64,000 nucleotides of DNA from Alphaproteobacteria bacterium (lineage in GTDB: Bacteria; Pseudomonadota; Alphaproteobacteria; UBA7887), in contig OZ241745.1 in assembly GCA_965201115.1 (NCBI GenBank), positions 2,953,166 through 3,017,165 of the forward strand, in the 5' to 3' direction. The translations under genes were made by a program, and so were the position numbers. This document shows, piece by piece, positions 1-64,000 of this stretch. The number at the start of each line of letters is the position of its first letter. The stretch's first letter is position 1. The notes under the pieces are model-generated. The model ran no database searches and was not told where the DNA came from. It saw only the letters and a list, made by a program, of their open reading frames with translations.

Positions 1-244
1 GGGGGCGCGCCGGCCGGGCGCGCCACGATACGTTTCCGCCGGAGCCTCGATGCTCCTCTCGATCTCCGATGCCGGCGCCGCGTTCCTGCCTAGCCATCGG
101 AATCGAGCCGTTTCTTCGATTTGCACCCTATCCGATTTCGGCTGTCGAGTCAAGTCGTTTCGTGCGTGCTTTTCACGGCTCGAGTCGCGAATCGAGCCGT
201 GTCGAAAACCGCCGGGGAGGGCGCGCCGCTCGCGGCTCTCCGTC

Positions 245-290
245 GACGCCGCACGGAAACGTGCGGGCGGGAACGCCCGCAGTACCGAGT
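245..290. repeat. Partial REP/MITE-like unit (inverted orientation) near the left edge
   Basis: cggaaacgtgcgggcgggaacgcccgcag resembles the reverse complement of the REP core. Confidence 0.3.
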
Positions 291-447
291 CGGGACATCC
301 GCGCGCCTCCACGGCGCCCGAAACGCCGAGCGAAAACCGCCGTGGGCCGCGGCGCGGAAGCGGAGCGTTCCGCAACGGTTGCGCCGGACCGCTCCCGCCG
401 GGGTGCAAGCGGGGGAGCGGCCCGGCCGTCGCGCGCGGCGCGAGCGC

Positions 448-786
448 TCAGATTTTGAAGCACCCCGCGCAGCTGATTATGGTCGAAAACGAACTGGCTT
501 GAACCGAGCCCGTTCCGCCCGAGACCGCGGTCAGCGATTCGTCCGCCAGCTCCGTATTCGGATCGGGCGGGAAGACGATGTGGATGACGTCTTCCGTGTT
601 CTCGGCCACGCGGGCCTCGGCGTCGGCGGGAATGGCGACGCCGAACTCCTGCAGCACGCCCCGCGCGCCGCCAGCCTCGATCCGCGCGCGCAACGCCTCG
701 TCGCCGCGATACCGTTCCGCCAGTGTCTCGAGGCTCCGGTAGCTGTCCAGCGCCCGCTCCACGCTTCCGCGCATTGCTCCGGTCAT
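448..786 (-). CDS. Nitrile-hydratase-leader-peptide (NHLP) family RiPP precursor: about 91-aa leader ending VSGG, then a 21-aa Cys/Ser/Thr-containing core TGSVQASSFSTIISCAGCFKI
   Basis: ORF 448..852(-) from internal Met23. The leader shows the NHLP signature (RALDSYRSLETLAERYRGDEALRARIEAG...VAENTEDVIHIVFPPDPNTELADESLTAVSGG) with a double-Gly cleavage motif. AGGGAG ribosome-binding site 9 nt upstream. Confidence 0.6.
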   Translation of the reverse strand: MTGAMRGSVERALDSYRSLETLAERYRGDEALRARIEAGGARGVLQEFGVAIPADAEARVAENTEDVIHIVFPPDPNTELADESLTAVSGGTGSVQASSFSTIISCAGCFKI

Positions 787-949
787 CGTTCTCGCTCCCT
801 TGCAAGCAGTCTTTTCGCTTCCCGTCATATCGCATTCGGGCCGGCGAGTCAAGCTGTATCGTACATTTTCCGCGCATCGCCGAATGGAATTGCACTACGC
901 GGGGCGCGCGCCGTCGACAAGGGCGCGGGCTTCGCGCTATCCTGGGCGC

Positions 950-2404
950 ATGGCGCGGACAGCGAACGCGGCGGGCAATCTCCGCGAATACACGGTCGGG
1001 GAGATCGCGGGCGCGGTGAAGCGCACGGTCGAGGGCGCGTTCGAGCGCGTGCGTGTGCGCGGCGAGATTTCGGGGTTTACGCGCGCCGGCTCGGGCCATC
1101 TATACATGACGCTGAAAGACGAGACGGCGGCGCTCGACGCGGTGGTGTGGCGCCGCGCGGCGGCGCGGCTCGCGGTGCGTCCGGAAAACGGCCTGGAAGC
1201 GGTGTGCGAAGGGCGGCTTACGACCTACGCGCCGCGATCGCGATACCAGCTCGTCATCGATTCGATATCGGCCGCCGGCGCCGGCGCGCTGCTTGCGCTG
1301 CTCGAGGAGCGGCGCCGCAAACTGGCCGCCGAAGGGCTGTTCGACGCGGCGCGCAAGAAGCCCGTTCCCTTCCTTCCCGATGTCGTCGGCGTCGTCACCT
1401 CGCCGAGCGGGGCGGCGATCCGCGATATCCTGCAACGCATCGGCGATCGCTTTCCGCGTCCGGTCCAGGTGTGGCCGGCGCGCGTGCAGGGGCCGGAAGC
1501 GGCGGTGGAAATCGCGCGCGCCATCGCGGGCTTCAACGCCCTCGCGCCCGGCGGCGCCGTACCGCGCCCCGACGTCCTGATCGTCGCGCGCGGCGGCGGC
1601 AGCGTCGAGGACCTGTGGCCGTTCAACGAGGAAGCGGTCGTGCGCGCCGCCGCCGCCAGCGCGATACCCGTTATCAGCGGCGTCGGCCACGAGACCGACA
1701 CGACGCTGATCGACCACGCGGCGGATTTCCGCGCGGCGACGCCGACCGCGGCGGCGGAAAAGGCGGTTCCCGTGCGCGGCGAGCTGGCGGCGGATCTGTT
1801 CGATCATGCGCGCCGCCTCGCGGCGGCGTTCGCGCGTCTCGCCGGCGAGCGCCGCCGCGCGGTCGAGGCGCTGGCGCGCGGCCTGCCGCGCCCGCGCGCT
1901 ATCGTCGAGGACAAGGCGCAGCGCCTGGACGAACGCGCGGGCAGGCTGGCGCGCGCGGCGGCCGCCCATACGGAGCGCCGCCGCGCCGCCGTCGAGGCGC
2001 TGGGGCATCGCCTCGGCGCGCCGGGCGCGCGGCTCGCCGCCGCGCGTGGGCGCATGAGCCTCGCCGAGGCGCGGCTGGGCGCGGCGGCGCGGGCGCGCAA
2101 CGCGGCGCTGGCGCGCGCGCTGGAGCGCCGCGCCGGCGGCGACCGCCTGCCCGCCGCCGCGCGGCGCCTGCTCGCCGACCGGCGGCGGAGCCTCGACGCG
2201 CTGACACGAAGCCTCGAATCGGTGAGCTACCGCAATGTGCTCGCGCGGGGCTATGCGGCGGTCCGCGGCGGCGGCGGGCGCGTGCTGCCCACCGCCGCCG
2301 CGGCGCGCGGCGCGCGGCGGGTCGAAATCGAGTTTTTCGACGGGTCTCTGGCGGCGGATGTCGCTCGCCCGCGGGGCGCCGGCGCGCAGGGAGAACTGTT
2401 GTGA
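950..2404 (+). CDS. xseA: Exodeoxyribonuclease VII large subunit
   Basis: OB-fold N-terminus (VRVRGEISGFTRAGSGHLYMTLKDE) and catalytic region (GGGSVEDLWPFNEE...GVGHETDTTL). Start taken at Met51 of ORF 800..2404. Confidence 0.85.
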   Translation: MARTANAAGNLREYTVGEIAGAVKRTVEGAFERVRVRGEISGFTRAGSGHLYMTLKDETAALDAVVWRRAAARLAVRPENGLEAVCEGRLTTYAPRSRYQLVIDSISAAGAGALLALLEERRRKLAAEGLFDAARKKPVPFLPDVVGVVTSPSGAAIRDILQRIGDRFPRPVQVWPARVQGPEAAVEIARAIAGFNALAPGGAVPRPDVLIVARGGGSVEDLWPFNEEAVVRAAAASAIPVISGVGHETDTTLIDHAADFRAATPTAAAEKAVPVRGELAADLFDHARRLAAAFARLAGERRRAVEALARGLPRPRAIVEDKAQRLDERAGRLARAAAAHTERRRAAVEALGHRLGAPGARLAAARGRMSLAEARLGAAARARNAALARALERRAGGDRLPAAARRLLADRRRSLDALTRSLESVSYRNVLARGYAAVRGGGGRVLPTAAAARGARRVEIEFFDGSLAADVARPRGAGAQGELL

Positions 2405-3354
2405 TGCTGAAACGCACGCTTGTTGCCGCGGCGGCGGCGCTGGCGCTGGCGCTGGTCTGCGCGCTGGCGCCGGCCGGGGCGGCGCGCGCGGCGGGGTTCG
2501 CGCTCGATCGCGCGCCGGAACAGGGCGGCATGGCGATCGGGCGCACCGAGCCGGGCTGCACGCTGTTTCTCGACGGGCTCGAGGTTCGCGTGGCCGCCGA
2601 CGGGCATTTTATCCTCGGCTTCGGCCGCGATAACGCGGCGTGGGCGGTCGTGCGGGTCATGTGCCCGGACGGAACGCAGCGCCGGCAGTTCCTGCCCGTC
2701 GCGGAGCGCGCGTGGGACGAAGAACGCATAAGCGGCCTGCCGCCGGAAACGGTGGATCCCGGCCCGGAGGCGCTCGCGCGGATACGCGCCGACGCCGCGC
2801 GCGTGCGCGCCGCGCGCACGGCCGACAGCGATCTCGAGGGCTGGCGCGAAGCGCTCGCATGGCCCGTCCCCGGCCCGGTTACCGGGCGCTTCGGCGCGCG
2901 GCGGATTCTCAACGGGCAGCCCCGGCGGCCGCATTTCGGGGTCGATATCGCCGCGCCGGCGGGCGCGCCGGTACGCGCGGCGGCGGCGGGGCGCGTGACG
3001 CTGGCGGAGACGCTGTTCCTTTCCGGCGGCACGGCCATTGTCGATCACGGCATGGGACTGTCGTCGAGCTATCTGCACCTGGGCGAGATCGCGGTCGCGC
3101 CGGGCGACACGGTGGCGCGGGGAGACGTTCTCGGCGCGGTCGGCGCGACCGGGCGCGCCACCGGCCCGCATCTCGACTGGCGCCTCAATTGGTACGAGAC
3201 GCGCCTCGATCCCGCGCGGGCGGCGGGGCCGATGCCGGGAACCGCGTCGGAAACTACGCCGGACGCTTCGCCCGATCGTCCGGCGGCCAGCGGCGATGCA
3301 GCCATAGCCACTGTTCCGGGCGCTCGCGAACCCATTCCTCCAGAATCGCGTTGA
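2404..3354 (+). CDS. M23 family metallopeptidase (signal peptide; HxxxD/HLH motifs)
   Basis: Last 317 aa of artefactual ORF 121..3354. N-terminal signal peptide, GVDIAAPAGAPVRAAAAGRV...VDHGMGLSSSYLHLGEI...GATGRATGPHLDW. TGATG overlap with the xseA stop. Confidence 0.8.
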   Translation: MLKRTLVAAAAALALALVCALAPAGAARAAGFALDRAPEQGGMAIGRTEPGCTLFLDGLEVRVAADGHFILGFGRDNAAWAVVRVMCPDGTQRRQFLPVAERAWDEERISGLPPETVDPGPEALARIRADAARVRAARTADSDLEGWREALAWPVPGPVTGRFGARRILNGQPRRPHFGVDIAAPAGAPVRAAAAGRVTLAETLFLSGGTAIVDHGMGLSSSYLHLGEIAVAPGDTVARGDVLGAVGATGRATGPHLDWRLNWYETRLDPARAAGPMPGTASETTPDASPDRPAASGDAAIATVPGAREPIPPESR

Positions 3355-4111
3355 TCGCCCGCGTCGCGCGCGCCGTTTCGGCCTCCCGGTCGCCCGCGGC
3401 GCGCAGCGGCACGGGCCGCACGGCAAAGCGGAAATACGCGCCGCCGCGGCGCTCCATGCGTATGCACGCGATGGGAACGCCGTGGCGCAGCGCCATCCGG
3501 GCGGGCGCGTCGGTCGTCATGGCGTCGCGCCCGAAGAAGGGGACGGGGACTCCTTCGTTCAGCTTCTGATCGACGAGAATTCCGATATGGTCGCCGCGGC
3601 GCAGGGCGGCGACCGTGGCGCGGGCGGCCCGCGCGCCTTTCGGGAAATGCCGCCCGCCCGTGCCTGCGCGCACGCGCCGCAAATAGCGGTCGAGCAGCGG
3701 GTTGTTGAGCGGGCGGTAGAGCTCCACCGTGGGCAGTCCGGCGCGCGCGGCGACGACCGACGGGATTTCCCAATTGCCGATATGGCCGCCGACGCAGAAG
3801 CCGCCGACGCCGTCGTCGCGCAGCGCGCGGAGGCAGTCCTCGCCGGCGATTTCGATGCGCTCTTCGGCGCCGCCTTCGCGCAGGCGCGCGAGGTGGGGGT
3901 ATTCCGCCAGCACGCGGCCCAGATTGTCCCACATGGCGGTTACGATGGCCTCGCGCTCGGCGGGGGCGCGTTCGGGGAAGGCCGCCGCGAGGTTGCCGCG
4001 CGCGACGCGCGAGATGGGCAGACGCGGGCCGATGGCGCGGCCGAGCCGCCCGCCGAGCGCCGATGCGCGGTCGAGCGGCAGCGCGCCGAACGCCGCCAGC
4101 AGCGCGCGCAC
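3254..4111 (-). CDS. Lipid A biosynthesis lauroyl/myristoyl acyltransferase (LpxL/HtrB, lysophospholipid acyltransferase family)
   Basis: C-terminal 285 aa of ORF 3254..5086(-). HIGNWE (Hx4E) acyltransferase motif, PVPFFGRDAMTTDAPARMALRHGVPI. GTG start chosen; the upstream 325 aa is Arg-rich junk. Confidence 0.7.
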   Translation of the reverse strand: MRALLAAFGALPLDRASALGGRLGRAIGPRLPISRVARGNLAAAFPERAPAEREAIVTAMWDNLGRVLAEYPHLARLREGGAEERIEIAGEDCLRALRDDGVGGFCVGGHIGNWEIPSVVAARAGLPTVELYRPLNNPLLDRYLRRVRAGTGGRHFPKGARAARATVAALRRGDHIGILVDQKLNEGVPVPFFGRDAMTTDAPARMALRHGVPIACIRMERRGGAYFRFAVRPVPLRAAGDREAETARATRAINAILEEWVRERPEQWLWLHRRWPPDDRAKRPA

Positions 4112-4200
4112 GACGACATACTCGCCGATGTGACGAAGCCGGCGGAGACACCGGCGAAAAAGGGAGCGGCGGCGGGCGGGCAAGGGCCGCGGGCGGGCGC

Positions 4201-4851
4201 CTAGCCGTCGCGGCTCAGCGCGTCGAGCCGGGCCTGCATGCGCGCCAGCTGCGCGCGCATCTCGTCGATCTCCGACGCCGCCGCCGGGCGGTCCGCCCCG
4301 CCGCCGGGCGCGGGCGGCGCGGCGCCGTTGCCGGAAGGGGGGGCGGCCGGGCCGGCTTCGGCTTTCGCGCCCGGCTCCGCCGCGCCGTCGGAAAACGGGC
4401 CGAACGTCCCGAGCGCGTTCCGGAAGGCGGCCATGTTGCGTTCGCCCAGCTCGTGCATCCGCCGCAGCGGGAACACGCCGCCGAACGCGGTTTCCATGTT
4501 GCGCCGGATGTACTTCTGGTTTTCCGCGAAACTGTCCATCGCGACTTCGAGATACGACGGCACCACGGCGCGCAGACCGTCGTCGTAATAGCCGATCAGC
4601 TGGCGCAGAAAACCTATGGGCAGAAGGTTCTCGCCCCTGGTTTCCTGTTCGAAGATGATCTGCGTGAGCACGGCGCGGGTGATGTCGTTGCCGGTCTTCG
4701 CGTCGTGGACGACGAACTCGACGCCGTTCTTGACCATGGCGCACAGGTCGTCGAGCGTGACGTAGCGCGACGCGCCGGTGTCGTAGAGGCGCCGGTTGGC
4801 GTATTTCTTGATAATCGTCGCGGGCGTTTCCTCGCCCTTGCCGTCGGCCAT
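4201..4851 (-). CDS. phaR: Polyhydroxyalkanoate synthesis repressor PhaR
   Basis: MADGKGEETPATIIKKYANRRLYDTGASRYVTLDDLCAMVKNG... is the canonical PhaR N-terminus. 216 aa. Confidence 0.85.
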   Translation of the reverse strand: MADGKGEETPATIIKKYANRRLYDTGASRYVTLDDLCAMVKNGVEFVVHDAKTGNDITRAVLTQIIFEQETRGENLLPIGFLRQLIGYYDDGLRAVVPSYLEVAMDSFAENQKYIRRNMETAFGGVFPLRRMHELGERNMAAFRNALGTFGPFSDGAAEPGAKAEAGPAAPPSGNGAAPPAPGGGADRPAAASEIDEMRAQLARMQARLDALSRDG

Positions 4852-4922
4852 CCCGCGCTCCCGTTGCCGTTCGCGCGACGATAGCGCAACCGCCGCCGCG
4901 CCGCAAGCGCCGCGGGAAGCGC

Positions 4923-5498
4923 TCAGCGCCGGCGGGCGCGCTGGAACTCCAGTTGCGCGCGGTCGAGCTGAAAGCCGATCGCGACGTCGTATTCCCACGG
5001 CGCGCGCGCCGCGCCGGCGGGAAAGCGCAGTTCGACCTCGCCCGGCGCCGCGCTCGCGATCGCGCCGCCGGGCTCCTCGAACGCAAACGCCGCCGCGAAC
5101 TCGCGCTTGCTCGCCACCGTCCCGTCGGGCGACACGGCGGCGACGAACCACGGAACGCGGCCGCCCGCCGCCGCGCCGATGGCGGGGTCGCGCTCGGCCG
5201 CCAGGAACACCGTGACAGCCAAGGTCATGCCGCCCGCGGGGTCGTCGGCGTCGGCATATTCGCACAGCGCTTCGAAGCCGGCGATGCGCGCCTCGAACGC
5301 AATCTCCGCGGGGTCGGTGTCCGCGCCGGGCGCGGAGCCGTCGGCCAGGCGCGAGAACGCGCCGGCGTCGGCGAGCATGCGGACGCCGGGGCATGGCAGC
5401 GCCGCATCGCCGCCGAGCCCGAAGACTTCGGCCGTCTCGCACCCGGCCGGCGCGAGCGCGGCGGCGGCGAGCGCGAGGGTTCTCGCGAGCGCCTTCAC
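4923..5498 (-). CDS. Hypothetical lipoprotein (lipobox LAPAGC)
   Basis: GTG start giving VKALARTLALAAAALAPAGCETAEV..., 191 aa. GTGA overlap with the upstream CDGSH gene. Confidence 0.4.
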   Translation of the reverse strand: MKALARTLALAAAALAPAGCETAEVFGLGGDAALPCPGVRMLADAGAFSRLADGSAPGADTDPAEIAFEARIAGFEALCEYADADDPAGGMTLAVTVFLAAERDPAIGAAAGGRVPWFVAAVSPDGTVASKREFAAAFAFEEPGGAIASAAPGEVELRFPAGAARAPWEYDVAIGFQLDRAQLEFQRARRR

Positions 5499-5734
5499 AG
5501 CGAGTTGTGCGTTCCGTCGCAGCGCGGGCCGTCGCCGGTTTTCTTGCAGCCGCACAGCCACGCGGTTTCGTCTTTCCCGGCCTTCCAGACGACGGGCGTT
5601 ATCCCCGCGCCGGCGTGCGAACCGTCGCACCACGGCTGATTCGCGCTCCGCCCGCAGGCGCACCATGCATAGTTGCGCCCCGCTTCCAGCGTGACTTCGT
5701 AAGGCGCCTTTTGGGCGACAACGCTCTCGGCCAT
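5495..5734 (-). CDS. CDGSH-type iron-sulfur domain protein (two CDGSH/CDGTH motifs)
   Basis: 79 aa, WCDGSHAGAG...RCDGTHNSL. Confidence 0.75.
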   Translation of the reverse strand: MAESVVAQKAPYEVTLEAGRNYAWCACGRSANQPWCDGSHAGAGITPVVWKAGKDETAWLCGCKKTGDGPRCDGTHNSL

Positions 5735-5922
5735 GGCGGCCCCCCGGTTCGGAATTCGCGAATCCGCGCATATTGCCCTGCGCGCCGCCGCTGTCAACCG
5801 CAAACCGCGCTCCTCCCTCGCCGCGCGCGCCGAACGATCGCCTTGGCTCGGGCTCGCGGGGTATTGACGAAACCGACGGAATCGACAATATGGACGGAAC
5901 AACCATTCTCGGAGGCAAGGCC

Positions 5923-6525
5923 ATGACCGAAACGAAGGCCGGCTCCATCCGCGCGCTCCAGGGCGCCGTTCGCGACGCCGCCGCGGCATTGGACGAAACG
6001 GCGATGACGACGCTGGCGGCGCACCCGCACGCCTTGCGCGCGGCGTTGGCCGCCGCGGCAAACGCGCTGGCGCGCCCGCCGCCGCGGCAAACGCGCGAGA
6101 TCGAAACCCTGGGCAGCGCCGAGCCGGCTCGCATCGATTCCGCCGAGGCGGAACGGCTCCTCGCGGCGCGGACGCGGCCGGTCGCGGTCGAGGGGCTGCT
6201 CTCTTCCGACGAAATCGCGGCCCGGATGGGCCTTCGGTCGCGGCAGTCCGTTCACGATTGGCGGCGGAAGGGACAGCTCATCGGGTGGCGAAGCGCGAAG
6301 CGGGGTTATGTCTTTCCCGAGGGCCAGCTCGACGCGCGCGACCGCCCGGTCGAAGGCTTGGAGCGTATCGCGCCGTTCTTTCCCGACGCCTGGGCCGCGT
6401 GGGTCTGGCTGACGGCGCCGCAGGCGGCGCTCGACGGCGAAACCCCGCTGGCCCTCCTGGGCCGCGGCGACGCGGTCCGCGTTACCGCGGCAGCCGAAGG
6501 CTACGCGCAAGGCGACTTCGCATGA
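5923..6525 (+). CDS. Antitoxin of an RES-Xre type II TA pair (DUF2384-like C-terminal domain; ParS/MbcA-like)
   Basis: GGAGG 11 nt upstream of ATG 5923. C-terminal APFFPDAWAAWVWLTAPQAALDGETPLALL resembles DUF2384. Sits immediately upstream of an RES toxin gene. Confidence 0.6.
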   Translation: MTETKAGSIRALQGAVRDAAAALDETAMTTLAAHPHALRAALAAAANALARPPPRQTREIETLGSAEPARIDSAEAERLLAARTRPVAVEGLLSSDEIAARMGLRSRQSVHDWRRKGQLIGWRSAKRGYVFPEGQLDARDRPVEGLERIAPFFPDAWAAWVWLTAPQAALDGETPLALLGRGDAVRVTAAAEGYAQGDFA

Positions 6526-6566
6526 GCGTTGTCGCTTCGATATCCATCACGAAGGAGTAAAGACCG

Positions 6567-7151
6567 ATGACGTACGACTCAGGACGCATCCGTAACCGTA
6601 TCCATCCAGTTGACTGTCGCTGCATGTACCGCGTCGTGCGGAACGAGTATCGCGACGACCCACTCCGTGCGAAGCCAACGCTGAGTCGATTTAGCGACCC
6701 CAACGGTAGTTACAGCGTTATCTACGGGGCCGATACAGTGCGATGCGGCTTTTGCGAGACGGCCATACGCGACAAGTTTGCGGGCGGCCGCCCGCGCGAG
6801 CTTCCGCGGTCGGAAATCGATTCCAGAGCGGTGGCAACCCTCTGTTCAGCGATGCCTCTTCGGCTTGTCGACCTTCGGCGCGATGGCCCCACCCGCATCG
6901 GCGCACCCACGGCCGTGGTTCACGACCGTCGCCAGTTGGCCGGCCGAGCGTTATCCGCCGCCACGTACGCCATGGTTCCGGAGGCCGACGGGTTTTTGTA
7001 TCCGTCGCGCTTCACAGGCGACGACTGCGTGGCGGTATTCGACAGGGCCATTCGCAAACTGCGGGTCTTGGACGTCGCGCCGCTCGCCGAATACAGCGAC
7101 GTCTACCCAGCGTTGAACGACTATGGAATCGACCTGACAACGTCCGCGTAG
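6567..7151 (+). CDS. RES domain toxin (NAD+-targeting ParT/MbcT-like)
   Basis: 194 aa, AAGGAG ribosome-binding site. RES-family motifs (YRVVRNEY...SRFS...SYSVIYGADT). Paired with the upstream Xre-like antitoxin. Confidence 0.65.
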   Translation: MTYDSGRIRNRIHPVDCRCMYRVVRNEYRDDPLRAKPTLSRFSDPNGSYSVIYGADTVRCGFCETAIRDKFAGGRPRELPRSEIDSRAVATLCSAMPLRLVDLRRDGPTRIGAPTAVVHDRRQLAGRALSAATYAMVPEADGFLYPSRFTGDDCVAVFDRAIRKLRVLDVAPLAEYSDVYPALNDYGIDLTTSA

Positions 7152-7416
7152 CGCGCCGGGGGCGGGTTACAGAATCCGATACACCCGGTACATCGGCCCG
7201 GTGGGGCGCATGCTGTGCCTCGCTGGCTTGCTTCACCACAACCGGCATACACAACAGACTGAAATCACTCAATTCCATTTCGGTACAGACTCTATGCCCG
7301 ACAGTCTGACATCCTGCGGAAGCGGCGAATCGTCACGCCGTCGAAATGCCGCCCGTCGTTCGGCAGGGTTTTCGGCTCCGAACAGGGCGCGGCGGCGGGG
7401 GTGGGTTCGGTTGCGG

Positions 7417-8616
7417 TCATGGCGCTTGCTCCTGCGCGGCGGTTACGCCGCGCGCGGCGAAATCGGCAATGGCGGCGCGGCCGTAGCCGAGTTCGGCCAG
7501 TATATCGGCGTTGTGCGCGCCAAGGAAGGGGGCCAGCGCGCGCGCCCCGGCGGGCGTGCGGTCGAAACGCGCGGCGGGGCGCGGCTGGCGCACCGGGCCA
7601 AGCACGGGGTCGTCATGAAGCTCGACGATGCCGTTCTCCACAACCTGCGGATCGCCGAGCAGTTCGCGGCGCCGCAGCACCGGCGCCGACGGAACCTGTT
7701 CGGCGTCGAGGCGCGCGAGGATCTCCGCCGACGGCCATTTCGCGATCTCGGCGCTCATGATCGCGCGGCGCTCGGCGACATTCGCGAAGCGCAGCGCCGG
7801 GGTTTCGAAGCGCGGGTCGGCCAGCAGATCTTCGCGCCGCAGCGCGCGGCAGAGGCCGGCCCATTCGGCGTCGGTCACCGCGCCGGCGGTGATATGGCCG
7901 TCGGCGGTCTTGAACACGAGGTCGAGGCCCATTTGCCCGCGCGCGGGGTCGGCCTCGCGGTCCGCCCATGAGAGCGCCGACATGCCCTCGGGCCACAGAT
8001 AGGAGATCGTGGCGTCGAGCATCGCCAGGCGGACATGCTGGCCTTCGCCGGTGCGTTCGCGCGCGAGCAGCGCGGCCGTAATCGCTTGCGCCGCGGTCAG
8101 CGCGGTCGTCTTGTCGGGCACGATAGTGCGCACCATGCACGGTTCGCCGGTCGCGCGGTCGGCCTGTATGTCGGCCAGCCCCGACAGCGCCTGGATCACC
8201 GGGTCGTACACGCGCATGTGGGCGTAGGGCCCGGTTTCGCCGAAGCCGCTGATCGAGACGTACACGATGTCGGGCCGGACGGCGCGCGCCGCGTCTTCGC
8301 CCAGCCCCATGCGTTCGATCGCGCCGGGGCGGTAGTTTTGCACGAGGACGTCGGCGGTAGCGGCGAGTTTGCGCGCGACCGCCGCGCCGTCGGCGGTCTT
8401 GAGGTCGATGGCCAGCGAGCGCTTGCCCCGGTTGCAGCACAGGAACGACGACGTCATGCCGCGGTTGTCGATGCCGACGCGGCGCATGAGTTCGCCGCCC
8501 GGCGGCTCGATCTTGATGACGTCCGCGCCCTGGTCGGCGAGCAGCATGGTCGCGACCGGCCCGGAGACCATCGTCGTCAGGTCGAGAACGCGGAAGCCGT
8601 GCAGCGGGCCGGTCAT
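7417..8616 (-). CDS. CoA transferase family III (CaiB/BaiF/Frc-like)
   Basis: MTGPLHGFRVLDLTTMVSGPVATMLLADQGADVIKIE...YRPGAIERMGLG. 399 aa. Confidence 0.85.
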   Translation of the reverse strand: MTGPLHGFRVLDLTTMVSGPVATMLLADQGADVIKIEPPGGELMRRVGIDNRGMTSSFLCCNRGKRSLAIDLKTADGAAVARKLAATADVLVQNYRPGAIERMGLGEDAARAVRPDIVYVSISGFGETGPYAHMRVYDPVIQALSGLADIQADRATGEPCMVRTIVPDKTTALTAAQAITAALLARERTGEGQHVRLAMLDATISYLWPEGMSALSWADREADPARGQMGLDLVFKTADGHITAGAVTDAEWAGLCRALRREDLLADPRFETPALRFANVAERRAIMSAEIAKWPSAEILARLDAEQVPSAPVLRRRELLGDPQVVENGIVELHDDPVLGPVRQPRPAARFDRTPAGARALAPFLGAHNADILAELGYGRAAIADFAARGVTAAQEQAP

Positions 8617-9275
8617 CGGGCTTCTCCGGGAAAGGAGAATTCGCGGTCGGGGTAGTTGAACCGCATGGCGTCGCGCCAGGCCGGCCGCCCGGCAATGCGC
8701 GCCATGTAGGCCGCGGCTTCGGCGGGGAGCGCGAAGCCGTATGCCTCCGCCCAGTCGAGGCAGGTCGCGAGCACGATGTCCGCTACGCCGAACCCGCCGA
8801 GCAGCCACGGGTCGGCCGCCGCGATGCGGTCGCGCCTGGCGTTCAGCTGCTTCGCGAAGTATGCGCGCGCCGATTCCACCGCCTCGGGCGCGGCGCCGTA
8901 TATGTGCGCCAGCGCGTCGTGGCGGCGGATCAGATAGAGGCTGTGCGCGTCGAGTTCGGTCATGGCGAAGTAGCACCATTCCGCCTGCCGCGCCCGGTCC
9001 GCCGCGCCGGCGGGCGCGAAAAAGCCCTCCGGCGCGGGGAAGCTCTCGGCGAGGTAGTTCACGATCGCCGCGCTTTCGGTGAGCACGAGGTCGCCGTGGC
9101 GCAGCGCGGGGATCTTGCCCAGAGGGTTAAGCGCGAGATACTCCGCCGTTTGCGTTTCGCCCGTTCGCGAGCCGATGGGGTGGGTGAAGTAGTCCACGCC
9201 GAGTTCGCGCAGCATCCAATGCACGCGCATGGCGCGCGTGCTGCCGATTCCCCACACTTCGAGCGCTCCGGCCAT
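8613..9275 (-). CDS. Glutathione S-transferase
   Basis: 220 aa, GST N- and C-terminal folds (ALNPLGKIPALRHGDLVLTESAAIVNYL). ATGA overlap with the CoA-transferase start. Confidence 0.8.
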   Translation of the reverse strand: MAGALEVWGIGSTRAMRVHWMLRELGVDYFTHPIGSRTGETQTAEYLALNPLGKIPALRHGDLVLTESAAIVNYLAESFPAPEGFFAPAGAADRARQAEWCYFAMTELDAHSLYLIRRHDALAHIYGAAPEAVESARAYFAKQLNARRDRIAAADPWLLGGFGVADIVLATCLDWAEAYGFALPAEAAAYMARIAGRPAWRDAMRFNYPDREFSFPGEAR

Positions 9276-9285
9276 GGCGCCGCCC

Positions 9286-9546
9286 CTAGCGCCCGGCCTC
9301 GCTTCGGGCCGCCGGAGCCGGTACGGCGAGGCGATCGCGCGCGTTGCCTGCCCGCCCTTTCGGGGGCGGTACGGGGTCGCCGAATTTCCGGGCGGTATCG
9401 AGCCATAACACCATTGCTTCCGCGATGCGCTTGCGGGCTTCTTCCCGCGTTGCGCCGTGCGCCATGCATCCGGGAAGTTCCGGGACTTCGGCCACGAACG
9501 CGCTGTCATCGGCGCTCCACCGGATAATCGCGTCGTATTCGTGCAT
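9286..9546 (-). CDS. hicB: HicB-like antitoxin (UPF0150 family), orphan
   Basis: MHEYDAIIRWSADDSAFVAEVPELPGCMAHGATREEARKRIAEAMVLWL. Alternative start at 9570. No hicA seen. Confidence 0.5.
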   Translation of the reverse strand: MHEYDAIIRWSADDSAFVAEVPELPGCMAHGATREEARKRIAEAMVLWLDTARKFGDPVPPPKGRAGNARDRLAVPAPAARSEAGR

Positions 9547-9612
9547 CGAAAGCGGTTTTCCGGAACGCATTACGCAATCTGGCGGCATCGCCTGCATGGG
9601 CGAGCCACGCCG

Positions 9613-10773
9613 CTACCTTACAGCAGGTCCGGGCTCCGGCGCAAACCAGAGGATCGCGCCGACCAGAAACGAGAAGATCGCGAACTGTTCGAAGGCGAAC
9701 GAATATCCGCCGGCGGCGGCGAGGGCGCTGAACAGCCCGGGGCCGAGCGCCACGCCGAGAAAGCTGAAGCCCACCGTGCCGCCGGTCGCCACGCCCACCC
9801 GGTCCGGCGGTACGATGCGAACGATTTCGGCGAGATACACGCCCGGCCATCCCGCCGCGACCGCGCCGGCCAACGCCGCGAAGGCGACAATTTCCGCGAA
9901 CGACCAGCCGGAGTGGAGGTAGCTTGCCAGCAGCAGCACATTGGCGATGCCGAACGCGAATACATACAGCAATGCCCGCGCCGACACATGGCGGCGGTCG
10001 CTCAGCCACCCGAACGCCACGCGCGCCGCGGCGCCGGCGGTCTGCATCGCCGCGAACGCCTGCCCCGCGCGCAGCAGATCGAGCCCGCCGGCCTCGACGA
10101 GAAACGCGGCGAACACCGCGAACACCGACGACTGGACCGCCGCGAAAGCGAAGGCCGCGATGGCCAGCAGCCGCAGACCGGGGGTGGCGAGCGCCGCGCC
10201 GGCGGCGTGCAGAGGCGACCGCGCCGATACGGGAAATCCCGCCACGCGGTCGTCGTCGAACCGCGCGCGCAGGGGCGCGATCGCGACCGCAGCGGCGGCG
10301 GGCAGGGCGGCCGCGCACAGCGCCGCGCCGCGCCAGCCGAACAGGATCGCCGCCGCGGGCGCCAGCAGCCCCGCGATCAGCCCGCCGAGCGGCACGGCGC
10401 TTTGCTTGAGCGACATGACGACGCCGCGCCGGTGGGGCGGCGTCACCCGCGCGAGGATGTGGCTGGCCGCCGGGGTTGCGAGGCCGTAGCCCACGCCGAT
10501 CGCGACGGCGAGCAGGGCGATGCCGGCAAGCGGCGCGGCCGCCGTCAGCGCCAGCCCCGCCGCCGCCGCGGCCAGCGCCATCTGGCTGCACCGCACCGCG
10601 CCGATACGGCGCGCCAGCGCCCCGCCGATCAGGACGGAGCCGATCCCGCCGGCGAACGCCAGCGACGAATAGAAGCCGATCCAGCGCGCGGAAACGCCGA
10701 ACGTTTCCGCCAAGGCCGGCGCGAGGACGGGGATCGTGCTCACCGCCATTGCGACCATCGCCTGGGCAAGCAT
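9613..10773 (-). CDS. MFS transporter
   Basis: 386 aa, about 12 hydrophobic segments, typical Gly/Ala-rich MFS helices. Confidence 0.75.
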   Translation of the reverse strand: MLAQAMVAMAVSTIPVLAPALAETFGVSARWIGFYSSLAFAGGIGSVLIGGALARRIGAVRCSQMALAAAAAGLALTAAAPLAGIALLAVAIGVGYGLATPAASHILARVTPPHRRGVVMSLKQSAVPLGGLIAGLLAPAAAILFGWRGAALCAAALPAAAAVAIAPLRARFDDDRVAGFPVSARSPLHAAGAALATPGLRLLAIAAFAFAAVQSSVFAVFAAFLVEAGGLDLLRAGQAFAAMQTAGAAARVAFGWLSDRRHVSARALLYVFAFGIANVLLLASYLHSGWSFAEIVAFAALAGAVAAGWPGVYLAEIVRIVPPDRVGVATGGTVGFSFLGVALGPGLFSALAAAGGYSFAFEQFAIFSFLVGAILWFAPEPGPAVR

Positions 10774-10837
10774 GGTCGCCGCGAGGGCGTGCGAGAGAGC
10801 GCCTCCGCGCCGGGCCGTCGCGGGGCGGGTTTCCGTT

Positions 10838-11293
10838 CTAACGGTTTTCCACCCAGCGCGCGGCGGCGCTGTCGTCGCTTGCGCGGGCGGCGACCCAGCG
10901 GTCTCCGGCGCAGGTTTCCTCGCGTTTCCAGAACGGCGCCCTGGTTTTCAGCCAGTCGATCAGGAAGCCGCACGCCTCCAGCGCCGCGGCGCGGTGGGCG
11001 GAGGCCGTAACGACGAGCACGATGCGATCGCCGGGCGCGAGGCGTCCGTGGCGGTGGATCACGAGGCAGTCGTCGAGCGGCCAGCGCGCGCGCGCCTCGG
11101 CCTCGATCTTCGCGAGCTGCCTCTCGGTCATGCCGGGGTAGTGCTCCAGCGTCATGGCGGAGACCGCTTCGCCGCCGGCGATGTCGCGCACCAGCCCGAC
11201 GAACGCCGCCATGCCCCCGATATTCGTCTTGCCGCGCGCGAGGGCGGCCATTTCCGCGCCGATGTCGAAATCCTCGCGCTGGACGCGAATCAC
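10838..11293 (-). CDS. moaE: Molybdopterin synthase catalytic subunit MoaE
   Basis: GTG start (VIRVQREDFDIGAEMAAL...), 151 aa. GTGA overlap with the moaD stop. Confidence 0.85.
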   Translation of the reverse strand: MIRVQREDFDIGAEMAALARGKTNIGGMAAFVGLVRDIAGGEAVSAMTLEHYPGMTERQLAKIEAEARARWPLDDCLVIHRHGRLAPGDRIVLVVTASAHRAAALEACGFLIDWLKTRAPFWKREETCAGDRWVAARASDDSAAARWVENR

Positions 11294-11547
11294 GCCCGGC
11301 CTCCGGTGACGGGCGGAAACAGCGCCACTTCCCGCGCGCCGGCGATGGGGCGGTCGAGCTCCGCATAGTCCTCGTCGAGCGCGACGCGAACGGCGGACAG
11401 ATCGGCAAGCGCGGCGGCGTGGCCGGGGCTGCGCCCCTTGAGCCAGTCCAGCAGGTCGGCCACCGTGGCGAGCTCCGCGGGCGGATCGACGGTTTCCTCG
11501 GCTATTCCGGCTTTTTCGCGCAACCACGCGAAATACAGGACCTGCAT
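11290..11547 (-). CDS. moaD: Molybdopterin synthase sulfur-carrier subunit MoaD
   Basis: 85 aa, ubiquitin-like, C-terminal GG (...FPPVTGGRA). Confidence 0.8.
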   Translation of the reverse strand: MQVLYFAWLREKAGIAEETVDPPAELATVADLLDWLKGRSPGHAAALADLSAVRVALDEDYAELDRPIAGAREVALFPPVTGGRA

Positions 11548-11553
11548 GGGCGC

Positions 11554-12828
11554 TCACCTCACTTCGCCGAAAGGCAAAAACGGCACGGTCTCGCCGGTCG
11601 CAACATAGGTTGTTTCCTCCGCGAGTTCGACCAGCCCGTCGGCGGCGGACACGGCGGAGAGTATGCCCGCGCCCTGGCGCCCGGCTTCGCGCGCGATAGG
11701 CGCCGCGCCCGCCGCGCCGCCGCTCTCGAGCCGGCAGCGCACGAACTCCCGGCGCCCCGGCTTCTTGCGGCGCGAGAACCCGGCGCGCACCGGGAACAGC
11801 ATGGGCGGGCGCGTCTCGGCGCCGGCAAGGCGGAGCGCCAGCGGGCGGGCGACGAGCAGGAACGTGACCAGCGCCGCCGCCGGGTTGCCCGGCAGGCCCA
11901 CGAACGGCGTTCCCGCCACGAATCCCAGCGCCAGCGGCCGCCCCGGCTTGATGGCGAGGCGCCAAACCGCGAGCGCGCCGAGCGCCGACACCGCCGCTTT
12001 CACATGGTCTTCCTCGCCCACCGAGACCCCGCCCGAGCTCACCAGCAGGTCGTGATCGGCGGCCGCTTCGGCCAATGCGCCACGCACGCGCGCCTCGTCA
12101 TCGGGCAGGATGCCGAGATCGGAGACCGCGCAGCCCAGCCCCGCGAGCAGGCCGGAAAGGACATGGCGGTTGGCGTCGTACACGGTCCCGGGGGGCAGGG
12201 GCCGGCCGGGGTCGCGCACTTCGTCGCCGGTGGAGAACAGCGCCGCGCGCAGCGGCGCGCGCACGCGCAGCCCGGTCAGGCCGAGCGACGCCGCCAGCCC
12301 GACGTCTTCCGCGCGCAGGCGGCGCCCGGCGGCGAGCGCGAGCGCGCCGGCGGCCACGTCCTCGCCGGCGCGGCGCCGGTTCGCGCCGCGGGAAATGCCC
12401 GCCGGCAGCGCCACGCGCTCGCCGTCGCGCACGCAATCCTCCTGCATGAACACCGTGTCCGGCCCGTCGCCGCCGTCGCCGCGCGGGATGGGCGCGCCGG
12501 TAAAGATGCGCACCGCCGCTCCGCGCCGCGCCGCGAAGGCGGGAAAACGCCCCGCCGCGGCGCGCCCGGCAACGGGCAGCACGGTCGTTCCGCGCGGCGC
12601 CAGATCGTCGAAATAGACGGCGTATCCGTCGACCGCGGAATTGTCGTGCGGCGGCGCGTCGCGCTCCGCGCGCACCGCTTCGGCCAGGATGCGGCCGTGG
12701 CAGCGGGCGAGCGGCGCGGTCTCGACGGCGGCGACCGCCGGGATGCGCTCGTCGATTATCCGCAGCGCCTCGGCGAGGGGCATGGGCCGCCCGCCGTGAG
12801 CGAAGCAGTCGTCGCGGAGCTGCGTCAC
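11554..12828 (-). CDS. moeA: Molybdopterin molybdotransferase MoeA
   Basis: GTG start (VTQLRDDCF...PMPLAEALRIID). MoeA domains (GGVSVGEEDHV...GLPGNP). Confidence 0.85.
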   Translation of the reverse strand: MTQLRDDCFAHGGRPMPLAEALRIIDERIPAVAAVETAPLARCHGRILAEAVRAERDAPPHDNSAVDGYAVYFDDLAPRGTTVLPVAGRAAAGRFPAFAARRGAAVRIFTGAPIPRGDGGDGPDTVFMQEDCVRDGERVALPAGISRGANRRRAGEDVAAGALALAAGRRLRAEDVGLAASLGLTGLRVRAPLRAALFSTGDEVRDPGRPLPPGTVYDANRHVLSGLLAGLGCAVSDLGILPDDEARVRGALAEAAADHDLLVSSGGVSVGEEDHVKAAVSALGALAVWRLAIKPGRPLALGFVAGTPFVGLPGNPAAALVTFLLVARPLALRLAGAETRPPMLFPVRAGFSRRKKPGRREFVRCRLESGGAAGAAPIAREAGRQGAGILSAVSAADGLVELAEETTYVATGETVPFLPFGEVR

Positions 12829-13352
12829 GGCGCGCCCGCCGCCGCGGCGCCGGCGCGCCCGCCCAGTCCGCAATGGCGGACGATAAAACCGGCGATGGCC
12901 TCCGTGTCGTCGAGGTCGAGAACGGGGCGTCCGGCGCCGGGGATGGGGCGGTCGGACGCGATGGCCACGATGCCCGGCGTCTCGCGGTCCAGCGGCGGCC
13001 GGCCGCCGCCGCGGCGCACCTCGATCTTGTCGTGTCCGCCGCGCTTGAACCCTTCGACCAGCGCCAGATCGACCGGGGCCATGCGCGCCAGCAGCGCGTC
13101 GAGCCCCGGCTCCGGCGCGCCCGCCAGTTCGTGCATCAGCGCCCAGCGGCGCGCCGAGGCGACAAGCGTTTCCGTCGCGCCAGCGGCCCGGTGGGCGTAT
13201 GAATCCTTGCCCGGCGTGTCTATGTCGAACCCGTGATGGGCGTGCTTGACGGTGGAGACGGTCAGGCCGCGCGCGGCGAGGACGGGCAGCAGGCGGACCG
13301 CGAGCGCGGTCTTTCCGGCGCCGCGCCAGCCGACGATGCCCATAACCTTCAC
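12825..13352 (-). CDS. mobB: Molybdopterin-guanine dinucleotide biosynthesis adaptor MobB
   Basis: P-loop GIVGWRGAGKTAL. GTG start (alternative ATG at 13343). GTGA overlaps with neighbouring genes on both sides. Confidence 0.8.
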   Translation of the reverse strand: MKVMGIVGWRGAGKTALAVRLLPVLAARGLTVSTVKHAHHGFDIDTPGKDSYAHRAAGATETLVASARRWALMHELAGAPEPGLDALLARMAPVDLALVEGFKRGGHDKIEVRRGGGRPPLDRETPGIVAIASDRPIPGAGRPVLDLDDTEAIAGFIVRHCGLGGRAGAAAAGAP

Positions 13353-13918
13353 GCGGCGCCTCGCGCGCCGAGCCGCGCGGCGGCGGCGCGCATATAGGCG
13401 GCGGCGGAAACCGCGGCCAGCGCCGCCGCCAGCCACAGCGCGGCGGCGCCGCACGCCAGCACGGGTTCGGGCGGAACGCCGAGGCCGGCGGCGGGCTCCG
13501 CCGCCAGCAGCAGCGCGATGGCGGTCATCTGCGCGGCGGTCTTGCCTTTCCCCAGGCGCGATACCGCGACGCTCGCGCCGCGGCGGGCCATTTCCTCGCG
13601 CAGCGCGGAGATCGCAAGTTCCCGGCAAAGAATTACGACGACGGCGACCGCGGGAGCGCGTCCGTCCGCGGCGAGCAACGTCAACAGCGCCGCCGCCAGG
13701 AGCTTGTCGGCCACGGGGTCGAGGAACCGCCCGAAGGCGGTCTCCTGCCCCCGGCGGCGGGCCGTCCGGCCGTCGAGGAAATCGGTCAGGCCCGCCGCCG
13801 CGAACAGCGCCAGCACGAACCACGGGCCCTGCGGCGGCGGCAGAAAATACGCCGCCGTCAGCGGAACGATCGCCGCGATCCGCGCGAGCGTGAGAAGGTT
13901 GGGGAGAGTGAGCGGCAT
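13349..13918 (-). CDS. pgsA: CDP-diacylglycerol--glycerol-3-phosphate 3-phosphatidyltransferase
   Basis: 189 aa, CDP-alcohol phosphotransferase motif (DFLDGRTARRRGQETAFGRFLDPVADK). Confidence 0.85.
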   Translation of the reverse strand: MPLTLPNLLTLARIAAIVPLTAAYFLPPPQGPWFVLALFAAAGLTDFLDGRTARRRGQETAFGRFLDPVADKLLAAALLTLLAADGRAPAVAVVVILCRELAISALREEMARRGASVAVSRLGKGKTAAQMTAIALLLAAEPAAGLGVPPEPVLACGAAALWLAAALAAVSAAAYMRAAAARLGARGAA

Positions 13919-13926
13919 GGGCGCGG

Positions 13927-15834
13927 TCAGCCGCCGTGAAAACGGTCGTACACGATGCGCGCCACATGCTTGCCCAGCCCATCGACCTTTTCCAGATCGG
14001 CGAGGCCCGCCTCGGCGACGCCGCGCGCCGAGCCGAAGCGGTGGAGCAGGGCGCGCTTGCGTTTCGCGCCGATGCCGGCAATGCCGTCGAGCTCCGAACG
14101 CACGACGGCTTTCGAGCGCCGGGCGCGGTGGCCGCCGATGGCGAAGCGGTGGGCTTCGTCGCGCAGGCGCTGGAGAAAATAGCTCACCGGGCCGTTGGGC
14201 GGAACCATGAACGGCTGCCGGCCGGGCAGGTGGATGCGCTCGCGGCCCGCGTCGCGCTCGGGCCCCTTGGCGATCGCCGCGACGCACAACCCGTCTCCGG
14301 TCTCGACGCCCTGGTCGGCGAGCGCCGCGAGCGCGCCCGAGAGCTGCCCCGCGCCGCCGTCGAGCAGCACGAGGTCGGGCCATTCTCCGTTTTCGTTGTC
14401 GGGATTTTCGCGCCGCAGGCGTTCGAAGCGGCGGCGCATGACCTCGCGCATCATCGCGTAATCGTCGCCGGCGTCCGCGCCCGCGCCGCGCAGGTTGAAC
14501 CTGCGGTAGGCGTTGCGGACGAAGCCGTCCGGCCCGGCGACGATCATCGCGCCGACGGGACGCGTCCCGGAGATATGGCTGTTGTCGTATGCCTCGATGC
14601 GCCGCGGCGGCGCGTCGAGGCCGAACATTTCGGCCACGCCGCCGAGCAGGCGGCGCTGCGAGGCGTTTTCCGCGAGCCGCCGTTCGAGCGCGCCGCGCGC
14701 GTTGGCGAGCGCGTGTTCGACGAGTTTGCGCTTGTCGCCGCGCCGCGGCGTATGCGCTTCCACGCGGCGCCCGGCGGCGATGCCCAGCGCCTCGGCGATC
14801 AGCGCCTGGCCCTCCACTTCGTGGCTCAGCAGCACAAGCCGCGGCGCCTGGCGGCCGTCGTAGAACTGGCCGACGAACGCCGCCAGCACCGCCGCCGCGT
14901 CGTCCGCGCGCGCGTGCGACGGAAAATGCGCGCGGTTCCCGTAGTTGCGCCCGCCGCGATAGAAAAAAACCTGAATGCAGGTCTGCCCGCCGCCGCCGTG
15001 GGCGGCGATGACGTCGGCTTCGCCCAGGCGGTCGAGATTGATGTCCTGATGCGCCTGGATTTGCGCCAGCGCGCGTATGCGGTCGCGCAGCACGGCGGCG
15101 GACTCGAACTCCAGCGCGTCGCTCGCCGCCTGCATGCGTTCCGCCAGCCCGTCCTGCACCGCCTGGCTGCGGCCCGACAGAAACGCGCGCGCCTGATCGA
15201 CGATCTCCGCGTAGGCTTCGGCGCCCACGAGGCCGACGCAGGGCGCGCAGCAGCGCTTGATCTGGTATTGCAGGCAGGGGCGGGTGCGCGTGGAGAACAC
15301 GCCGTCGGAACAGGTGCGCAGCGGAAACGCGCGTTGCAGCGCGTTCAGCGTGCGGTTGACCGCGCCGGCGGAGGCGAACGGGCCGAAATAGCGCCCCGGC
15401 ATGCGGCGGGCGCCGCGATGCTTGACCAGCCGCGGCCATTCCGCGCCGCCGGTCAACAGAATGTACGGGTGCGACTTGTCGTCGCGAAGCACGATGTTGT
15501 AGTGCGGCTTGAGCCGCTTGATGAGGTTTGCCTCGAGCAGCAGCGCCTCGGCCTCGGTATGCGTGGTGACCACCTCCACCGCCGCGGTTTCCGAAATCAT
15601 GCGCGCGATGCGCGGCGGTTGCCGCGCGGGATTGGCGTAGCTGGCGACCCGCTTGCGCAGGCTTCGCGCCTTGCCGACATAGAGAACGCGGCCCGCGGCG
15701 TCGGTCATGCGATAGACGCCGGGCCCGGCGGGCAGCCCGGGCAGGGCGTCGCGGATCGCGTCCGCGCCCTGCGGCGGCGCGGCCGCGCCGGCAGGGCTTT
15801 CCGTAGCCTCGCAATCGTTCGCCGCGGAGGTCAT
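13927..15834 (-). CDS. uvrC: Excinuclease ABC subunit C
   Basis: 635 aa. GIY-YIG N-terminus ([25 protein letters not shown]), UvrBC motif, C-terminal RNase H-like and HhH domains. Confidence 0.9.
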
Positions 15835-15983
15835 GGCGGCACTATCGCCGCCGGCGCAATCCCGGTCAACGCGCCGCGCCGCGGCGGGCGCGGGACGCCA
15901 AGGCGCCGCCGCGCCGAAGCGTTGCGCCCCGGAAGCGCCGCGGATACCGACGCTTCGCCGCCCGAGCCTGTTTCATTCATACG

Positions 15984-16397
15984 CTATTTCACAAGGACGG
16001 TAAATCCCTCTTGTTCGAAATGCAGGTCGCTCGATAACACTTCCGAAATTCCCAATGTTCTCATGGCATGCATGGACGCGCAGTCCTGCATGCTGTAGCC
16101 CTTGTCGGATCTCTGCCGGAACAGCTCCAGGGCCGTCGTAAACGACTCGTGACTCTGGGGAAGTACTTCGATATCGGGATTCCGCGCGATTTCGTCCACA
16201 ATCCTTGCAGCGGCGTCTCTCAAGTATGCGCCGCGCTTCGAGAAACCGGTCAGGAATTCGGAAAGCGCTTCTTCCGTGGTTACCAGCCGGACTTTCCCCA
16301 GCCCCCGGCTCGCGCGGCGCGCGGCGTAATGCCATCGATCCTTCGGATTCGTGCGGGCTATCCAATACGCCGTATCGACAAATACCTTCTTGTTCAC
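15984..16397 (-). CDS. vapC: PIN-domain toxin (VapC-like)
   Basis: GTG start VNKKVFVDTAYWIARTN...; PIN acidic residues. GTGA overlap with the upstream small gene. Confidence 0.65.
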   Translation of the reverse strand: MNKKVFVDTAYWIARTNPKDRWHYAARRASRGLGKVRLVTTEEALSEFLTGFSKRGAYLRDAAARIVDEIARNPDIEVLPQSHESFTTALELFRQRSDKGYSMQDCASMHAMRTLGISEVLSSDLHFEQEGFTVLVK

Positions 16398-16789
16398 GCG
16401 TCGTCCCCGCCGTACAAGTAGCGGTCGTGCCTGTGGGACAGATCGTCCGGGAGCCGGGACCACTCGCTGTCGGGAACGCGCCGTGCGATGTCGTCGATAA
16501 TGTCCTCTATGCCGAGCGTATTCGGGCCGGGTTCGCTGTCCGGTCCCGCGGCGGGGCGCCCGATCGCGTCGTCGAGAGCGTCAAGGCCGAACGCCTTGTA
16601 TGCCTCCCATGCCGAGAGCCGGCGTTCCGCCGGCTTCGGCCTGCGCCGCTCGCGGCGATCGTATACGGCGAGTTGCCCATCGGCGCGCACGAACAGCCTG
16701 TCGGACCTGCGCGCCGCGTCTTCCACGCCGGCCGCCGATTCGGCCGCATGACCGAATACCCGAACCAGCCGGCGGCGATCGATGGTCAT
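16394..16789 (-). CDS. Putative antitoxin (VapB-like) of the PIN toxin
   Basis: 131-aa C-terminal part of ORF 16394..17008, starting MTIDRRRLVRVFGHAAES. Operonic with and overlapping vapC. Domain family not recognised. Confidence 0.4.
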   Translation of the reverse strand: MTIDRRRLVRVFGHAAESAAGVEDAARRSDRLFVRADGQLAVYDRRERRRPKPAERRLSAWEAYKAFGLDALDDAIGRPAAGPDSEPGPNTLGIEDIIDDIARRVPDSEWSRLPDDLSHRHDRYLYGGDDA

Positions 16790-17529
16790 TGCGATTCCTC
16801 CCGATACCGTTTCGCCTCTCGGGCGGCGCCGTCCCGACCCGGATACCGCGCCTCGTACCCGTAACGCGGGAATACGCCGACGGCCAGCTCGAGCCGGCGG
16901 TTGCCGATCGGCGGATGCCGCCCCGCCCCGCCCGATACCCGAGGCTCGATTCGCGAATCGTCCGCACCCGCGGCGCGCTTCCCGGGGGCGCGGGCGTCTC
17001 GCCCGCACGTTTCCGGGCGGCGTAGCGTCGGCGGGGAGGCGCTTGGCGTCCGCGCCGCGCTCCCGAGCGCCTCGCGGTCGCTTTCCGGGGCCGTCATGGC
17101 GGCACTATCGCCTCCCCCCGAACGGCGGTCAACGTGGCGCGGCGGGGGCGGGACGTCCGGGCGCCGTCGCGCCGAAGGCGCGGACTTCCCGGGTTGTCTA
17201 ATTCCGGCTACTCGGTCAACCCTCCTCCGGGTCCGTTCGCTGCCTTCCGTTCCGCCGGGAGCATGGTTGTCTGCGAAGTCATCGCCGTGCTTTCGAGTGG
17301 CGCGCTTCATGATGGCGTTCGTCAGCGTTGGCGTCCCAATGTGCGCGTCGCACTCCCGGACCGGCCTTGCCCTTTCGGGCGGGGGCGCGGTCCGACTTGC
17401 ATTCCAGGCAGCGGGATCGCCTCCGCTACCGTCCCGGCGGGGACGGGGCTTTCCGCCGAAGCGGAACCGTGTTGTCTCCTGTTCGTTGTTCAGCTGCCTC
17501 CGGGCGCGTTCGGGGCGCGCGGCGGCGGC

Positions 17530-18850
17530 GCTGCGTGTAGTCCACCGAGAAACGCAGCGCAGCGCCGCCGCCGCGCGCCCCGAACGCGCAACCCGCGCCG
17601 TGCGGGCGTGGCGGGCGCTGTCACGCGCGCTGCCCCTTGCCTGCCCGGCGCGGCGCCGGCGGCCTACGCCGCTTCCGCCGCGTCCGGCCAGCGGAAGGGC
17701 TCGCCGCTCGCCAGCATGCGATGCAGGATGACCGCCAGCCGCCGCGCCAAGGCCACGCACGCCTTCTTGAAACCGCTTCGCTTGCGCAACCGCCGCGCCC
17801 AGTCCTTGAGCGGATGACCGCGCTTGACCCGCGTCAGCAGGCAAGCCGCGCACTCGTACAGCAGCGACCGCACGCCGGGATCGCCGTGGCGCGATATGCG
17901 CCCCGTCCAGTCCATCTCCCCCGATTGACGCCGACGCGGCACAAGCCCCACATACGCGCCCACAGATCGCGAATCGGCAAACCGCGCCGCATCGCCCAAG
18001 TTCGCAACCAGCGCCACAGCCGTCATCGGCCCCACGGCCGGAGCCGTCATCGACAGCCGGCAGGCCTTGCTGGCCCGCGCCCGCGCCTCCACCTGCCTGG
18101 TGAGCGCCTTGAGCGAATGCAGCGTCTGCGCCAGCGAAACCAGCAACGGCTCCACCGCTTCCTGCAGCGGCGTATCCATGACCGCCTCGCGAACCCGCGC
18201 CGAAAACCGGCCCGAACCCTTCGAAAGCCGAATCCCCGCCGAACCCAGGATGCCCCGGACCGTGTTCTCCGCGTCGCGGCGCTGGCGCACCATAAGCCCC
18301 CGCGCGCGCAACAGCGCCTGCGTATTCGCGTCCCAAGCCCGCTTCACCGAAACCGGGGGGCAGAACTTCGTGCGCGCGATATCCGCCAGCAACGCCGCGT
18401 CCTTCGCATCCGTCTTGTTCGTCTGAAGGCGAAGCACCGCGTGAACGCGCCGAGCGTCCACCACATCCACGGCCTGCCCCAACGCCTCCATCTCGCGCGC
18501 CAGCCAGCCCGAATACGTCCCCGTCTCCATGACCACGCGCGCCGGCGACGGGCAGTGCTCGCGCACCGCCGCAAACAACGCCGCCGGATCCGTCGCAACC
18601 TTGCCCGCGACAACCGTCGCACCCGCATCGTTCTTGACGCAAAACGCCGTCTCTTCCTTCGACACGTCGAAACCGACATACTCCGCCATGGTCGCTCTCC
18701 CTGTTGGGTCCGTGAGTGGGGCGCACAACCCTGCGTGCGCAGCCCCGCATGATAGACCCGGGAGAGCGACCGACCGGAATTATCCCATGTCGGCGCCCCG
18801 CGCGACGTCGGCGATCCCTCGGGGGGCGCCTTCGTTCGGCGCCATGTGCT
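17530..18850 (-). mobile_element. IS110-family insertion sequence (ends approximate; family lacks clear inverted repeats)
   Basis: Transposase gene plus flanking leader and trailer. 9-bp-stem hairpin about 100 bp downstream of the transposase stop (about 17528-17570). Confidence 0.3.
17664..18689 (-). CDS. IS110 family transposase
   Basis: MAEYVGFDVSKEETAFCV... (DEDD N-terminus) and C-terminal GVGPMTAVALVANLGDAARFADSRSVGAYVGLVPRRRQSGE.... Confidence 0.85.
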   Translation of the reverse strand: MAEYVGFDVSKEETAFCVKNDAGATVVAGKVATDPAALFAAVREHCPSPARVVMETGTYSGWLAREMEALGQAVDVVDARRVHAVLRLQTNKTDAKDAALLADIARTKFCPPVSVKRAWDANTQALLRARGLMVRQRRDAENTVRGILGSAGIRLSKGSGRFSARVREAVMDTPLQEAVEPLLVSLAQTLHSLKALTRQVEARARASKACRLSMTAPAVGPMTAVALVANLGDAARFADSRSVGAYVGLVPRRRQSGEMDWTGRISRHGDPGVRSLLYECAACLLTRVKRGHPLKDWARRLRKRSGFKKACVALARRLAVILHRMLASGEPFRWPDAAEAA

Positions 18851-18853
18851 ATA

Positions 18854-19921
18854 ATGGCCGCCATGCGCGAGATACACGATGCCTCCTTCAAACTGTTTTT
18901 CGAGCATGAGCGGGCGGTCGCCGACCTGCTCGGGGGTTTCATGCGGCAGGCGATGGGCCCGGAGTTCGATGTCTCGCGCCTCGACCTCGCCAGCCTCGAA
19001 CCGGCGCCGGCGGAGTACGTGGACGAGGATCTGCGGCAGACGCGGGGCGACCGCGTGTGGCGGCTGCGCTACCGCGCCGCCGACGGCACGACCGGCTGGG
19101 TCTATCTGCTGGTCATGCTGGAGTTTCAGTCGCAGGTCGACCTGGACATGGCGGTGCGCGTGTATGCGTACACGGCTCAGTTGTATTCGCGGCTTCGCCG
19201 GGACGACCGGAAGAACCGGCGCGCGGGACCGCTTCCGCCGGTTTTGCCGATTGTCGTTTACAACGGTCGTGCGCGTTGGTCTGCGTCGCGGGAGGTTCGC
19301 GACGAGATAGCGCCTGCGGAGGCGGCGCTGGAGCGTTTTCAGCCCCGGCAGGGTTACCTGCTGCTCGATGTTCATCGTCTGCGGCCGGAGGATTTGCCGG
19401 CGGGCAACGTTGTGTCGGCGCGTTTTGCGCTTGAGCACGGCGATCCGGAGGCCGTGCCGGCGGTTGTCGCGGCGTTGCGTCGGTTGCTTTCGGGTCCGGA
19501 GCATGCGAGTTTGCGCCGTGCGTTCGGGGCGACGCTTCGACACATGATCGAGGCGAACCGGTTCGGGGCTTCGGACGGCGCGCTGGCTGCGCGTTTGAGG
19601 CGGGTCGGGGATTTGGAGGATTTGGGCGCGATGGAATCGTTGTTTGCGGAACGGCTCGACAGTTTGCTTGCCGAGCGCGAAGCGCGCGGCGTATCTCTTG
19701 GCGAGGCGCACGGTCTTGAGCGTGGCGCGGCGCGCGAGCGTGCGCTTCTGGCGCGGCAGGCGGGCCGCAAGTTCGGGGCGGAGGCGGCTTCGCGGCTGGC
19801 GGCTGCGGTGGCGGGCGTGGACGATCCGGACCGACTCGAGGAGGTCGGCGACGCGGTGATCGTGTGCGCGAGCGGCGACGCGCTGCTGGCGCGCGCCAAG
19901 GAGATCGCCCACCGCCGCTGA
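18854..19921 (+). CDS. Rpn family recombination-promoting nuclease / putative transposase (YhgA-like, PD-(D/E)xK)
   Basis: MAAMREIHDASFKLFFEHERAVADLLGGF...WVYLLVMLEFQSQVDLDMAVRVYAYTAQLY. TATAAT hexamer at 18848-18853. Confidence 0.7.
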   Translation: MAAMREIHDASFKLFFEHERAVADLLGGFMRQAMGPEFDVSRLDLASLEPAPAEYVDEDLRQTRGDRVWRLRYRAADGTTGWVYLLVMLEFQSQVDLDMAVRVYAYTAQLYSRLRRDDRKNRRAGPLPPVLPIVVYNGRARWSASREVRDEIAPAEAALERFQPRQGYLLLDVHRLRPEDLPAGNVVSARFALEHGDPEAVPAVVAALRRLLSGPEHASLRRAFGATLRHMIEANRFGASDGALAARLRRVGDLEDLGAMESLFAERLDSLLAEREARGVSLGEAHGLERGAARERALLARQAGRKFGAEAASRLAAAVAGVDDPDRLEEVGDAVIVCASGDALLARAKEIAHRR

Positions 19922-20074
19922 CCGCGCGCCAGGGCGCGCTTCCCGGGATCGCAAGCGTCTCGACAGCCCCGAGCCCCGCGGATCCCCGCAATGCCCCGCC
20001 CGCTCCGGCGCGCTTCTTGGGTGCGCGGGCGTCTCGCCCGCACGTCGGCGACCCGCGCGGCGCCCGCCGGGGAG

Positions 20075-20160
20075 AGGCGCAACCCCGCCGAAGGCGGGGC
20101 CCGGGACCGCGGGCATCCTGCCCGCACGTTCCCGCACGCCGCGGCATTGCCGGGAAGGGC
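20075..20160. repeat. REP/MITE-like double-hairpin repeat unit (consensus core ccccgccgaaggcggggcccgggaccgcgggcatcctgcccgcacgtt)
   Basis: Copy of a family found at seven or more loci in the window. Translates as the spurious peptide RAGCPRSRAPPSAGL on the reverse strand. Confidence 0.5.
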
Positions 20161-20375
20161 AAAGCCGTTACGCCCCTCCCGCCAATGATCGGCACTGTCG
20201 AGACGCGCCCACGGCGCGTCTTGACCGGTCCCGAAATAACGTTGCGCTCGCGCGCCGTGTATGGCGTAATGCCTGCATCCGCGCGTTGCCCATTTCCGCC
20301 GAGGAGCGCTCCGTCATGACAATGCCCTGTCCACACCGAGGGGTTACGCCCTCGCTTGCCGTGCAAACAAACGTA

Positions 20376-20393
20376 CCCCCCCCCCCCCCCCCC
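20376..20393 (+). repeat. Homopolymeric poly-C(18) tract at the 5-prime end of the giant autotransporter gene (candidate slipped-strand phase-variation switch)
   Basis: 18 consecutive C, read as 6 Pro codons in ORFs 20286.. and 20356... Lies 20 nt upstream of ATG 20413. Confidence 0.6.
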
Positions 20394-20458
20394 GTGGCAG
20401 GCGGAATCTCGCATGGAAACGCTCGCTTCGGAGCATCGGCGCCGCGCTCGCGCCGGGG

Positions 20459-22810
20459 TTGCTTCTCGCGCTCGCCTTGTGGGCCGGGCATGCGCCGGCG
20501 CAGACGAACGTGTGCCGCGGCGGGCCGCCCACGGGCAGCGGAAATATCGAATGCGTCGAATCCAGCGGCGCGGCCGACATCCTCATCGCCCTGGGGAACG
20601 CCGGCATCGACCATTCCACCAACAACGAGGCGAGCATCCTGGCTCGTCACGGCGGTACCGGCGGCATCGAGTTTCGCATGACGGCCGGAACCGTCGTAGG
20701 CAGGGGGACCGCCACTCACGGCATGTATGCCCGGCACGACGGAGCGACCGGCGGCGGCGCCATAGTCATCCGCATGAGCGGCGGCTCCGTCGAGACGCGG
20801 GGGTCGGGCGCCTTTGCCATCTGGGGCAGGCGCGCGACCGGGACGGGCAATATCCGCATCGACGTGACCGGCGGTTCCCTGTCGAGAACGGGGGGGACAG
20901 GCGATGTCGTTTTGGGCCAACACGGGGGGACGGGCAACGTAAGCGTCAGCATGAGCGGCAGCGCGGCGACGGGGACGAACGTCGGCGGCCTCGCCGGCGC
21001 CCACTCCGGGACGGGCAACATCGCCGTCAGCATGACCGGCGGCTCCATCGCGACGAGCGGCGTGGGCGTCACCGCCTCGAAGAGCAGCTCCACGGCGGGC
21101 AACATAACCGTCACCGTCGCGGGCGCGAACACTACGGTCAAGACGACGGGCAGCAACGGCCACGCCGTCAACGCCTCCAACAGCGGGGCGGGCAGCACCG
21201 CGGTCACCGTGAAAGACGGCCTGATCGAGACGAGCGGAGGCGGGGCCCGGGGCATCAACGCCTATTCCAACTATACGGGGACGAACCCCGGAGCGATCTC
21301 CGTCGTCATGGAAGGCGGCGCGGTCCGCACGTCGGGCGGGGCTTACTTCGATATCCTCCACGCCCACGGGATTTACGCCGAGAGCAACAATGGGCGCCAC
21401 AACGTCTCGGTGCGCATGGCGGGCGGCTCGGTCGAGACGGCGCAGGCAAGCGCCAACGGGATAATCGTCCTCAAGCGGGGGCCGGCGGGAGCGGGCTCCA
21501 TCGAGATGACGGGCGGCTCGGTCAGAACGGCGGGCGACGGCGCCCGCGGCGCCTACGTCTATATGTATGGAACCGGCGCGAGCACGGAGGGGCTTTCTAT
21601 CGACGCGGAGGGCGCCGTCTCCGCGGAGGGTCTGAACGCCAGAGGTCTCGCGGGATTCCACTTGGGCCTCGGCTCCGCCACTATAACGACGCGGGCGGCG
21701 GCGGAGATCGAGGCGCCGTTCGCGGTCGGGATGGAGGGGCGTCTCACGAGCGATACGAGCGCGGCGGGGCGCATCGTGGTCACGCATGGGGGCGCGGTCG
21801 AGGCGCGGGATGTCGGCGTGCTCGCGTGGGCGCGGCGGTCGAGCGGCCACACGATGGGCTCCGGCGCGACGACGGCGAACGACGCGGCGCGGACGACGCC
21901 GATGATCCACGTTACGTCGAGCGGAACGGTCACGGTGGGCGCGCCGGTGACGGAGGCTTTCATCCGGGGCCGCATCGCGGGCGACGGCGGACTGTCGACG
22001 CTCGAGGAGGCCGTGCTTACGGCGATAACGGATAACGATTCGAGCGCGCTGACGACGGCGCTGGCGGCGCTTCCGGCTTCTTACGACGCCGCCTGGAAGG
22101 CGGCGGCGCAGGAACTTCTGCGCAAGCGCACGACGGCGACCGCGACACCGACCGACAACGCGGTGCTGGGGCATCGTGCGGCCGAGGAGATCTTGGGCCT
22201 TTCGCGCGCGGGCATCCGCGCTTCGGCGCTTTCCCACACGGCGATCGCCGATTATGTGCGCGGCAGCGACGCGCTCTCGACCGCGGAGCGCACGGCGCTG
22301 ACGGCCGTGCTGACGGGCGACAGCAGCGGGCTGACGACGGCGCTGACCGCCCTTACCGGCGCCGCGTACACGACGGCGTGGAAGAACACGGTCCGGCAAC
22401 ACGCGTTGACCTACAATGCCGGCGATATTCAGGTGGACATTACGGGCGGCTCCATTACCGCCGACGGGAACGGCGTGGAGGCGTTCTATGCGATCCCGCA
22501 CGACAGCAACGGCGACATCGCGGTGACGGTTTCCGCCGGCGCGCGTGTTACGGGCGGTGCGACGGGCATCTATGTCCGCGGCGCGGGCGTGACGGCGGGC
22601 GCGCGCAACCAAGCGGTGACGGTCCACGGCGCCGCGATGGGCGGAACCGGGGCGGGCGTGCATGCGGTCGGCGGCGGCGCGGTGACGGTGGGCGCGAGCG
22701 GCGAGGTAGGCACGGTGGGCGCGGCGCCTTCGGGCATCGGCATTCTCGGCGATGGCGGCGGCGATCTGACGGCGACGGTTTCGGGGACGGTGACGGGCGA
22801 CATCCGCGTC
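20459..22810 (+). CDS. Giant autotransporter adhesin, N-terminal reading-frame segment (signal peptide plus Gly/Thr-rich passenger repeats); frame broken at 5-prime end and at about 22.8 kb
   Basis: Frame 2 encodes RSLRSIGAALAPGLLLALALWAGHAPAQ (signal peptide) but has no in-frame ATG as sequenced. Repeats continue to ...TVSGTVTGDIRV at 22810, then the true frame shifts +1. Confidence 0.6.
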
Positions 22811-25800
22811 AGTCAATGGCGGCGGCGGCCTGGCGGCGACGGTCAAGGACGGCGGCACGGTTACGGGCGACATCCGCGTCGGCGGCAGCGGTTCGTTGAC
22901 GGCGATGGTCGAGGCCGGCGGCGCGGTGGAGGGGACGATACGCGACCCGCAGGCTTCGTTCACGGTTTCGGGCAGCGTCGGGCGCGTTCTCTATGCTTCG
23001 GGCGGAACGGTGACGGTGGCCGGGGGCGCGAAACTGACGGGCGTCTCCGGCACGGCCGCCGAGAGCACGGCGGGGGCGCTGACGGTCACGGTCCAAAACC
23101 GGGGCCGCGTCGAGGCCGACATCGAGTCCGGCGGGACGCTGATGGTTACCGTCAACGACGGCGGCGTGGTAACGGGGACGATAGAGGATCCGCAGGCTTC
23201 GTTCACGGTCGGGAGCGGGGCGCGCATCGGGCGCATTCTTTACACCGGCAGCAGCGGCGGGACGGTGACGGTGTCCGGCGGCGGGACGCTTACGGGCGTC
23301 GAGGGCGTGGCCGCCGAGAGCACGGACTCGGGGGGCGCGCTGACGGTCACGGTGAACGACAACGGCCGCGTCGAGGGCGACGTCAAGTCGGCCGGCACGC
23401 TGTCGGCGACCGTCGATGCCGGCGGCGTGGTTACGGGGACGATACACGACCCGCAGGCTTCGTTCACGGTTTCGGGCAGCGTCGGTCGCGTTCTCTATGC
23501 CTCGGGCGGAACGGTGACGGTGTCCGGCGGCGCGAAGCTGACGGGCGTCGAGGGCGTGGCCGCCGAGAGCACGGCCGGCGCGCTGACGGTTGCGGTGAAC
23601 GACAACGGCCGCGTGGAGGGCGATATCAAGTCGGGCGGCACGCTGTCGGCAACCGTCGATGCCGGCGGCGTGGTTACGGGAACGATACACAACCCGCAAG
23701 CTTCGTTCACGGTTTCGGGCAGCGTCGGTCGCGTTCTTTACGCCAGCGGCGGAACGGTGACGGTGTCCGGCGGCGCGAAGCTGACGGGCGTCGAGGGCGT
23801 GGCGGCGGAGAGCGCGGCGGGCGCACTGACGGTCACGGTGAACGACAACGGCCGCGTCGAAGGCGACGTCAAGTCGGCCGGCACACTGTCGGCGACGGTC
23901 AACGTCGGCGGCGTCGTGACGGGGACGATACACAACCCGCAAACGCCGTTCACGGTTTCGGGCAGCGTCGGGCGCGTTCTTTACGCCGGCGGCGGAGCGG
24001 TGACGGTATCCGCGGGCGGGACGCTGACGGGCGTCGAGGGCGTGGCCATCGAGAGCACAACCGGCGCGCTGACGGTCACGGTGAGCAACCGGGGCCGCGT
24101 CGAGGGCGGCATCGAATCGGGCGGGACGCTGACGGCGAACGTCATGGCCGGCGGCGTCGTGACCGGAACGCTCCGCAACCCGCAGAGTCCGCTCACGGTT
24201 TCGGGCAGTGTGGGGCGCATTCTCTATGCCCGCGCGAGCGGCGGGACGGTGACGGTCGCCGCCGGCGGCGCGGTAACGGGCGTCGAGGTCGATGGCGCAA
24301 CCGAGGCGATCCGCGGCAATGCGGGCAATCTCGACGTCACGGTGGCGGCGAGGGGCGCGGTCACGGGTCTCGTCGAGGGCCGCGGGCCGGGCAATCTGAA
24401 GGTTACGGTCGCCGGCTCGTTGGCGGGCGGCATTGCCGAGCGCGCCGCGGGCGATCTTGAGGTTTCGGTCGCCGGAACGGTTACGGGCGGCATTGTCGGC
24501 GCGGGCGCGGGCGAACACACGGTCACGGTGGCGTCCGGCGGCGCGGTTACGGGGACGGTACATTTGGCGACCGGCGCGGCGACCATCGCGGGCCGCGCGG
24601 CGCGCGTGCTTTACGACAACGGCGGCATGGCGACGGTCGCCGCGGGCGGCGAGATCGCGGGCGTCGATGTCGAGGGAACGATGGAGGCGATTCGCAACGA
24701 TGCGGGCAATCTCGAGGTCACGGTTGCGTCCGATGGGGAGGTTGCGGGGCGCATCGAGGATCGCGGCGCGGGCAATCTCGAGGTCGAGGTTTCCGGCGCG
24801 GTCGCGGGCGGCATCGTCGAACGCGAGGCGGGCAATCTGGACGTCACGGTGACGGCCAGCGGCGCGGTCACGGGCAACATCGAGGGCCGCGATGCGGGCA
24901 ATCTGAAGGCCGCGGTCTCCGGAAACGTAACCGGCGATATCGTCGAACGCGGGGCGGGCGATCTCGACGTCACGGTGTCGGCAACGGTCACGGGCGGCAT
25001 TGTCGGCGAGGGCGCGGGGGCGCACAAGGTGTCGGTGGAGTCCGCCGGCGCGGTAACAGGCACGGTGCGCCTGCCGGGGAACGCGGAGACGACGGTCGCG
25101 GGCACGGTGGGGCGCGTTCATTACGACAACGGAGGCGCGGTCACGGTCAACGCGAACGGCGAGATTGCGGGCCTCGAGATCGAGGGCGTCCGGGAGGCGG
25201 TCCGCGGCGACGCGGGGGATTTGGCGGTTACCGTTCACGGGACGGTAACGGGCAATATCGAGGCGCGCGGCGATGGCGACCTGACGGTGATGGTTTCGGA
25301 GACCGGGACGATTGCGGGGGAGATATTCGGTCGCGGCGGGGGCATGCATACGATCGAGATCGCGGACAAGGCGCGGGTTGTGGGCACGGTGCATAACCCG
25401 AAGCGGGGGACGACCATAAGCGGCGCGGTGGGCCGCGTTCTGTTCGACAACGGCGGCGCGCTGACGATTGCGGCGAGCGGTCGCGTCTCTGGCGTCGGCG
25501 GCGAGGCGATCCGCAGCGCGGCGGGCGACCTGGAGGTCGCGATTGCCGGCGAGGCGACCGGAAATGTTGAGAGCCGCGGCGGGGCGCTGGCGGCGACGGT
25601 AACCGGCACGGTCGAGGGCGACATACTGGGTCTCGGCGCCGGCGAGCACACGGTGGCGGTTCGCGGCGGCGGGATGGTTACGGGCACGGTGCGCCTGGCG
25701 GCGGGCGAGGCGGATGTGGAGCACGGCGCGGCCGGGCGCGTGCTGCTGGACCGGGGCGGGTCCGTGAAGGTCGGGGCGCGGGGCGAAATCAAGGGCCTCG

Positions 25801-28310
25801 AGGTCGAGGGCGTTCGGGAAGCGATCCGTTCCGACGCGGGAGACCTGACGGTGGCGATTGCGTCCGGCGGCGCGGTCAAGGGCCGCATCGAGGGGCGCGG
25901 CGCGGGCAACATGACCGTGAACGCGGGCGGCGCGGTGACGGGCGCCATCCTTGGCAAGGGCGCCGGTAGGCACGAGATCGCGGTCGCCTCCGGCGGCTCG
26001 GTTACGGGCGACATCGTCGATATGGAGGCCGGCGGCCTGGTCGCGACGGTCGCGGGTTCGGTTACGGGCGCAATTGAGGAGCGCGGCGCGGGGGACCTGA
26101 CGGTAACGGTTGCGGGCGCGGTTTCCGGGGATATCCGCGGCCTGGGCGCCGGCGTGCATCGGGTTACGGTTGCGTCCGGCGGTTCGGTTGCGGGCGCCAT
26201 CCGCGGCGCGGGCGCGGGTTCGCACGCAGCGACGGTCGCGGGCCGCGCGGCGCGCGTGCTCTACGAGAACGGCGGTTCGGTCACGGTCGCATCCGGCGGC
26301 GCGGTGTTGGGCGTCGGGACTTCGGACGGCGGTCGCGAGGCGATCCGCGGCGCGGCGGGCGACCTGACGGTGGACGTAGCGGCGATGGGGACCGTGGCGG
26401 GCGATATCCGCGGCGCGGGCGATGGCGATCTGAAGGTGGATGTGAGCGGCAAGGTCGAGGGCGGGATATTCGGCCTTGGCGGCGGCGAGCACGACGTTCA
26501 TGTGAAATCCGGCGGCTCGGTCGAAGGTCTCATCCACCTGGCCGCCAGCACGGTGACGGTCGAAGGGGCCGCCCGGAGCGTGCTGTTCGACCGCGGCGGC
26601 ACGGTGTCGGTCGGCGCCGGGGGGCGCCTGTCGAACCTCGACGGGCGTGCGGCGGTGCGCAGCGAAGCCGGCGATCTGATGGCGATGGTGAACGGCAATG
26701 TCACAGGCAATATCGAGGGCATGGGCGCCGGAGCGCTGATGGTCACGGTCGCCAACGAACTGACCGGCGGCGTCATCGGCGGCGACGGCGGCATGCACCG
26801 GCTGACGGTGGCGGCCGGCGGGACGTTCAAGGGGCACGTCGAGGGCCTGGAGGCCATTCGCATCGCCGGGCGCGCGGAAGCGGCGCGCCCGCTGACGGTT
26901 TCCGATGGCGGCGAGGTGACGGTCGCGGCTGGCGGCGTGCTCATGGGCGCGGAGGACGCGCAGGGCCGCCGCGTGGCGGTCTCCGTTGCAACGGGCGCGC
27001 TGAACATGACGGTCGAAGGGGAAGGCATGGTGCAGGGCGCCGTGGAGGCGCGCGACGCCGCCGCCGCCTCGACCGTGACGGTCGATGCCGGCGGCGCCAT
27101 CGACGGCCGCGTCGCGCTGGCGGGCGCCGGCAGCGAAGTCACGGTCGACGGCGCGGCGCAGAGCGTCGATGTGCCCCGGGGCGCGGTGACGGTGGGCGAG
27201 AACGGGCGCATCGCGGAGCCCGTCATCGGCGCCGAGACGGTAACGATACGTGCGGCGGCGGGCGAAACCGACGAGGAGGCGGCGCTGCGCCTGGGCGGCG
27301 GCCGCATCGACGCCGCCGGCGCGACGATTACGCTCAAGCGCCAGGGCCGCGTCGATTCGCGTCTCCGGATAACCCGCGACGGTCGCATCGAGGTGGGGCC
27401 GGCGCCGCGCCACCGCGTGTACGAAGCTCTGCCTTCGGCTCTGCTGGCGCTGAATGCACTGCCCGCCCACGGCGACCGTTTCGCCGCGGCGGGCGCGCCG
27501 CGCGGCGCGTTCGCGCGCCTCGACGCCGCCGGCGGCGACCGCCATCCGGCGTCGTCTGTCGCGCAGGCGCATCACGATTACCGCCGCTTCGGTTTCGAGG
27601 CGGGGATAGAGGGCGCGGCGGGCGAGCGCGGCGTGTTCGCGATCTCGGTTCATCATGTGCGCGGCCGCGCGGACGTGGACACGGACGCGGACACCGAGGC
27701 GGGCGGCGGCCGTGTCGAGATAACCGGCACGGGCGCGCGCATATCGGGCGCATGGCTGCCCGCGGAGAACGTCTATGTGAGCGCTCAGGCCGCGGCGACG
27801 CTGTACGAGACCGACCTCGATTCGGACGTGGCGCTCGAGGGCGCCCTTGCGCGGGACTTGTCGGGCCGCGGCTACGCCGCCGGCGTGGAGATCGGGCGGC
27901 GCCTCGACCTGGGCCGCGTAACGCTGACGCCGCGCGCGGGCGCCGATTGGTCGATGGTGGAGATGTCGTCGTTCACGGACTCCGTGAACGAGCGCGTGTC
28001 GCTGGACGCGGGCCGGCGCATAACGGCCCGCGCCGGCGTGCGCGCCGAGTCCGCCGCCCTCCCCGGCGGCGCCGGCGCCATGTTCGCAACGCTGGACCTT
28101 GAGCGCGAACTGTCCGGCGCAATGGAAACCACGGCGGCGGACCGCCCCTTCGAAGCCGAAGCGGAAGCGACATGGGCCCGCCTCGGCCTCGGCGCCGCCC
28201 ACGAATGGGCCGACGGCCGCATAGCCCTCCGCGCCAACGCCAACTACGCCGCCGCCCGCCACGGCAACCGAGACTTCAGCGGCAGCGCCGCACTCACCGT
28301 GCGCTTCTGA
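22809..28310 (+). CDS. Giant autotransporter adhesin, C-terminal segment: about 1,500 aa of tandem Gly/Val/Thr-rich passenger repeats plus autotransporter beta-barrel translocator (ends ...AALTVRF)
   Basis: Frame 0 is open from 22794 (first ATG at 22896). Repeats are of the type GGxVTGTIxDPQASFTVSGSVGRVLYASGGTVTVSGGAKLTGVEGVAAESTAGALTVTVNDNGRVEGD. C-terminal beta domain has a terminal aromatic residue. Confidence 0.7.
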   Translation, partial: SVNGGGGLAATVKDGGTVTGDIRVGGSGSLTAMVEAGGAVEGTIRDPQASFTVSGSVGRVLYASGGTVTVAGGAKLTGVSGTAAESTAGALTVTVQNRGRVEADIESGGTLMVTVNDGGVVTGTIEDPQASFTVGSGARIGRILYTGSSGGTVTVSGGGTLTGVEGVAAESTDSGGALTVTVNDNGRVEGDVKSAGTLSATVDAGGVVTGTIHDPQASFTVSGSVGRVLYASGGTVTVSGGAKLTGVEGVAAESTAGALTVAVNDNGRVEGDIKSGGTLSATVDAGGVVTGTIHNPQASFTVSGSVGRVLYASGGTVTVSGGAKLTGVEGVAAESAAGALTVTVNDNGRVEGDVKSAGTLSATVNVGGVVTGTIHNPQTPFTVSGSVGRVLYAGGGAVTVSAGGTLTGVEGVAIESTTGALTVTVSNRGRVEGGIESGGTLTANVMAGGVVTGTLRNPQSPLTVSGSVGRILYARASGGTVTVAAGGAVTGVEVDGATEAIRGNAGNLDVTVAARGAVTGLVEGRGPGNLKVTVAGSLAGGIAERAAGDLEVSVAGTVTGGIVGAGAGEHTVTVASGGAVTGTVHLATGAATIAGRAARVLYDNGGMATVAAGGEIAGVDVEGTMEAIRNDAGNLEVTVASDGEVAGRIEDRGAGNLEVEVSGAVAGGIVEREAGNLDVTVTASGAVTGNIEGRDAGNLKAAVSGNVTGDIVERGAGDLDVTVSATVTGGIVGEGAGAHKVSVESAGAVTGTVRLPGNAETTVAGTVGRVHYDNGGAVTVNANGEIAGLEIEGVREAVRGDAGDLAVTVHGTVTGNIEARGDGDLTVMVSETGTIAGEIFGRGGGMHTIEIADKARVVGTVHNPKRGTTISGAVGRVLFDNGGALTIAASGRVSGVGGEAIRSAAGDLEVAIAGEATGNVESRGGALAATVTGTVEGDILGLGAGEHTVAVRGGGMVTGTVRLAAGEADVEHGAAGRVLLDRGGSVKVGARGEIKGLEVEGVREAIRSDAGDLTVAIASGGAVKGRIEGRGAGNMTVNAGGAVTGAILGKGAGRHEIAVASGGSVTGDIVDMEAGGLVATVAGSVTGAIEERGAGDLTVTVAGAVSGDIRGLGAGVHRVTVASGGSVAGAIRGAGAGSHAATVAGRAARVLYENGGSVTVASGGAVLGVGTSDGGREAIRGAAGDLTVDVAAMGTVAGDIRGAGDGDLKVDVSGKVEGGIFGLGGGEHDVHVKSGGSVEGLIHLAASTVTVEGAARSVLFDRGGTVSVGAGGRLSNLDGRAAVRSEAGDLMAMVNGNVTGNIEGMGAGALMVTVANELTGGVIGGDGGMHRLTVAAGGTFKGHVEGLEAIRIAGRAEAARPLTVSDGGEVTVAAGGVLMGAEDAQGRRVAVSVATGALNMTVEGEGMVQGAVEARDAAAASTVTVDAGGAIDGRVALAGAGSEVTVDGAAQSVDVPRGAVTVGENGRIAEPVIGAETVTIRAAAGETDEEAALRLGGGRIDAAGATITLKRQGRVDSRLRITRDGRIEVGPAPRHRVYEALPSALLALNALPAHGDRFAAAGAPRGAFARLDAAGGDRHPASSVAQAHHDYRRFGFEAGIEGAAGERGVFAISVHHVRGRADVDTDADTEAGGGRVEITGTGARISGAWLPAENVYVSAQAAATLYETDLDSDVALEGALARDLSGRGYAAGVEIGRRLDLGRVTLTPRAGADWSMVEMSSFTDSVNERVSLDAGRRITARAGVRAESAALPGGAGAMFATLDLERELSGAMETTAADRPFEAEAEATWARLGLGAAHEWADGRIALRANANYAAARHGNRDFSGSAALTVRF

Positions 28311-28320
28311 TCGCGGAAGA

Positions 28321-28485
28321 AGCCGCAACCCCGCCGAAGGCGGGGCCCGGGACCGCGGGCATCCTGCCCGCACGTTGCCGCAGGCCGCGATATTGCTGGG
28401 AGCGGCGATCATCAAGCCCCTCTTGGCAGCATTTGTAGCGTTGGCAACGTGCGGGCGGGGATGCCCGCGGTCCCGGGCAGTCCGC
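28321..28485. repeat. REP/MITE-like repeat: one full unit plus an inverted partial unit (hairpin pair, possible terminator downstream of the autotransporter gene)
   Basis: aaccccgccgaaggcggggcccgggaccgcgggcatcctgcccgcacgttgccg ... gtgcgggcggggatgcccgcggtcccgggcag. Confidence 0.5.
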
Positions 28486-28502
28486 GCCTACGGCGCGAAC
28501 GG

Positions 28503-31139
28503 TCAGTTCAGCCGGAGGCGCACCCCGACGAACGCGGCCAGTGGCTGCCCGGGCGAGATGAAGCGCGGGTCCAGAACCGCGTTATCTTGATGTTTCAGTT
28601 CGTGGATGGGGACCTCGACTTCCAGTTCGCCGTCCTCCATTTCGGCGGCTTCGCCGAAAATGCCGAAGGTGCGGTATTTCCGGTCGAACAGGTTCTCGAT
28701 CCTTCCGAACGCCTCGATCCAGTCGGTTATGCGGTAACTCGCGTCGAGATTCACGACCGTGTAGCCATCGGTCGGCGAGGCCAGATTGGCTTCGTCGCCG
28801 CGGTAATACACGCCGGAGCGATAGATCATGCTCGGGCCGATGCGCAGGCCGTCGAACGGTTCGGTATCGACCCCCAGATTGAGGCTGTGCTCGGGCACGC
28901 CGGGGATCTTGTCGCCGGGCCGCACCTCGATGCCACCCCTGTCCGCCCGCGGGTGGTTTTCGGCGAAGACGGTGAAGGACGACTGGAAGGTGGCGTCGAC
29001 ATAGCCGTAGTTGACGCGCCATTTCATCGGGCCGGCGTCGCCGCGCAGCTTGACCTCCACGCCTTGGCGGCGGGTTTCCGACACGTTTTGGAAGAACCCG
29101 CTCGAAATGCCGCCGCCCGTTTCCGGCCTCTTGGTCAGGAATACGATGTCGTCGCTGTTCGTGGCGCGGAAGGCGCTCACGGTCCAGTCGATCGAGGTCA
29201 GGCCGCCCATGCCGCCGCGGCGGATGGAGCCGCGCGCGCCGGCTTCGAAGGTGCGCGAGATCACCTGGTCGAGCGGCGGATCGGCGACGAACGCATTGGG
29301 CAGGTTGCACGGGTCGTTTTCGTCGGCGCAGCTGAGCTCCGCGGGCGAGGGCGCGCGGTTGCTCTGGCGGTATCCGCCGAACAGCGTCACGTCGGAGTCG
29401 GGCATCGACCACGCGGCGCCGATGGCGAGGTTGATGGCGGTGTAGTCGTGGCTGCCCGTCAACCGGTCCTGCGGCTCGCCGAGAAACACCGAGCGGTCCT
29501 TCAGGACAATCTTCGCGATATTGGCCGCCACCGACCCCGTGACCGACAGGCCGCGGCCGAGGTCCAGCGTGTCGGACGCATAGACGCGGTAGTACTTGTT
29601 CTCGGCGACGAGATTAACCGGCGCGGTGTCGACCCGGCACAGTTCCTCGCCGCCGCGCTCGACGCAGACGCCTTCGTCTTCGCCGTTGTCGGCCTCGCCG
29701 TTTCCGTTGTCGTCATCGTCGTCGTCGTCGTCGTCTTCGGGGCGGGCGGCGACGTACAGGCCACGCATGCCGTCGGAGCGGGGGATGACGGCGCGGTCGC
29801 CGAAGCGCAGTTCGCCGAGCTCCTGTGCGTTCCGGAATTCCGTCTCGCCCATATCGGCCCCGACGCCGAAAACGAACTGGTTGTCCATGCCGCCGAGCGG
29901 CGTCTCGATCAGCGCCTGCACGCTGGCGCCGTAGGCGGTGGATTCGGTCTCGCTGGTGTTCAGCGCGCCATAGACGTTCATGCCGCCGGTCAGGGGAATC
30001 GCGGGGATCGGGTTTCCGTTCCGGTCGTAGAAGACGAACTCTTCCTCGTCTTCTTCTTCGTCGTCATCGTCGTCCTCGCCGCCGTTCGCGGCGCGATCGT
30101 TCCCGCCGCCGTTCTCATCGTCGTCTTCTTCGGCCTCGCCGCAGATGTAGCCTTCGTTGTCGTCGCCCTCGCAGGCGCCGGCATCGACCTCATCGCCGTT
30201 GAGTGTGTCGCGGTTCAAGCGGCGGTAATATGCGTTGGCTTGGATGGCGATGTTTTCGGCGATCCACGCCTCGCCGCTGGCCGAGATCAGGACGTTGCGA
30301 TTTTGCGTCCGGTCCGGATTGGTGAAGATCGACTCGGGCCGGATGTCGTAGAGCTCGATCGGCGCCAGGCCGTTGCCGATCAGGTCGGTCGAGGCCCAGG
30401 ACAGGTTTACGCGCATGGAGCCGTTTTCGCCGTCGGCGCCGCCGGCGGCGAAGAAGCGGTCGAGTTGCGACGGCGACGCGTCGCGCCAGCCGTCCTCGCG
30501 GTCGTGCTGGTAGGCGGCGAACAGGTTGAAGTCGCCGCTGTCCATGCCCGCGCGCGCGGTTGTGCGCAGGCGGCCGAACGAGCCGCCCGACTGCGACAGT
30601 TCCGCCCCCTGGAAGGTGGTTCCGTCGTGCGTGAGCAGTACGAGCGCGCCGCCCAGCGCGTTAAAGCCGAAGGCCGGATTGGCGTTGCCGAGCTCGATGC
30701 CGCGAATCGCCATTTCCGGGAACAGGTCGGACTGCACCACATCGCCGAACGGGTCGTTGATGCGCACGCCGTTCTGAAACGCGGCGATGCCGACGCTCTC
30801 GCCCAGCAGCGGGCCGGCGACGAAGCCGCGGTAGTTGAAGTTGCGCTGATACGGGTTGTTCTGCAAATCGACCGCGGAGGCGCCGGCGAACGAGCGCTCG
30901 ACGAAATCGTAGAGCGTGAGACTGCCCTCGGTCTCGAACGCGCCCGGCTCCGCCGCCTGCACGTTGTACGGAACCTTGTCGATGGGCAGGCCCGCGCCGG
31001 CGAGCGGGGTAACGCCGATCACGTCGATATCGGGCAGTTCGGCCGGCCCGGCGCCGGCCTCCTGCGCGCGCGCCTGGTGCGTGGCCAGCGCGCAGAACGC
31101 GCACGCGGCCGCGAGCCGCATCCATGAACGTATCGCCAT
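28503..31139 (-). CDS. TonB-dependent outer-membrane receptor with unusual poly-acidic (Asp/Glu-rich) loop insertions
   Basis: Signal peptide MAIRSWMRLAAACAFCALATHQARAQE. Plug domain (DIDVIGVTPL...FNYRGF) and 22-strand barrel. Inserts EDDDENGGGNDRAANGGEDDDDDEEEDEEE and EDDDDDDDDDNGNGEADNGEDEG. Confidence 0.85.
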   Translation of the reverse strand: MAIRSWMRLAAACAFCALATHQARAQEAGAGPAELPDIDVIGVTPLAGAGLPIDKVPYNVQAAEPGAFETEGSLTLYDFVERSFAGASAVDLQNNPYQRNFNYRGFVAGPLLGESVGIAAFQNGVRINDPFGDVVQSDLFPEMAIRGIELGNANPAFGFNALGGALVLLTHDGTTFQGAELSQSGGSFGRLRTTARAGMDSGDFNLFAAYQHDREDGWRDASPSQLDRFFAAGGADGENGSMRVNLSWASTDLIGNGLAPIELYDIRPESIFTNPDRTQNRNVLISASGEAWIAENIAIQANAYYRRLNRDTLNGDEVDAGACEGDDNEGYICGEAEEDDDENGGGNDRAANGGEDDDDDEEEDEEEFVFYDRNGNPIPAIPLTGGMNVYGALNTSETESTAYGASVQALIETPLGGMDNQFVFGVGADMGETEFRNAQELGELRFGDRAVIPRSDGMRGLYVAARPEDDDDDDDDDNGNGEADNGEDEGVCVERGGEELCRVDTAPVNLVAENKYYRVYASDTLDLGRGLSVTGSVAANIAKIVLKDRSVFLGEPQDRLTGSHDYTAINLAIGAAWSMPDSDVTLFGGYRQSNRAPSPAELSCADENDPCNLPNAFVADPPLDQVISRTFEAGARGSIRRGGMGGLTSIDWTVSAFRATNSDDIVFLTKRPETGGGISSGFFQNVSETRRQGVEVKLRGDAGPMKWRVNYGYVDATFQSSFTVFAENHPRADRGGIEVRPGDKIPGVPEHSLNLGVDTEPFDGLRIGPSMIYRSGVYYRGDEANLASPTDGYTVVNLDASYRITDWIEAFGRIENLFDRKYRTFGIFGEAAEMEDGELEVEVPIHELKHQDNAVLDPRFISPGQPLAAFVGVRLRLN

Positions 31140-31306
31140 AAGTCGTCTCCTCGAGTTTGCGCCCGTTGCGGCGCGCCGGACAATACAGGACTGTATAACC
31201 CGCGTCAAAGTGCTTTTTCGTAAATGCCCGCCGGTGGTTTCGTTGACGAAAACGTGGGCATGAACGCGGTATTACTGGAGGAAAGCGGTTATTTACATGC
31301 GATTTG

Positions 31307-31341
31307 CCGGTTTCATATAACCGGAAGGTTGTATATAACCG
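31307..31341. promoter_or_regulatory. Two adjacent inverted-repeat sites (CCGGTT-tcatat-AACCGG and GGTT-gtatat-AACC, centres about 20 bp apart) in an AT-rich stretch upstream of the TonB-receptor gene; candidate operator
   Basis: Seen directly in sequence. Lies 170-200 bp upstream of start 31139 on the minus strand. Confidence 0.3.
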
Positions 31342-31408
31342 AAATCCGTGGGCCGCGCCCCCGGGGAGCGCCGGCGGGATAATGCGGCGCCCGGTCCGGG
31401 TAACGCGG

Positions 31409-31945
31409 CTACTCGCCCTCGCCGATCTCCCACAGTTCGGGGTTGGCCTCGACGACGGCGCCGGTGGCGGCGTCGATCTCGACGTTCATCTCGCCGCCGC
31501 CGGTGAGAACGATGTCGAACTCATAGACCGCCGTTCCATCGGTCTCGACGCCGTATTCGACGCTTTCGACCTCGCCGGGGAACATGGCCAGCGCGGCGGC
31601 GCGGGCGTCGTCCTCGGAAATCGCGGCGCGGCCAGCGAACATGGGGTCGGTTTTCCCGACCTCGCGCTCGATCTCGCGAATCATGGCGTTCTCGGCGCCG
31701 ACCTCGACCTCCCAGCGCACGCCGTCGGGCGCCAGGATGTCGAAATCGTACACCGGCTCGCCGTCCTCGAACTTGTACTCGACATTGAGCGCCTCGCCGC
31801 CGAACACGTCGAGGGCGGCTTGCAGGCATTGCTCGAGGGTCTTGTCGTGGGCGTCGGCATACTCGCCGATGTCCATCGCCGGCGCCGGCGCGGCGGCAAG
31901 GAAGAGCGCGCCGCCGAGGGCGGCGGCAAGAGCGGGCGTTTTCAT
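31409..31945 (-). CDS. PepSY domain-containing secreted protein
   Basis: Signal peptide MKTPALAAALGGALFLAAAPAPA, then two PepSY-like repeats (...GGEALNVEYKFEDGEPVYDFDI... / ...PGEVESVEYGVETDGTAVYEFDI...). Confidence 0.65.
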   Translation of the reverse strand: MKTPALAAALGGALFLAAAPAPAMDIGEYADAHDKTLEQCLQAALDVFGGEALNVEYKFEDGEPVYDFDILAPDGVRWEVEVGAENAMIREIEREVGKTDPMFAGRAAISEDDARAAALAMFPGEVESVEYGVETDGTAVYEFDIVLTGGGEMNVEIDAATGAVVEANPELWEIGEGE

Positions 31946-32004
31946 TGTTCGAACCTTTCCGGGAGGGTTGCGGTCCATGCGTATCCGCGGCCGGCGCGGG
32001 CGGG

Positions 32005-33003
32005 TTACAAGCCCCCGTCCATGCGCTTTCGCCACGCGAGCGCGGTACGCACGATGTAACGCAGGTTGTCATGGCGCGGCGTCCAGCCGAGCGCGGCGCG
32101 GAGGCGCGACGGATCGGCCACCAGCGCCGGCGGGTCGCCGGCGCGGCGCGGCCCGTCCCGGACCGCGAGCGCGGCGCCAGCTTCCTCCGCCGCCGCCGCC
32201 AGCACTTCGCGCACCGAATAGCCGCGCCCGTAGCCGCAATTGAGAACGCCGCCGGCGCCGCCGGCCTCGAGCCAGGCGAGCGCCGCGACGTGGACGTCGG
32301 CCAGGTCGCTCACATGGATGTAGTCGCGCACGCAGGTTCCATCGGGCGTGTCGTAGTCGGTTCCGAACACGGTCACGCCCGGGCGCGCGCCGACGGCGGC
32401 CTCGCACGCGACGGTGATCAGGTGCTCCGCGTGGCGCCCGCGCTGGCCGGCGCGGCCCCGCGGGTCCGCGCCGGCGACGTTGAAGTAGCGCAGCGCCGTC
32501 CATGTCAGGCCGTGCGCGGCGGCGGCGTCGGCCAGCGCCCATTCGGCGGCGAGTTTCGAGCGCCCATAGGGGTTGATCGGCGCCGTGGGCGCGTCCTCGC
32601 GGGCCGGCGAGACGGCGGGGACGCCATAGACGGCGGCGGTGGACGAGAACACGAAACGCCGCACGCCGGAATCGACACAGGCGCGGATGAGCGCGGCGGT
32701 GGCCGCGGTGTTGTTGCCGTAATAGGGCAACGGATCGCGCACCGATTCGGGCACGCTCGCGCTGGCGGCGAAATGTATGACGGCGCCGATTTGCCGCGCC
32801 TCGAGCAGGCGCCGCATGGCGGCGTAGTCGCCCGCGTCGCCTTTTACGAACTCCGCGCCCGGCGGAACGGCGGCGCGGCGGCCGGTCGAGAGATCGTCGA
32901 GGACGGTTACCGGCCGGCCGGCCTCCATGAAGGCGAGCACGGCATGGCCGCCGATATAGCCCGCGCCGCCGGTAACGAGGACGCGGCCGCCTGCCGCGCT
33001 CAA
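32005..33003 (-). CDS. galE: UDP-glucose 4-epimerase
   Basis: VLVTGGAGYIGGH Rossmann fold, YGRSK catalytic motif. TTG start chosen because the upstream part of the ORF is the translated tRNA. Confidence 0.8.
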   Translation of the reverse strand: MSAAGGRVLVTGGAGYIGGHAVLAFMEAGRPVTVLDDLSTGRRAAVPPGAEFVKGDAGDYAAMRRLLEARQIGAVIHFAASASVPESVRDPLPYYGNNTAATAALIRACVDSGVRRFVFSSTAAVYGVPAVSPAREDAPTAPINPYGRSKLAAEWALADAAAAHGLTWTALRYFNVAGADPRGRAGQRGRHAEHLITVACEAAVGARPGVTVFGTDYDTPDGTCVRDYIHVSDLADVHVAALAWLEAGGAGGVLNCGYGRGYSVREVLAAAAEEAGAALAVRDGPRRAGDPPALVADPSRLRAALGWTPRHDNLRYIVRTALAWRKRMDGGL

Positions 33004-33032
33004 CAGGCGGGCGCGGGCGGGGCGGGGGGCGG

Positions 33033-33108
<76 letters not shown>

Positions 33109-33257
33109 GAAAAGGCGCCCCCGGCGCCGCGCGGGAGGCAACCTTGGCACGCCCGAAGCGGGAAGGCAAGCGGAAACCCGGGTAAGCGCCGACGGTTGAC
33201 GCGGGGCGCGCCGGGTGGTCTGCTTCGCCCCGGGTTGCGCGGGTAGGAGGGAGCATC

Positions 33258-34061
33258 GTGATCGAGCTTGCGGGCGCGGTCGTTATCGTGACGGGTTCGA
33301 CGCGCGGAGTGGGGGCCGCCGCGGCGCGCATGCTCGCCGAACGCGGCGCGCGCATCGTCGTCAACGGCTCGCGATCCGCCGAAGCGGCGGAGGCGGTCGC
33401 CGCCGAATGCCGCGGCCTCGGCGGCGAGGCGCTGGTCAGCATGGGCGATGTGGCGGACGACGCCGTTTGCCGCGGCATGGCCGCCGCCGCGATGGAGCGC
33501 TGGGGGCGCATCGACGGGCTGGTCAACAACGCCGGAACCACCGTGTTCCGCGCGCACGACGACCTCGAGGGATTGGACGCGGCGGACTTCCAGCGCATTT
33601 ACGGCGTGAACGCCGTGGGGCCGTTCCAGGCGATTCGCGCCTGCGCGCCGCACATGAAGGCGCGCGGCCGCGGCGCCGTGGTCAATGTGTCGTCGGTGGC
33701 GGGCTCTTACGGGTTGGGGTCGTCGCTCGCCTATATCGGCTCCAAGGCGGCATTGAACATGCTCACCGTGGCGCTGGCGCGGGCGCTGGGGCCGGAGATC
33801 TCGGTGAACGCGGTCAATCCCGGCTTTATCGCGGGCGACTGGTTGCGCAACGGCATGGGCGCGGAAGCCTACGAACGCGCCAAGGCCGCGCTTGAGCGCA
33901 CGACGCCGTTGCGCGCGGTAAGCCGGCCCGAGGACATCGCGCGCAACATCGTGTGGTTGCTCGAGGGCGCGCCGAACATCACCGGCCACCTGTTCCATGT
34001 GGACGCCGGAATGGGCCTGATGCGCGGCGTCCCGGCGTCCGCGCCGGCGGCGGAACGCTGA
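33258..34061 (+). CDS. SDR family oxidoreductase
   Basis: GTG start with GGAGGGA ribosome-binding site. TGSTRGVG...NNAG...YxxxK SDR motifs. Confidence 0.8.
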   Translation: MIELAGAVVIVTGSTRGVGAAAARMLAERGARIVVNGSRSAEAAEAVAAECRGLGGEALVSMGDVADDAVCRGMAAAAMERWGRIDGLVNNAGTTVFRAHDDLEGLDAADFQRIYGVNAVGPFQAIRACAPHMKARGRGAVVNVSSVAGSYGLGSSLAYIGSKAALNMLTVALARALGPEISVNAVNPGFIAGDWLRNGMGAEAYERAKAALERTTPLRAVSRPEDIARNIVWLLEGAPNITGHLFHVDAGMGLMRGVPASAPAAER

Positions 34062-34786
34062 AGCGCGCGGCCGCGGCGCTGCTGGCGTTCGCGCTCGCCG
34101 CCGCGGCGTGGCACGGCGCGGCGGGCGCGGACGAAGCCGCGCGCGAACGCGAATGGCGGCATGTGCGCGCGGTGCTGTTGGGCGCCGATGGCGAGGCGAC
34201 CTGGCGCGGACCGCGGGTCAACCGCTGGACCGAGGCCCCGGCGGTAGCGTTGGTCGGCGCGCGTCCGGGTGATCGCGTCTTCGTGTCGGCGCTGTTGGCG
34301 CGCTTTGCGTCCGTGCTCGGCCCCCACGCCGCGCGGCTGGCGGAAAGCGGCTCCGCGGCGGCGCGAATCGGGGTTTATTTCGTCGCGCGCGACGAAGCGG
34401 CGGCGGTGGCGGCGCGCCATCGCATGAGGACAGATCTGGCGCTGCGCGGCGCGGGCTACACGGAAGCGGCGGTCGGCCCGCGCCACGCGCTGCGTATGGT
34501 TGCGGTCTTGGTGCGCGACGAGCTGGAAGGCCGCGAACGGCGCGCGACCATCGCCCACGAGCTCTACCACGCGCTCGGCCCCGGCGGGCATTCGCGGTGG
34601 ATTCCGGGCAGCGTGGTGTTCGACGATTCGTTCGCGAGCTCCTTCGCGACCGCGCCGGCGCCGGTCGATCTGAAAACCCTCGCGCTGCTCTACCGCCATC
34701 TGCGCCCCGGCGATGACGAAGCCGCTGTCCGCGCCGCCTTCGACGCCCACTGGGCGGCCCTGGACGCGCCCTCCGCGGCGGAATAG
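34058..34786 (+). CDS. Secreted HExxH (HELYH) motif protein, DUF2927-like putative Zn-peptidase
   Basis: Signal-peptide-like KRAAAALLAFALAAAAWHGAAGA. Start uncertain (CTG 34058 or GTG 33953 overlapping the SDR gene). Confidence 0.45.
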   Translation: MKRAAAALLAFALAAAAWHGAAGADEAAREREWRHVRAVLLGADGEATWRGPRVNRWTEAPAVALVGARPGDRVFVSALLARFASVLGPHAARLAESGSAAARIGVYFVARDEAAAVAARHRMRTDLALRGAGYTEAAVGPRHALRMVAVLVRDELEGRERRATIAHELYHALGPGGHSRWIPGSVVFDDSFASSFATAPAPVDLKTLALLYRHLRPGDDEAAVRAAFDAHWAALDAPSAAE

Positions 34787-34796
34787 CCGCGGCGCG

Positions 34797-35267
34797 TCAG
34801 GGCCGGAGGCGCATGGAGACGTATACGGCGAACGCGCGCCGTTCGGGCAGCGGGGCCGATTCGAAGGCTGCGATGGCCTCCTCGACTTCGTCGATGTTTC
34901 TTGTTACCGAAGATTTGAAGTATCGCCCGTGCGGATCGTAGTCTGCCTTGTGTCTTTTCATTTGTATATCTACGAACGTTTCCGCGAATTTTCTTATTTC
35001 CTTCGGAAATTTATTTATTTCTACGGATTTTCGGCATCGTTCGCGCACTTGGGAGTGCTCGATGGCGCGATACGCTTGGCGCCAGGCGGATTCGTTGCGG
35101 TTGGCGCCGGGGCCGCCAACGAGCAAATCCGCCACGGTTTCCGCAAGGCAGTGAAAAAGCGCGTAGTACCCTGTGCTGAGAGCCCTTCTGAGCGTCGCTT
35201 CGCGCGGCCTGCCGGGTATGGAAGGGAGCGAATCGCGCGCCGCCGCCACGAGGTCAGACGGTTGCAT
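34797..35267 (-). CDS. Hypothetical protein (156 aa) in a locally AT-richer islet; possible toxin/defence-module component
   Basis: MQPSDLVAAARDSL...YYALFHCLAE...MKRHKADYDPHGRYF. No confident family. Overlaps the upstream small gene by 14 nt. Confidence 0.4.
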   Translation of the reverse strand: MQPSDLVAAARDSLPSIPGRPREATLRRALSTGYYALFHCLAETVADLLVGGPGANRNESAWRQAYRAIEHSQVRERCRKSVEINKFPKEIRKFAETFVDIQMKRHKADYDPHGRYFKSSVTRNIDEVEEAIAAFESAPLPERRAFAVYVSMRLRP

Positions 35268-35568
35268 TGGCCTGTTCCCGCAACCATTCGTCCCACTCCG
35301 ACTTGGCCACGTACGACGGACTCGGGAACGCATCCGTTCCTGCCTCCGACTCGAGCGCGGGCCGGAGCGCGCCATACAGGCTTATCATCCTGTCCGCTTC
35401 GACGTCCTTTCCCCGGTCATCGAATACCGCGGTGATGAACAGAACTTCATCGCCGTAATGGTCGACCCCCGGCTCGATTTCGATGGTGTCGAAATCGACG
35501 CCGGGAAAGTGGCCGCGCATCACGCGCTTCACGACGCGGAGCGCCTTGCGCAATTGCTCTTCGGTCAT
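35254..35568 (-). CDS. Hypothetical protein (104 aa), partner of the 156-aa protein
   Basis: MTEEQLRKALRVVKRVMRGHFPGVDFDTIEIEPGVDHYGDEVLFITAVFDD.... Operonic overlap with the downstream gene. Confidence 0.35.
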   Translation of the reverse strand: MTEEQLRKALRVVKRVMRGHFPGVDFDTIEIEPGVDHYGDEVLFITAVFDDRGKDVEADRMISLYGALRPALESEAGTDAFPSPSYVAKSEWDEWLREQANATV

Positions 35569-35642
35569 TCGCGCGCGCCTTGTTCCTGCGATCGAAGCGC
35601 CCGGGCGGCGCCGTGCGCGGCGCGTATCCGTTTGCGCCGGCG

Positions 35643-36980
35643 TCAGACCTTGGCCAGCGCCTGGTCGAGATCGGCGATGATGTCGTCCAGGGTTTCGATG
35701 CCGATGGAGAGCCGCACGACGTCGGGCCCGGCGCCGGCGGCGACCTGCTGCTCCTCGGTGAGCTGGCGGTGGGTAGTCGAAGCCGGGTGGAGAATCAGGC
35801 TGCGCGTGTCGCCGATATTGGCGAGATGGGAGAACATTTCGACCGCGTCCACGAACGCCAGCCCCGCGTCGTAGCCGCCCTTCAAGCCGAACGTGAAGAC
35901 CGAACCCGCGCCCTTGGGCACGTATTTTTTCGCCAGTTCGTAATACGGGCTCGAGGGCAGGCCGGAGTACGAAACCCAGGTCACCTTCGGGTGACCTTCG
36001 AGCCATCGGGCGACCGCCAGCGTGTTGGCGCAGTGGCGCTCCATGCGCAGCGGCAGGGTCTCGACGCCCTGGAGCAGGTTCCACGCCGCGGTGGGGTAGA
36101 GCGTGGGGCCGTAGTCGCGCAGGGCCACCGCGCGCACCTTCATCGTGAAGCCGAAATCGCCGAAGGTCTCGGCGAAGGTCAGGCCGTGATAGGCGGGGTC
36201 GGGCTGCGCGAGGCCCGGGAACTTGTCGTTGGCGCGCCAGTCGAACCGGCCCGATTCGACGACGATCCCGCCCATCGTGTTGCCGTGGCCGCCGATGAAC
36301 TTGGTGGTGGAATGCACGACGATGTCGGCGCCCCACTCGAACGGGCGGCAGAGATACGGCGAGGCGAGGGTGTTATCGACCACGAGCGGAACGCCGTGCT
36401 CATGCGCGATCGCGGCCACGGGCTCGAGGTCGATGACGATCCCGCCGGGGTTGGCGAGGCCCTCGAGAAAAACGAACTTGACCTTGTCGGTCATGGCGGC
36501 GCGGAAATTTTCCGGATCGGTGGGATCGACGAAATGGCACTTCCAGCCCAGTTTCGGGAAGCTCTGGCCGAACTGCGTCACCGAGCCGCCATAGAGATTG
36601 CGCGACGATACGAACTCGTCGCCTTGCTGGAGCAGCGTGGCGGCGACGAGGAACTGGGCGGCGTGGCCGCTGGCGGCGGCCACCGCGCCGCGCCCGCCCT
36701 CCAGCGCCGCGACGCGCTCTTCCAGCACCGCCACGGTGGGGTTGGTCATGCGCGAATAGACGAACCCGAAGGTCTGCAGGTTGAACAGCGACGCCGCGTG
36801 GTCCGAATCGTCGAACACGAACGACGTCGTCTGGTAGATCGGCGTCGAACGCGCGCCCGAATACGGATCGGGCCGCGCGCCGGCGTGGACCGCCAGGGTC
36901 TCGATGCCGTGGTCGCGCGGCGCCTCGACGCGGTGCATGGCGGCGGCGGACGCCGCCGCGGCGGATTTCGGATCGTTCAT
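35643..36980 (-). CDS. metY: O-acetylhomoserine aminocarboxypropyltransferase (sulfhydrylase), PLP-dependent
   Basis: 445 aa, Cys/Met-metabolism PLP fold (...VVHSTTKFIGGHGNTMGG...). Confidence 0.9.
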   Translation of the reverse strand: MNDPKSAAAASAAAMHRVEAPRDHGIETLAVHAGARPDPYSGARSTPIYQTTSFVFDDSDHAASLFNLQTFGFVYSRMTNPTVAVLEERVAALEGGRGAVAAASGHAAQFLVAATLLQQGDEFVSSRNLYGGSVTQFGQSFPKLGWKCHFVDPTDPENFRAAMTDKVKFVFLEGLANPGGIVIDLEPVAAIAHEHGVPLVVDNTLASPYLCRPFEWGADIVVHSTTKFIGGHGNTMGGIVVESGRFDWRANDKFPGLAQPDPAYHGLTFAETFGDFGFTMKVRAVALRDYGPTLYPTAAWNLLQGVETLPLRMERHCANTLAVARWLEGHPKVTWVSYSGLPSSPYYELAKKYVPKGAGSVFTFGLKGGYDAGLAFVDAVEMFSHLANIGDTRSLILHPASTTHRQLTEEQQVAAGAGPDVVRLSIGIETLDDIIADLDQALAKV

Positions 36981-36994
36981 GGCCGTTCTCCTGT

Positions 36995-37546
36995 TCAGCG
37001 CGGCGGACGCAGGGTTTTGGCGGATACGATGCGGGAGTTGATTCCGCACCAGCCCAGCTCGCCCGACAGGCGCCCGAACTCGATCTTGGGGCAGCGGTTC
37101 ATCACCGCCTCCAGTCCGGCGGCCTCGGCGCGCGCGGCCGCCTCGTCGTTGCGCACGGTCAGCTGCATCCACAGAAACCGTATGCCCTTGGCGTCCTTGT
37201 TGGCGATAACCTCGTCGGTAATCGCGAGCGCCTCTTCCGAGGTGCGGAAAATATCCACCATATCGAGCTGGTGGGGCACGTCGGCAACCGACGCATAGAC
37301 GCGCTCGCCGAGGATTTCGTCGCCCGGCCGCGCGGGGTTGACCGGTATGACGCGGTAGCCCTTTCCGGTCAGATATTTCATGGCGTAGTAGCTGGGCCGC
37401 CGCCAGTGGCTGCTGGCGCCCACCATGGCGAAGGTGCGCACCGCGCCCAGAATGCGCCGCAGCTTCTCGTCGGAGTAGGTGTCGTGGTGCGCAAGACGGA
37501 TCGGCTCGCCGCCGTCCGCCCGCGCCGCCTGCCCGGTCGCTGTCAT
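36995..37546 (-). CDS. CoA-binding domain protein (YccU/YneT family)
   Basis: MTATGQA...FAMVGASSHWRRPSYYAMKYLTGKGYRVIPVNP. Confidence 0.75.
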   Translation of the reverse strand: MTATGQAARADGGEPIRLAHHDTYSDEKLRRILGAVRTFAMVGASSHWRRPSYYAMKYLTGKGYRVIPVNPARPGDEILGERVYASVADVPHQLDMVDIFRTSEEALAITDEVIANKDAKGIRFLWMQLTVRNDEAAARAEAAGLEAVMNRCPKIEFGRLSGELGWCGINSRIVSAKTLRPPR

Positions 37547-37661
37547 CGCGCGCCGCCTTGCCTGTCGGATTACGCAAGCGCGCGGCCGCCGTGCGGGCCG
37601 CGCGCCGGGCCGCTGTCTATGCGCCGCGCCCGGCCGTGTCAAGCCGCGCGCGGCGGCGCGC

Positions 37662-38465
37662 CTATTCGCCGCGCCAGACGGGCCGGCGCTTTTCGAGGAA
37701 GGCGTCGATTCCCTCCGCCGCATCCCTCTTGGTCATATTCAGGCACATGACCTCGCCGGCATAGGCGTAGGCGTCGTCGAGCGGCATCTCGATCTGGCGG
37801 TAGAACGCCTCCTTGCCGATGGCGAGGGTCACGGGCGATTTCGCCGCAATGCCGGCGGCGAGCTCCGTCGCGGCGCGGTCGAGGGCGCCGGGCGCGACGA
37901 CGCGGTTGACGAGGCCGATCTCTCTCGCGCGTGCGGCCGATACGGGCTCGCCGGTAAGCAGCATTTCCATGGCGGCCTTGCGGCCCACGGCGCGGCTCAG
38001 CGCCACCATCGGCGTGGAGCAGAACAGGCCGATATTCACGCCCGGCGTGGCGAAACGCGCGGTTTCCGACGCCACCGCGAGATCGCACGAGGCGACGAGC
38101 TGGCAGCCCGCGGCGGTGGCGATGCCGTGGACCCTGGCGATGACGGGTTTCGGGAGGCGCACGATGGTCGTCATCAGCCGGCTGCACTGCGCGAAGAGTT
38201 CGGCGTGGGCGCCGCCGCCGGGCAGGGCGCGCACCTCGCGCAGATCGTGTCCGGCGCAGAACGCCGGCCCGGCGCCGGCGAGGATGACGGCCTTGACGGC
38301 GGAATCGCCGCGCAGCGCGTCGAGCGCATCCTGCAACTCCGCCATCAGCGCGGATGACAGCGCATTGCGCGCCCCGGGGCGGTTAAGCGTAAGCGTGGCG
38401 ACCCCGTTCTCGACCGCGGAGAGCAGCAGGGGTTCGGCGGGGCGTGCGGCGGGCAAGGCGCTCAT
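37662..38465 (-). CDS. Enoyl-CoA hydratase/isomerase family protein
   Basis: Crotonase fold (AVILAGAGPAFCAGHDL...GCQLVASCDLAVASETARF). Alternative start at 38504. Confidence 0.8.
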   Translation of the reverse strand: MSALPAARPAEPLLLSAVENGVATLTLNRPGARNALSSALMAELQDALDALRGDSAVKAVILAGAGPAFCAGHDLREVRALPGGGAHAELFAQCSRLMTTIVRLPKPVIARVHGIATAAGCQLVASCDLAVASETARFATPGVNIGLFCSTPMVALSRAVGRKAAMEMLLTGEPVSAARAREIGLVNRVVAPGALDRAATELAAGIAAKSPVTLAIGKEAFYRQIEMPLDDAYAYAGEVMCLNMTKRDAAEGIDAFLEKRRPVWRGE

Positions 38466-38758
38466 GTAGCGGGCCTCCCTCGGCAGTTGCGCGATGGTCG
38501 GCATTGTAGCGTATCTTCGCGGCGGTCGGTATGACATGGTGCCAAGTGGGTGCGGGCCGCAAGCGGCGGGCGTCGGTCGCGGGACCACAGCATACGGCTC
38601 GGCTGTCGGCGCTGTATCCGGGGCGGCGCGCCGGAACGGCCGAAACCCCGGTCGGTTGCGGTTTCGACGCTCGCGATATGCGGGTATCGGTTGCGCATGG
38701 CGATACTGGCGCCGTATAATGGCTTGATGGCGGCGCATGCCGCGTCACGCAAGGGCCG

Positions 38759-39814
38759 ATGGACATGACACAGGAACACCGTATCCCGAAGGTGGCGGAT
38801 GCCGTCGCTGACGCGCTGGACGCAGACGTCATACTGTACAACGGTCCGATATCCCGGCCGCAAGATAGTCATCTCATTGATGCCTGCGTAAGGAGGCGTC
38901 GACGGACGAACGCTCTCCTCATGCTGGTGACGATGGGCGGCGACCCCGACGCCGCGTACAGGGTTGCGCGGTGCATACAAACGAAGTACGATCATTTCGT
39001 CATGTATGTGTCGGGCTGCTGCAAGAGCGCGGGAACGCTGGTGGCAACCGGCGCGCATGAACTTGTCTTTTCCGATCATGGGGAATTAGGGCCGCTCGAC
39101 GTGCAGATACCTCGCGAGGGCGAACTTGTGAGAAAGCATTCGGGGCTCGCCATGGGTGATACCCTGACTGTTCTTCATGGCCGGGCCTTCGACGCATTCG
39201 AGGGATTCTTTCTGAACATTATGAAACGAGGCGGTCAATCGATATCCACCGGAACGGCGACCCGAATTGCTGTAGATCTCACCGGCAAGTTATTCGCGCA
39301 GCTCTACGGACAGTTGGAGCCGTTAAGAATAGGCGAGTCGGTCAGGGCGTTATCTGTAGCATATCATTACGGCGAGCTCTTGCTGCGGGAAGGCCGTAAT
39401 ATAACGCCGGAATCTCTGGCGGTTATCACATCGGAGTATCCATCTCACGGATTTGTGATCGATCGGGCGGAGGCGGAGACTTTGTTTCACAAGGTTCGGG
39501 AACCATCTCCGGAGGAAGCGGAATTGGCGCGGGCGTTGGAGCATCTGGCCCTTTCCGAGACACCTGTAGAGCACGGACAATTGTGCTTTAAGTTCTTATC
39601 CACCGAGACGCCGACCGAGCAAGACGCTCTGGTGGGAAACAACCTGGAGGGAGGCGCCGATGCACGAGAACCTGGATCGCCTGAGGAGGCAGAGGCTGGC
39701 AAAGCTGCTGAAAAGAAGACACGACAGCTTGCTAAAGTCAGTACCGAAAAGAAGGCTGTTGCGGGAGCCGTTACGACCGTGGGCGATACGGCCGCAAAAC
39801 CGGGAGGAACGTAA
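38759..39814 (+). CDS. ClpP/SppA-fold (SDH-family) serine proteinase-like protein, in a lower-GC islet
   Basis: LLMLVTMGGDPDAAYRVARCIQTKYDHFVMYVSGCCKSAGTLVATGAHELVFSDHGELGPLDV (Clp-fold). Local GC about 55-60% against about 72% in flanks. Confidence 0.55.
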   Translation: MDMTQEHRIPKVADAVADALDADVILYNGPISRPQDSHLIDACVRRRRRTNALLMLVTMGGDPDAAYRVARCIQTKYDHFVMYVSGCCKSAGTLVATGAHELVFSDHGELGPLDVQIPREGELVRKHSGLAMGDTLTVLHGRAFDAFEGFFLNIMKRGGQSISTGTATRIAVDLTGKLFAQLYGQLEPLRIGESVRALSVAYHYGELLLREGRNITPESLAVITSEYPSHGFVIDRAEAETLFHKVREPSPEEAELARALEHLALSETPVEHGQLCFKFLSTETPTEQDALVGNNLEGGADAREPGSPEEAEAGKAAEKKTRQLAKVSTEKKAVAGAVTTVGDTAAKPGGT

Positions 39815-39972
39815 CGCGCTGCACGGGCAGATTGTGCCGGGCAAGAACAACGAGTAAACGAAACCTCTGCCTGCTGTTCGCCCCGTACTCGCGCCGCCCG
39901 TTGTCTGCGGCGGCGCGAGTATGCTATGGGGGCGCGGCTACCTTTCCCCATCCCACAGAAAACCCAGCCGCC

Positions 39973-40965
39973 ATGCCGCTTGACGTCGGAGACATCGACG
40001 CGCGCGTCCGCGAGCAAGGCGCCTTCGTCAGCCAGCTGATGGAGGCGCTCGGACGCACGATTGTCGGCCAAAAATACATGCTCGAGCGCCTGCTGGTGGG
40101 GCTGCTCGCCAACGGCCACGTGCTTATCGAGGGCGCGCCCGGGCTCGCCAAGACCCGCGCGGCGGTCGCGCTCGCGCAGGCGCTGCGGTGCGATTACCAG
40201 CGCATCCAGTTCACCCCCGACCTGCTGCCGGCGGACCTGGTGGGCACGCTGATCTACCAGCCGCAATCGGGCGCGTTCCGCGTGCGCAAGGGGCCGGTGT
40301 TCGCCAACCTCGTGCTCGCCGACGAAATCAACCGCGCCCCCGCCAAGGTGCAGAGCGCGCTGCTCGAGGCGATGCAGGAAAAGCAGGTGACGATCGGCGA
40401 GGAGAGCTTCCCGCTGCCGCTGCCGTTCCTGGTGCTGGCGACGCAGAACCCGCTCGAACAGGAGGGCACCTACCCCCTGCCGGAGGCGCAGACCGACCGC
40501 TTCATGCTCAAGCTGCGCATAACCTATCCGGAGCGCGGCGAAGAGCTGGAAATCCTCGAGCGCATGGCCGTTACCGCCGCCGAGGCGCCGGTTCCGCCCG
40601 TGACCGATACCGAAGCGATTTTCGCGGCGCGCCGCCTGGTCGACGCCATCTACATCGACGACAAGATCAAGCACTACATCGTCGATCTGGTGCTGGCGAC
40701 GCGCGAGCCCGCGGCGCACGGCCTCGACGACCTGGCGCGCTTTATCGATTTCGGCGCATCGCCGCGCGCGTCGATTTACCTGGCGCTGGCGGCGCGCGCG
40801 TTCGCCTTCATCCACGGACGGGGCTACGTCACGCCGCAAGACATCAAGTCCATCGGCCCGGACGTTCTGCGCCACCGCATTCTGGTTTCCTACGAGGCGG
40901 AAGCGGCGGAAATGACGGTCGAGGAAATCATCCGGCAGATACTCGACCGCACGCCCGTGCCCTGA
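39973..40965 (+). CDS. moxR: MoxR family AAA+ ATPase
   Basis: Walker A GAPGLAKT, Walker B LLADEINRA, sensor regions. Confidence 0.9.
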   Translation: MPLDVGDIDARVREQGAFVSQLMEALGRTIVGQKYMLERLLVGLLANGHVLIEGAPGLAKTRAAVALAQALRCDYQRIQFTPDLLPADLVGTLIYQPQSGAFRVRKGPVFANLVLADEINRAPAKVQSALLEAMQEKQVTIGEESFPLPLPFLVLATQNPLEQEGTYPLPEAQTDRFMLKLRITYPERGEELEILERMAVTAAEAPVPPVTDTEAIFAARRLVDAIYIDDKIKHYIVDLVLATREPAAHGLDDLARFIDFGASPRASIYLALAARAFAFIHGRGYVTPQDIKSIGPDVLRHRILVSYEAEAAEMTVEEIIRQILDRTPVP

Positions 40966-40975
40966 GCGCCGCGCC

Positions 40976-41863
40976 GTGCTGCCCGCCGAAATCCTGCAGC
41001 AGGCGCGCCAGCTGCATATCCGCACGCGGCGCCTCGTCGATGGCGCGTTCGCCGGGGAATATCACAGCGTGTACAAGGGCCGCGGCATCGAGTTCGCCGA
41101 GGTGCGCGAATATGTGGCGGGCGACGACGTGCGCGCCATCGACTGGAACGTAACCGCCCGCGTCGGCCGCCCCTTCGTCAAGCAGTATGTGGAGGAGCGC
41201 GAACTGACGGCAATGCTGCTGCTCGACGTCAGCGCATCGGGGCTTTTTTCCTCGACATCGCGGCGCAAGACGCGCACCGGCGTCGAGATCGCCGCCGCGC
41301 TGGCGCTCAGCGCCATCGACAACAACGACAAGGCGGGGTTGATCCTGTTCACCGACCGGGTGGAGCTGTTCGTGCCGCCGCGCAAGGGGCGCAACCGCGC
41401 GCTGAGGCTGATCCGCGACATGCTGGCGTTCGAACCGCGCGGGCGCGGCACCGACATCGCGGCGGCGCTGGAATATCTCCGCAAGGCGATACCGCGCCGG
41501 TCGATCGCCTTCCTGATCTCCGATTTCTTCGCGGCGGATTTCGAGCGCCCGTTGCGGCTTGTGCGGCGGCGCCACGACCTGGCGCCGATCTGCCTGATCG
41601 ACCCGCGCGACCGCGAACTGCCCGCGGTGGGGTTCGTGCGCCTGCGCGACCTCGAGACCGGCGAGGAGCGCCTGGTCGACACCGACAGCCCCGCGGTGCG
41701 CGCCCGCTTCGCCGCGCTGCGCGGCGAAGCCGCGGCGCGCCGCCGCCGCCTGTTCCGCGCCCTGGGCGTCGATTTCGCGGAAGTGCCGACCGGGCGCCCC
41801 TGGGCCGGGCCGCTGCTGCGCTTTTTCCGGCGCCGCGAGCGCCGGCTGGAGGAAGGGCGGTGA
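40976..41863 (+). CDS. DUF58 domain protein (MoxR-operon partner)
   Basis: YHSVYKGRGIEFAEVREYVAGDDVRAIDWNVTAR. Confidence 0.85.
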   Translation: MLPAEILQQARQLHIRTRRLVDGAFAGEYHSVYKGRGIEFAEVREYVAGDDVRAIDWNVTARVGRPFVKQYVEERELTAMLLLDVSASGLFSSTSRRKTRTGVEIAAALALSAIDNNDKAGLILFTDRVELFVPPRKGRNRALRLIRDMLAFEPRGRGTDIAAALEYLRKAIPRRSIAFLISDFFAADFERPLRLVRRRHDLAPICLIDPRDRELPAVGFVRLRDLETGEERLVDTDSPAVRARFAALRGEAAARRRRLFRALGVDFAEVPTGRPWAGPLLRFFRRRERRLEEGR

Positions 41864-43005
41864 GGCGGCGCGCCGCGCGCGCCCTGGGCCTGGCGGCGCC
41901 GCTCGCGCTCGCCGCGGCCCTCGGAAGCGCCGGATCCGCGTCGGCGCAAGTCGCGCGCGAGGCCCGCGACGGCCCCACCCAGGGCCGCGGCGAGGCGGCG
42001 GTGGAAAGAACCGTGGAGCCGCTCTCGGTGCGCGCAGTCTTCTCGGTGGACCGCGCCGTCGTGCCGATTGTCGATGACGTGCGCGCGGTGCTCGCGGTGG
42101 AGGCGCCGCCCTGGATACTCGTGACGTTTCCGCGCGTCGTCGGCGAGATCGGCGCGTTCCGGCTGATGCGCGAGGAAAAGGCGGGGCCGTTCCCCGTGCC
42201 GTCCGCGCGGGGCGAGCGGCTGGTGCGCAACGAACGGCGCTACCGCCTGGACCCCACCGAGGCGGGGGAGATGGAGATCCGCGCGGTCACGCTCAACCTG
42301 CTGGATGGCCGCACCGTGCCGTCGATCGCGTGCGTGTATCTTAATGAGTGCCGCGGCGCGGATCCCGGCGACGCGCGCACGGCGGCCACGGAGTTCCTCC
42401 GCATCGGCCCGCTGCCGGTGGAGGTGACGTCGGTGCTGCCGCCCGACGCCGATTTTACGAAGCCGAAGGGCATTCTCGGGCCGGTTCCGCTGCCCCCGCC
42501 GCCGCCCGCGCCGTTCGACTGGCGGCCGCTTCTCGTTGCCGGGGCGGCGGCGCTTGCGCTGGCCGCGGCGGCGTTCGCGCTGTTCCGGCTGCGGCGGCGC
42601 GGCGGCCGCGCGCGTTCGCCGGCGATGGCCGCCGCTCATGCGATGGCGCTCGACGCGCTGCGCCGCCTCGACGCCTCCGGCCTCGACACGCCGGAAAAGG
42701 TCGCGGCGTTCTACACGCGGGTATCGGCGATACTGCGCCATTATCTCGACTGGCGGTTCGGACTGCGCGCGCCGGAGCGCACCACCGAGGAGGTGCTGCG
42801 CGAAGCGGCTGCGGGCCGGGCGACGGCCGGCCACGGCGCCGTGCTGGGCGCATTTCTCGGCCTTTGCGACCGCGTGAAGTTCGCGCGCCACCGCCCGGCC
42901 CCCGGCGCGCCGGCGGCGGCGCTCGCCAGCGCCGTCGGCTTCGTGCGCGAGACCGCCGACGCCGCCGCCCTGGCGCCGGCCGCGCGCGCCGCCGAAATCC
43001 GGTGA
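41860..43005 (+). CDS. BatD-like / DUF4381 membrane protein
   Basis: Signal peptide plus C-terminal transmembrane segment. Position in the MoxR/DUF58/VWA (BatA/B)/TPR (BatC) operon. GTG start overlaps the previous stop. Confidence 0.55.
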   Translation: MRRRAARALGLAAPLALAAALGSAGSASAQVAREARDGPTQGRGEAAVERTVEPLSVRAVFSVDRAVVPIVDDVRAVLAVEAPPWILVTFPRVVGEIGAFRLMREEKAGPFPVPSARGERLVRNERRYRLDPTEAGEMEIRAVTLNLLDGRTVPSIACVYLNECRGADPGDARTAATEFLRIGPLPVEVTSVLPPDADFTKPKGILGPVPLPPPPPAPFDWRPLLVAGAAALALAAAAFALFRLRRRGGRARSPAMAAAHAMALDALRRLDASGLDTPEKVAAFYTRVSAILRHYLDWRFGLRAPERTTEEVLREAAAGRATAGHGAVLGAFLGLCDRVKFARHRPAPGAPAAALASAVGFVRETADAAALAPAARAAEIR

Positions 43006-43012
43006 GCGCCGC

Positions 43013-44044
43013 GTGAGGTTCGAAACCCCTTGGGTCCTGCTTCTGCTCGCGGCGCTTCCCGCGTTGCATCTCTGGCTGCGCCGGCGCGACCGCCCGCTAT
43101 GCGTGGACTACACCGCGACCGGCGACCTGGCGGCGCTGGGGACCACCTTCTGGAGCCGCCTGCGCGCGATGCTGCCGTGGGTGCGGCTGCTGGCGCTGGC
43201 CCTGTGCATCGCCGCGCTGGCGCGCCCGCAATGGGGGCAGCAGGTCACGCGCATTTACCGCGACGGCATCGCCATCGTCATGGCCGTCGATATTTCCAGC
43301 AGCATGGGCGCGCTCGATCTGCGCATCGGCGAGGAGGCCGCCGACCGCCTGGACGTGGTGAAAGAGACCTTTCGCGGCTTCGTCAAGGGCGATGAAGACG
43401 GCGCGGCGGAAGGCGGCGGGCGCGAGGGCGACCTGATCGGGACGGTGGCGTTCGCGCGCTTCGGCGACAATCTCAGCCCGCTCACCCTCGACCACGACGC
43501 GCTCCTGCTGGCGCTCGACGAAATCGGGATCGTGCAAATCGCGGAAGAAGACGGCACGGCGATCGGCGACGCCGCGGTCATGGCCACCGAGCTGCTCCAG
43601 CGCGCCGGCGCCAAGAGCAAGGTGATGATCCTGCTCACCGACGGCAGCAACAACGCGGGCAACGCCGACCCCGCGGAAGCCGCCGCCGCCGCCGCCGCGC
43701 TCGGCGTGAAAATATACGCCGTCGGCGCCGGAACGCGCGGAACGGCCATGACGCCCGTTCGCCAGGCCGATGGAAACACGATACTCGTTCCCACCCAGGT
43801 GTTTATCGACGAACACACGCTCCGGAACATGGCGGAGACGACCGGCGGGCGCTATTTCCGCGCCGAGGACGAGGCGGCGCTGCGGGCGATCTACGAAGAG
43901 ATCGACCGGCTGGAGACATCGACCAACGTCGCGGAGCAGTATCAGCGCTATATCGAGGGCTATCCGGCGCTGCTTTTGTGCGCGCTGCTGCTCGCGTTCG
44001 GCGAGGCGGCGCTGCGCACGACGCGCCTGCGGGCGCTGCCGTGA
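43013..44044 (+). CDS. batA: VWA domain protein BatA
   Basis: Two N-terminal transmembrane segments and a VWA domain with MIDAS (DISSSM). Confidence 0.8.
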   Translation: MRFETPWVLLLLAALPALHLWLRRRDRPLCVDYTATGDLAALGTTFWSRLRAMLPWVRLLALALCIAALARPQWGQQVTRIYRDGIAIVMAVDISSSMGALDLRIGEEAADRLDVVKETFRGFVKGDEDGAAEGGGREGDLIGTVAFARFGDNLSPLTLDHDALLLALDEIGIVQIAEEDGTAIGDAAVMATELLQRAGAKSKVMILLTDGSNNAGNADPAEAAAAAAALGVKIYAVGAGTRGTAMTPVRQADGNTILVPTQVFIDEHTLRNMAETTGGRYFRAEDEAALRAIYEEIDRLETSTNVAEQYQRYIEGYPALLLCALLLAFGEAALRTTRLRALP

Positions 44045-45087
44045 GCTTCGGCGCGCCGTGGTTCGCGCTTTTGCTGGCCGCGGCGCCGGTCCTGGCGGCG
44101 CTGTTCGTCCGCGCGGCGCGGCGGCGGCGGCGGGCGCTCGAGGCGTTTCTGCACCCCGCGCTCGCGCGCGAACTGGCCCCGCCCGCCGACGCGCGGCGCC
44201 GCGCGGCGCGGGCGGCGTGCCTCGTCGCCGCGGTCGCCGCGCTCGCGGTCGCCGTCATGCAGCCGCAATGGGGCCGCGAGGAAGGCGACGCCGCGCGCCG
44301 CGGCCGCGACATCTACATCGTGCTCGACGTTTCGCGCAGCATGTTGGCGGAAGACGCCCAACCCAACCGGCTGGAGGCGGCGAAAGCGGCGATCGGCGCG
44401 TTCGCGGATACGCTGAGCGCGCACGGCGGCTACCGGCTGGGGCTGGTGATCTTCGCCGGCCGCGCGCGTCTGCAAAGCCCGCTCACGCTGGATTATGCGT
44501 TCTTCCGCGACCGGTTGGCGCAGGCCTCCACCGACCTGGTCGAGCGCCGCGGCAGCGCGCTCGGCGACGCGGTGCGCAAGACGCTTTTCGGCTTCGGCGC
44601 GCTCGACGCGCAACACACCGACATCGTGGCGATCGGCGACGGCGAGGACCATCGCGGCGGCGGCGTCGAAGCCGCGCGTCAGGCGGCGGACGAAGGCGTC
44701 GCGCTCCACGCGGTGGGAATCGGCGACCCCGTGTCCGGCGGGCGCATACCCATTGTCGGCGAGGACGGCGCGCGGCAATATCTGCGCCACGACGGCGCCG
44801 ACGTCGTCTCGATCATGGGCGAATCGCGCCTGCGGGCGATGGCGCGCGCCGGCGGCGGCGCGTATCTTCCCGCCCGCGCCGGCCCCGTTGCGCTCGACGC
44901 GCTGTTCGCGGAAGAAATCGCGCCGAAACCCAGGCGCGACCTGGAAACGGAACAAGGCGAGCGCAAGGCCGACCGCTACGCGCTGTTCGCCGCCATCGCG
45001 CTGTTGTTGCTGGCCGCCGAAAGGGTTATCCCCGAACGCCCGGCGCGGCGGCGGGAAGACGACGCCGAAACCGCCGTGGAGGCTTGA
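44041..45087 (+). CDS. batB: VWA domain protein BatB
   Basis: Transmembrane N-terminus, VWA (DVSRSM). GTGA overlap with batA. Confidence 0.8.
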   Translation: MSFGAPWFALLLAAAPVLAALFVRAARRRRRALEAFLHPALARELAPPADARRRAARAACLVAAVAALAVAVMQPQWGREEGDAARRGRDIYIVLDVSRSMLAEDAQPNRLEAAKAAIGAFADTLSAHGGYRLGLVIFAGRARLQSPLTLDYAFFRDRLAQASTDLVERRGSALGDAVRKTLFGFGALDAQHTDIVAIGDGEDHRGGGVEAARQAADEGVALHAVGIGDPVSGGRIPIVGEDGARQYLRHDGADVVSIMGESRLRAMARAGGGAYLPARAGPVALDALFAEEIAPKPRRDLETEQGERKADRYALFAAIALLLLAAERVIPERPARRREDDAETAVEA

Positions 45088-45096
45088 GAACAGCTC

Positions 45097-45936
45097 ATGC
45101 TTGCCGTCCGATGCGCCGCATGCGCCGCCCTCGCGTTGCTGTTGTGCGGGTTCCGGGAGATCGAGATCGACACGCCTTACCAGGCGGTGGCGCTGGCGAA
45201 CCGGGCGTTCGCCGAAGAGCGCTACCGCGAGGCCGCCGATCTTTACGCGGCGGCGGACGGGATGCTGCCCGGCCGCCCCGAGATCGCTTTCAACCGCGGC
45301 GCCGCCCTGTATATGCTGCATGAGTTGAAGCAGGCGCGCGCGGCGTTCGTCAGCGCGCTCGAGACCGATGATCGCGGCCTCGCGGCGCGCGCGCACTACA
45401 ATCTGGGCAATGTGCAATACCGCGTGGCGATTAACGCCATGCGCACCTTTCGCGACGCCGTGACCCCGATTCGCGAGGCGATGGAAAGCTACCGCGAGGC
45501 GCTCGCGCTCGACCCCGATCTCGCCGACGCCATGTACAATCTGGAGCTCGCCGACCGCATGTACGACGAGCTGCGCCGCCAGCGCATGCAGGGGATACAG
45601 AACCCGGAAGCGGTCGATGTGACGCCGTCGCAAAACCAGGGCCAGTTCTTCGACGAAGAATCGGACCGCGAGCGCGCGCGCGACCGCGAGGACGCGGCGG
45701 ACAGCATGGATATGGAAGGAGAACAAGGCGCGCAAGGCGAGCAGGCGCCGCAGGGCGCGCCGCCGCAAAGCGAGTCGGCGCAAGCCCAGGCCGGCGGGGC
45801 GCAGCGCGAAATGACCGCCGAACAGGCGCAGGACATGATGGAGCTGGCCCGCGACCGCGCCCGCGCGGCGGAGGCCCTCCGCCAGCAATGGCGCCAGGCC
45901 CGCATGCGCGACGGCGAAGCCGCCCGCCCCTGGTAA
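45097..45936 (+). CDS. TPR-repeat protein BatC-like with acidic/Gln-rich tail
   Basis: TPR-like helices and C-terminal low-complexity region. Confidence 0.7.
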   Translation: MLAVRCAACAALALLLCGFREIEIDTPYQAVALANRAFAEERYREAADLYAAADGMLPGRPEIAFNRGAALYMLHELKQARAAFVSALETDDRGLAARAHYNLGNVQYRVAINAMRTFRDAVTPIREAMESYREALALDPDLADAMYNLELADRMYDELRRQRMQGIQNPEAVDVTPSQNQGQFFDEESDRERARDREDAADSMDMEGEQGAQGEQAPQGAPPQSESAQAQAGGAQREMTAEQAQDMMELARDRARAAEALRQQWRQARMRDGEAARPW

Positions 45937-45954
45937 ACGCCGCCCGGGACGCCC

Positions 45955-46030
45955 GCGCACACGCCAACCCCGCCGAAGGCGGGGCCCGGGACCGCGGCCT
46001 TCCAGGCCGCACGTTTCCGCGCGGCTCGGC
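45955..46030. repeat. REP/MITE-like repeat unit
   Basis: caaccccgccgaaggcggggcccgggaccgcggccttccaggccgcacgtttccgcg. Confidence 0.5.
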
Positions 46031-46276
46031 GTCGGCGGGAAAGCGCGAACGGCGCGTCCCTCACGGCGGCAGCCGTGGCAGTCGAGACGCGCAGGCGGGG
46101 CGCCCGCATCGCGATGCCGCGAAAGCCGCGCAGGAAACCCCTCGCAGCGTGTATTATCCGGGTTGCGCGGGCTGGCCGGAACGGGTATTAACCGTTGCCG
46201 CCTGCGGCCCGCCGGCGGCGCGGGCGCCGTTTATGCAGGACAACCGCGTTCGTCGGTAATCCGGGAAGAATACGGT

Positions 46277-47134
46277 ATGCGGGATATGAAAGAGCTCGAA
46301 ATCGACGGCGGCCTACTGCGCGATCGGTCGCCTCTGACGAGCTTTCTCGCCACCTTGGACGAGCTGGAAGCGCCTTGCAGCGTCGTGGCCTGCGGTCTGC
46401 TGTGCGCGGGCAAGAGCACGTTGCTCAACGCGCTTGCCGGACGGACAGGCGAGCCGTACTTCGCGACCGGCGCAGGCCGGACGACCCATGCGTGCAAGAG
46501 CCTTGACGACCGCGCCGGCTTCCGGTGGATCGACACTCCCGGCCTCGATGTGAGCGGCGAGGACGACGCGGAAGCCGAAAAAGCGATTCGCGCGGCCGAC
46601 GTGCTCTTGTTCGTGCATCACCCCGGGACCGGCGAACTGCACGAGGCCGAGGCGGATTTCCTGCAGGCCGTCGCGACGGGCGCGGACACGCGCCACGGCC
46701 TTGCCGAGCGCATGTGCGTGGCGCTGACCCACAAGGAGTCGATAAGCGCCGACGAACTCGGCCGGCTCAGGGACGCCGTTCGCCGGCAGGTCGCATCGGC
46801 GACAGGCGCCGACCCGGCGCTGTTTCCGGTGGCTTCCACCGTTTATCTCGGGGCAACGCGCAAGTTCCAGCCGAAATTGGTCGAATTCAGCGGCGTGCCC
46901 GCGCTTCGGACCCGTCTGATGCATGGCGCCGAAGGCTCCCGCGCCCGCCGGTGGAAGCGCGTCGCCAATCTTGAGGAAGAACTGCACCGGCGGATCGACG
47001 CGGAAATCGCGCATCGGGCCGGGCGGCGGCGCACGCTCGAACGCGAGATTGCCAATGTCGAGAAGGCGTTGCACGAAGAGTTCGCATCGTTTCTGGAGCA
47101 GCTGGACCAACGGCTTGCCGGCCTCGACGCGTAG
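46277..47134 (+). CDS. Small P-loop GTPase (dynamin/GIMAP-like G-domain; GxxxxGKS, DTPG)
   Basis: CGLLCAGKSTLLNALAG, WIDTPGLD, LTHKES. 285 aa. First gene of a lower-GC island. Confidence 0.6.
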   Translation: MRDMKELEIDGGLLRDRSPLTSFLATLDELEAPCSVVACGLLCAGKSTLLNALAGRTGEPYFATGAGRTTHACKSLDDRAGFRWIDTPGLDVSGEDDAEAEKAIRAADVLLFVHHPGTGELHEAEADFLQAVATGADTRHGLAERMCVALTHKESISADELGRLRDAVRRQVASATGADPALFPVASTVYLGATRKFQPKLVEFSGVPALRTRLMHGAEGSRARRWKRVANLEEELHRRIDAEIAHRAGRRRTLEREIANVEKALHEEFASFLEQLDQRLAGLDA

Positions 47135-47163
47135 CCGGAAGCGGAACAACGGAGAACGGAATC

Positions 47164-47565
47164 GTGTTTCTTGCCCCCCTCACCGACGCCCAGAAGCGGG
47201 CTTTCATGGCGCTCGCGGCCATGGTCGTCGATAGCGACGAACGGGTTACCCGACAAGAGCGCGAACTCATGGCCAGTCTGAGCGCCGAGATGGGCATGCC
47301 GGACGCGCCGGAAGGCATGGACCTCGCCGCCGCCGCGGCCGCGTTCGCCGACTGGCCCGGCAAGGTGCGCGCCATGCTCGAACTGATCGGCATCGCCCGC
47401 GCCGATTGCGATTTCGACAAGCGGGAAAGCGCGCTCATCCGCCGGATCGCCGAGGCGTTCGGGATCGCCCCCGGCGAGCTCGAAGTGATGGACGACTGGG
47501 TCTTCCGGCAGCTCGCCCTGGTGCGGGAAGCGAACTACCTGATAACCGAATTGCGGGAGGATTGA
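47164..47565 (+). CDS. TerB-like domain protein
   Basis: 133 aa. ALAAMVVDSDERVTRQERELMASL... and IARADCDFDKRESALIRRIAE resemble the TerB fold. GTG start with GGAGA ribosome-binding site. Confidence 0.5.
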   Translation: MFLAPLTDAQKRAFMALAAMVVDSDERVTRQERELMASLSAEMGMPDAPEGMDLAAAAAAFADWPGKVRAMLELIGIARADCDFDKRESALIRRIAEAFGIAPGELEVMDDWVFRQLALVREANYLITELRED

Positions 47566-47567
47566 CC

Positions 47568-48059
47568 ATGCCCCTGCCATTGTTCTGGATCCTGGGCGCG
47601 GCCGGCGTAGCAGCCGCTGCCGCCGCCACGGCTTGGGCGGCCTCGGATAACGACGAAGCTGTTACCGAGCCCGACGAGGCCGGCGAGTTGCGCGAACGGG
47701 AGGCGGAGCGTGATCGCGAGAAGCGGCGCGAGCGCGCCGAGCGCTGGAAAGAACGGGGATTGCACGACATGGCGGGCTGCCATTCCGCCTCCGGACGCAG
47801 CCCGTCCGGGCTGACATGCGCGGAGTACTGGCGGAGCGAGGCCGCGCCCGGCGCCGGGCAAGCGGACCGCGTCGAGAAAGCCCTGGACATGTTCCTGCCC
47901 AAGGACGGCCCGAGCGATGCGAAAAACGAGGCCGCCGCCCTGCTGCGGGAAGAAGACGATCTGAGGGCGATGAAGACGGCCGTGGCGGCGATGCGCGCGC
48001 GGGCGCAGGAACGTGAGGCCCAATCGCAATCGGAGCCGCCGCAGCGGAGCGAAGCATGA
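47568..48059 (+). CDS. N-terminally membrane-anchored charged coiled-coil protein
   Basis: MPLPLFWILGAAGVAAAAAATAWAA, then an E/R-rich helix. GGGAGG ribosome-binding site. Stop overlaps the next start. Confidence 0.45.
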   Translation: MPLPLFWILGAAGVAAAAAATAWAASDNDEAVTEPDEAGELREREAERDREKRRERAERWKERGLHDMAGCHSASGRSPSGLTCAEYWRSEAAPGAGQADRVEKALDMFLPKDGPSDAKNEAAALLREEDDLRAMKTAVAAMRARAQEREAQSQSEPPQRSEA

Positions 48060-49885
48060 GTTCGGCAGGCGACACGGGTGCGGTCGGACGCCCCGAATTC
48101 CTCGAGGCCATGAGCCGGCTTCAGGGCCGGTTCGACGAGGCGGGCGGGCAGGTCAAGTCGCAAGAGGCCGAATTCGACCGCGATTTGGACGATGCGATCG
48201 CGCGTATCGAGCGGGAGCCGCTCTCGCGGGAGGGTGGAGCGCTTCCGCCTCCCGTCGAGAAAGCCCTGCATGAAGCGAGAGAAATCGTCGATGCGGCCGT
48301 CATCGGCTGGCGGGAGCGTGTCGGGAAATACGACCGCAACACCGAATTCCGGCGCGACCACGGGGATTCGCTGCTGGTCTATGTCTATGGCTTGGTCAAG
48401 GCGGGCAAGAGCGCCCTCGGCAATTTCGTCGCCCATGGCTGCGAGCGCCCCGATGACGCGTTTGTCGCGACGCTGTCCGCCAGCGGGAGCGGCCCCGAGT
48501 TCTTCGTGCGCTCGGTTGCCTCGGGGGATCCGGACGCTATCGACAAGGCGAACGGGCGGCTCGCCCGGGCGCGACGGTTCCATACCGATGTCGAGGAGGC
48601 GACGGACCGCATCCAGGGGTTCAAGATGCCGGGGCTGACCTGGATCGACTCCCCGGGACTCGGGTCGGTCACGGAGGCAAACGGCAAACTCGCACGGGAG
48701 TATGTCGAAAGCGCCGACCTCGTTGTTGTCGCAATGAACAGCGCACAACCCGGCCGCAGGACCGAGCGCGACGAAGCGAGACGCCTGATGCGCTTGGGAA
48801 AACCGATGATGGTCTTGCTCACGCGCGCCGACAACATCGACATGGACGTGGACGAAAACGGCCGGATTGTCAAGACATTGGTCATGAAGTCCGCCGATGA
48901 TCGGCGGGATATGAAAGAATGGGTCGAATCGCAATTGAAGGAAGCGGTCCGGATCGAAGGTCGGAACGCGCCCCGAATCCCGCAAATAACAACGATATCG
49001 GTGCGTTATGCCGCGGAGCATCCGGATATCGATGGAGCGCGCGAGAGCGGCCTGTCGGAACTGTTCGGCCTGTTGAGCGAGGTCGCCGAAAGCGAAGGCG
49101 TGACCATGAAGCGGGAGGCCCCGGCCCGTATGTTTCGCGCCTTCGTCCGCGATATCGCCGGGGACGAGCAAAACTTCGGCATGGGCAACATCGTCGGGCG
49201 TCTGGACCGGGTCCGGCGGTCGATAGCCCGAAGCCGCGAAGGACACGAGGAACAGGGGCGGCAGGCGGGAGACCGAGCCGCACGGGATATCGAGGCGGCG
49301 ATCAATGAGGAAGTCGAGAGCCGTCGCAAGACTCTCGACAATGCAGGCCTCCACGAGGCAGTAAACAGACAGGCTCGCAAGATACTCGAACGGCGGGTGT
49401 CCGAGGCCGCGGCGGAGATGGTCAAGGATATCGACATGGAGATGCTATCTTTGGCAGCGATGGGGCAAGAACACGCGCCGGCGTTGAAGGTCGTCGCTAG
49501 CGTAGTGATAAAGCCGGATCGCGAGCGCCGCGAGCACCTTGCCTTCGGTGCCCCCGTTGGCTTGACCGGGACAATAGCAGACGTCGTGATAGGATTTTTG
49601 TTCGGCGGTCTGGTCGGGGCCGTCGCGGGAGCCGCTGCGGAAGCGCCCAGCGGCGCCACGACAAACGGCTCCGCCGCCGGTTCCAGAGTCGAGTACATCG
49701 ACAACGCCGCCGAGGTTGCGAAAGAACTGGCGATCATTAAGAGCAACGAAGTGCGGAAAGCAGCCTCGGAGGCGTTCGCGCGTTTGAACGATGAGGTTCT
49801 GAAACCTCTGGAAACGCGCATCGACAATATCATCGACGGCCTTGAGGAATTCCGAAGCAAATGGCAGAAGGAGATCGCGCGATGA
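48056..49885 (+). CDS. Bacterial dynamin-like protein 1 (GTPase, stalk, membrane paddle)
   Basis: 609 aa. G1 GLVKAGKSALGN, G3 WIDSPGLG, G4 LLTRAD. Hydrophobic paddle VIGFLFGGLVGAVAGAAA near the C-terminus. Confidence 0.75.
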   Translation: MSSAGDTGAVGRPEFLEAMSRLQGRFDEAGGQVKSQEAEFDRDLDDAIARIEREPLSREGGALPPPVEKALHEAREIVDAAVIGWRERVGKYDRNTEFRRDHGDSLLVYVYGLVKAGKSALGNFVAHGCERPDDAFVATLSASGSGPEFFVRSVASGDPDAIDKANGRLARARRFHTDVEEATDRIQGFKMPGLTWIDSPGLGSVTEANGKLAREYVESADLVVVAMNSAQPGRRTERDEARRLMRLGKPMMVLLTRADNIDMDVDENGRIVKTLVMKSADDRRDMKEWVESQLKEAVRIEGRNAPRIPQITTISVRYAAEHPDIDGARESGLSELFGLLSEVAESEGVTMKREAPARMFRAFVRDIAGDEQNFGMGNIVGRLDRVRRSIARSREGHEEQGRQAGDRAARDIEAAINEEVESRRKTLDNAGLHEAVNRQARKILERRVSEAAAEMVKDIDMEMLSLAAMGQEHAPALKVVASVVIKPDRERREHLAFGAPVGLTGTIADVVIGFLFGGLVGAVAGAAAEAPSGATTNGSAAGSRVEYIDNAAEVAKELAIIKSNEVRKAASEAFARLNDEVLKPLETRIDNIIDGLEEFRSKWQKEIAR

Positions 49886-51462
49886 AGAACGATGGAACCC
49901 CGATACGCGAAACGCTGTCGGAAGCCGCCTCCATACTGCAGAAATATCTGGGCGCCGCTGAGGTCGAGGACCTGCGCGCGTTCGTTGAATCTCGCCTCGA
50001 CGACGGGAAGCCCACCGCGATGGTGTACGGCATATACAATTCGGGAAAGAGCACGTTGCTCAACGCGCTTTGCGGCCGGGAGCTGGCCCGGGTGGCCAGC
50101 CGGCCTGAAACCGACCGCATAACCCCGTATGTCTGGGAGGGTACGGAGATTCTCGACACGCCGGGGATCGACGCGCCGCAGGAGCACGAATGGGTCAGTC
50201 GCGAAGCGCTCGACCGCACGGACGTCATCCTCTTCGTCATGGATTCCTCGTCCACATTCGAGGAAGCCGCCGTTTACGACGAAATTATCGGAATACTCGA
50301 TCGGAACAAACCACTCATGATCGTGGTCAATAACAAGGACGGGTTGTCGAGAGCGGACGAAAACTACATCCGTATTTGCGACAAGATACAGGAGAACCTG
50401 GCCGCCGCGGCCGCGCGGCGGGGCCTGCCTCCCGATCGCGCCTCTCCGCCGATCCGGATGGCGGACGCCAGGACCGGACTCAAGGGGCGTCTGGCAAACA
50501 AGCTGAAACTGGTATATGCCAGCGGCCTCGCCGACCTTGAAGCGGACCTGAAGCGGATGCTGGGCGCCGCCGGGTTTCACGACGTGGTCAATACCGTCGG
50601 AAGGCGATTGCTTGACGATCTCGACCGCGCGCTTGTCAAGGCGTCGCCGAGCAACGCCGACGACGGGTCGGCCCGCCGGATTGCCGACGGCGAAGCCGGA
50701 TTGCACGGCGAGAAAAGCCGGGTAGAGAGCGCGCTTTCTCAGGAGCGGCTTCGCGCGGTTGCGCAGTTCCGGCGGCGCGCGCTCGCAGTGTTCGATAGCC
50801 AGCGGCCGAAAGAACTCCTCGGAGGGGCGAAAGAACTTCTCGGAGCTTGTGTCGAATTCAGCGAAGCGGTAAGGCGCGCCATCGCGTGCGAACTGGCGGC
50901 GACGCGCAAGCGCTTCCCCGAACTGGGCCCGCCGCCGATGGACGATTCCGGCGCGATGGGGGCCGCCGCCGAGGAAATCGCGGCCGGCGCCCCTCGGGAA
51001 GACGGGGCCCGGGATGCCGACGGCGCGCCGGATACCGAGCCGGAGGTTGTGAGACGGCTAATCTTGGGCGCCGTCGCGGCCATCGCCAAGTTCTTCCCGA
51101 AGACACTGGGCCGCTTCATACCGCTTGTTGGGCCGATTGTAGAGGTTGGCGTGGCGGGATGGCGATATTATTCCAATCTCCAAAGGGAGAAGGAAAAGAA
51201 AGAGGCGATGCAGCGCGCAGCGCGGCTCTGGGCCAATCACATCGAGGAGTCGGCCGACCGCCTGAACGACAAGGCGAAAGAGATCGTTCGTCGGAGCGTG
51301 GACGACGCCTTCGCGCCGGCCGAGGCGGATCTGCGCGCCAAGAGGGAGCAGTTGGATAAGGAAGCCCGCGCGATGGCCGAGGATCGCACAATCCTCAACG
51401 CTTGCCGCGAGCGGATGAAGCGGCATCTGGAAGCCATGCCGCCCGCGCCGCGCGTCGCATAA
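49882..51462 (+). CDS. Bacterial dynamin-like protein 2
   Basis: 526 aa. G1 GIYNSGKSTLLNAL, G3 LDTPGID, G4 VNNKD. Hydrophobic segment AAIAKFFPKTLGRFIPLVGPIVEVGVAGW. AAGGAG ribosome-binding site. ATGA overlap with DLP1. Confidence 0.75.
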   Translation: MKNDGTPIRETLSEAASILQKYLGAAEVEDLRAFVESRLDDGKPTAMVYGIYNSGKSTLLNALCGRELARVASRPETDRITPYVWEGTEILDTPGIDAPQEHEWVSREALDRTDVILFVMDSSSTFEEAAVYDEIIGILDRNKPLMIVVNNKDGLSRADENYIRICDKIQENLAAAAARRGLPPDRASPPIRMADARTGLKGRLANKLKLVYASGLADLEADLKRMLGAAGFHDVVNTVGRRLLDDLDRALVKASPSNADDGSARRIADGEAGLHGEKSRVESALSQERLRAVAQFRRRALAVFDSQRPKELLGGAKELLGACVEFSEAVRRAIACELAATRKRFPELGPPPMDDSGAMGAAAEEIAAGAPREDGARDADGAPDTEPEVVRRLILGAVAAIAKFFPKTLGRFIPLVGPIVEVGVAGWRYYSNLQREKEKKEAMQRAARLWANHIEESADRLNDKAKEIVRRSVDDAFAPAEADLRAKREQLDKEARAMAEDRTILNACRERMKRHLEAMPPAPRVA

Positions 51463-51480
51463 CGGCGCCGGCGCGGCCCA

Positions 51481-51700
51481 GCGGGGCGCCAACATGCAGA
51501 CTTCCAGCCTGCCCGCGCGCCGAACGCCTGGGAGCGCGGGCGTCCTGCCCGCACGTCTCAGTGTCTGTACCGAAATGCTTACCCCGCCGAAGGCGGGGCC
51601 TGGGACCGCGGGCTTCCAGCCCGCACGTTCCCGCAAGCCGCGATGATGGCGAGGAGGCGCGCCTGCGGCGCCCCGCCCGGCGCCGCCCGCCGAACGGGCC
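51481..51700. repeat. REP/MITE-like repeats (two or more units) downstream of the dynamin island
   Basis: ...ctgcccgcacgtctcag...ccccgccgaaggcggggcctgggaccgcgggcttccagcccgcacgttcccgcaag.... Confidence 0.5.
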
Positions 51701-51721
51701 GACAACCATAACCCCCGCCAT

Positions 51722-53400
51722 AACCGACCGTTAGCCCGCATTTCTCATACGGGTGGTTGTCGTGCGGTTTGTGCGTCGTTGGTTATCGTGCGTGCGTGTT
51801 TTCGTGGTCGGGGGGCTTGGCGGGCATTTTCGGGGCGCGTTGGGGCGGTCCGCCGTTTGGCGGTGGGCCGCGTTCCGGGCTGTTCCTGCGTTGTTGAGGG
51901 GAAGGGCGAGAGTGGCCGCGTTACGCCGCGGCGGCGGATAATCGTTGGCAGGCGATACGGAACTCGCGCTGGAAGGGATGCGCGGCGTTCATGGCGATCT
52001 TGACGCGGCGCACGGTGACGCGGACCCAAGCGCCGATCTTGAGCAGTTTCAGGCGCAGGCTCCCGCATGTGGCGACCGCCAGTTCGGTGTAGTCGAGGCC
52101 GATGCGGCGCAGTGCGCACAGCAACACATAAGCCATGGACGCGAACCACAGGCGCAGCTGGTTGGCCCGCATGGCCCGCGTCGACGTGCGGTCGGCGAAC
52201 AAGTCGAGTTGGCACTCCTTGATCCGGTTCTCCATCTCGCCGCGTTGGCAGTAAAGCCGCTCGTAGAGATGCCGGGCGCGGACCCGATGGGTTGCAATCG
52301 AGGTGACGACGAAACGCGGGTTGGCCTTGCCGTGGGTCCACTCGGCCTTGGCGACGACGCGGCGCGCGCAGCTCCAGCTGTCGCGCGTCCTCCACATGAA
52401 GTCCTTGAAGCGGCGTTGCGGCTTGCCCGAACCCGCGCTGTGCGCTTGCGCCGCCGCCAGTTCGGTCTCGACTTCCGCCGCCAGACGGGGGTTCCGCGCC
52501 AAGCCCAACAGGTAATCGACGCCGTTGGCCTCGCACCACGCCATCAGCGCCTCGCGGGCGAACCCCGAATCGGCGCGCACCATTATCCGCACGCGGGGCC
52601 AATGCCGCCGCAACCGCGACACAATCCGCTCAACAGTCTCCACGGCCCCGGCCGCCCCATCCTCATTCGCCGGGCGCAACCGCGCCGCCAAAAGATGACG
52701 ACCGCAAGTCGCATAAAGCGGAAGATAGCAATAGCCGCCGTAGTAGCCGTGGAAAAAACGACCCTCCTGGCGACCGTGAAGCCGATCGTCCGTGGCGTCG
52801 AGATCGATAACCAAGCGAGCCGGGGGCCGCTTGTGCGCCTCCACAAACAGTGTCAGGAACAAATCCTCAATCGCCGAGCCGTCATGCGCGATCCGGCAAT
52901 ACCGCGACGGCCCCGCGCCCCCCAACTCAAGGCGGTTCAGCGTCGATTTGCCCGCAAGCGGCGCACAGTCCGAACGACGCGACGCCAACTTCCCCGCCAA
53001 CACGGCCATGACCGGATCGTGACGCAACGCATCGTGGTCGTTCAGGTCCTCATATCCCAATGCGATCCCGAACACGCGCTGCATGACCAGCGTCCGAACA
53101 TCGTGCTCGACAAGATGACGCGCACGCCCATCGGTGAAACAGGCCGCAAACCGATCGACCAGACCCACCGCCGCATCCGCCCGGCCAAGCAACAATGCCC
53201 CCGCGTCCGACGTCACCGTCCCGCCGTCGAACGCCGCCACAACCGCGCGACCGTCGACCGGTTGAAAACCGCCCAGCGCCGTGCTACACTCCGTCTGCAT
53301 CGGGGAACACCTCCGTGCCGCGATATGTGCATACTCAACAACACTATATCGCACACAGAGCCCCGATGCCCCAAACCCGTATGAGAAATGCGGGTTAGCC
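51722..53400 (-). mobile_element. IS1380 family insertion sequence with about 25-bp imperfect terminal inverted repeats
   Basis: Left IR at 51722-51747 (cgttagcccgcatttctcatacggg); right IR at 53376-53401 (reverse complement ggctaacccgcatttctcatacggg). Single transposase ORF. Inserted within the REP cluster. Confidence 0.75.
51921..53300 (-). CDS. IS1380 family transposase (DDE)
   Basis: 459 aa, MQTECSTALGGFQPVDGRAVVAAFDGGTVTSDAGALLLGRAD... typical of IS1380. Confidence 0.85.
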   Translation of the reverse strand: MQTECSTALGGFQPVDGRAVVAAFDGGTVTSDAGALLLGRADAAVGLVDRFAACFTDGRARHLVEHDVRTLVMQRVFGIALGYEDLNDHDALRHDPVMAVLAGKLASRRSDCAPLAGKSTLNRLELGGAGPSRYCRIAHDGSAIEDLFLTLFVEAHKRPPARLVIDLDATDDRLHGRQEGRFFHGYYGGYCYLPLYATCGRHLLAARLRPANEDGAAGAVETVERIVSRLRRHWPRVRIMVRADSGFAREALMAWCEANGVDYLLGLARNPRLAAEVETELAAAQAHSAGSGKPQRRFKDFMWRTRDSWSCARRVVAKAEWTHGKANPRFVVTSIATHRVRARHLYERLYCQRGEMENRIKECQLDLFADRTSTRAMRANQLRLWFASMAYVLLCALRRIGLDYTELAVATCGSLRLKLLKIGAWVRVTVRRVKIAMNAAHPFQREFRIACQRLSAAAA

Positions 53401-53474
53401 CCGCCGCGCCAACCCCCGCAGGGGAGGACCATGGTCCTCTCCCGCCCCCCGCCCCAAATCGCTTTAATATCCGC

Positions 53475-54545
53475 ATGACCGAAGCACACGCCGCCGCCGT
53501 CCCCGCCGACGGCGAGCCGCGCGCAGCCGCCGCGCCCGACAACGCCGCCGCCGCGCCCACCGAACCCGAAACCCAACCCCCCGGCGACCCCCTCCGCCAC
53601 AACCGCGGAAGCCGATCCACAATCGCCGACCTCCCCAACACCGTCCGAGCCGATATCTGCCGCGAAATCCGCGCGGGACCCCCCGACACCGCCATCGCCG
53701 AAACCCTCCGCGCGCGCGGATACCCCGTATCCCGATCCGCCATATACCGCTTCCGCAAAGCCGCCGCCGACAGCCTCGCCCAATGGTCCGAAATCCGCGA
53801 CGCCGCCGCACTCTGGAGCGAAGGCGGAACCCACGAAGCCCTCGCCGAAATGCTCCGCGTCGCCGCCTTCGCCATCGCCGCGCGCATCGACCCCGCCGCC
53901 CCCGATGCCGCCGACAACACCCGCGGCATCGCCCGCATGGTGCGCGCCATCCGCGACCTCGCCGCCGCCGAAGCCGCGCGGAAAACCGCCGCCGCCCAGG
54001 CCGGCCCCCGCCGCGGCGCGCCCGGTTCCATCGACGACCCCCGCCTGCCCTTGCTCCCGCCCCCGAACACGTGGGACGCCGACGCCCAGGCCGCCGCCAA
54101 CCCCGGCCCCCCCAAGCCGCCCCGCCGCCCGTGGACCGACCGGGACTGGCTGGAATACGACAGACACATCCAGGAGGGCGAACGCAAGGCCCGCGAAGCC
54201 GAACGCGAACGCCGCGAGGCCGAACGCGAATACGACCCCGCGTACGACCCCGAAACCGCCGAACGCCCCGCCGCCGAAGCCCCCCGAGCCCCGCGGAGCC
54301 CCGCAATGCCCCGCAACGCTGCCGAAGGCGCGAACTGCCCGGGACTGCGGGCGTCCCGCCCGCACGTTCCCGCAAGGCGCGATGTCGGCAGGGAAGGCGC
54401 GCCCGCCCGCCCCGGGCCCGGCGGATCCCCGCAATGCCCCGCAACCGCCCCCCGGAACCGCCGGGCCCGACCGCCCCGCGACCGCCGAAGCCCCGCCCGC
54501 CGCCGCCCCGCCCGCCTCGAACAACCGAAACGGCAGCAATGCTGA
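53475..54545 (+). CDS. DUF3486-like (phage Mu gp27-like) HTH protein, probable prophage remnant; C-terminus runs into the REP array
   Basis: STIADLPNTVRADICREIRAGPPDTAIAETLRARGYPVSRSAIYRFRKA. Residues beyond about 54290 are REP-derived. Confidence 0.4.
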   Translation: MTEAHAAAVPADGEPRAAAAPDNAAAAPTEPETQPPGDPLRHNRGSRSTIADLPNTVRADICREIRAGPPDTAIAETLRARGYPVSRSAIYRFRKAAADSLAQWSEIRDAAALWSEGGTHEALAEMLRVAAFAIAARIDPAAPDAADNTRGIARMVRAIRDLAAAEAARKTAAAQAGPRRGAPGSIDDPRLPLLPPPNTWDADAQAAANPGPPKPPRRPWTDRDWLEYDRHIQEGERKAREAERERREAEREYDPAYDPETAERPAAEAPRAPRSPAMPRNAAEGANCPGLRASRPHVPARRDVGREGAPARPGPGGSPQCPATAPRNRRARPPRDRRSPARRRPARLEQPKRQQC

Positions 54546-54945
54546 GCGCCTGTACCGAAATGCTTGCCCCGCCGAAGGCGGCGCCCGGGACCGCGGGCAT
54601 CCTGCCCGCACGTTTCCGGCAGGCGCGATGTCGGCAGGGAAGCACGCCCGCCGCCCCCCGCTCCCCGGCCCCCGCGGCATCGAGACGCGCGCGCGAGACG
54701 CACACGCCAACCCCGCCGAAGGCGGGGCCCGGGACCGCGGGCATCCTGCCCGCACGTTCCCGCAAGGCGCGATGGCGGCAGGGAAGGCGCGAACGTCCCG
54801 GTCGCGCCCGCCCCGGGCCCGGCGGAGCCCCGCAATGCCCCGCAACCGGCCCCGGAACCGCCGGGCGCGAACGTCCCGCGACCGCCGCCGTCCCCGCCCG
54901 CACGTTTCCGCGCCGCGCGATGTCGGCACGAAAGCGCGAACGGAC
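54290..54945. repeat. Array of five or more degenerate REP/MITE-like units (not CRISPR)
   Basis: Repeated ccccgccgaaggcgg(g/c)gcccgggaccgcgggcatcctgcccgcacgtt(c/t)ccgcaaggcgcgatg(t/g)cggcagggaagg with GC-rich variable linkers. Confidence 0.55.
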
Positions 54946-55067
54946 AAGATGCCCACCGATCCCGGCCGTACCGATAGCCGCCGAATTCCGGTACAGGCTC
55001 TCAATGATCGCAAACACCGGCGGGCGGTGCGCGAAGACCGCGACTCCCCGGCAACATCGCGCCCGGC

Positions 55068-55140
55068 GAAAACGTGCGGGCGGGGACGCCTGCGCTCCCA
55101 GGCCCCGCCTTCGGCGGGGTTGCGCGCCCCGAACGGTCGG
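55068..55140. repeat. REP/MITE-like unit in inverted orientation
   Basis: aaacgtgcgggcggggacgcctgcgctcccaggccccgccttcggcggggtt. Confidence 0.5.
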
Positions 55141-55158
55141 TGTCGGCGGCCCTCGGGA

Positions 55159-55764
55159 TTACTTCCGGCGCGCGGCGAAGGCGGCGTAGTCGGCGGGGAT
55201 GTCGACGTCGAAGGCCAGGCCGGGGCGATCGACGAAGACGGGGCGCAGGCCGCGGCGGCGCGCTTCGCGCTCGTGCGCGGCGGCGCTGTCGGCGCCGAAG
55301 CGAAACCGGAACGCGCGCACAGCAGGCACAAGCAGCGCATTCGTGCCGTGGCCCGCGCGGTCGCGCGCGATGGGCGCCGCGCCGCGCCGCGCGCCCGCCG
55401 CCAACAACAGGCGGACGTCGGCCGGCGACAGGAAGGGCAGGTCCGCCGGCAAAACGAGCAGCGCCGCCGCGCCGCCGGCGCGGGCGGCGCGCAGGGCGCG
55501 CCCGAGCGCGCGGTTCAGCCCGCGGCCCGGCGCCGCGAGCGCATCGGCGCCCAGCGCCCTGGCCAGCGCCAGCGCGTCCGCGCCGTCGCTCACCGCCAGA
55601 ACGCGGCCCGGCGCCGCGCGCCGCGCCGTCGCCAGCGTGCGCCGCAGGAAGAACGCATTGAGCGCGCGCCGCTCGCGCGCGCCGAGTATGCCGGAGAGAC
55701 GGGATTTCCCGCGGCCCAGCGCCTTCGCCGGAACCGCCACGCGCACCCGCGCGCGCAGCGTCAC
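55159..55764 (-). CDS. cofC: 2-phospho-L-lactate (phosphoenolpyruvate) guanylyltransferase, F420 biosynthesis
   Basis: 201 aa. VAVPAKALGRGKSRL...LLVLPADLPFLSPADV (MobA-like nucleotidyltransferase fold). Adjacent to cofD. Confidence 0.7.
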   Translation of the reverse strand: MTLRARVRVAVPAKALGRGKSRLSGILGARERRALNAFFLRRTLATARRAAPGRVLAVSDGADALALARALGADALAAPGRGLNRALGRALRAARAGGAAALLVLPADLPFLSPADVRLLLAAGARRGAAPIARDRAGHGTNALLVPAVRAFRFRFGADSAAAHEREARRRGLRPVFVDRPGLAFDVDIPADYAAFAARRK

Positions 55765-56702
55765 GAGCCCGAAATCCGGCGCGCCAGGGTCAATACGGTT
55801 TCCGCGACGCGCGCGCTCGCATCGGCGTCGCGCATGATCGTGTCCGCCTCGACAACTGCCTTGCCGGGGAGCCGCAGGCCCGCGTCGGCGCGGTCGATAA
55901 CGAAGCCGTCGAGCAGATCGCCGTAATACTCCGCGACGCCGCGCGCGCTCGCCTCATGGCCCAGCCCGCGCATGACCGCGGCCGCCGGCCCCTTGACCGC
56001 CTTGCCGGCGATAATCGGCGAAACCGCGGCGACGGGCGCGCGGCGGCGGCCGAGCGCCTCGCGCACGCCCGGAACGGCGAGAATCGGCGCGATGCTGAGC
56101 GGCGGGTTCGAAGGGCAGATAACGATAGCCTCGAGCGCGGGCGAGGCCAGCGCCTCGGCGAGGGCCGGCGCCGGACGGGCGCGCGCCGCGCCCTCGAACG
56201 CCACGCCGCGCACCCGCGGGCGGGCGGCGCGGCGCACGAAGTAGTCCTGAAACGCCAGCCGCCCATGCTCCGCCGTATCGACGATGGTACGCACGGGGTC
56301 GTCGCTCATGGGCGCGATGCGATGCGCGACGCCGAACCGCTTCGCCAACGCCGCGGCGACGCGGCTCGGGGTCTCGCCCGCCTCGAGCCGGCGCGCGCGC
56401 TCCAGATGCGTCGCCAGATCGCGGTCGCCGAGGCGGAACCATGTTTCGCCGCCGAGCGCCTCCAGCGCCTCCATGACGCTCCATGTTTCGCCGGCCAGCC
56501 CCCATCCGCGGCGCGAATCCTCGAGGCCGGCAAGGGTGTAGGTCACGGTGTCGAGATCGGGCGCGATATGCAGGCCGAGATGGCGAAAATCGTCGCCGGT
56601 GTTGACGGCAATCAGGAGTTCGCCGGGCGCGAGAAGCCGCGCCAGCCCCCGCGCCAGCCGCGCGCCGCCGACGCCGCCGGCCAGCGCCAGCACCCTCGTC
56701 AT
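55761..56702 (-). CDS. cofD: 2-phospho-L-lactate transferase (LPPG:FO transferase), F420 biosynthesis
   Basis: VLALAGGVGGARLARGL...IAVNTGDDFRHLGLHIAPDLDTVTYTLAG typical of the CofD/UPF0052 family. Confidence 0.8.
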   Translation of the reverse strand: MTRVLALAGGVGGARLARGLARLLAPGELLIAVNTGDDFRHLGLHIAPDLDTVTYTLAGLEDSRRGWGLAGETWSVMEALEALGGETWFRLGDRDLATHLERARRLEAGETPSRVAAALAKRFGVAHRIAPMSDDPVRTIVDTAEHGRLAFQDYFVRRAARPRVRGVAFEGAARARPAPALAEALASPALEAIVICPSNPPLSIAPILAVPGVREALGRRRAPVAAVSPIIAGKAVKGPAAAVMRGLGHEASARGVAEYYGDLLDGFVIDRADAGLRLPGKAVVEADTIMRDADASARVAETVLTLARRISGS

Positions 56703-57268
56703 GGGCCGGCGCCGACGCGGCGGAGGAAGGTCGCCGCGCCGCGGCCGTGGCGGCGGACGAGAACGGTTTCGAACCCCTCCGGCGGCGCGGGCGGGCGGGC
56801 GGCGGGATGTTCGAGCGCGGCGACGGCGCCGGGCGCGAGCCAGCCGTTCGCCGCCAGGGCGGCCAGCGCGGGCGCCGCCAACCCCGAATCCCAGGGCGGG
56901 TCGAGGAACGCGAAATCGGCGGGCGCCGGCGCGGGGCCGGGGGCGGTCGCGTCGCGCGCGTAGGCTTCGGCGCGTTCCGCGACGCCGAGCGCGGCCGCGT
57001 TCGCGCGCAGCGCCGCCAGCGCGCGGCGGTCGCGGTCGATGAACCGGACCCGCGCCGCGCCGCGCGACAGCGCCTCCAGCCCCAGCGTTCCCGCGCCGGC
57101 GAAAGCGTCCACGGCCGCGGCGCCCGCGACGGGGCGCCCCGCGAACGCCGGATTGTGCGCCAGAACGTCGAATATCGCCCGGCGAAGGCGCGCGCCCGTG
57201 GGGCGCACCGCGGCCCCCGGCGGCGCGGAAACGCGCCGCCCGCGCAACGCGCCCGCGGCGATTCTCAC
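56699..57268 (-). CDS. rsmD: 16S rRNA (guanine966-N2)-methyltransferase RsmD
   Basis: GTG start. VDAFAGAGTLGLEALSRGA...FLDPPW motifs. Confidence 0.8.
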   Translation of the reverse strand: MRIAAGALRGRRVSAPPGAAVRPTGARLRRAIFDVLAHNPAFAGRPVAGAAAVDAFAGAGTLGLEALSRGAARVRFIDRDRRALAALRANAAALGVAERAEAYARDATAPGPAPAPADFAFLDPPWDSGLAAPALAALAANGWLAPGAVAALEHPAARPPAPPEGFETVLVRRHGRGAATFLRRVGAGP

Positions 57269-58026
57269 CGGCGCTCCGAAGCCGCCGGCGCCGCGCCCCC
57301 GCGCGCGGCGGCTTGCCCGGCGATGGCCGCCAAGGCCTTGGCGGGAACCTCCGCGACGGCGCCGGGCGGCAGGGCGCCGAGTTCGAACGGACCGTAGGCG
57401 ATGCGGATCAGCCGGCTTACCCGCAGGCCGAACAAGGCGAACAATTTGCGCAATTCGCGGTTGCGGCCCTCGCGCAGCGCAACCGTATGCCAGCGGTTGC
57501 GGCCGCTGCCGCCGGCGAGTTCCGCCGATACCGGCCCGTAAGACACGCCGCCGGCCCGCGCGCCTTCCGCCAGCCGGGCGCGCGCCGCCGCGTCCAGCGC
57601 GCCATCGGCGCGCACCCGGTAGCGGCGCACGAGGCCCGTCGCCGGCAGTTCCAGGCGCCTCGCGAGCGCGCCGTCGTTGGTCAGCAGCAAAAGCCCTTCC
57701 GAGGCGATGTCGAGGCGCCCCACCGAGACCACGCGCGGGAGATGCGCCGGCAGGCGCTCGAAAACGGTCGGGCGGCCGCGCTCGTCGGCATGAGTCGTCG
57801 CCAGTCCGCGCGGCTTGCAATAGCGCCAGAGCCGCGCGCGGGCCGGTGGGGGCACGGGCGCGCCATCGACCGTAACGCGGTCTTCCGGGCGGACGGTAAC
57901 CGCCGGGCCCGCGAGCACGGCGCCGTTGACCGTCACCCGCCCGGCGGCGATGCGCCGCTCGGCCTCGCGCCGCGAGCATATGCCGGCGCGGGCGATGCGC
58001 CGGGCGACGCGCTCGCCGCCGCTCAC
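57265..58026 (-). CDS. Pseudouridine synthase, RsuA/RluB family (S4 domain plus catalytic domain)
   Basis: S4 ERVARRIARAGICSRREAERRIAAGRVTVNG; catalytic VGRLDIASEGLLLLTNDG. Confidence 0.75.
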   Translation of the reverse strand: MSGGERVARRIARAGICSRREAERRIAAGRVTVNGAVLAGPAVTVRPEDRVTVDGAPVPPPARARLWRYCKPRGLATTHADERGRPTVFERLPAHLPRVVSVGRLDIASEGLLLLTNDGALARRLELPATGLVRRYRVRADGALDAAARARLAEGARAGGVSYGPVSAELAGGSGRNRWHTVALREGRNRELRKLFALFGLRVSRLIRIAYGPFELGALPPGAVAEVPAKALAAIAGQAAARGGAAPAASERR

Positions 58027-58766
58027 GCGGGCGCGCCCATCCGTTCGCGGCACGCCGCCGCGAACGCCGCGAACAGCGCCCGGTCGCCGCGCGTAATCAG
58101 AAACTCGGGGTGCCACTGCACGCCGATGCAAAAGCGCGCGCCGGGCAGTTCGATGCCCTCGATCACGCCGTCGGGCGCGGCGGCGTCGATCGCCGCGCCG
58201 GGGGCCGGCTCCGCCACCGCCTGGTGGTGCGCGCTGTTCACCTCCAGCGCATCGGCGCCGACAATGGCGCGCAGGCGCGTCCCCGGAACGATGGCCACCT
58301 CGTGGCCGGGCTCGTCGCGCGGGTTGGGTTGCTCATGCGCCAGCGCGCCGGGGACCGCGTCGGGGATATGCTGGATCAACGTGCCGCCCAGCGCCACGTT
58401 CAGCAATTGCGCGCCGCCGCAAATGCCGAGCAGCGGCATGTCCGCCGCCACCGCCGCGCGCGTCGCGGCGAGCTCGAAAGCGGTGCGGCGGTCCTTCGTC
58501 GTCACGCTGTCGTGGCGGCCGCCGGCGCCGTAAAGCGCGGGATCCACATCGAACGCGCCGCCGGTGACGACCAGCCCGTCGATGCGGGCAAGGAGCGCCC
58601 CGGCGCACTCGGGCTCGTGCGGCAGCGCGACCGCCAGCGCGCCGGCCTCGCGCAGCGCCCCGGCGTAATTGCGCCGCAGCGCATACCACGGAAATTTCGA
58701 GTATCCCCCGGCGGGTTCGCTGTCGAGGGTCACGCCGACCAGCGGCGGTCGTCCGGCTTCGGCCAT
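58023..58766 (-). CDS. Gamma-glutamyl-gamma-aminobutyrate hydrolase family / class I glutamine amidotransferase (PuuD-like)
   Basis: GICGGAQLLNVALGGTL...HH...VQWHPE. Confidence 0.75.
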   Translation of the reverse strand: MAEAGRPPLVGVTLDSEPAGGYSKFPWYALRRNYAGALREAGALAVALPHEPECAGALLARIDGLVVTGGAFDVDPALYGAGGRHDSVTTKDRRTAFELAATRAAVAADMPLLGICGGAQLLNVALGGTLIQHIPDAVPGALAHEQPNPRDEPGHEVAIVPGTRLRAIVGADALEVNSAHHQAVAEPAPGAAIDAAAPDGVIEGIELPGARFCIGVQWHPEFLITRGDRALFAAFAAACRERMGAPA

Positions 58767-58783
58767 GCCGCAAAGAATAGGCT

Positions 58784-59350
58784 ATGCTGGCGCGCGTGTA
58801 CAAGCGGCGCATCGACCCGATGGCCGCCGCGCTGGCCGAGGCGCGGGCGGCGGGGGCGCGCGGGGAGGTTCCCGTCGGCGCCGCGGTGGCCGCGCCCGAC
58901 GGCGCGCTCCTGGCCGTGGCGGGCAATCGGACGGAAGCGCTTTGCGACCCGACCGCCCACGCGGAAATGCTTGCCTTGCGCGCCGCCGCCGCGCGCCTCG
59001 CCTCGCCCCGGCTCGCGGGTTGCGATCTTTACGTCACGCTCGAACCCTGCCCGATGTGCGCGCAAGCCGCGTCGTTCGCCCGTATCCGCCGCGTCTATTA
59101 CGGCTGCGCGGACCCGAAAGGCGGCGGCATAGACAACGGGCCGCGCGTTTACGCCCACGCCTCGTGCCATTGCCGCCCGGAAGTGTACGGCGGCATCGGC
59201 GAGGCCGAGGCTGCGCGGCTGTTGCGCGCGTTTTTTGCCGCGCGCCGCCGGACGGGCGGGGTAGCCGGATCCTCCGGGACCGGGGGGCCGCGCCGGCGGC
59301 GGCCGGTCTTCGCGGGCGGTTGCCCCGCGCGGGATTCCGGGGCACAATGA
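58784..59350 (+). CDS. tadA: tRNA adenosine(34) deaminase
   Basis: HAEMLALRAAA...TLEPCPMCAQA zinc-binding CDA motifs. Low-complexity C-terminal extension, so the true stop may be earlier. Confidence 0.8.
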   Translation: MLARVYKRRIDPMAAALAEARAAGARGEVPVGAAVAAPDGALLAVAGNRTEALCDPTAHAEMLALRAAAARLASPRLAGCDLYVTLEPCPMCAQAASFARIRRVYYGCADPKGGGIDNGPRVYAHASCHCRPEVYGGIGEAEAARLLRAFFAARRRTGGVAGSSGTGGPRRRRPVFAGGCPARDSGAQ

Positions 59351-59383
59351 GCGCCCTTCCCCGCCAATCGGAGGACCGAAAAC

Positions 59384-59854
59384 ATGATCCGCCCGTTCAG
59401 GATTTGCCGCGCGGCCGCCGGGGCTTTCGCGGCCGCCGCTCTGCTCGCGGGGGCGGCCCACGCCGCCGACGAGCCCGCGAACATCATCAAGTACCGGCAG
59501 AACGTCATGAAGTCGGTGGGCGCCAACATCTCGAACCTGGCGATGGTGGCCAAGGGCGAAATCTCGACCTTGGCGAACGCGCCCTCGAACGCGCAGGCCA
59601 TTCGCGACGGCCTCGGCGCCGCCGGCCCGCTGTTCCCTGAGGGAACCGGCGCCGAGGCCGGCAAGACGCGCACCCTGCCGGCCGTATGGGAGCGTTCCGG
59701 CGAATTCGTCGAGTCCATGAAGAAATCCATCGCGGCCGCCGACGCGATGATCGTCGCCGCGAATTCGGGCGAACTCGGCCAGATCCAGCAGGCGCTCGGC
59801 GCTCTCGGAAAGACCTGCGGAGGTTGCCACGACAATTTCCGCGAGAAGCAATAG
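59384..59854 (+). CDS. Cytochrome c-prime (class II cytochrome c, C-terminal CxxCH)
   Basis: Signal peptide, four-helix-bundle sequence, C-terminal GKTCGGCHDNFREKQ. Confidence 0.8.
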   Translation: MIRPFRICRAAAGAFAAAALLAGAAHAADEPANIIKYRQNVMKSVGANISNLAMVAKGEISTLANAPSNAQAIRDGLGAAGPLFPEGTGAEAGKTRTLPAVWERSGEFVESMKKSIAAADAMIVAANSGELGQIQQALGALGKTCGGCHDNFREKQ

Positions 59855-59855
59855 C

Positions 59856-60800
59856 CGCGCGCTTCTCGCCGCGGGCGCGCTGGCGGCGCTGGCCGCCGCC
59901 GCGCCCGCGGTTTCCGCGGACACGGCGGATGGCGGCGCGCTTGCCGATTCGCGCGCCCGCGGCGCGTATCTGATTCGCGCCGGCGGCTGCGTCGGCTGCC
60001 ATACCGACCATGCGAGCGGCGCGCCGCTCGCCGGCGGCGGGGCCGTCCCCTCGCCGTTCGGCGCGTTTTATGCGCCGAATATCACGCCGCACGCCGAACA
60101 CGGGCTCGGCGGCTGGAGCGAGGCGGATTTCGTGCGCGCCATGCGCTGGGGGATCGCGCCCAACGGCGCGCCCTACTACCCGGCTTTCCCCTACGTCGCC
60201 TATAGCGGCCTGACGCGGCGCGACCTCGCCGACATGTGGAGTTATCTGAGCGCGCTGGAGGGCGTCGAGCGCCCGAATCGGCCGCACGAACTTGCCTTTC
60301 CGTTCGGCTTCCGCCCGCTGGTCACGGGCTGGCAGTTCCTGTTCTTCGCGCCGCGGCATTGGCGCGCGGAAGCCGGACGGAGCGAACGCTGGAACCGCGG
60401 CGCCTATCTCTCGCGCCACCTGCTCCACTGCGCCGAGTGCCATACCGGCCGCAACCCCTTGGGCGCCTTGGCGATCGGCATGGACTACGCCGGGCACAAG
60501 GGCATCGCCGACGAGGGAACAGTGCCGAACATCACGCCGCACGAGACCGGGATAGCCGACTGGAGCGAAGGCGATATCGTCTGGCTGCTGAAAACCGGCT
60601 TCACGCCCGAAGGAGACGACGTGCAGGGCAGCATGGCCGCGCTGGTGCGCCACGGCTCGAGCCATCTGGGCGACGACGACCTGGGCGCGGTCGCGGAATA
60701 CGTGCTGAGCCTGCCGCCCATCGACAACCGCGTCCGCGGGGAGCCGGCGGAGACCGCCGCCCAAGGCGCCGACGAGGACTACGATTACGACTTCCAATAA
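59856..60800 (+). CDS. Dihaem c-type cytochrome (CVGCH and CAECH motifs) with signal peptide; start codon unresolved
   Basis: Frame 0 is open from upstream. Encodes ...SRALLAAGALAALAAAAPAVSADT...GGCVGCH...HCAECH.... No ATG/GTG/TTG precedes the signal peptide; the only candidate is ATT at 59835. Confidence 0.6.
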   Translation, partial: RALLAAGALAALAAAAPAVSADTADGGALADSRARGAYLIRAGGCVGCHTDHASGAPLAGGGAVPSPFGAFYAPNITPHAEHGLGGWSEADFVRAMRWGIAPNGAPYYPAFPYVAYSGLTRRDLADMWSYLSALEGVERPNRPHELAFPFGFRPLVTGWQFLFFAPRHWRAEAGRSERWNRGAYLSRHLLHCAECHTGRNPLGALAIGMDYAGHKGIADEGTVPNITPHETGIADWSEGDIVWLLKTGFTPEGDDVQGSMAALVRHGSSHLGDDDLGAVAEYVLSLPPIDNRVRGEPAETAAQGADEDYDYDFQ

Positions 60801-60837
60801 CCGCGCCGATGGCGCGGACCGGCGGACGGAGGGGGCG

Positions 60838-61626
60838 ATGGAAGAGCGTTTCGGGGGCCGCGCGGCGATCGTAACCGGCGCCGGTTCGGGGATCGGCAGG
60901 GAGACCGCGCTGACGCTCGCGCGCGGCGGCGCCCATGTGCTGGCGGCGGACCGCAACGCCGAAGGCGCGGAGGAGACCGCGCGGCGCGGCAACGGGCCGG
61001 GGCGCATCGAGGTTCTGGAAGCCGACGTGACCGGGGACGACGCGCCGGAGCGCATCGTTTCCGCCTGCCGCGACGCGTTCGGCGCGCCGCGCATACTGGT
61101 CAACAACGCCGGCGTCGGCGACGCGCGCGCGGCGCATCTGACCGGCGACGACGCGCTCGACCGCTATCTCGATGTGAATTTGCGCGCGCTGTTCCGGCTG
61201 TCGCGCGCCGGCGTGCGTGCGATGCTGGCGGAAGGCGGCGGGGGCGCCATCGTCAATATCGCGTCGATTTTCGGCGTCACGGGCTTCCGCGGCAGTTCCG
61301 CGTATTCGGCGACGAAGGCGGCGGTTATCGGCCTCACCCGCAACATGGCGGCCGATTACGGCCCGCGCGGGATCCGCGTCAACGCCGTCGCGCCCGGCAT
61401 TATCGCCACGCCGCTCACGGAGGGCAGGATCGCGTCCAACCCGTGGTTCGCCGACGCGCTGATCGGCGGCACGCCCCTCGGCCGCCCCGGCCGCCCGGAG
61501 GAGGTCGCCGCCGCCATCGCGTTCCTGTGTTCCGACGATGCTTCGTTCGTCAACGGTCACGTCCTCGCGGTGGACGGAGGGTTCGGCGCTACGCATTTCC
61601 GCCCCCGGCCCGAAGACGCCGATTGA
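60838..61626 (+). CDS. SDR family oxidoreductase
   Basis: AAIVTGAGSGIG...NNAG...SAYSATKAAV motifs. Confidence 0.8.
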   Translation: MEERFGGRAAIVTGAGSGIGRETALTLARGGAHVLAADRNAEGAEETARRGNGPGRIEVLEADVTGDDAPERIVSACRDAFGAPRILVNNAGVGDARAAHLTGDDALDRYLDVNLRALFRLSRAGVRAMLAEGGGGAIVNIASIFGVTGFRGSSAYSATKAAVIGLTRNMAADYGPRGIRVNAVAPGIIATPLTEGRIASNPWFADALIGGTPLGRPGRPEEVAAAIAFLCSDDASFVNGHVLAVDGGFGATHFRPRPEDAD

Positions 61627-61652
61627 AGGGATCGCGCCGCGGCCGCCGCCTT

Positions 61653-63013
61653 TCAGTAGGCGTGCGTCTCGAACATGGGCTCCACGCGCTCGCCCCATTC
61701 GCCGTAATAGGAATCGAGCAGTGCGCGGGCGGGGCAGCGGCCCGACTCCACGATGGAATCGAGGAGGTTCAGAAAGCCCGTTTCATCGGCCCCGCCGCGA
61801 TCGAGGCGCGCGCGGCGGCGCAGGCCGCCGCGCGCGATGGCGAGCGCGTCGCGCGCAATGTCGCGCATGGCGCGGCCGCCATGCGCCGCTCTGAGGCCGT
61901 CGCGCGCGGCCGCGTCGCGCAGGCCCGATACATCCTCATGGGTCCAGCCCTCGATCAGCGCCGCGGCCTCCGCAAGCGCCGCGCGATCGTAGAGCAGCCC
62001 CACCCAGAACGCCGGCAGCGCGCACAACATGCGCCACGGGCCGCCGTCGGCGCCGCGCATCTCCAGATAGCGCTTCAAGCGTACGTCGGTGAAGATCGTG
62101 GTCAGGTGGTCTTCCCAATCGGCCAGCGTCGGGCGCTCGCCGGGCAGTTCGGGAAGCCTTCCCGCCAGGAAATCGCGGAACGACCGCCCCGCCGCATCGA
62201 CGTAGCGCCCGCCGCGGCGCACGAAATACATGGGCACGTCCAGCGCGTATTCCGCCCAGGCCTCGAAACCCATGCCGCTCTCGAACACGAAGGCGGGAAC
62301 GCCGCAGCGATCGGGGTCGGTATGGGACCACACATGCGTGCGGTAGCTCATGAAGCCGCTCGGCCGCCCGTCGACGAACGGCGAGTTGGCGAACAGCGCG
62401 GCGGCGACCGGCTGCAAGGCGAGGCCGACGCGGAACTTCCGCACCATGTCGGCCTCGGATTCGAAATCGAGATTGGTCTGCACCGTGCAGGTGCGCAGCA
62501 TCATGTCGAGGCCGAGGCGGCCCTTGCGCGGCATGTAGGCGCGCATGATCGCGTAGCGCGCCTTCGGCATGACGGGGATCTCGCCGCGCCGCCATTTCGG
62601 CTGCATGCCGGCGCCGAGAAAGGCGATGCCCATCTCGTCGCCGAGCGCGCGCAATTCGTCGAGATGGCGGGTGGCTTCGTCGCATGTGCCGTGGACGGTC
62701 TCGAGCGGCGCGCCCGACAGTTCGAGCTGGCCGCCGGGCTCGAGGGTAATCGACTGCCCGTCGAGCGTGAGCGCGATCGCCTTGCCGCCCTCCATCGCGG
62801 GGCGCCAGCCGCGTTGCGCAAGGCGCGCGAACAGGGCCGCGATCCCGTCCTTCCCGTCGTAGGGAAGAGGCGAAAGGTCCGCGCGGCGGTAGCCGATTTT
62901 TCGTGCTCGGTGCCGATGCGCCATTGGCGTTCCGGCTTGCAGCCGGACTCGAGCCAGGCGACGAGCCGGGATACGTCGCCGATGGGCGCGGCGGGTTCTG
63001 TTTCGGCGGCCAT
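61653..63013 (-). pseudogene. gshA: Glutamate--cysteine ligase (GCS2, plant/alphaproteobacterial type), reading frame broken by a 1-nt indel near 62897-62903
   Basis: N-terminus MAAETEPAAPIGDVSRLVAWLESGCKPERQWRIGTEHEK in ORF 62501..63013. Continuation (I/F)GYRRADLSPLPYDGKDG... in ORF 61653..62924, a different frame. Junction at an A5/T5 run (ccgatttttcg). Confidence 0.75.
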
Positions 63014-63189
63014 TCGGTCTCCCGGCCGAGCGGGCCGCGGAGGCGGCCGGACCTTGGCCTCATATACCCCTCGCGCGTCGCCGCCGCAATCCCGCCTGCG
63101 CCGCGTCGTTTGCGCCCGGCCTCGGCGCGCGCTACGCTTTGCGGCGCAAACGGGACCGCTCCGGGCGCGCCGTTGCGGCGGGGGCCGTC

Positions 63190-64000
63190 ATGTTCGACAG
63201 CGTTCTGATCGCCAATCGCGGCGAGATCGCGTGCCGCGTCGCGCGCGCCTGCCGCGCGCTGGGCCTGCGCGCCGTAGCCGTCCATTCCGATGCCGATGCC
63301 GGCGCGATGCACGTCGCCGCGGCCGACGCCGCCGAACCCATCGGCCCGGCGCCCCCGCGCGCGAGCTATCTGAACGCCGAAGCGCTGCTCGCGGCCGCGC
63401 GCCGCGCCGGGGCGGGCGCGGTTCATCCGGGTTACGGGTTTCTCGCCGAGAGCGCCGATTTCGCGCGCCGCGTCGAGGCGGCGGGCCTCGCCTGGATCGG
63501 CCCCGCGCCCGAGACCATTGCCGACATGGGCGACAAGGAGCGCGCGCGGCGCATCGCCGAGGGGGCGGGGGTTCCCGTCCTGCCCGGCAGCCCGCGCTTT
63601 CCGCCGGCCGATCTTGCGCAACTGGCGGCGGCCGGCGCGGCGGCGGGCTATCCGCTTCTCGTCAAGGCGGCCGCGGGCGGCGGCGGCATCGGCATGAGGC
63701 GCGTCGATGGGCCGGGCGACCTCGAGCGCGGCGCCGAAGCGGCGCGGTCGATGGCGCGGCGCGCGTTCGGCGATGACGGGATTTACCTCGAGCGCCTCGT
63801 CGCGCCCGCGCGCCATGTGGAGGTCCAGGTCTTCGGCTTCGGCGATGGCCGCGCCGTTCATCTGTTCGAGCGCGAATGTTCCGTGCAGCGCCGCTTCCAG
63901 AAAATTGTCGAGGAAGCGCCGGCGCCGGGTCTCGACGATGGCGCGCGGCGGGCGCTGGCCGAGGCGGCGCTCGCGCTCGCCCGCGCCGTGCGTTACCGCG
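63190..64000 (+). CDS. Biotin carboxylase (ATP-grasp) domain of a biotin-dependent carboxylase; partial, continues beyond the window
   Basis: MFDSVLIANRGEIACRVARACRALGLRAVAVHSDAD...YPLLVKAAAGGGGIGMRRV. No stop in the window. Confidence 0.8.
   Translation, partial: MFDSVLIANRGEIACRVARACRALGLRAVAVHSDADAGAMHVAAADAAEPIGPAPPRASYLNAEALLAAARRAGAGAVHPGYGFLAESADFARRVEAAGLAWIGPAPETIADMGDKERARRIAEGAGVPVLPGSPRFPPADLAQLAAAGAAAGYPLLVKAAAGGGGIGMRRVDGPGDLERGAEAARSMARRAFGDDGIYLERLVAPARHVEVQVFGFGDGRAVHLFERECSVQRRFQKIVEEAPAPGLDDGARRALAEAALALARAVRYR

Follow-up and report, generated by a model that had tools for sequence, protein, structure and literature searches.

A 4-bp tandem duplication breaks the assembled reading frame of a large autotransporter gene, one of at least 15 paralogues in an uncultured high-GC bacterium

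Bordetella pertussis carries multi-copy autotransporter repertoires in which single members have been inactivated by small indels while their paralogues stay intact. The autA gene of Neisseria meningitidis is disrupted in 76% of genomes by premature stops, insertions and/or deletions, and has an AAGC tetranucleotide repeat switch directly after its start codon; another described switch works through a homopolymeric C tract close to the 5' end, which fixes the reading frame and so turns expression on or off (PMC5472700). Here we describe an autotransporter gene, one of at least 15 paralogues, in a 64-kb stretch of DNA (the whole stretch that was analysed, hereafter the window) from a 3.67-Mb genome of 70% GC, whose relatives are complete long-read MAGs, mostly labelled Alphaproteobacteria. 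As assembled, the gene is broken by a tandem duplication of four bases; most likely it is an ordinary member of a large gene family that was inactivated recently.

Judging from its predicted domains, the gene (~20316-28310) encodes a classical (type Va) autotransporter of ~2630 aa, in which a putative Sec signal peptide is followed by a long, repeat-rich passenger and, at the C-terminus, a beta-barrel (Table 1). The barrel matches PF03797 over profile positions 8-255 of 255 (Pfam, E=2.8e-27), as befits the 12-stranded translocator domain of a type Va protein, and TIGR01414 (NCBIfam, E=4.8e-22), and the protein ends in ...LTVRF; the passenger had no family match in Pfam or NCBIfam. On inspection of the sequence the putative signal peptide (KRSLRSIGAALAPGLLLALALWAGHAPA followed by QT) has the typical n-h-c pattern, which is kept in homologues. 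The uninterrupted passenger and barrel reading frame of a type Va protein is broken at 22808-22815. The protein-like translation lies in mod3=2 up to ...TVSGTVTGDIRV and in mod3=0 from SVNGGGGLAATVKDGGTVTGDIRVGGSGSL..., and third-position GC passes from frame 2 to frame 0 between ~22650 and ~22950, then stays at 0.81-0.92 to 28310. With P0213, an intact 2515-aa paralogue on the same 3,674,140-bp contig, as tblastn query, the frame of the window changes at 22812/22813: the alignments run in frame 2 to 22813 and in frame 0 from 22812 to 28307 (1834 aa, 94.7% identity), this single frame-0 alignment leaving no further frameshift downstream. Translation, third-position GC and tblastn thus bear out a preliminary description of this DNA, which had placed a +1 change from frame 2 to frame 0 inside an autotransporter at 22808-22811, across two overlapping open reading frames (20459..24460 and 22896..28310) that are both listed. 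In the source annotation the downstream segment is a separate 1801-aa protein (P0121, 100% identity).

Table 1. Features of the autotransporter gene and its 5' region, in window coordinates.
Feature	Position	Strand	Remarks
Upstream ORF start, MTMPCPHRGVTPSLAVQTNV...	20316..20375	+	reads into poly-C tract
Poly-C tract, C18	20376..20393	+	between SD-preceded ATG 20316 and signal-peptide coding sequence
ATG aligned with homologue start codon	20413..20415	+	one base out of frame with signal peptide
Upstream coding segment, mod3=2	20417..22810	+	signal peptide and N-terminal passenger (~800 aa)
Signal peptide coding sequence, KRSLRSIGAALAPGLLLALALWAGHAPA	20417-20500	+	
Rung A, passenger domain, 20 codons, DGGGDLTATVSGTVTGDIRV	22751..22810	+	
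18-mer copy 1	22793..22810	+	encodes TGDIRV, end of rung A, frame mod3=2
Lesion, GTCAGTCA	22808..22815	+	tandem duplication of GTCA, 2.0 copies, +1 frame shift
Downstream coding segment, mod3=0	22815..28310	+	open, ~1830 codons
Rung B, passenger domain, 22 codons, NGGGGLAATVKDGGTVTGDIRV	22815..22880	+	
18-mer copy 2	22863..22880	+	encodes TGDIRV, end of rung B, frame mod3=0
Tandem array of 243-bp (81-aa) units	22900..24230	+	5.4 copies, 81% identity, begins just past lesion
Autotransporter beta-barrel domain	27534..28244	+	Pfam PF03797, NCBIfam TIGR01414

Comparison with orthologues, which the preliminary description had proposed as a check on the frameshift, found three homologous loci without the extra bases and homologous proteins that match the junction once it is repaired. 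In a MAFFT DNA alignment with the window each of the three loci (L001, L002 and L003) is gapped by exactly 4 bases opposite the extra GTCA; at the site they read GTCCAG, ATCCAG and GTCGAT, respectively. The duplicated sequence occurs once in the window, and no homologue or paralogue has a GTCA repeat at this position; relatives carry a single, non-repeated GTC(G/C)A-type sequence. The indel, relative both to these loci and to P0213, is 4 bp, which is not a multiple of 3 and disrupts the frame. Deleting one GTCA in silico gives a single ORF of 2630 codons whose only stop is terminal, and the repaired junction (...GDIRVNGGGG...) aligns without gaps to P0033, P0004, P0091, P0092 and P0052, with P0213 showing ...GDIRVNGGGDL... 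at the same place. We rejected a single-base insertion in place of a 4-bp one, as it leaves an extra residue (GDIRV-S/V-VNGGGG) present in no homologue and the DNA gap is 4 bases. A search of JGI metagenomes with a junction pattern that tolerated 0-4 additional bases gave no match, and a search of the literature gave nothing specific on autotransporter frameshifts caused by 4-bp duplications. Both frames are open around the site, the one point that speaks for programmed +1 ribosomal frameshifting, by which full-length protein would be made from the sequence as assembled. Open off-frames are normal at 70% GC, however, the site (CGC GTC AGT CAA) has no in-frame stop, rare codon or recognised +1 slippery motif, and all homologues and paralogues read straight through; this lack of conservation effectively refutes programmed frameshifting, whose probability we put close to nil.

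The preliminary description had attributed the frameshift to a 70-bp tandem duplication, on the basis of an 18-mer (ACGGGCGACATCCGCGTC) seen twice, 70 bp apart. An exact search of the window recovers this pair on the + strand only and no other exact copy; allowing up to 3 mismatches raises the number of matches to 6, all within the autotransporter gene, where 0.6 would be expected from shuffles. The 70-bp stretches differ beyond the 18-mer, however, sharing only that and rung-level similarity; the DNA separating the two 18-mers has not been duplicated, and the cause of the frameshift is instead the 4-bp duplication. The two 18-mers are the conserved C-terminal ends (…TVTGDIRV) of adjacent rungs of the putative passenger beta-helix. 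The rung starts (22752-22779 and 22816-22843) are 89% identical, and in the output of a repeat finder the in-register spacing is 64 bp at the starts and 70 bp at the ends, that is, 60+4 and 66+4. The odd 70-bp spacing is thus explained by the GTCA duplication lying between the rungs, and the 18-mers would be in frame at a spacing of 66 bp, where the preliminary description had named 69 or 72 bp. Both rungs are present in P0033, P0004, P0091, P0092 and P0052, and one rung in P0006, P0013 and P0002; since homologues at 55-75% identity share both, the rungs themselves are old.

Pseudogene, phase-off variant and assembly artefact, the alternatives offered at the outset, were the right set to weigh, even though the 70-bp duplication proposed as the cause of the frame change was wrong. 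We consider that the lesion is probably a genuine mutation that recently inactivated one of the paralogues, and that the gene may be regarded as a null allele or recent pseudogene. Replication slippage or a repair event would probably have turned GTCA into GTCAGTCA between the two neighbouring rungs. The N-terminal product would then run on into ~550 out-of-frame codons without reaching a barrel, and the C-terminal product would carry the barrel without a signal peptide, so that no functional surface protein would be made. The window gene is 22-43% identical to P0213 in aa 1-400 and 88-100% identical in aa 500-2630, a mosaic relationship which implies recombination or conversion among copies. 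Because the 1830 downstream codons are still open and 88-100% identical to P0213 per 100-aa interval, the lesion is likely recent, and its loss of function may well be tolerated through redundancy of the paralogues. We rejected a misjoin that would have made the gene a chimera of two paralogues, identity to P0213 being 92-96% on each side of the junction.

We infer that the duplication is present in the organism and not in the consensus alone. The opposite account, that the organism has one GTCA and an intact gene and that the extra bases came from long-read consensus or polishing among similar paralogues, seems to us somewhat unlikely, and yet it has evidence of several kinds on its side. The window comes from a metagenome-type contig, its relatives being long-read MAGs with names like ctg22247_50x_c; paralogous sequence 88-100% identical lies elsewhere in the genome, and such close paralogues might mislead the mapping of reads; the frame is broken at the 5' end as well, beside an 18-base homopolymer of a kind whose length long reads call poorly; and family loci of sister MAGs carry 1-bp G/C-run indels resembling read errors. 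Set against this, a clean 4-bp, non-homopolymer tandem duplication is atypical as an ONT or HiFi error, and the frameshifts in other family loci (L010, L023 and L040) each consist of a 1-bp indel in a G/C run. No frame breaks occur in more than 20 other genes of the window, which have complete single-frame Pfam matches (e.g. XseA 1-314/315, CoA_transf_3 1-366/366, Cys_Met_Meta_PP 1-380/381 and DDE_Tnp_1_4 1-432/435), making a generally error-prone assembly unlikely. Moreover, P0213 reads GDIRVNGGG at the junction, so that cross-mapped P0213 reads would favour a single GTCA. The out-of-frame 5' end could be either a second real lesion, favouring a pseudogene, or poor local consensus, favouring an artefact, and the fragmentary paralogues P0033, P0138 and P0140 fit either reading.

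Two further accounts would give the broken copy a function. Tetranucleotide repeats switch other autotransporters, such as AAGC in Neisseria autA/autB (PMC5472700), the family itself appears to use hypermutable tracts (the upstream poly-C), and a tandem duplication can revert precisely through slippage, so that (GTCA)2 might be a slipped-strand switch holding the gene in a reversible phase-off state. We think this very unlikely: known contingency tracts have many units and lie near the start, whereas this one has only 2, for which reversion would be near the ordinary mutation rate, and lies 2.4 kb into the gene; the repeat is, moreover, absent at this position from every homologue and paralogue, and at 2.0 copies, non-repeated in relatives, it does not have the make-up of a hypermutable tract. 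Alternatively, the frameshifted copy could be a silent archival cassette that donates sequence by gene conversion to expressed paralogues, in a form of recombinational antigenic variation. The at least 15 paralogues, the mosaic relationship to P0213, the fragmentary state of several other genomic copies (P0033, P0130, P0138 and P0140) and the open frame of the downstream codons are all in keeping with such a role, but the last is equally explained by a recent lesion, no donor-recipient event was observed, and leader, signal peptide and barrel are all kept, as in an expression locus and unlike a promoterless cassette. We therefore regard an archival role as distinctly improbable, and retain recent inactivation as the preferred reading.

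The 5' end of the gene presents a separate frame problem. In the assembled sequence none of the SD-preceded start codons shares the frame of the signal peptide, and the upstream segment has no in-frame ATG or GTG, its sole in-frame start codon being a TTG within the signal peptide (20459). A tract of C16 or C19 would bring the ATG at 20316 into the frame of the signal peptide; at the assembled C18, which is the only homopolymer of at least 8 bases in the window, it is out of frame. P0026, P0126 and P0131 carry the leader encoded by the upstream ORF as an in-frame fusion. A 1-nt insertion after the homologue-aligned ATG, or a poly-C of 16 or 19, accounts equally well for the problem. A second 4-bp duplication (CGCTCGCT, 20420-20427) was not supported as its cause, since 4-bp duplicated 8-mers of this kind occur at 0.006 per nt, a chance of ~17% within 30 nt. 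Poly-C/G tracts of 7-32 nt lie no more than 400 nt upstream of the match in 27/37 family loci, and in 20 of these 27 a C tract of at least 8 nt stands directly upstream of the start codon. The tract is C22 in L021 and C23 in L033, whose 300-nt flanks are 100% identical, although long-read homopolymer miscalls could mimic such variation. This family-wide placement of tracts upstream of genes suggests that phase variation may operate there. Most members have a second SD-preceded start codon directly 3' of the tract, so the tract may work via the upstream ORF and not as a plain on/off switch; a sigma-70 promoter scan around the tract found nothing.

A more ambitious reading, which we think unlikely, would combine these observations into a family of giant autotransporters, not described before, that uncultured environmental bacteria of high GC would carry as at least 15 paralogues per genome. 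A hypermutable poly-C (8-32 nt) inside a conserved SD-ATG leader ORF would control each gene, the three tract frames giving an in-frame fusion, an NTGA stop-start overlap with the main start, or out-of-frame run-through; heads would be variable and stalks near-identical and recombining, and the GTCA copy would be a silenced member or donor cassette. If this were so, the broken copy would be not junk but part of a combinatorial surface-variation system of a sort known mainly from host-adapted pathogens.

If recent inactivation, the reading we prefer, is right, the lesion is a further case of paralogue loss within an expanded surface-protein family. The frameshift is chiefly of consequence for annotation: one 2630-aa autotransporter has been split into the two ORFs, a label of frameshifted gene or pseudogene is appropriate for the locus, and the 18-mer repeat is no sign of recent duplication. 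The poly-C tracts across the family suggest, in addition, phase-variable surface proteins in uncultured, probably free-living bacteria. From the frameshift pseudogenes of Bordetella pertussis the window gene differs in taxon, passenger family and lesion type. Its C18 tract, flanked by an SD-preceded ATG and the signal peptide and predicted to be 'on' at C16 or C19, may be comparable to the C-tract switch of PMC5472700; unlike that switch, the tracts of the family reach 32 nt and a second SD-preceded start follows downstream in most members. The autA and autB genes of N. meningitidis likewise encode classical autotransporters and are often found inactivated; the window copy owes its break to a short tandem event of tetranucleotide size, and like autA it also bears a separate tract of hypermutable type at its 5' end. 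However, the autA tract is many-copy, 5' and reversibly switching, whereas GTCA occurs here twice, 2.4 kb in, and is absent from all relatives; and autA is present as one copy in a host-restricted pathogen, whereas the window gene is one of at least 15 paralogues in an uncultured bacterium of high GC.

The giant autotransporter gene (~20316-28310, + strand) changes frame where the preliminary description had placed the switch, running with mod3=2 (frame 2) up to ...TVSGTVTGDIRV and from 22809 with mod3=0 (frame 0) as SVNGGGGLAATVKDGGTVTGDIRVGGSGSL..., and the two overlapping ORFs described there (20459..24460 and 22896..28310) are present. GC3 is 0.83-0.93 in frame 2 (~20400-22800) and then 0.81-0.92 in frame 0 to 28310, in a window with an overall GC of 70.7%. 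We found that the switch site reads ...ATC CGC GTC A GTC AAT GGC... and contains GTCAGTCA at 22808-22815. When one GTCA is removed both frames fuse into an ORF of 2630 codons whose sole stop is the terminal one, and the repaired junction, ...TVSGTVTGDIRV/NGGGGLAATVKDGGTVTGDIRV/GGSGSL..., aligns gaplessly to the homologous proteins P0033 (...GGIRANGGGDLTATVRDGGTVTGDLRVDGGG... at this point), P0004, P0091, P0092 and P0052. Three homologous DNA loci from public assemblies (L001, L002 and L003), 80-82% identical to the window over ~2.5 kb, in all cases (3/3) show a gap of exactly 4 bases opposite the extra GTCA, which in L003 reads ATCCGC----GTCGATGGCGGC. Additional evidence comes from P0213, an intact paralogue of 2515 aa whose contig is of the same length as that of P0121, the window's own downstream product (both 3,674,140 bp), and whose junction sequence is ...TVSGTVTGDIRVNGGGDLAATVKDGGTVTGDLRVGGSGAL.... 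Searched against the window with tblastn, P0213 gives a frame-2 HSP to 22813 and a frame-0 HSP at 22812-28307 (1834 aa, 94.7% identity), the latter a single HSP to 28307 with no further frame break downstream of the lesion. The homologue gaps, the P0213 alignment and the repair by deletion of GTCA all indicate that the lesion is a 4-bp tandem duplication. Programmed +1 frameshifting is effectively excluded as an account of this site, being needed by no homologue and having no recognisable signal.

The frame switch had previously been ascribed to a 70-bp tandem duplication marked by the 18-mer ACGGGCGACATCCGCGTC at 22793-22810 and 22863-22880. This 18-mer does occur in exactly two copies in the 64-kb window, both on the + strand, and at up to 3 mismatches it has 6 matches against 0.6 expected, all within the autotransporter gene. 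However, there is no support for such a duplication having occurred, nor for its having caused the frameshift, as the two stretches concerned are alike but not duplicates. The 18-mers encode TGDIRV, which closes two adjacent beta-helix repeats of the passenger domain, rungs A and B, and the repeat finder gives a spacing of 64 bp (60+4) for the rung starts, at 89% identity, and of 70 bp (66+4) for their ends. Both rungs are present in homologues of only 55-75% identity to the query (one rung in some), so this repeat is an old feature, native to the protein, and strong GC3 codon bias acting on a conserved motif accounts for the exact 18-nt identity.

Features of the autotransporter region and of related loci (window coordinates unless a locus is named)
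Feature	Position	Strand	Remark
IS110-family transposase	17664-18779	-	immediately upstream of autotransporter gene
YhgA-like transposase	18716-19921	+	immediately upstream of autotransporter gene
C18 tract	20376-20393		sole homopolymer of at least 8 bases in the 64-kb window; ~20 nt 5' of homologous start codon
Rung A	22751-22810		20 codons
Rung B	22815-22880		22 codons
Tandem array	22900-24230		243-bp (81-aa) units, 5.4 copies, 81% identity; starts ~85 bp past lesion
DDE_Tnp_1_4 transposase	~51921-53270	-	
Frameshift in L010 (other MAG)	~4600		
Frameshift in L023 (other MAG)	~5328		
Frameshifts in L040 (other MAG)	~4495 and ~5295		
Poly-C/G tracts in L004-L035	~2600-2970 of each locus		

Of the pseudogene, phase-off variant and assembly artefact proposed earlier, we lean towards the first, a real and recent inactivating mutation, with an artefact placed second and rather doubtful. 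Phase variation at the GTCA site is unlikely, since there are just two tetranucleotide units, no relative carries the repeat there and its position is 2.4 kb into the gene. An artefact is favoured by the metagenomic source, by the near-identical paralogues elsewhere in the genome and by the 5' end of the gene, which is likewise out of frame as assembled; however, a clean 4-bp duplication outside a homopolymer is atypical as a long-read error, and P0213 has GDIRVNGGG at the junction, so that any reads cross-mapped from it would favour the single-copy state. Moreover, more than 20 other genes of the window match Pfam domains completely and in a single frame (among them XseA, CoA-transferase, MoeA, UvrC, Cys/Met PLP enzyme, ECH, MoxR, DUF58, transposases, Peptidase_C26, SDRs and GCS2), so indels are not a general problem of the assembly. 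Identity to P0213 is also equally high on either side of the junction, which excludes a chimeric join at this point. The relatives are complete long-read MAGs (e.g. OZ241738 and OZ241901; contigs are named in the style of ctg22247_50x_c), and the window probably derives from the same kind of data. Frameshifts were found in 3/37 family loci of sister MAGs (L010, L023 and L040), all of them 1-bp indels in G/C runs (GCGGCG to GCGCG, ATGGCC to ATGCC, and G7 and G6 runs); they represent either errors of long-read sequencing or true pseudogenes, and are another type of lesion than the 4-bp duplication of the window. A search of JGI metagenomes with a junction pattern tolerating 0-4 extra bases returned no match.

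Frame 2 opens with a typical signal peptide, KRSLRSIGAALAPGLLLALALWAGHAPA/QT, and the C-terminal 636 codons carry the autotransporter beta-barrel (Pfam PF03797, E=2.8e-27; TIGR01414, E=4.8e-22), ending in ...LTVRF. The passenger between them is long, periodic and Gly/Thr/Val-rich, with no match in Pfam or NCBIfam; past its tandem array lie 60-bp periodic stretches at 24381-24514 and 24747-25005. The conceptually repaired N-terminal 1016 aa retrieved 163 homologues, most of them 1400-1750 aa; in alignment the homologues cross the junction in a single frame. As assembled, the upstream part would run through ~550 out-of-frame codons to 24460 without a barrel, and the downstream part, annotated in the source as P0121 from MVEAGG... 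at 22905, has the barrel and lacks the signal peptide; judged from these domains, neither part could work as an autotransporter. Long antisense ORFs shadow the gene at 20168-22963 (-; 931 aa) and 22809-28415 (-; 1868 aa). Such ORFs are not genes; strong GC3 bias in DNA of 70% GC would be expected to produce them, and the 931-aa ORF may be why the upstream half matched no database protein.

The source genome holds at least 15 paralogues of the giant autotransporter. Compared with P0213, the window gene shows 22-43% identity in aa 1-400, rising to 88-100% in aa 500-2630, which suggests a variable head on a common stalk and barrel, and with it recombination among copies. Several other copies are fragmentary (including P0033, P0130, P0138 and P0140), and our data suggest that copies are frequently inactivated. 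Mobile-element genes flank the region at 17664-19921 and 51921-55514. The frameshift is an ordinary lesion that affects one member of an expanded autotransporter family and matters chiefly for annotation; the poly-C tracts found across the family are the more interesting lead.

As assembled, the gene appears to be 'off' at its 5' end too. The ATG at 20413, which the alignment pairs with the start codons of the homologues, misses the frame of the signal peptide by one base; an upstream ATG at 20316, after GAGGAG, opens MTMPCPHRGVTPSLAVQTNV and runs into the C18 tract. From this ATG a tract of C16 or C19 would read ...PPPPPP RGRRNLAWKRSLRSIGAALAPGLLLALALWAGHAPAQT... in frame, whereas the assembled C18 is out of frame. 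Three causes would fit: use of ATG 20316 with C16/C19, a single G inserted behind the ATG at 20413, or duplication of CGCT at 20420-20427, although the last falls short of significance (p ~0.17). The leader is fused in frame in P0026 (from L003, the closest orthologue), and likewise in P0126 and P0131, two paralogues from the window's own genome. Among 37 family loci of other MAGs, 27 have a poly-C/G run of 7-32 nt in the 400 nt preceding the match, usually with no other long homopolymer in ~8 kb of locus, and in 20 of these 27 it is a C tract of at least 8 nt just upstream of the start codon. These 20 share a conserved leader of SD (GGAGGAG/GAGGAG), ATG/GTG and ~8-20 codons before the tract, and 3' of it a second SD and then the main start codon, always followed by A (NTG-A), so that a leader ORF in the +1 frame would stop at the overlapping TGA. 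Of 21 tract-bearing loci (window gene included), 9 have leader and main ORF in the same frame. Two paralogues of one genome, L021 with C22 (out of frame) and L033 with C23 (in frame), have 300-nt flanks that are 100% identical. Long-read homopolymer miscalls could give the same length differences, and for this reason the role of the tract is unproven; the poly-C nevertheless looks like a candidate contingency (phase-variation) tract common to the family, resembling those known from Neisseria NalP and AusI (PMC5472700).

What the first reader, a model, noticed from the sequence alone, without database searches (positions are those of the whole stretch)
46277..51462. Lower-GC five-gene island with three P-loop/dynamin-like GTPases, a TerB-like protein and a membrane coiled-coil protein: candidate novel membrane-remodelling or antiphage system
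Five co-directional, tightly packed genes run from 46277 to 51462. They are a 285-aa GTPase (GKS, DTPG); a 133-aa TerB-like protein; a 163-aa N-terminally anchored coiled-coil protein; dynamin-like GTPase 1 (609 aa; GKS, DSPG, TRAD; C-terminal hydrophobic paddle); and dynamin-like GTPase 2 (526 aa; GKS, DTPG, NNKD; hydrophobic segment). ATGA start/stop overlaps at 48056 and 49882 and strong ribosome-binding sites point to a translationally coupled operon. GC is about 58-62% against about 72% in the flanks. The block is bracketed by REP repeats (45955-46030 and 51481-51700) and by an IS1380 copy, so it looks horizontally acquired. Tandem bacterial dynamin-like proteins are known (LeoA/LeoBC, i.e. 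the Eleos antiphage system; DynA; IniA/IniC). The added small GTPase plus TerB plus membrane coiled-coil partners is not an architecture I recognise as described.
Basis: partly seen in the sequence, partly recalled or inferred. Interest (0 to 1): 0.85.

Follow-up and report, generated by a model that had tools for sequence, protein, structure and literature searches.

The report
Dynamin-pair defence-like cassette with TerB
Five tightly packed genes encode an Eleos-like pair of bacterial dynamins plus three partners not described with them (a membrane-tethered mini-dynamin GTPase, its anchor, and a TerB protein), and relatives of this mobile cassette mostly sit among anti-phage genes.

Summary
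The five genes are real, and their exact products are on record in the public protein collection. Genes 4 and 5 form a LeoBC/LeoA-like (Eleos-like) dynamin pair. The gene 5 model has a bacterial dynamin fold. Its best matches are IniA, the Campylobacter jejuni dynamin-like proteins, Nostoc BDLP and LeoA.

Gene 1 is not a housekeeping GTPase. It is a truncated paralogue of the gene 5 head: a G domain plus one long helix. Gene 3 is an N-terminally anchored charged protein. In other genomes it is fused to gene 1, so it probably tethers the mini-dynamin to the membrane. Gene 2 is a TerB protein and the most conserved member of the cassette.

The same five modules recur in at least seven unrelated genomic contexts. 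A TerB-less four-gene form is common, including about 30 enterobacterial plasmids, and lies beside CBASS, RADAR, type III CRISPR and Mokosh-like genes.

- The GC dip is milder than stated.
- The REP repeats are dispersed across the window, so they do not bracket the cassette.
- The window's own neighbours are housekeeping genes.

Verdict: a new, undescribed variant of a known kind. An anti-phage role is inferred, not shown.

The parts
46277..47134 (+). p1: 285-aa 'mini-dynamin' GTPase, a G domain plus one 64-residue C-terminal helix. Motifs: G1 GLLCAGKS (40-47), G2 GRTT, G3 DTPG (86-89), G4-like THKE (151-154).
   Evidence: PADLOC LeoA E 2.3e-19 over model positions 59-322 of 559; Pfam MMR_HSR1 and Dynamin_N. 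AF2 model pLDDT 88.6. Foldseek best matches are Toc34/33, IniA, IRG, GIMAP, EHD2 and mitofusin. hhalign against the N-terminal half of p5: probability 99.2%, E 2e-19. Housekeeping GTPase models fall far below cut-off.
47164..47565 (+). p2: 133-aa soluble TerB-domain protein with a conserved acidic motif ARADCDFDKRES. It is the most conserved gene of the cassette.
   Evidence: Pfam TerB E 2.5e-11, 44.3 bits against a cut-off of 24.4. PDB TerB 2jxu E 0.004. 68-99% identical across the orthologous loci, against 44-83% for the DLPs. No TM segment.
47568..48059 (+). p3: 163-aa membrane anchor/adaptor. It has an N-terminal hydrophobic helix (MPLPLFWILGAAGVAAAAAATAWAA, about nt 47574-47642), an acidic linker, a charged helical region, and a conserved LDxFLPKxGP motif.
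   Evidence: No Pfam, NCBIfam or PHROG family. Hydropathy peak at residues 3-21. Orthologue alignment. It occurs fused N-terminally to p1 in L003, L091 and L098/L099, and in about 10 of the 15 representative proteins of 401-500 aa.
48056..49885 (+). p4: 609-aa DLP1, LeoBC-like. Motifs: G1 GLVKAGKS (112-119), G3 DSPG (198-201), G4 TRAD (256-259). Glycine-zipper paddle at about residues 498-538 (nt 49547-49669).
   Evidence: Pfam Dynamin_N 28 bits against a cut-off of 27. PADLOC LeoBC E 5.5e-9 for this protein; the L091 orthologue matches LeoBC nearly end to end at E 7.6e-16. The strongest hydrophobic segment of the cassette is at 510-528. G motifs are invariant in 5 orthologues. No structure was predicted for this protein.
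49882..51462 (+). p5: 526-aa DLP2, LeoA-like. Motifs: G1 GIYNSGKS (50-57), G2 T77, G3 DTPG (92-95), non-canonical G4 N-(N/D)-K-x-G. Long helical neck/trunk. Putative paddle at residues about 345-412 (nt 50914-51117).
45970..45997 (+). Upstream copy of a dispersed REP-like repeat. Context only; not part of the system.
   Evidence: 7 copies in the window against 0 expected by chance.
51557..51690 (+). Downstream REP-like unit of about 134 nt, with further copies at 54542-54819. Context only.
51732..53397 (-). IS1380-family insertion sequence bounded by 23-nt terminal inverted repeats. It is a context marker of a mobile or plastic region.
   Evidence: PF13701 DDE_Tnp_1_4 E 5.6e-147. Inverted repeat at 51732-51754 / 53375-53397, 96% complementary.

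Best explanation
The block is a mobile five-gene operon. It encodes an Eleos-like heterotypic pair of bacterial dynamin-like proteins (p4 resembling LeoBC, p5 resembling LeoA) and an accessory module of three proteins.

Shown here:
- p1 is a truncated paralogue of the p5 head, that is, a mini-dynamin.
- p3 carries an N-terminal membrane helix, and in other genomes it is fused to p1.
- p2 is a soluble TerB protein and the most conserved member of the cassette.
- The modules travel together.
- Relatives lie among anti-phage systems.

Inferred mechanism:
1. p3 holds p1 at the cytoplasmic face of the inner membrane.
2. p4 (glycine-zipper paddle) and p5 form a membrane-bound heterodimer, as other paired bacterial DLPs do.
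3. TerB senses an infection- or damage-associated change at the membrane, such as ion or metal influx or depolarisation, and passes the signal to the tethered mini-dynamin.
4. The G domain of p1 then pairs with a DLP G domain, in the manner of GTPases activated by dimerisation, to start or stop GTP-driven assembly.
5. Assembly either seals or remodels the membrane, or aborts the infection.

The most likely biological role is anti-phage or anti-invader defence by membrane surveillance.
For: Identity of the parts:
- PADLOC LeoA and LeoBC profiles hit p5, p4 and p1, and hit the orthologues more fully.
- The p5 model matches bacterial dynamin-like proteins, including LeoA.
- The p1 model is a G domain plus one helix that matches dimerising membrane GTPases. 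p1 is homologous to p5 residues 41-296.
- TerB is above its Pfam threshold.

Functional linkage:
- The same five modules occur in order p1-TerB-p3-DLP1-DLP2 in L086, L088, L001 and L002/L004. At 44-83% DLP identity these loci have four different sets of neighbours.
- The modules are reshuffled as TerB, a p3::p1 fusion, DLP1 and DLP2 in L091, L003 and L098/L099.
- The p3::p1 fusion recurs among the library representatives.
- TerB is the most conserved gene.
- G1 and G3 motifs are invariant in all three GTPases.

Defence context of relatives:
- Klebsiella plasmid: beside a CBASS cyclase with a 4TM effector, a Ppl-like ATPase and toxin-antitoxin pairs.
- Photobacterium plasmid: inside a type III CRISPR-Cas locus.
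- Pseudomonas sp. PDM04: beside a MkoA-like helicase, a BrxR/WYL regulator and HsdR.
- L096: beside RADAR RdrA/RdrB.
- L091/L003: beside WYL, AbiEii and HigB.
- L098: beside HipBA and ParE.

Precedent: a two-gene LeoBC/LeoA system protects Bacillus subtilis from jumbo phages and needs both P-loops (bioRxiv 10.1101/2022.05.11.491447). TerB-containing Bunzi and Shango are defence systems described in the same paper.
Against: - No experiment exists on this cassette or any close relative.
- In the window and in all five-gene (TerB, unfused) loci, the neighbours are housekeeping genes and IS elements, not defence genes.
- Similarity to canonical LeoA is remote. NCBIfam LeoA/HP0731 gives 24 bits against a cut-off of 325, and a sequence profile search of the PDB did not recover LeoA.
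- p4 was not modelled.
- The roles assigned to TerB, p1 and p3 are inference from domain identity and fusion.
- p3-like proteins of the four-gene form are only analogous in design to p3, not detectably homologous (hhalign probability 17%).
- I counted defence neighbours in a handful of loci, not statistically.
Confidence: 0.55

Rival explanations
1. It is a membrane maintenance and stress-repair module rather than an immune system. The DLP pair would tether or fuse damaged inner membrane, or drive vesicle release, as proposed for DynA, IniA/IniC and LeoABC. TerB would link it to oxidative, metal or tellurite-type envelope stress.
Against: The Bat synteny holds only within the closest lineage. 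At 44-57% identity the neighbours are all different. The patchy, IS-flanked and plasmid-borne distribution, and the repeated embedding of relatives among CBASS, RADAR, CRISPR and Mokosh-like genes, fit accessory defence genes better than a core repair function. The two roles are not exclusive: DynA does both.
Confidence: 0.25
2. It is a selfish or mobile-element-associated function, for example exclusion of incoming plasmids, conjugation or vesicle-mediated DNA, carried by IS elements and plasmids for their own benefit.
For: Transposase genes lie beside the cassette in the window, L002, L004 and L088, and inside it in L003. Relatives occur on conjugative and mobilisable plasmids: 40 plasmid records hold a p1-like gene, 24 of them conjugative.
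Against: There is no constant partner of conjugation or replication type. No copies were found in the phage collections or IMG/VR. Defence systems in general ride on the same vehicles, so this context does not discriminate between the readings.
Confidence: 0.1
3. The window copy is a decaying remnant: five ORFs that are no longer functional.
For: It is adjacent to an IS and a REP array. The p4 paddle region differs strongly from that of the 83%-identical orthologue. Relatives show IS disruption (L003) and an IS remnant between p3 and p4 (L002).
Against: All five ORFs are intact with conserved starts, ribosome-binding sites and translational coupling. All G motifs are conserved. The net length differences in the p4 paddle region are multiples of three (gaps of 21 and 30 nt) and the frame stays open. 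TerB is 99% identical to its L086 orthologue.
Confidence: 0.05

Closest known systems
Eleos anti-phage system (LeoBC + LeoA; first reported as 'Dynamins' by Millman et al. 2022)
   Same: Two adjacent, co-directional, overlapping dynamin-like GTPase genes in the same order: the LeoBC-like gene first, the LeoA-like gene second. The PADLOC LeoA profile matches p5 end to end. Both P-loops are intact. Relatives lie in defence islands.
   Different: Sequence similarity is remote and below NCBIfam's LeoA/HP0731 cut-off. Eleos is described as a two-gene system, or three genes when LeoBC is split. Here three extra conserved genes (mini-dynamin, membrane anchor, TerB) are part of the unit. Activity is untested.
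ETEC LeoC/LeoB/LeoA
   Same: Three genes, one of them a small membrane-anchored GTPase-related protein encoded upstream of the DLPs.
   Different: LeoC is the N-terminal half of a split G domain with a C-terminal anchor. p1 is a complete G domain (G1-G3 plus a G4-like motif) with no anchor of its own. p4 keeps its own P-loop, and the anchor is a separate N-terminally anchored protein. p1 does not hit the LeoC profile.
Paired and fused bacterial DLPs: C. jejuni DLP1/DLP2, Nostoc BDLP, B. subtilis DynA, mycobacterial IniA/IniC
   Same: Same fold class for p5. Heterotypic tandem pair. A hydrophobic paddle on one partner. DynA has a documented role in phage resistance.
   Different: None of these is described with a third head-only GTPase, a dedicated anchor, or TerB. 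The DynA profile scores 13.7 bits against a cut-off of 1600.
TerB-containing defence systems Bunzi and Shango
   Same: A TerB domain protein is a component of a membrane-associated anti-phage system.
   Different: Their partners are different: a membrane protein in Bunzi, an ATPase and helicase in Shango, and no dynamins. p2 does not hit their PADLOC profiles.
Eukaryotic dimerisation-activated membrane GTPases: Toc34/33, GIMAP, IRG, EHD
   Same: They are the best structural matches of p1. They are small G domains with helical extensions that act at membranes through G-G dimerisation, and several are immune proteins.
   Different: The similarity is at fold level only (14-21% identity). No orthology is implied.

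Membership tests
Eleos (LeoBC/LeoA) defence system | Two adjacent co-directional dynamin-like GTPase genes | tested here: met
   p4 and p5 overlap by 4 nt on the same strand.
Eleos (LeoBC/LeoA) defence system | Second gene matches a LeoA profile over its full length | tested here: met
Eleos (LeoBC/LeoA) defence system | First gene matches a LeoBC profile | tested here: inconclusive
   p4 hits PDLC03841 at E 5.5e-9, and the best stretch covers only the C-terminal part. The L091 orthologue matches residues 39-620 at E 7.6e-16. PADLOC's and DefenseFinder's own calling thresholds were not available.
LeoA/HP0731 family (NCBIfam NF041922) | Score at or above the curated cut-off of 325 bits | tested here: not met
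   p5 scores 24.4 bits and p4 13.1 bits. These proteins are relatives of that family, not members.
Eleos (LeoBC/LeoA) defence system | Protects against phage and needs the P-loops of both proteins | not testable with these tools
   Only sequence conservation of G1 and G3 was shown.
Eleos (LeoBC/LeoA) defence system | Frequent location next to known defence systems | tested here: inconclusive
   Met for the four-gene and fused relatives. Not met for the window or the other five-gene loci. No statistical survey was possible.
Bacterial dynamin-like protein fold | G domain plus helical neck/trunk bundle plus membrane paddle | tested here: met
   For p5: the AF2 model matches 5owv, 2j68, 6j72 and 4aur. 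For p4 the evidence is only profile matches and a glycine-zipper hydrophobic segment; it was not modelled.
LeoC-type split GTPase fragment | Half G domain (P-loop plus switch 1) with a C-terminal membrane anchor that completes a P-loop-less LeoB | tested here: not met
   p1 has G1, G2 and G3 and a full G-domain fold. It has no TM segment and no LeoC profile hit. p4 has its own P-loop.
TerB (PF05099) | Pfam gathering score | tested here: met
   44.3 bits against a cut-off of 24.4. Weak match to the PDB TerB structure 2jxu.
Housekeeping TRAFAC GTPases (Era, Der, YihA/EngB, MnmE, YlqF) | NCBIfam equivalog cut-offs and core synteny | tested here: not met
   The best scores are 45 bits or lower against cut-offs of 116-953. 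The matches cover the G domain only. Genomic context varies.
DynA two-headed dynamin (NF052648) | Curated cut-off of 1600 bits | tested here: not met
   13.7 bits.

The most novel reading that the evidence does not exclude
The cassette is a distinct three-GTPase membrane-surveillance immune system, not merely Eleos with passengers. On this reading, TerB is the infection or damage sensor. The membrane-tethered mini-dynamin is the switch that licenses assembly of the DLP pair through a heterotypic G-G interface. That would be the first identified trigger module for dynamin-based bacterial immunity, and a prokaryotic counterpart of small immune GTPases (GIMAP or IRG type) acting alongside large dynamin-family GTPases.
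Probability: 0.3. Interest if true: 0.75.

Novelty: new variant of a known kind. Interest (0 to 1): 0.6.

Why it matters
Neither the Eleos papers I read nor my literature searches give a mechanism for how Eleos-type dynamins detect infection or what they do to the membrane. This family adds three conserved, genetically separable partners: a head-only dynamin, its membrane anchor (separate or fused), and a highly conserved TerB protein. These give concrete handles for sensing and regulation. Because TerB-less and fused forms occur naturally, the contribution of each part can be compared directly. The four-gene form is also present on clinically relevant Klebsiella, Raoultella and Citrobacter plasmids, where it is currently annotated only as GTPase, hypothetical and dynamin family.

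Tried and rejected
Rejected: NCBIfam Era, Der, YihA, MnmE and YlqF scores are far below their cut-offs.
- **p1 as LeoC.** Rejected: p1 has a complete G domain and no LeoC profile hit.
- **REP repeats as island boundaries.** Rejected: there are 7 dispersed copies in the window.
- **Promoter and terminator scan of 45800-51900.** Nothing above the shuffled expectation.
- **Rfam on the window.** Only one tRNA.
- **Genome-collection scan with the p5 alignment.** It was swamped by generic P-loop patterns. Only L006 looked related, and it was not followed up.
- **JGI metagenome scans with the TerB and p4 profiles.** No relatives.
- **IMG/VR scans (p2, p4), phage tblastn (p5) and PHROGs.** No phage-borne copies; only two weak G-domain PHROG hits for p5.
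- **Profile search of PDB sequences.** For p5 it finds mostly Era/Der G domains, with only weak, short matches to the C. jejuni DLP (5owv) and BDLP (2j68). For p4 it finds nothing. Structure comparison was therefore needed.
- **Taxon of the window.** Not identified: the cluster look-ups returned no names, and an exact look-up of p5 found no contig record.
- **Anantharaman et al. 2012 (the TerB analysis).** The paper is not held in the library and could not be read. An earlier mention of TerB-dynamin neighbourhoods there cannot be excluded.
- **p3 against the middle proteins of the four-gene cassettes.** No detectable homology, only the same design.
- **Frameshift decay in the p4 paddle.** Rejected: the frame stays open and the net length differences are multiples of three.

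Full report
**Observation**

The five ORFs exist exactly as described: 46277-47134, 47164-47565, 47568-48059, 48056-49885 and 49882-51462, all on the + strand. Each exact product, with the proposed start codon, is on record in the public protein collection, on a 3.67-Mb NCBI/ENA contig. Genes 3/4 and 4/5 overlap by ATGA. Genes 1/2 and 2/3 are 29 and 2 nt apart. GGAG-type ribosome-binding sites precede genes 2-5.

The compositional dip is real but smaller than stated. The cassette genes are 63-70% GC with GC3 of 75-84%. The four flanking Bat-operon genes measured are 69-76% GC with GC3 of 86-90%.

The REP-like repeat flanking the block has seven copies across the window, so it is a dispersed genomic repeat and not a boundary of this block. 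Downstream lies an IS1380-type element with 23-nt terminal inverted repeats at 51732 and 53397, followed by a REP-dense stretch.

Upstream is a MoxR-DUF58-BatA-BatB-TPR operon. The genes checked elsewhere in the window are metabolic or housekeeping: a TonB-dependent receptor, a PLP enzyme, an enoyl-CoA hydratase, CofD, a glutamine amidotransferase, cytochrome c' and GCS2. The window itself is therefore not a defence island.

**The dynamin pair**

p5 matches PADLOC's LeoA profile end to end (E 1.7e-32). p4 matches LeoBC (E 5.5e-9). Orthologues of p4 match LeoBC over nearly their whole length.

Sequence alone is ambiguous. Pfam and the PDB sequence search pick up mainly Era/Der-type G domains, the p4 profile finds no PDB sequence at all, and NCBIfam's LeoA/HP0731 model is far below its cut-off. 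I therefore modelled p5 from 14 homologues, giving pLDDT 80.8. The model has a G domain flanked by N-terminal helices, three long helices, a low-confidence paddle region and a C-terminal helix of about 100 residues.

- Foldseek ranks the C. jejuni DLP1/2 pair, Nostoc BDLP, IniA and the mitofusins first.

p4 carries G1, G3 and a dynamin-like TRxD G4, all invariant in orthologues. It also has the only strongly hydrophobic segment among the three GTPases, a glycine-zipper paddle. The gene order, with the LeoBC-like gene before the LeoA-like gene, is that of leoC-leoB-leoA in ETEC (PMC4159319).

**The mini-dynamin p1**

p1 is not a ribosome-type GTPase. The NCBIfam equivalogs score at most 19 bits against cut-offs of 42-380. 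It hits the LeoA profile over model positions 59-322. Profile-profile comparison shows it is homologous to p5 residues 41-296 (probability 99.2%, E 2e-19).

Its model (pLDDT 88.6) is a G domain followed by a single 64-residue helix. The best structural matches are Toc34/33, IniA, IRGs, GIMAP2/7, EHD2 and minimal mitofusin, which are membrane GTPases that work through G-domain dimerisation.

p1 is not LeoC. It has a complete G domain, no anchor of its own and no LeoC profile hit, and p4 keeps its own P-loop.

**The anchor p3 and its fusion to p1**

p3 belongs to no known family. It has a conserved N-terminal hydrophobic helix (MPLPL...), an acidic linker, a charged helical stretch and a conserved LDxFLPKxGP motif.

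In L098/L099, L091 and L003 this same sequence is fused in frame to the N-terminus of p1. L098/L099 encode a 467-aa protein. In L091 the ORF extends upstream of the called start and includes the MPLPL helix. In L003 the fused gene is interrupted by an IS.

In an exhaustive profile search with the p1 family, 15 of the 147 retrieved top representatives are 401-500 aa long. About 10 of those begin with a TM helix followed by an acidic or Ser-rich linker and a charged coil. This recurrent fusion is the strongest evidence here for a physical link: p3 tethers p1 to the membrane. Because the GTPase needs cytoplasmic GTP, I infer an N-out/C-in topology.

**TerB (p2)**

p2 is above the Pfam threshold and has no TM segment. 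It carries a conserved acidic motif, ARADCDFDKRES. It is the most conserved gene of the cassette, at 68-99% identity across orthologous loci, against 44-83% for the DLPs and 31-91% for p3. That argues it is an integral component and not a passenger.

**Recurrence elsewhere**

Four architectures were seen.

| Form | Gene order | Where seen |
|---|---|---|
| A | p1, TerB, p3, DLP1, DLP2 | window; L086 (83% DLP identity, same Bat synteny); L088; L001; L002/L004 (44-60% identity, all with different neighbours, usually beside transposases) |
| B | TerB, p3::p1 fusion, DLP1, DLP2 | L091, L003, L098/L099 |
| C | p1, p3-like anchor, DLP1, DLP2 (no TerB) | Pseudomonas sp. PDM04, L096, a Photobacterium plasmid, and the Klebsiella plasmid examined (NZ_CP060424) |
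| D | DLP pair alone | an Acetobacter plasmid |

In form C, about 30 Klebsiella, Raoultella and Citrobacter plasmid records carry p1-like and p5-like hits about 2.4 kb apart, the spacing seen in the examined plasmid, where the genes are annotated only as GTPase, hypothetical, dynamin family and GTPase.

The p1 family has at least 550 clusters at 50% identity with E of 1e-30 or lower. No copy was found in the phage genomes, IMG/VR or JGI metagenome contigs.

**Context of relatives**

| Locus | Neighbouring genes |
|---|---|
| Klebsiella plasmid | CBASS cyclase with 4TM effector, Ppl-like ATPase, CcdAB and GNAT/DUF1778 toxin-antitoxin pairs |
| Photobacterium plasmid | between cas1-cas2-csm6 and RAMP genes |
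| Pseudomonas sp. PDM04 | MkoA-like helicase, BrxR/WYL regulator, HsdR |
| L096 | RADAR RdrA/RdrB |
| L091 / L003 | WYL, AbiEii, HigB, Uma2 |
| L098 | HipBA, ParE, HicB |

This is the classic signature of a defence gene. It comes from forms B and C. Form A loci, including this window, sit among housekeeping genes.

**Mechanism**

Shown: the identity and fold of p5 and p1; intact GTPase motifs in all three GTPases; the membrane elements on p3 and p4; the p3-p1 fusion; co-inheritance of the modules.

Inferred by analogy with paired bacterial DLPs, with GTPases activated by dimerisation, and with the phage-defence roles of Eleos and DynA: p4 and p5 form a membrane-bound heterodimer. p3 holds p1 at the membrane. 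TerB reports a membrane- or ion-related perturbation. p1 engages a DLP G domain to gate GTP-driven assembly, which either repairs or seals the membrane or aborts infection. I put about 0.55 on this composite. The composition is near certain; the anti-phage role is the uncertain part.

Rivals:
- A stress and membrane-repair or vesicle module (0.25). This is not mutually exclusive with defence.
- A mobile-element exclusion function (0.1).
- A decaying remnant (0.05). This is contradicted by intact frames and conserved motifs.

**Comparison with the known, and novelty**

The closest known system is Eleos (LeoBC/LeoA), described as a two-gene system, or three genes when LeoBC is split. This cassette shares the pair. 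By NCBIfam it lies outside the LeoA/HP0731 family, and it adds three conserved genes that I could not find described with it. Full-text searches linking TerB, dynamin, LeoA/Eleos, GIMAP or conflict systems returned only the Millman paper, which treats TerB and dynamins as separate systems.

I classify the cassette as a new variant of a known kind. Interest is moderate to high, because the accessory module offers a testable route to how dynamin-based bacterial immunity is triggered.

Noticed in passing
window 38759-39814 (+): A 351-aa ORF with markedly low GC (55-64% in 500-nt windows, against about 71% for the whole window) lies just upstream of the MoxR/Bat operon. It matches phrog_21683 (unknown function) at E 2.2e-67 and weakly matches a ClpP/NfeD-type protease fold. 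It has no PADLOC hit. It looks like a separately acquired, phage-related gene.
   Followed up: partly
window 49547-49669 (p4 paddle) against L086: The glycine-zipper paddle of DLP1 is locally hypervariable. Compared with an orthologue that is 87% identical in DNA overall, this stretch differs strongly and carries several insertions and deletions (net gaps of 21 and 30 nt), yet the reading frame stays open. This may reflect diversifying selection on the membrane- or target-contact surface.
   Followed up: partly
window 50329-50343 (p5 G4 region) and 46727-46738 (p1 G4 region): Two of the three GTPases lack a canonical NKxD guanine-specificity motif. p5 has N-(N/D)-K-x-G with no conserved Asp, and p1 has T-H-x-(D/E). 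Nucleotide specificity may be relaxed or differ from GTP.
   Followed up: no
window 53400-55700: Beyond the IS there is a REP-dense, strongly GC-skewed stretch with many direct and inverted copies of 40-134-nt units. It includes an ORF (53388-54545, +) whose translation looked to me like a helix-turn-helix protein with a highly charged tail; I ran no test on it.
   Followed up: no
L094 (Vibrio echinoideorum plasmid NZ_AP025485.1), locus 8040-12498: A p2-like TerB (32% identity over 95% of p2) sits in a different cassette. The order is a WYL regulator, TerB, a PDC-M09A-like protein with weak similarity to the LeoBC C-terminal part, a PDC-M40B-like 'ATPase', and a YkgJ CxxCxxCC protein. The same YkgJ-type gene, plus a DUF697 GTPase, follows the dynamin cassette in Pseudomonas sp. 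PDM04 (L089 14834-16265).
   Followed up: partly
L005 159-6720: More distant p5 relatives (about 42% identity over the G domain) flank two radical-SAM genes, one of them B12-binding, in the order DLP, rSAM, rSAM, DLP. This is a different dynamin-containing cluster and appears unrelated to the cassette studied.
   Followed up: no
L003 5488-10004 and L002 7300-8024: Relatives show IS damage. In L003 a DDE transposase splits the p3::p1 gene, and the C-terminal part of p1 reads through in frame into DLP1, giving an 809-aa ORF. In L002 an IS remnant lies between p3 and DLP1.
   Followed up: partly
L001 4929-5993: In one five-gene locus, an AAA_22/ORC-CDC6-like ATPase of 354 aa lies directly upstream on the same strand. 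It has no PADLOC hit. It is unclear whether it belongs to the cassette there.
   Followed up: no
window 33036-33108 (-): The only Rfam match in the window is a tRNA gene.
   Followed up: no

Follow-up and report, generated by a model that had tools for sequence, protein, structure and literature searches.

A probable REP-type repeat embedded in a lineage-specific mosaic in a high-G+C alphaproteobacterium

REP elements are defined as palindromes of 20–50 nt preceded by a conserved tetranucleotide, usually GTAG, and in one studied system mutation of the fourth tag base abolished cleavage (PMC8266576). Pseudomonas and Xanthomonas have RAYT-associated REPs (Nunvar 2010; 'GTAG-1' type, Di Nocera 2013) in which the tag ends in GG-GA, a spacer separates it from a perfect G+C palindrome, and the 3 nt that form the tail are conserved; the P. 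putida REP is listed as TGTGGGAGCGGGCaTGCCCGCGAA (Nunvar 2010). They are extragenic, occur at high density, vary by compensatory stem changes and are targets of IS110-family elements; all seven copies of one such element, ISPpu9 of P. putida, sit at the same REP position (PMC8450116). In Enterobacteria, BIMEs combine REP cores with other short conserved motifs in variable gene-end clusters where REP and inverted REP alternate, and the roles reported for them are mRNA stabilisation, attenuation and translation effects on the upstream gene (PMC8450116, PMC8266576). In REPINs (Bertels and Rainey 2011) two REPs lie in inverted orientation across a short spacer and together form one long hairpin.

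We analysed a 64-kb stretch of the genome of a high-G+C alphaproteobacterium (hereafter the window) and found that its short hairpin repeats form a family which, at a probability of roughly 0.7, is of the REP/BIME kind, namely a REP-type element set within a mosaic that is specific to the lineage and can be compared to a BIME. The family is a new member of this kind, and its biology is ordinary except for a core that recurs nearly unchanged in distant phyla. The REP-like character, already proposed in an earlier sequence-only reading of the window, holds because a short perfect palindrome is joined to a conserved 5' tag, the multi-copy repeats are extragenic, occur in both orientations and form mosaic clusters at gene ends, and the core closely resembles the RAYT-associated REPs published for Pseudomonas.

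A covariance model of the core (R1), searched against the window with filters off, found 14 copies in 64 kb, 13 of them at E<1e-8 and the best at ~1e-12. Copies on the plus strand start at 16980, 20015, 20099, 28345, 45984, 51526, 51598, 54337, 54583, 54727 and 54874, and those on the minus strand lie at 255–290, 28443–28478 and 55068–55103. The sequence-only reading had described a real double-hairpin repeat family, and every locus that it named was recovered with R1. The repeat that it placed at 28321–28485 is present, but as two units in inverted orientation and not as one, and its list lacked the copies at 16980–17014 and 20015–20049 and the IS110-interrupted half-unit at 17168–17193. Beyond the window, we found 4 cores in 12.7 kb of locus L039 and 1–3 in 10.3 kb of locus L040; in all three, copies lie outside confident genes, with the tail of a Gp27-like ORF as the sole exception. 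The features of the window are as follows.

255–290, minus: REP core without upstream hairpin (R1 44.7 bits, E 7.6e-10), 158 nt downstream of the minus-strand NHase_alpha-like ORF 448–852
16980–17014, plus: REP core, variant GCGGGCG-TCT-CGCCCGC (R1 49.3 bits), in the divergent spacer between vapBC-like genes and the IS110 element
17168–17193, plus: hairpin B (CGCGCC-GAA-GGCGCG) and linker GACTTCCCGGG, cut off by the IS110 insertion
17194–18795 (boundaries approximate), minus: IS110-family IS (DEDD_Tnp_IS110 and Transposase_20), transposase 17664–18689, inserted in a unit tag
18796–18815, plus: decayed REP stem and ACGTCG tail, the other half of the IS110-interrupted unit by comparison with the intact L039 stem
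19933–20160, plus: cluster after a YhgA-like gene, with partial unit 19933–19967, M1 19979–19999, core 20015–20049 and the full unit that follows
20075–20160, plus: full unit, with hairpin A 20083–20099 and core 20099–20133
28321–28406, plus: full unit starting 10 nt past the autotransporter stop (hairpin A 18 nt past), with hairpin A 28329–28345 and core 28345–28379
28436–28502, minus: full unit abutting the stop codon of a TonB-receptor gene, with hairpin B 28472–28497, 5 nt past the stop, and core 28443–28478
45960–46045, plus: full unit after a TPR (BatC-like) gene, its stem with two compensatory changes (GCGGCCT/AGGCCGC); the same site is occupied in the same-species contig L018
51526–51659, plus: core 51526–51560, M5 51563–51580 and full unit 51574–51659, after a dynamin-like gene
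51735–53394, minus: IS1380-family IS (DDE_Tnp_1_4) with inverted repeats CCCGCATTTCTCATACGGG and the 4-bp duplication TTAG at 51731–51734 and 53395–53398, outside the repeat family
53475–54545, plus: orphan Mu Gp27-like ORF, whose last ~85 codons, from ~54290, read through repeat modules
54276–54945, plus: irregular head-to-tail cluster of five mosaic units, four with cores and one decayed
54276–54403, plus: cluster unit A, with M1, hairpin B and core 54337
54404–54541, plus: cluster unit B, with M1 and a decayed core
54542–54685, plus: cluster unit C, with M5, hairpin A and core 54583
54686–54804, plus: cluster unit D, with hairpin A and core 54727
54805–54945, plus: cluster unit E, with M1 and weak core 54874
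55040–55126, minus: full unit after a CofC-like gene, with hairpin A 55103–55119, 39 nt past the stop, and core 55068–55103

No exact-sequence record was found for the dynamin-like and YhgA-like proteins.

The core spans ~35 nt. Its tag reads GGGA(C/G)C, its G+C stem has 7 bp in perfect pairing, and TCC or TCT forms the loop, with ACGT as the tail; the palindrome, with its 3–4-nt loop, has the size and form of a REP. The tag is conserved as (C/T)GGGA(C/G)C in the window and as GGA(G/A)C elsewhere among the phyla; it resembles the Pseudomonas GTGG-GA and is not GTAG. That CTGG-GA or CCGG-GA takes the place of the canonical GTAG/GTGG, with GGGACC in most copies here, counts against the REP reading. 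The window counterpart of the P. putida REP is CTGGGAGCGCGGGCGTCCTGCCCGCACG at 51526, and over the loci covered the core shares the features listed above for the RAYT-associated REPs of Pseudomonas and Xanthomonas, with their stem nearly the same as the GCGGGCA/TGCCCGC found here. It differs from them in that the first tag base is C and not G, most copies read GGGACC, two extra bases separate tag and stem, and the loop is TCC or TCT. Furthermore, the copies here are mainly singlets or head-to-tail units instead of inverted pairs, and no RAYT was found in the window or in the ~0.5 Mb of other loci.

In most copies of this species a second G+C hairpin lies exactly 10 nt upstream of the core, in the variants A (CCCCGCC-GAA-GGCGGGG) and B (CGCGCC-GWA-GGCGCG). 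A short outer helix (CGGGA/TYCCG) encloses the core, a 30-nt tail follows the core, and the spacer motifs M1 and M5 join the parts into singlets or irregular head-to-tail clusters, the modules being recombined differently from unit to unit. This conserved-linker mosaic recalls BIMEs, but the cores at 54337, 54583, 54727 and 54874 are all on the plus strand, without the BIME alternation, and the accessory motifs are unrelated. The only inverted pairs among the 14 cores are 28345(+)/28478(−) and 54874(+)/55103(−), with spacers of 64 and 158 nt, and both stand between convergent genes with each unit next to its own gene. The dominant form is a two-hairpin unit whose partner hairpin is not an inverted REP, unlike a REPIN. 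The RIME, Rhizobium-specific intergenic mosaic elements reportedly described by Osteras in 1995, are said to be alphaproteobacterial, ~100 bp long and built of two palindromes; we claim no relationship.

In the window, CCCCGCCGAAGGCGGGG has 7 matches at 0–1 mismatch and 9 at ≤2, compared with 0.28 expected by chance, and GCGGGCATCCTGCCCGC has 7 at ≤2 mismatches compared with 0.22. The sequence-only reading had allowed that the similarities might be generic GC-rich low complexity without conserved hairpin positions. Instead, across 51 distinct copies 98.3% of the core-stem cells were paired, with 17 double (compensatory) changes, and none of 500 shuffles scored as high; the closing pair was AU in 34, GC in 11 and UA in 3. 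Over the whole unit, 95.9% of cells were paired, compared with 30–49% when the partners were slid. In the outer helix nine cells differ from the commonest pair, eight of them being G-U wobbles, for which pairing is confined to the sense strand. In folding, whole units surpass shuffles by a small margin only (z −1.3 to −1.8, with one unit at +0.9), and a model of the unit as one long hairpin was dropped for these weak scores and for inconsistent pairing. Against Rfam 15 only a tRNA reached the gathering score in the whole window, with nothing at E≤1 in 54200–55200. The integron attC core sites R''/R' (RYYYAAC ... GTTRRRY) were absent from the aligned units by inspection, and the flanking genes include an 1804-aa autotransporter and a six-gene operon, not gene cassettes.

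The sequence-only reading had seen a tandem array of five or more degenerate units at 54290–54945. That count is about right, but the cores are spaced at 246, 144 and 147 nt and TRF found no long period in 54290–54945, so the arrangement is an irregular cluster and not a regular tandem array. We dropped a candidate 461-bp MITE bounded by a 19-nt inverted repeat (54543/54985); the motif merely precedes hairpin A in two units and is therefore the module M5, not a terminal repeat. The peptide common to several spurious ORFs that had been noted earlier, RAGCPRSRAPPSAGL, has three exact occurrences in minus-strand translations. Both these long ORFs and the repeat-derived C-terminal extension of the Gp27-like gene are hazards for annotation.

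The repeats had also been proposed as a context for IS insertion, and this applies to one of the two elements in the window. The unit tag is the insertion point of the IS110-family element at two loci: a 98.9% identical copy occupies the same position of another unit in L039, and in these two independent units, with different outer flanks, the element lies between CCCGGG and the stem. This is like ISPpu9 in the P. putida REPs, an IS110-family element at one fixed repeat position, although the likeness concerns the IS and not the repeat, and the target here is the tag. The IS1380-family element, in contrast, is not inserted in the largest cluster as had been thought. It stands outside any unit, 75 nt beyond the unit 51574–51659, with ~900 nt and one gene between it and the 54.3-kb cluster that follows, and its other copies target and duplicate YTAG tetranucleotides in non-repeat DNA.

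Several other origins were weighed against the REP-type reading. Chance similarity of G+C-rich low-complexity sequence would suit a window of 70.7% G+C in which long spurious ORFs cross the repeats, but shuffles predict 0.2–0.3 matches where 7–9 are seen, covariance-model E-values go down to 1e-12, and spacing is fixed and stem changes compensatory; the present data refute it, and we give it practically no credence. The MITE-like character proposed earlier implies a non-autonomous deletion derivative of a DDE-type IS, mobilised in trans via terminal inverted repeats and leaving target-site duplications. Units of 80–100 bp in both orientations near IS elements would fit, as would the weak complementarity between the 5' half of the upstream hairpin and the tail (CCCGCCGA / TCGGCGGG), with a matching T-A change in one copy. 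However, this putative terminal pairing is broken in two of three informative copies, alignments with flanks revealed neither direct repeats beside the units nor any consistent terminal inverted repeats >8 nt, adjoining head-to-tail units have no duplications between them, and neither IS in the window has ends in common with the unit. The conserved part is instead an internal hairpin of REP architecture, common to several phyla without the flanks, and a MITE is therefore improbable in our view. Still less credible is that the units are by-products of the IS110-family element, as copies of its ends or excision footprints. Unit halves do flank the element at both loci, and the blastn match between its copies runs through them, but these halves have diverged much further (one with 2/26 mismatches, the other with indels) than the body of the IS (~99%), 12 of the 14 cores have no IS110 nearby, and the core is found across phyla without this element.

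The most serious rival holds that the units are immobile regulatory elements of the host in 3' UTRs, either U-tract-less terminators or mRNA stabilisers, whose similarity is kept by selection and gene conversion. At all eight independent gene-end loci the unit is in sense orientation, which has a probability of 0.004 under random orientation. Strand bias relative to replication, also considered, is inseparable from gene orientation within one window. The hairpin or core starts 5–63 nt past the stop codon at seven of these loci and 158 nt past it at the eighth (255–290). A terminator scan called no unit and found 9 sites compared with 11.3 expected, none of them at units, so that canonical terminators are absent from these gene ends, and the G-U variation of the outer helix points the same way. 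On the other side, no T run follows the hairpins, units also occur in a divergent promoter region (16980, 17168), and up to five stand behind one gene. Copy number differs between strains, relatives lack a copy after the same operon, and most of the conserved operon ends in the window have no unit (none at 28.5–45.9 kb or after 55.2 kb). Taken together, we regard the host-element explanation as unlikely.

A REP-type element could still act in RNA. At gene 3' ends, sense may be the only orientation in which units are tolerated or retained; they would then form part of the transcribed 3' UTR, and their hairpins could serve there as a barrier at the 3' end or as an attenuator, roles described for REP/BIME in Enterobacteria. 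We infer such an RNA-level role from position and orientation. The restriction of outer-helix variation to G-U pairs is a further hint, and a weak one, as G-T pairs are also fairly stable in DNA. A C-rich Rho-loading site was considered and dropped; the sense strand has a small C excess (skew −0.15 to +0.03).

Differences between strains fall exactly on the units and concern unit number, homology breakpoints and IS110 insertions. Relative to the window, L018 has a third tandem unit after the dynamin-like gene, L039 contains a regular 100-nt head-to-tail array all on one strand, and strain-to-strain homology breaks inside a unit. Three relatives, with UvrC and TPR proteins 76–83% identical, have no copy in ~109 kb. 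A REP-bounded recombination block around the dynamin island was rejected; identity to L018 varies gene by gene (72–98%) with no step at the units. We suggest that units spread as folded single-stranded DNA through a RAYT-type (TnpA-REP) HUH/Y1 enzyme whose gene would lie elsewhere in the genome, and that local tandem duplication then builds the clusters. A regular-expression search for the HUH...Y...NP motif and Pfam scans of most called genes found no RAYT/Y1-transposase gene in the window or the ~0.5 Mb of fetched loci, and tblastn with an E. coli RAYT query gave only a chance match (E 0.64) inside a REP cluster of L024. RAYT genes are single-copy, so their absence from these loci says little. 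No pair of empty and filled sites was recovered, so that mobility is putative and the unit ends given here are approximate.

The core itself extends well beyond this species. Exact matches to a core 22-mer are present in at least 12 genome contigs, which represent four or more phyla, and exact matches to a 26-mer in 18 metagenome contigs. Exact 22–26-mers were found in contigs of Acidobacteriota, Planctomycetota, Chloroflexota and Magnetospirillum, and in Acidobacteriota, Chloroflexota, Magnetospirillum and metagenome loci the core forms inverted doublets 10–150 nt apart, as in REPINs. Most copies in other phyla are such doublets, and with crude ORFs an orientation bias of the core there is not assessable. 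The 22-mer had no match among 2.9 million viral contigs, two units had none in PLSDB plasmids, and the species-specific hairpin–core junction 26-mer had none in JGI metagenome contigs. The core sequence was not found in a full-text literature search or in the supplements of REP surveys. It is possible, though we would not bet on it, that GGAGC-GCGGGCA-TCC-TGCCCGC-ACGT marks a single near-invariant REP lineage (in Acidobacteriota, Planctomycetota, Chloroflexota and Alphaproteobacteria, and absent from the nearest sampled relatives) that crossed phyla horizontally, along with the enzyme, of whatever type, that mobilises it, and was then remodelled here into a unit of two hairpins under RNA-level selection at gene 3' ends. 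Such selection is suggested by the uniform sense orientation and the G-U-only variation of the outer helix.

For this species, the family accounts for contig breaks in short-read assemblies. It is also a compact system in which to ask whether hairpins of the REP type persist at gene ends through RNA function. The near-identical core in distant phyla raises the question whether some REP systems move horizontally. If the core has a cognate Y1 transposase, REP–RAYT biology, studied in the Gammaproteobacteria, would reach far outside that class, and if the lineage proposed here is real, it would be a REP system crossing phylum boundaries, unlike the vertically inherited REPIN–RAYT pairs described so far.

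The repeat family was searched with R1, a covariance model of the REP core built on 17 copies, 10 of the window and 7 from other genomes. Of the 14 window copies that R1 returned with filters off, all had E<1e-8 except a decayed one at 54874 (E about 1e-3); the match next below them had an E of 0.04. Three of the 14 lie on the minus strand (255-290, 28443-28478 and 55068-55103), the other eleven on the plus strand. Every locus of the sequence-only reading was recovered, and copies at 16980 and 20015 and an interrupted half-unit at 17168 were added to them, while 28.5-45.9 kb and 55.2-64 kb held no units. A repeat finder returned an 86-nt family at 20075, 28321, 45960, 51574, 54313, 54559 and 54703, plus an incomplete member at 16956. 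The two hairpins proposed in that reading also held up: CCCCGCCGAAGGCGGGG occurs 7 times with 0-1 mismatch, and GCGGGCATCCTGCCCGC also 7 times with no more than 2 mismatches, against 0.28 and 0.22 expected from shuffles, and we rate chance similarity low as an account of the repeat. The shared peptide RAGCPRSRAPPSAGL likewise occurs exactly three times, within long spurious ORFs, and is hairpin A plus core translated on the minus strand. The supposed 650-bp tandem array (54276-54945) does comprise five mosaic units, four with a core (one of them weak) and one decayed, but their spacing is irregular and TRF detected no long period. Rfam gave no match to the units; its sole match in the window is a tRNA gene at 33036-33108 (minus strand).

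The core has an invariant order: tag GGGA(C/G)C, stem GCGGGCN, loop TCC/TCT(C), return stem NGCCCGC and ACGT. Its stem covaries. Among distinct copies the closing pair is A-T in 34, G-C in 11 and T-A in 3, and one further pair also switches; 98.3% of cells are paired, a figure favoured by fitting the alignment to the covariance model, and 17 cells are doubly changed, a level reached by no shuffle. In the RNAalifold structure the core stem is enclosed by a further 5-bp helix, in which CGGGA pairs with TYCCG (42-70 nt of the unit, for example 54730-54764). Nine cells of this outer helix depart from the commonest pair, eight of them as G-U wobbles, which pair on the sense strand only. An upstream hairpin lies exactly 10 nt 5' of the stem in 9 of 14 intact cores and in the IS110-truncated half-unit at 17168. 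It occurs as variant A (CCCCGCC-GAA-GGCGGGG, 7 copies) or variant B (CGCGCC-GWA-GGCGCG then RACTKCC; at 17168, 28472 on the minus strand and 54318); a single compensatory change of C-G to G-C separates the two. Every such hairpin is accompanied by a core, whereas the core sometimes stands without it. Many cores are followed by a tail of about 30 nt (CCCGCAAGGCGCGATGTCGGCAGGGAAGGCGCG), and two linker motifs recur, M1 (CGGAKCCCCGCAATGCCCCGC, four copies) and M5 (GCCTGTACCGAAATGCTT, two direct copies and one inverted).

Gene calls came from a codon-bias ORF picker and Pfam. Nine independent loci carry units. Eight of them lie directly downstream of a gene, and at all eight the units are in the gene's sense orientation (probability 0.004 if orientation were random), which bears out the proposed placement at gene ends. 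The genes upstream of these units are:

NHase_alpha-like ORF, minus strand; hairpin/core starts 158 nt past the stop codon
YhgA-like gene, plus strand
autotransporter, plus strand
TonB-dependent receptor, minus strand
TPR/BatC-like gene, plus strand
dynamin-like GTPase, plus strand
Gp27-like ORF, plus strand
CofC-like gene, minus strand

At seven of the eight, the hairpin or core starts 5-63 nt past the stop codon. The ninth locus (16980 and 17168) falls in the spacer from which a vapBC-like pair and the YhgA-like gene diverge. Two inverted unit pairs occur in the window, both between convergent genes, each unit adjoining its own gene. No canonical terminators were found among the units, and terminator-like sites are no commoner in the region than expected. 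The Gp27-like ORF (53475-54545, plus strand, Pfam E 6e-11) is an orphan of phage Mu type with no adjoining phage genes; repeat units supply roughly its final 85 codons, and the plus strand there is unusually C-rich (GC skew -0.14, AT skew +0.26). The NHase_alpha-like ORF (448-852, minus strand, 134 aa) aligns with nitrile hydratase alpha over the C-terminal part alone (E 8e-6, 25.8 bits against a Pfam cut-off of 27.2), the partial-match pattern of NHLP-type peptide precursors.

Within the window, units were concentrated at the borders of accessory DNA: insertion sequences, toxin-antitoxin genes, the autotransporter, the dynamin/TerB island and the Gp27 remnant. The window has a G+C of 70.7%. 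Its UvrC is 98% identical to an ENA metagenome protein and 76-83% identical to proteins of 2.9-3.6 Mb metagenome-assembled chromosomes, the relatives in this comparison being labelled 'MAG Alphaproteobacteria / Rhodospirillaceae'. Two toxin-antitoxin-like pairs were noted, an Xre/MbcA-type antitoxin with a RES-domain toxin (5890-7151, plus strand) and a PIN (VapC-like) gene with a small ORF upstream (15984-16800, minus strand). The giant autotransporter region (20414-28310) consists of two overlapping frames, 20459-24460 and 22896-28310, and a run of 16 C at 20378-20393 lies about 20 nt 5' of the ATG of a signal-peptide-like ORF; run and split frames could be due to phase variation, a frameshift or a homopolymer sequencing error.

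The repeats had also been proposed as a context for IS insertion, with an IS1380 element inside the largest cluster. This is true of an IS110-family element, which sits in a unit, but not of the IS1380-family element (51735-53394; DDE_Tnp_1_4 transposase, E 6e-147; 19-bp inverted repeats; 4-bp TTAG duplication), which lies 75 nt past unit 51574-51659 and inside no unit. An identical transposase was found in 8 further contigs, 4 of which show other insertion sites, with CTAG-like/YTAG tetranucleotides at the borders and unrelated, non-repeat DNA around them; the target is therefore YTAG, a rare tetranucleotide in this G+C-rich genome, and not the repeat. In one of these contigs, L042, homology to the window begins within a unit and the opposite side is unrelated DNA; sharing one flank but not the other suggests an IS-associated rearrangement. 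The IS110-family element (17194-18795, minus strand; transposase 17664-18689) carries inverted repeats TAATTCCGG/CCGGAATTA in subterminal position, and a non-coding stretch of about 470 nt follows its transposase gene. The element is inserted within the unit tag, between CCCGGG and the stem, with hairpin B-GACTTCCCGGG on one side and a decayed stem on the other. A 98.9% identical copy in the same-species contig L039 (9908-11496) occupies the same position of a different unit, with the stem intact and unrelated outer flanks. Similarly, ISPpu9, of the IS110/IS492 family, occupies one and the same position of a P. putida REP in all seven of its copies (PMC8450116). The unit halves flanking the two copies are far more diverged than the IS body, and we rate low the idea that the repeat is an IS110 by-product.

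Units vary between strains. L018, a same-species contig 98% identical to the window over the Bat operon, retains those after the TPR gene and the dynamin-like gene and has a third, head-to-tail with the second, after the latter. L039 carries a regular 100-nt head-to-tail array of hairpin A, core and M1. Clusters may have grown by tandem duplication. No copy was found in three relatives over about 109 kb around uvrC and the Bat operon. The dynamin-like GTPase island with a TerB protein (five genes, 46163-51462), 3' of the Bat operon, is missing in a relative with an 80% identical TPR/BatC protein; between two same-species strains its identity per 500 nt ranges unevenly over 72-98%, compared with 96-99% for the Bat operon.

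The core itself extends to other phyla. The exact 22-mer CGCGGGCATCCTGCCCGCACGT is present in at least 12 representative-genome contigs, where about 0.07 chance matches would be estimated for a collection of that size at even base composition. Among the matches listed were Blastocatellia, Terriglobia, other Acidobacteriota, Planctomycetota, Chloroflexota and Magnetospirillum (G+C 43-63%), and the bases 5' of the stem were GGA(G/A)C in 9 of the 12 contigs listed. A 26-mer with the GGAG tag matched 18 JGI metagenome contigs, and the exact 22-26-nt core GGAGC-GCGGGCA-TCC-TGCCCGC-ACGT also occurs in peat/soil metagenome contigs (overall G+C 43-64%). Searches of IMG/VR with the 22-mer and of PLSDB with two units gave no match. 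At many of these sites the core has an inverted partner 10-150 nt off, its stem differing by compensatory changes, which is the REPIN arrangement; otherwise it stands in runs of hairpins with different stems and a shared TCC/TCT loop. RAYT-associated REPs of P. putida (TGTGGGAGCGGGCaTGCCCGCGAA) and Xanthomonas (GTAGGAGCGCGCTCGCGCGCGA) are laid out like the window core, from tag and spacer through the G+C palindrome to a short tail; the stem of the P. putida REP is also nearly the same (PMC2817692). Di Nocera et al. described tagged REPs in eight phyla, mostly 3' of genes and sometimes within them, for example in pseudouridine synthases, with G-T pairs suggesting transcription (PMC3733652). Two Blastocatellia loci (L006 6958-6992 and L013 5163-5197) are of the same intragenic kind, with the core in frame inside an RluA-like pseudouridine synthase ORF.

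Collectively, the repeat is most likely of the REP kind, arranged as a lineage-specific mosaic. Its tag differs from the canonical GTAG and, because its units are not arranged in inverted pairs, it falls outside the BIME and REPIN definitions, though its behaviour is REP-like. Identity as a MITE is rated low, as is a non-mobile terminator. As a REP, it would spread as folded single-stranded DNA through a RAYT-type Y1/HUH enzyme, judging from the families involved (PMC8266576). No RAYT gene turned up in the window or in the loci examined besides it, roughly 0.5 Mb. Once transcribed, units might serve as a barrier or attenuator at the 3' end. We infer this from their orientation, from outer-helix variation almost confined to wobbles and from the absence of ordinary terminators; since G-T pairs also hold in DNA, the wobbles are a weak argument.

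It is already well known that REP/BIME-type repeats lie at gene ends and are used by IS110-family elements. The two-hairpin mosaic of the window appears to be undescribed so far; the core had no match in a full-text literature search and the species-specific hairpin-core junction 26-mer had none in JGI metagenome contigs. The sequence comparisons hint at horizontal spread of a REP system, and it is this combination, of a near-invariant core across phyla with absence from the nearest sampled relatives, that might interest specialists.
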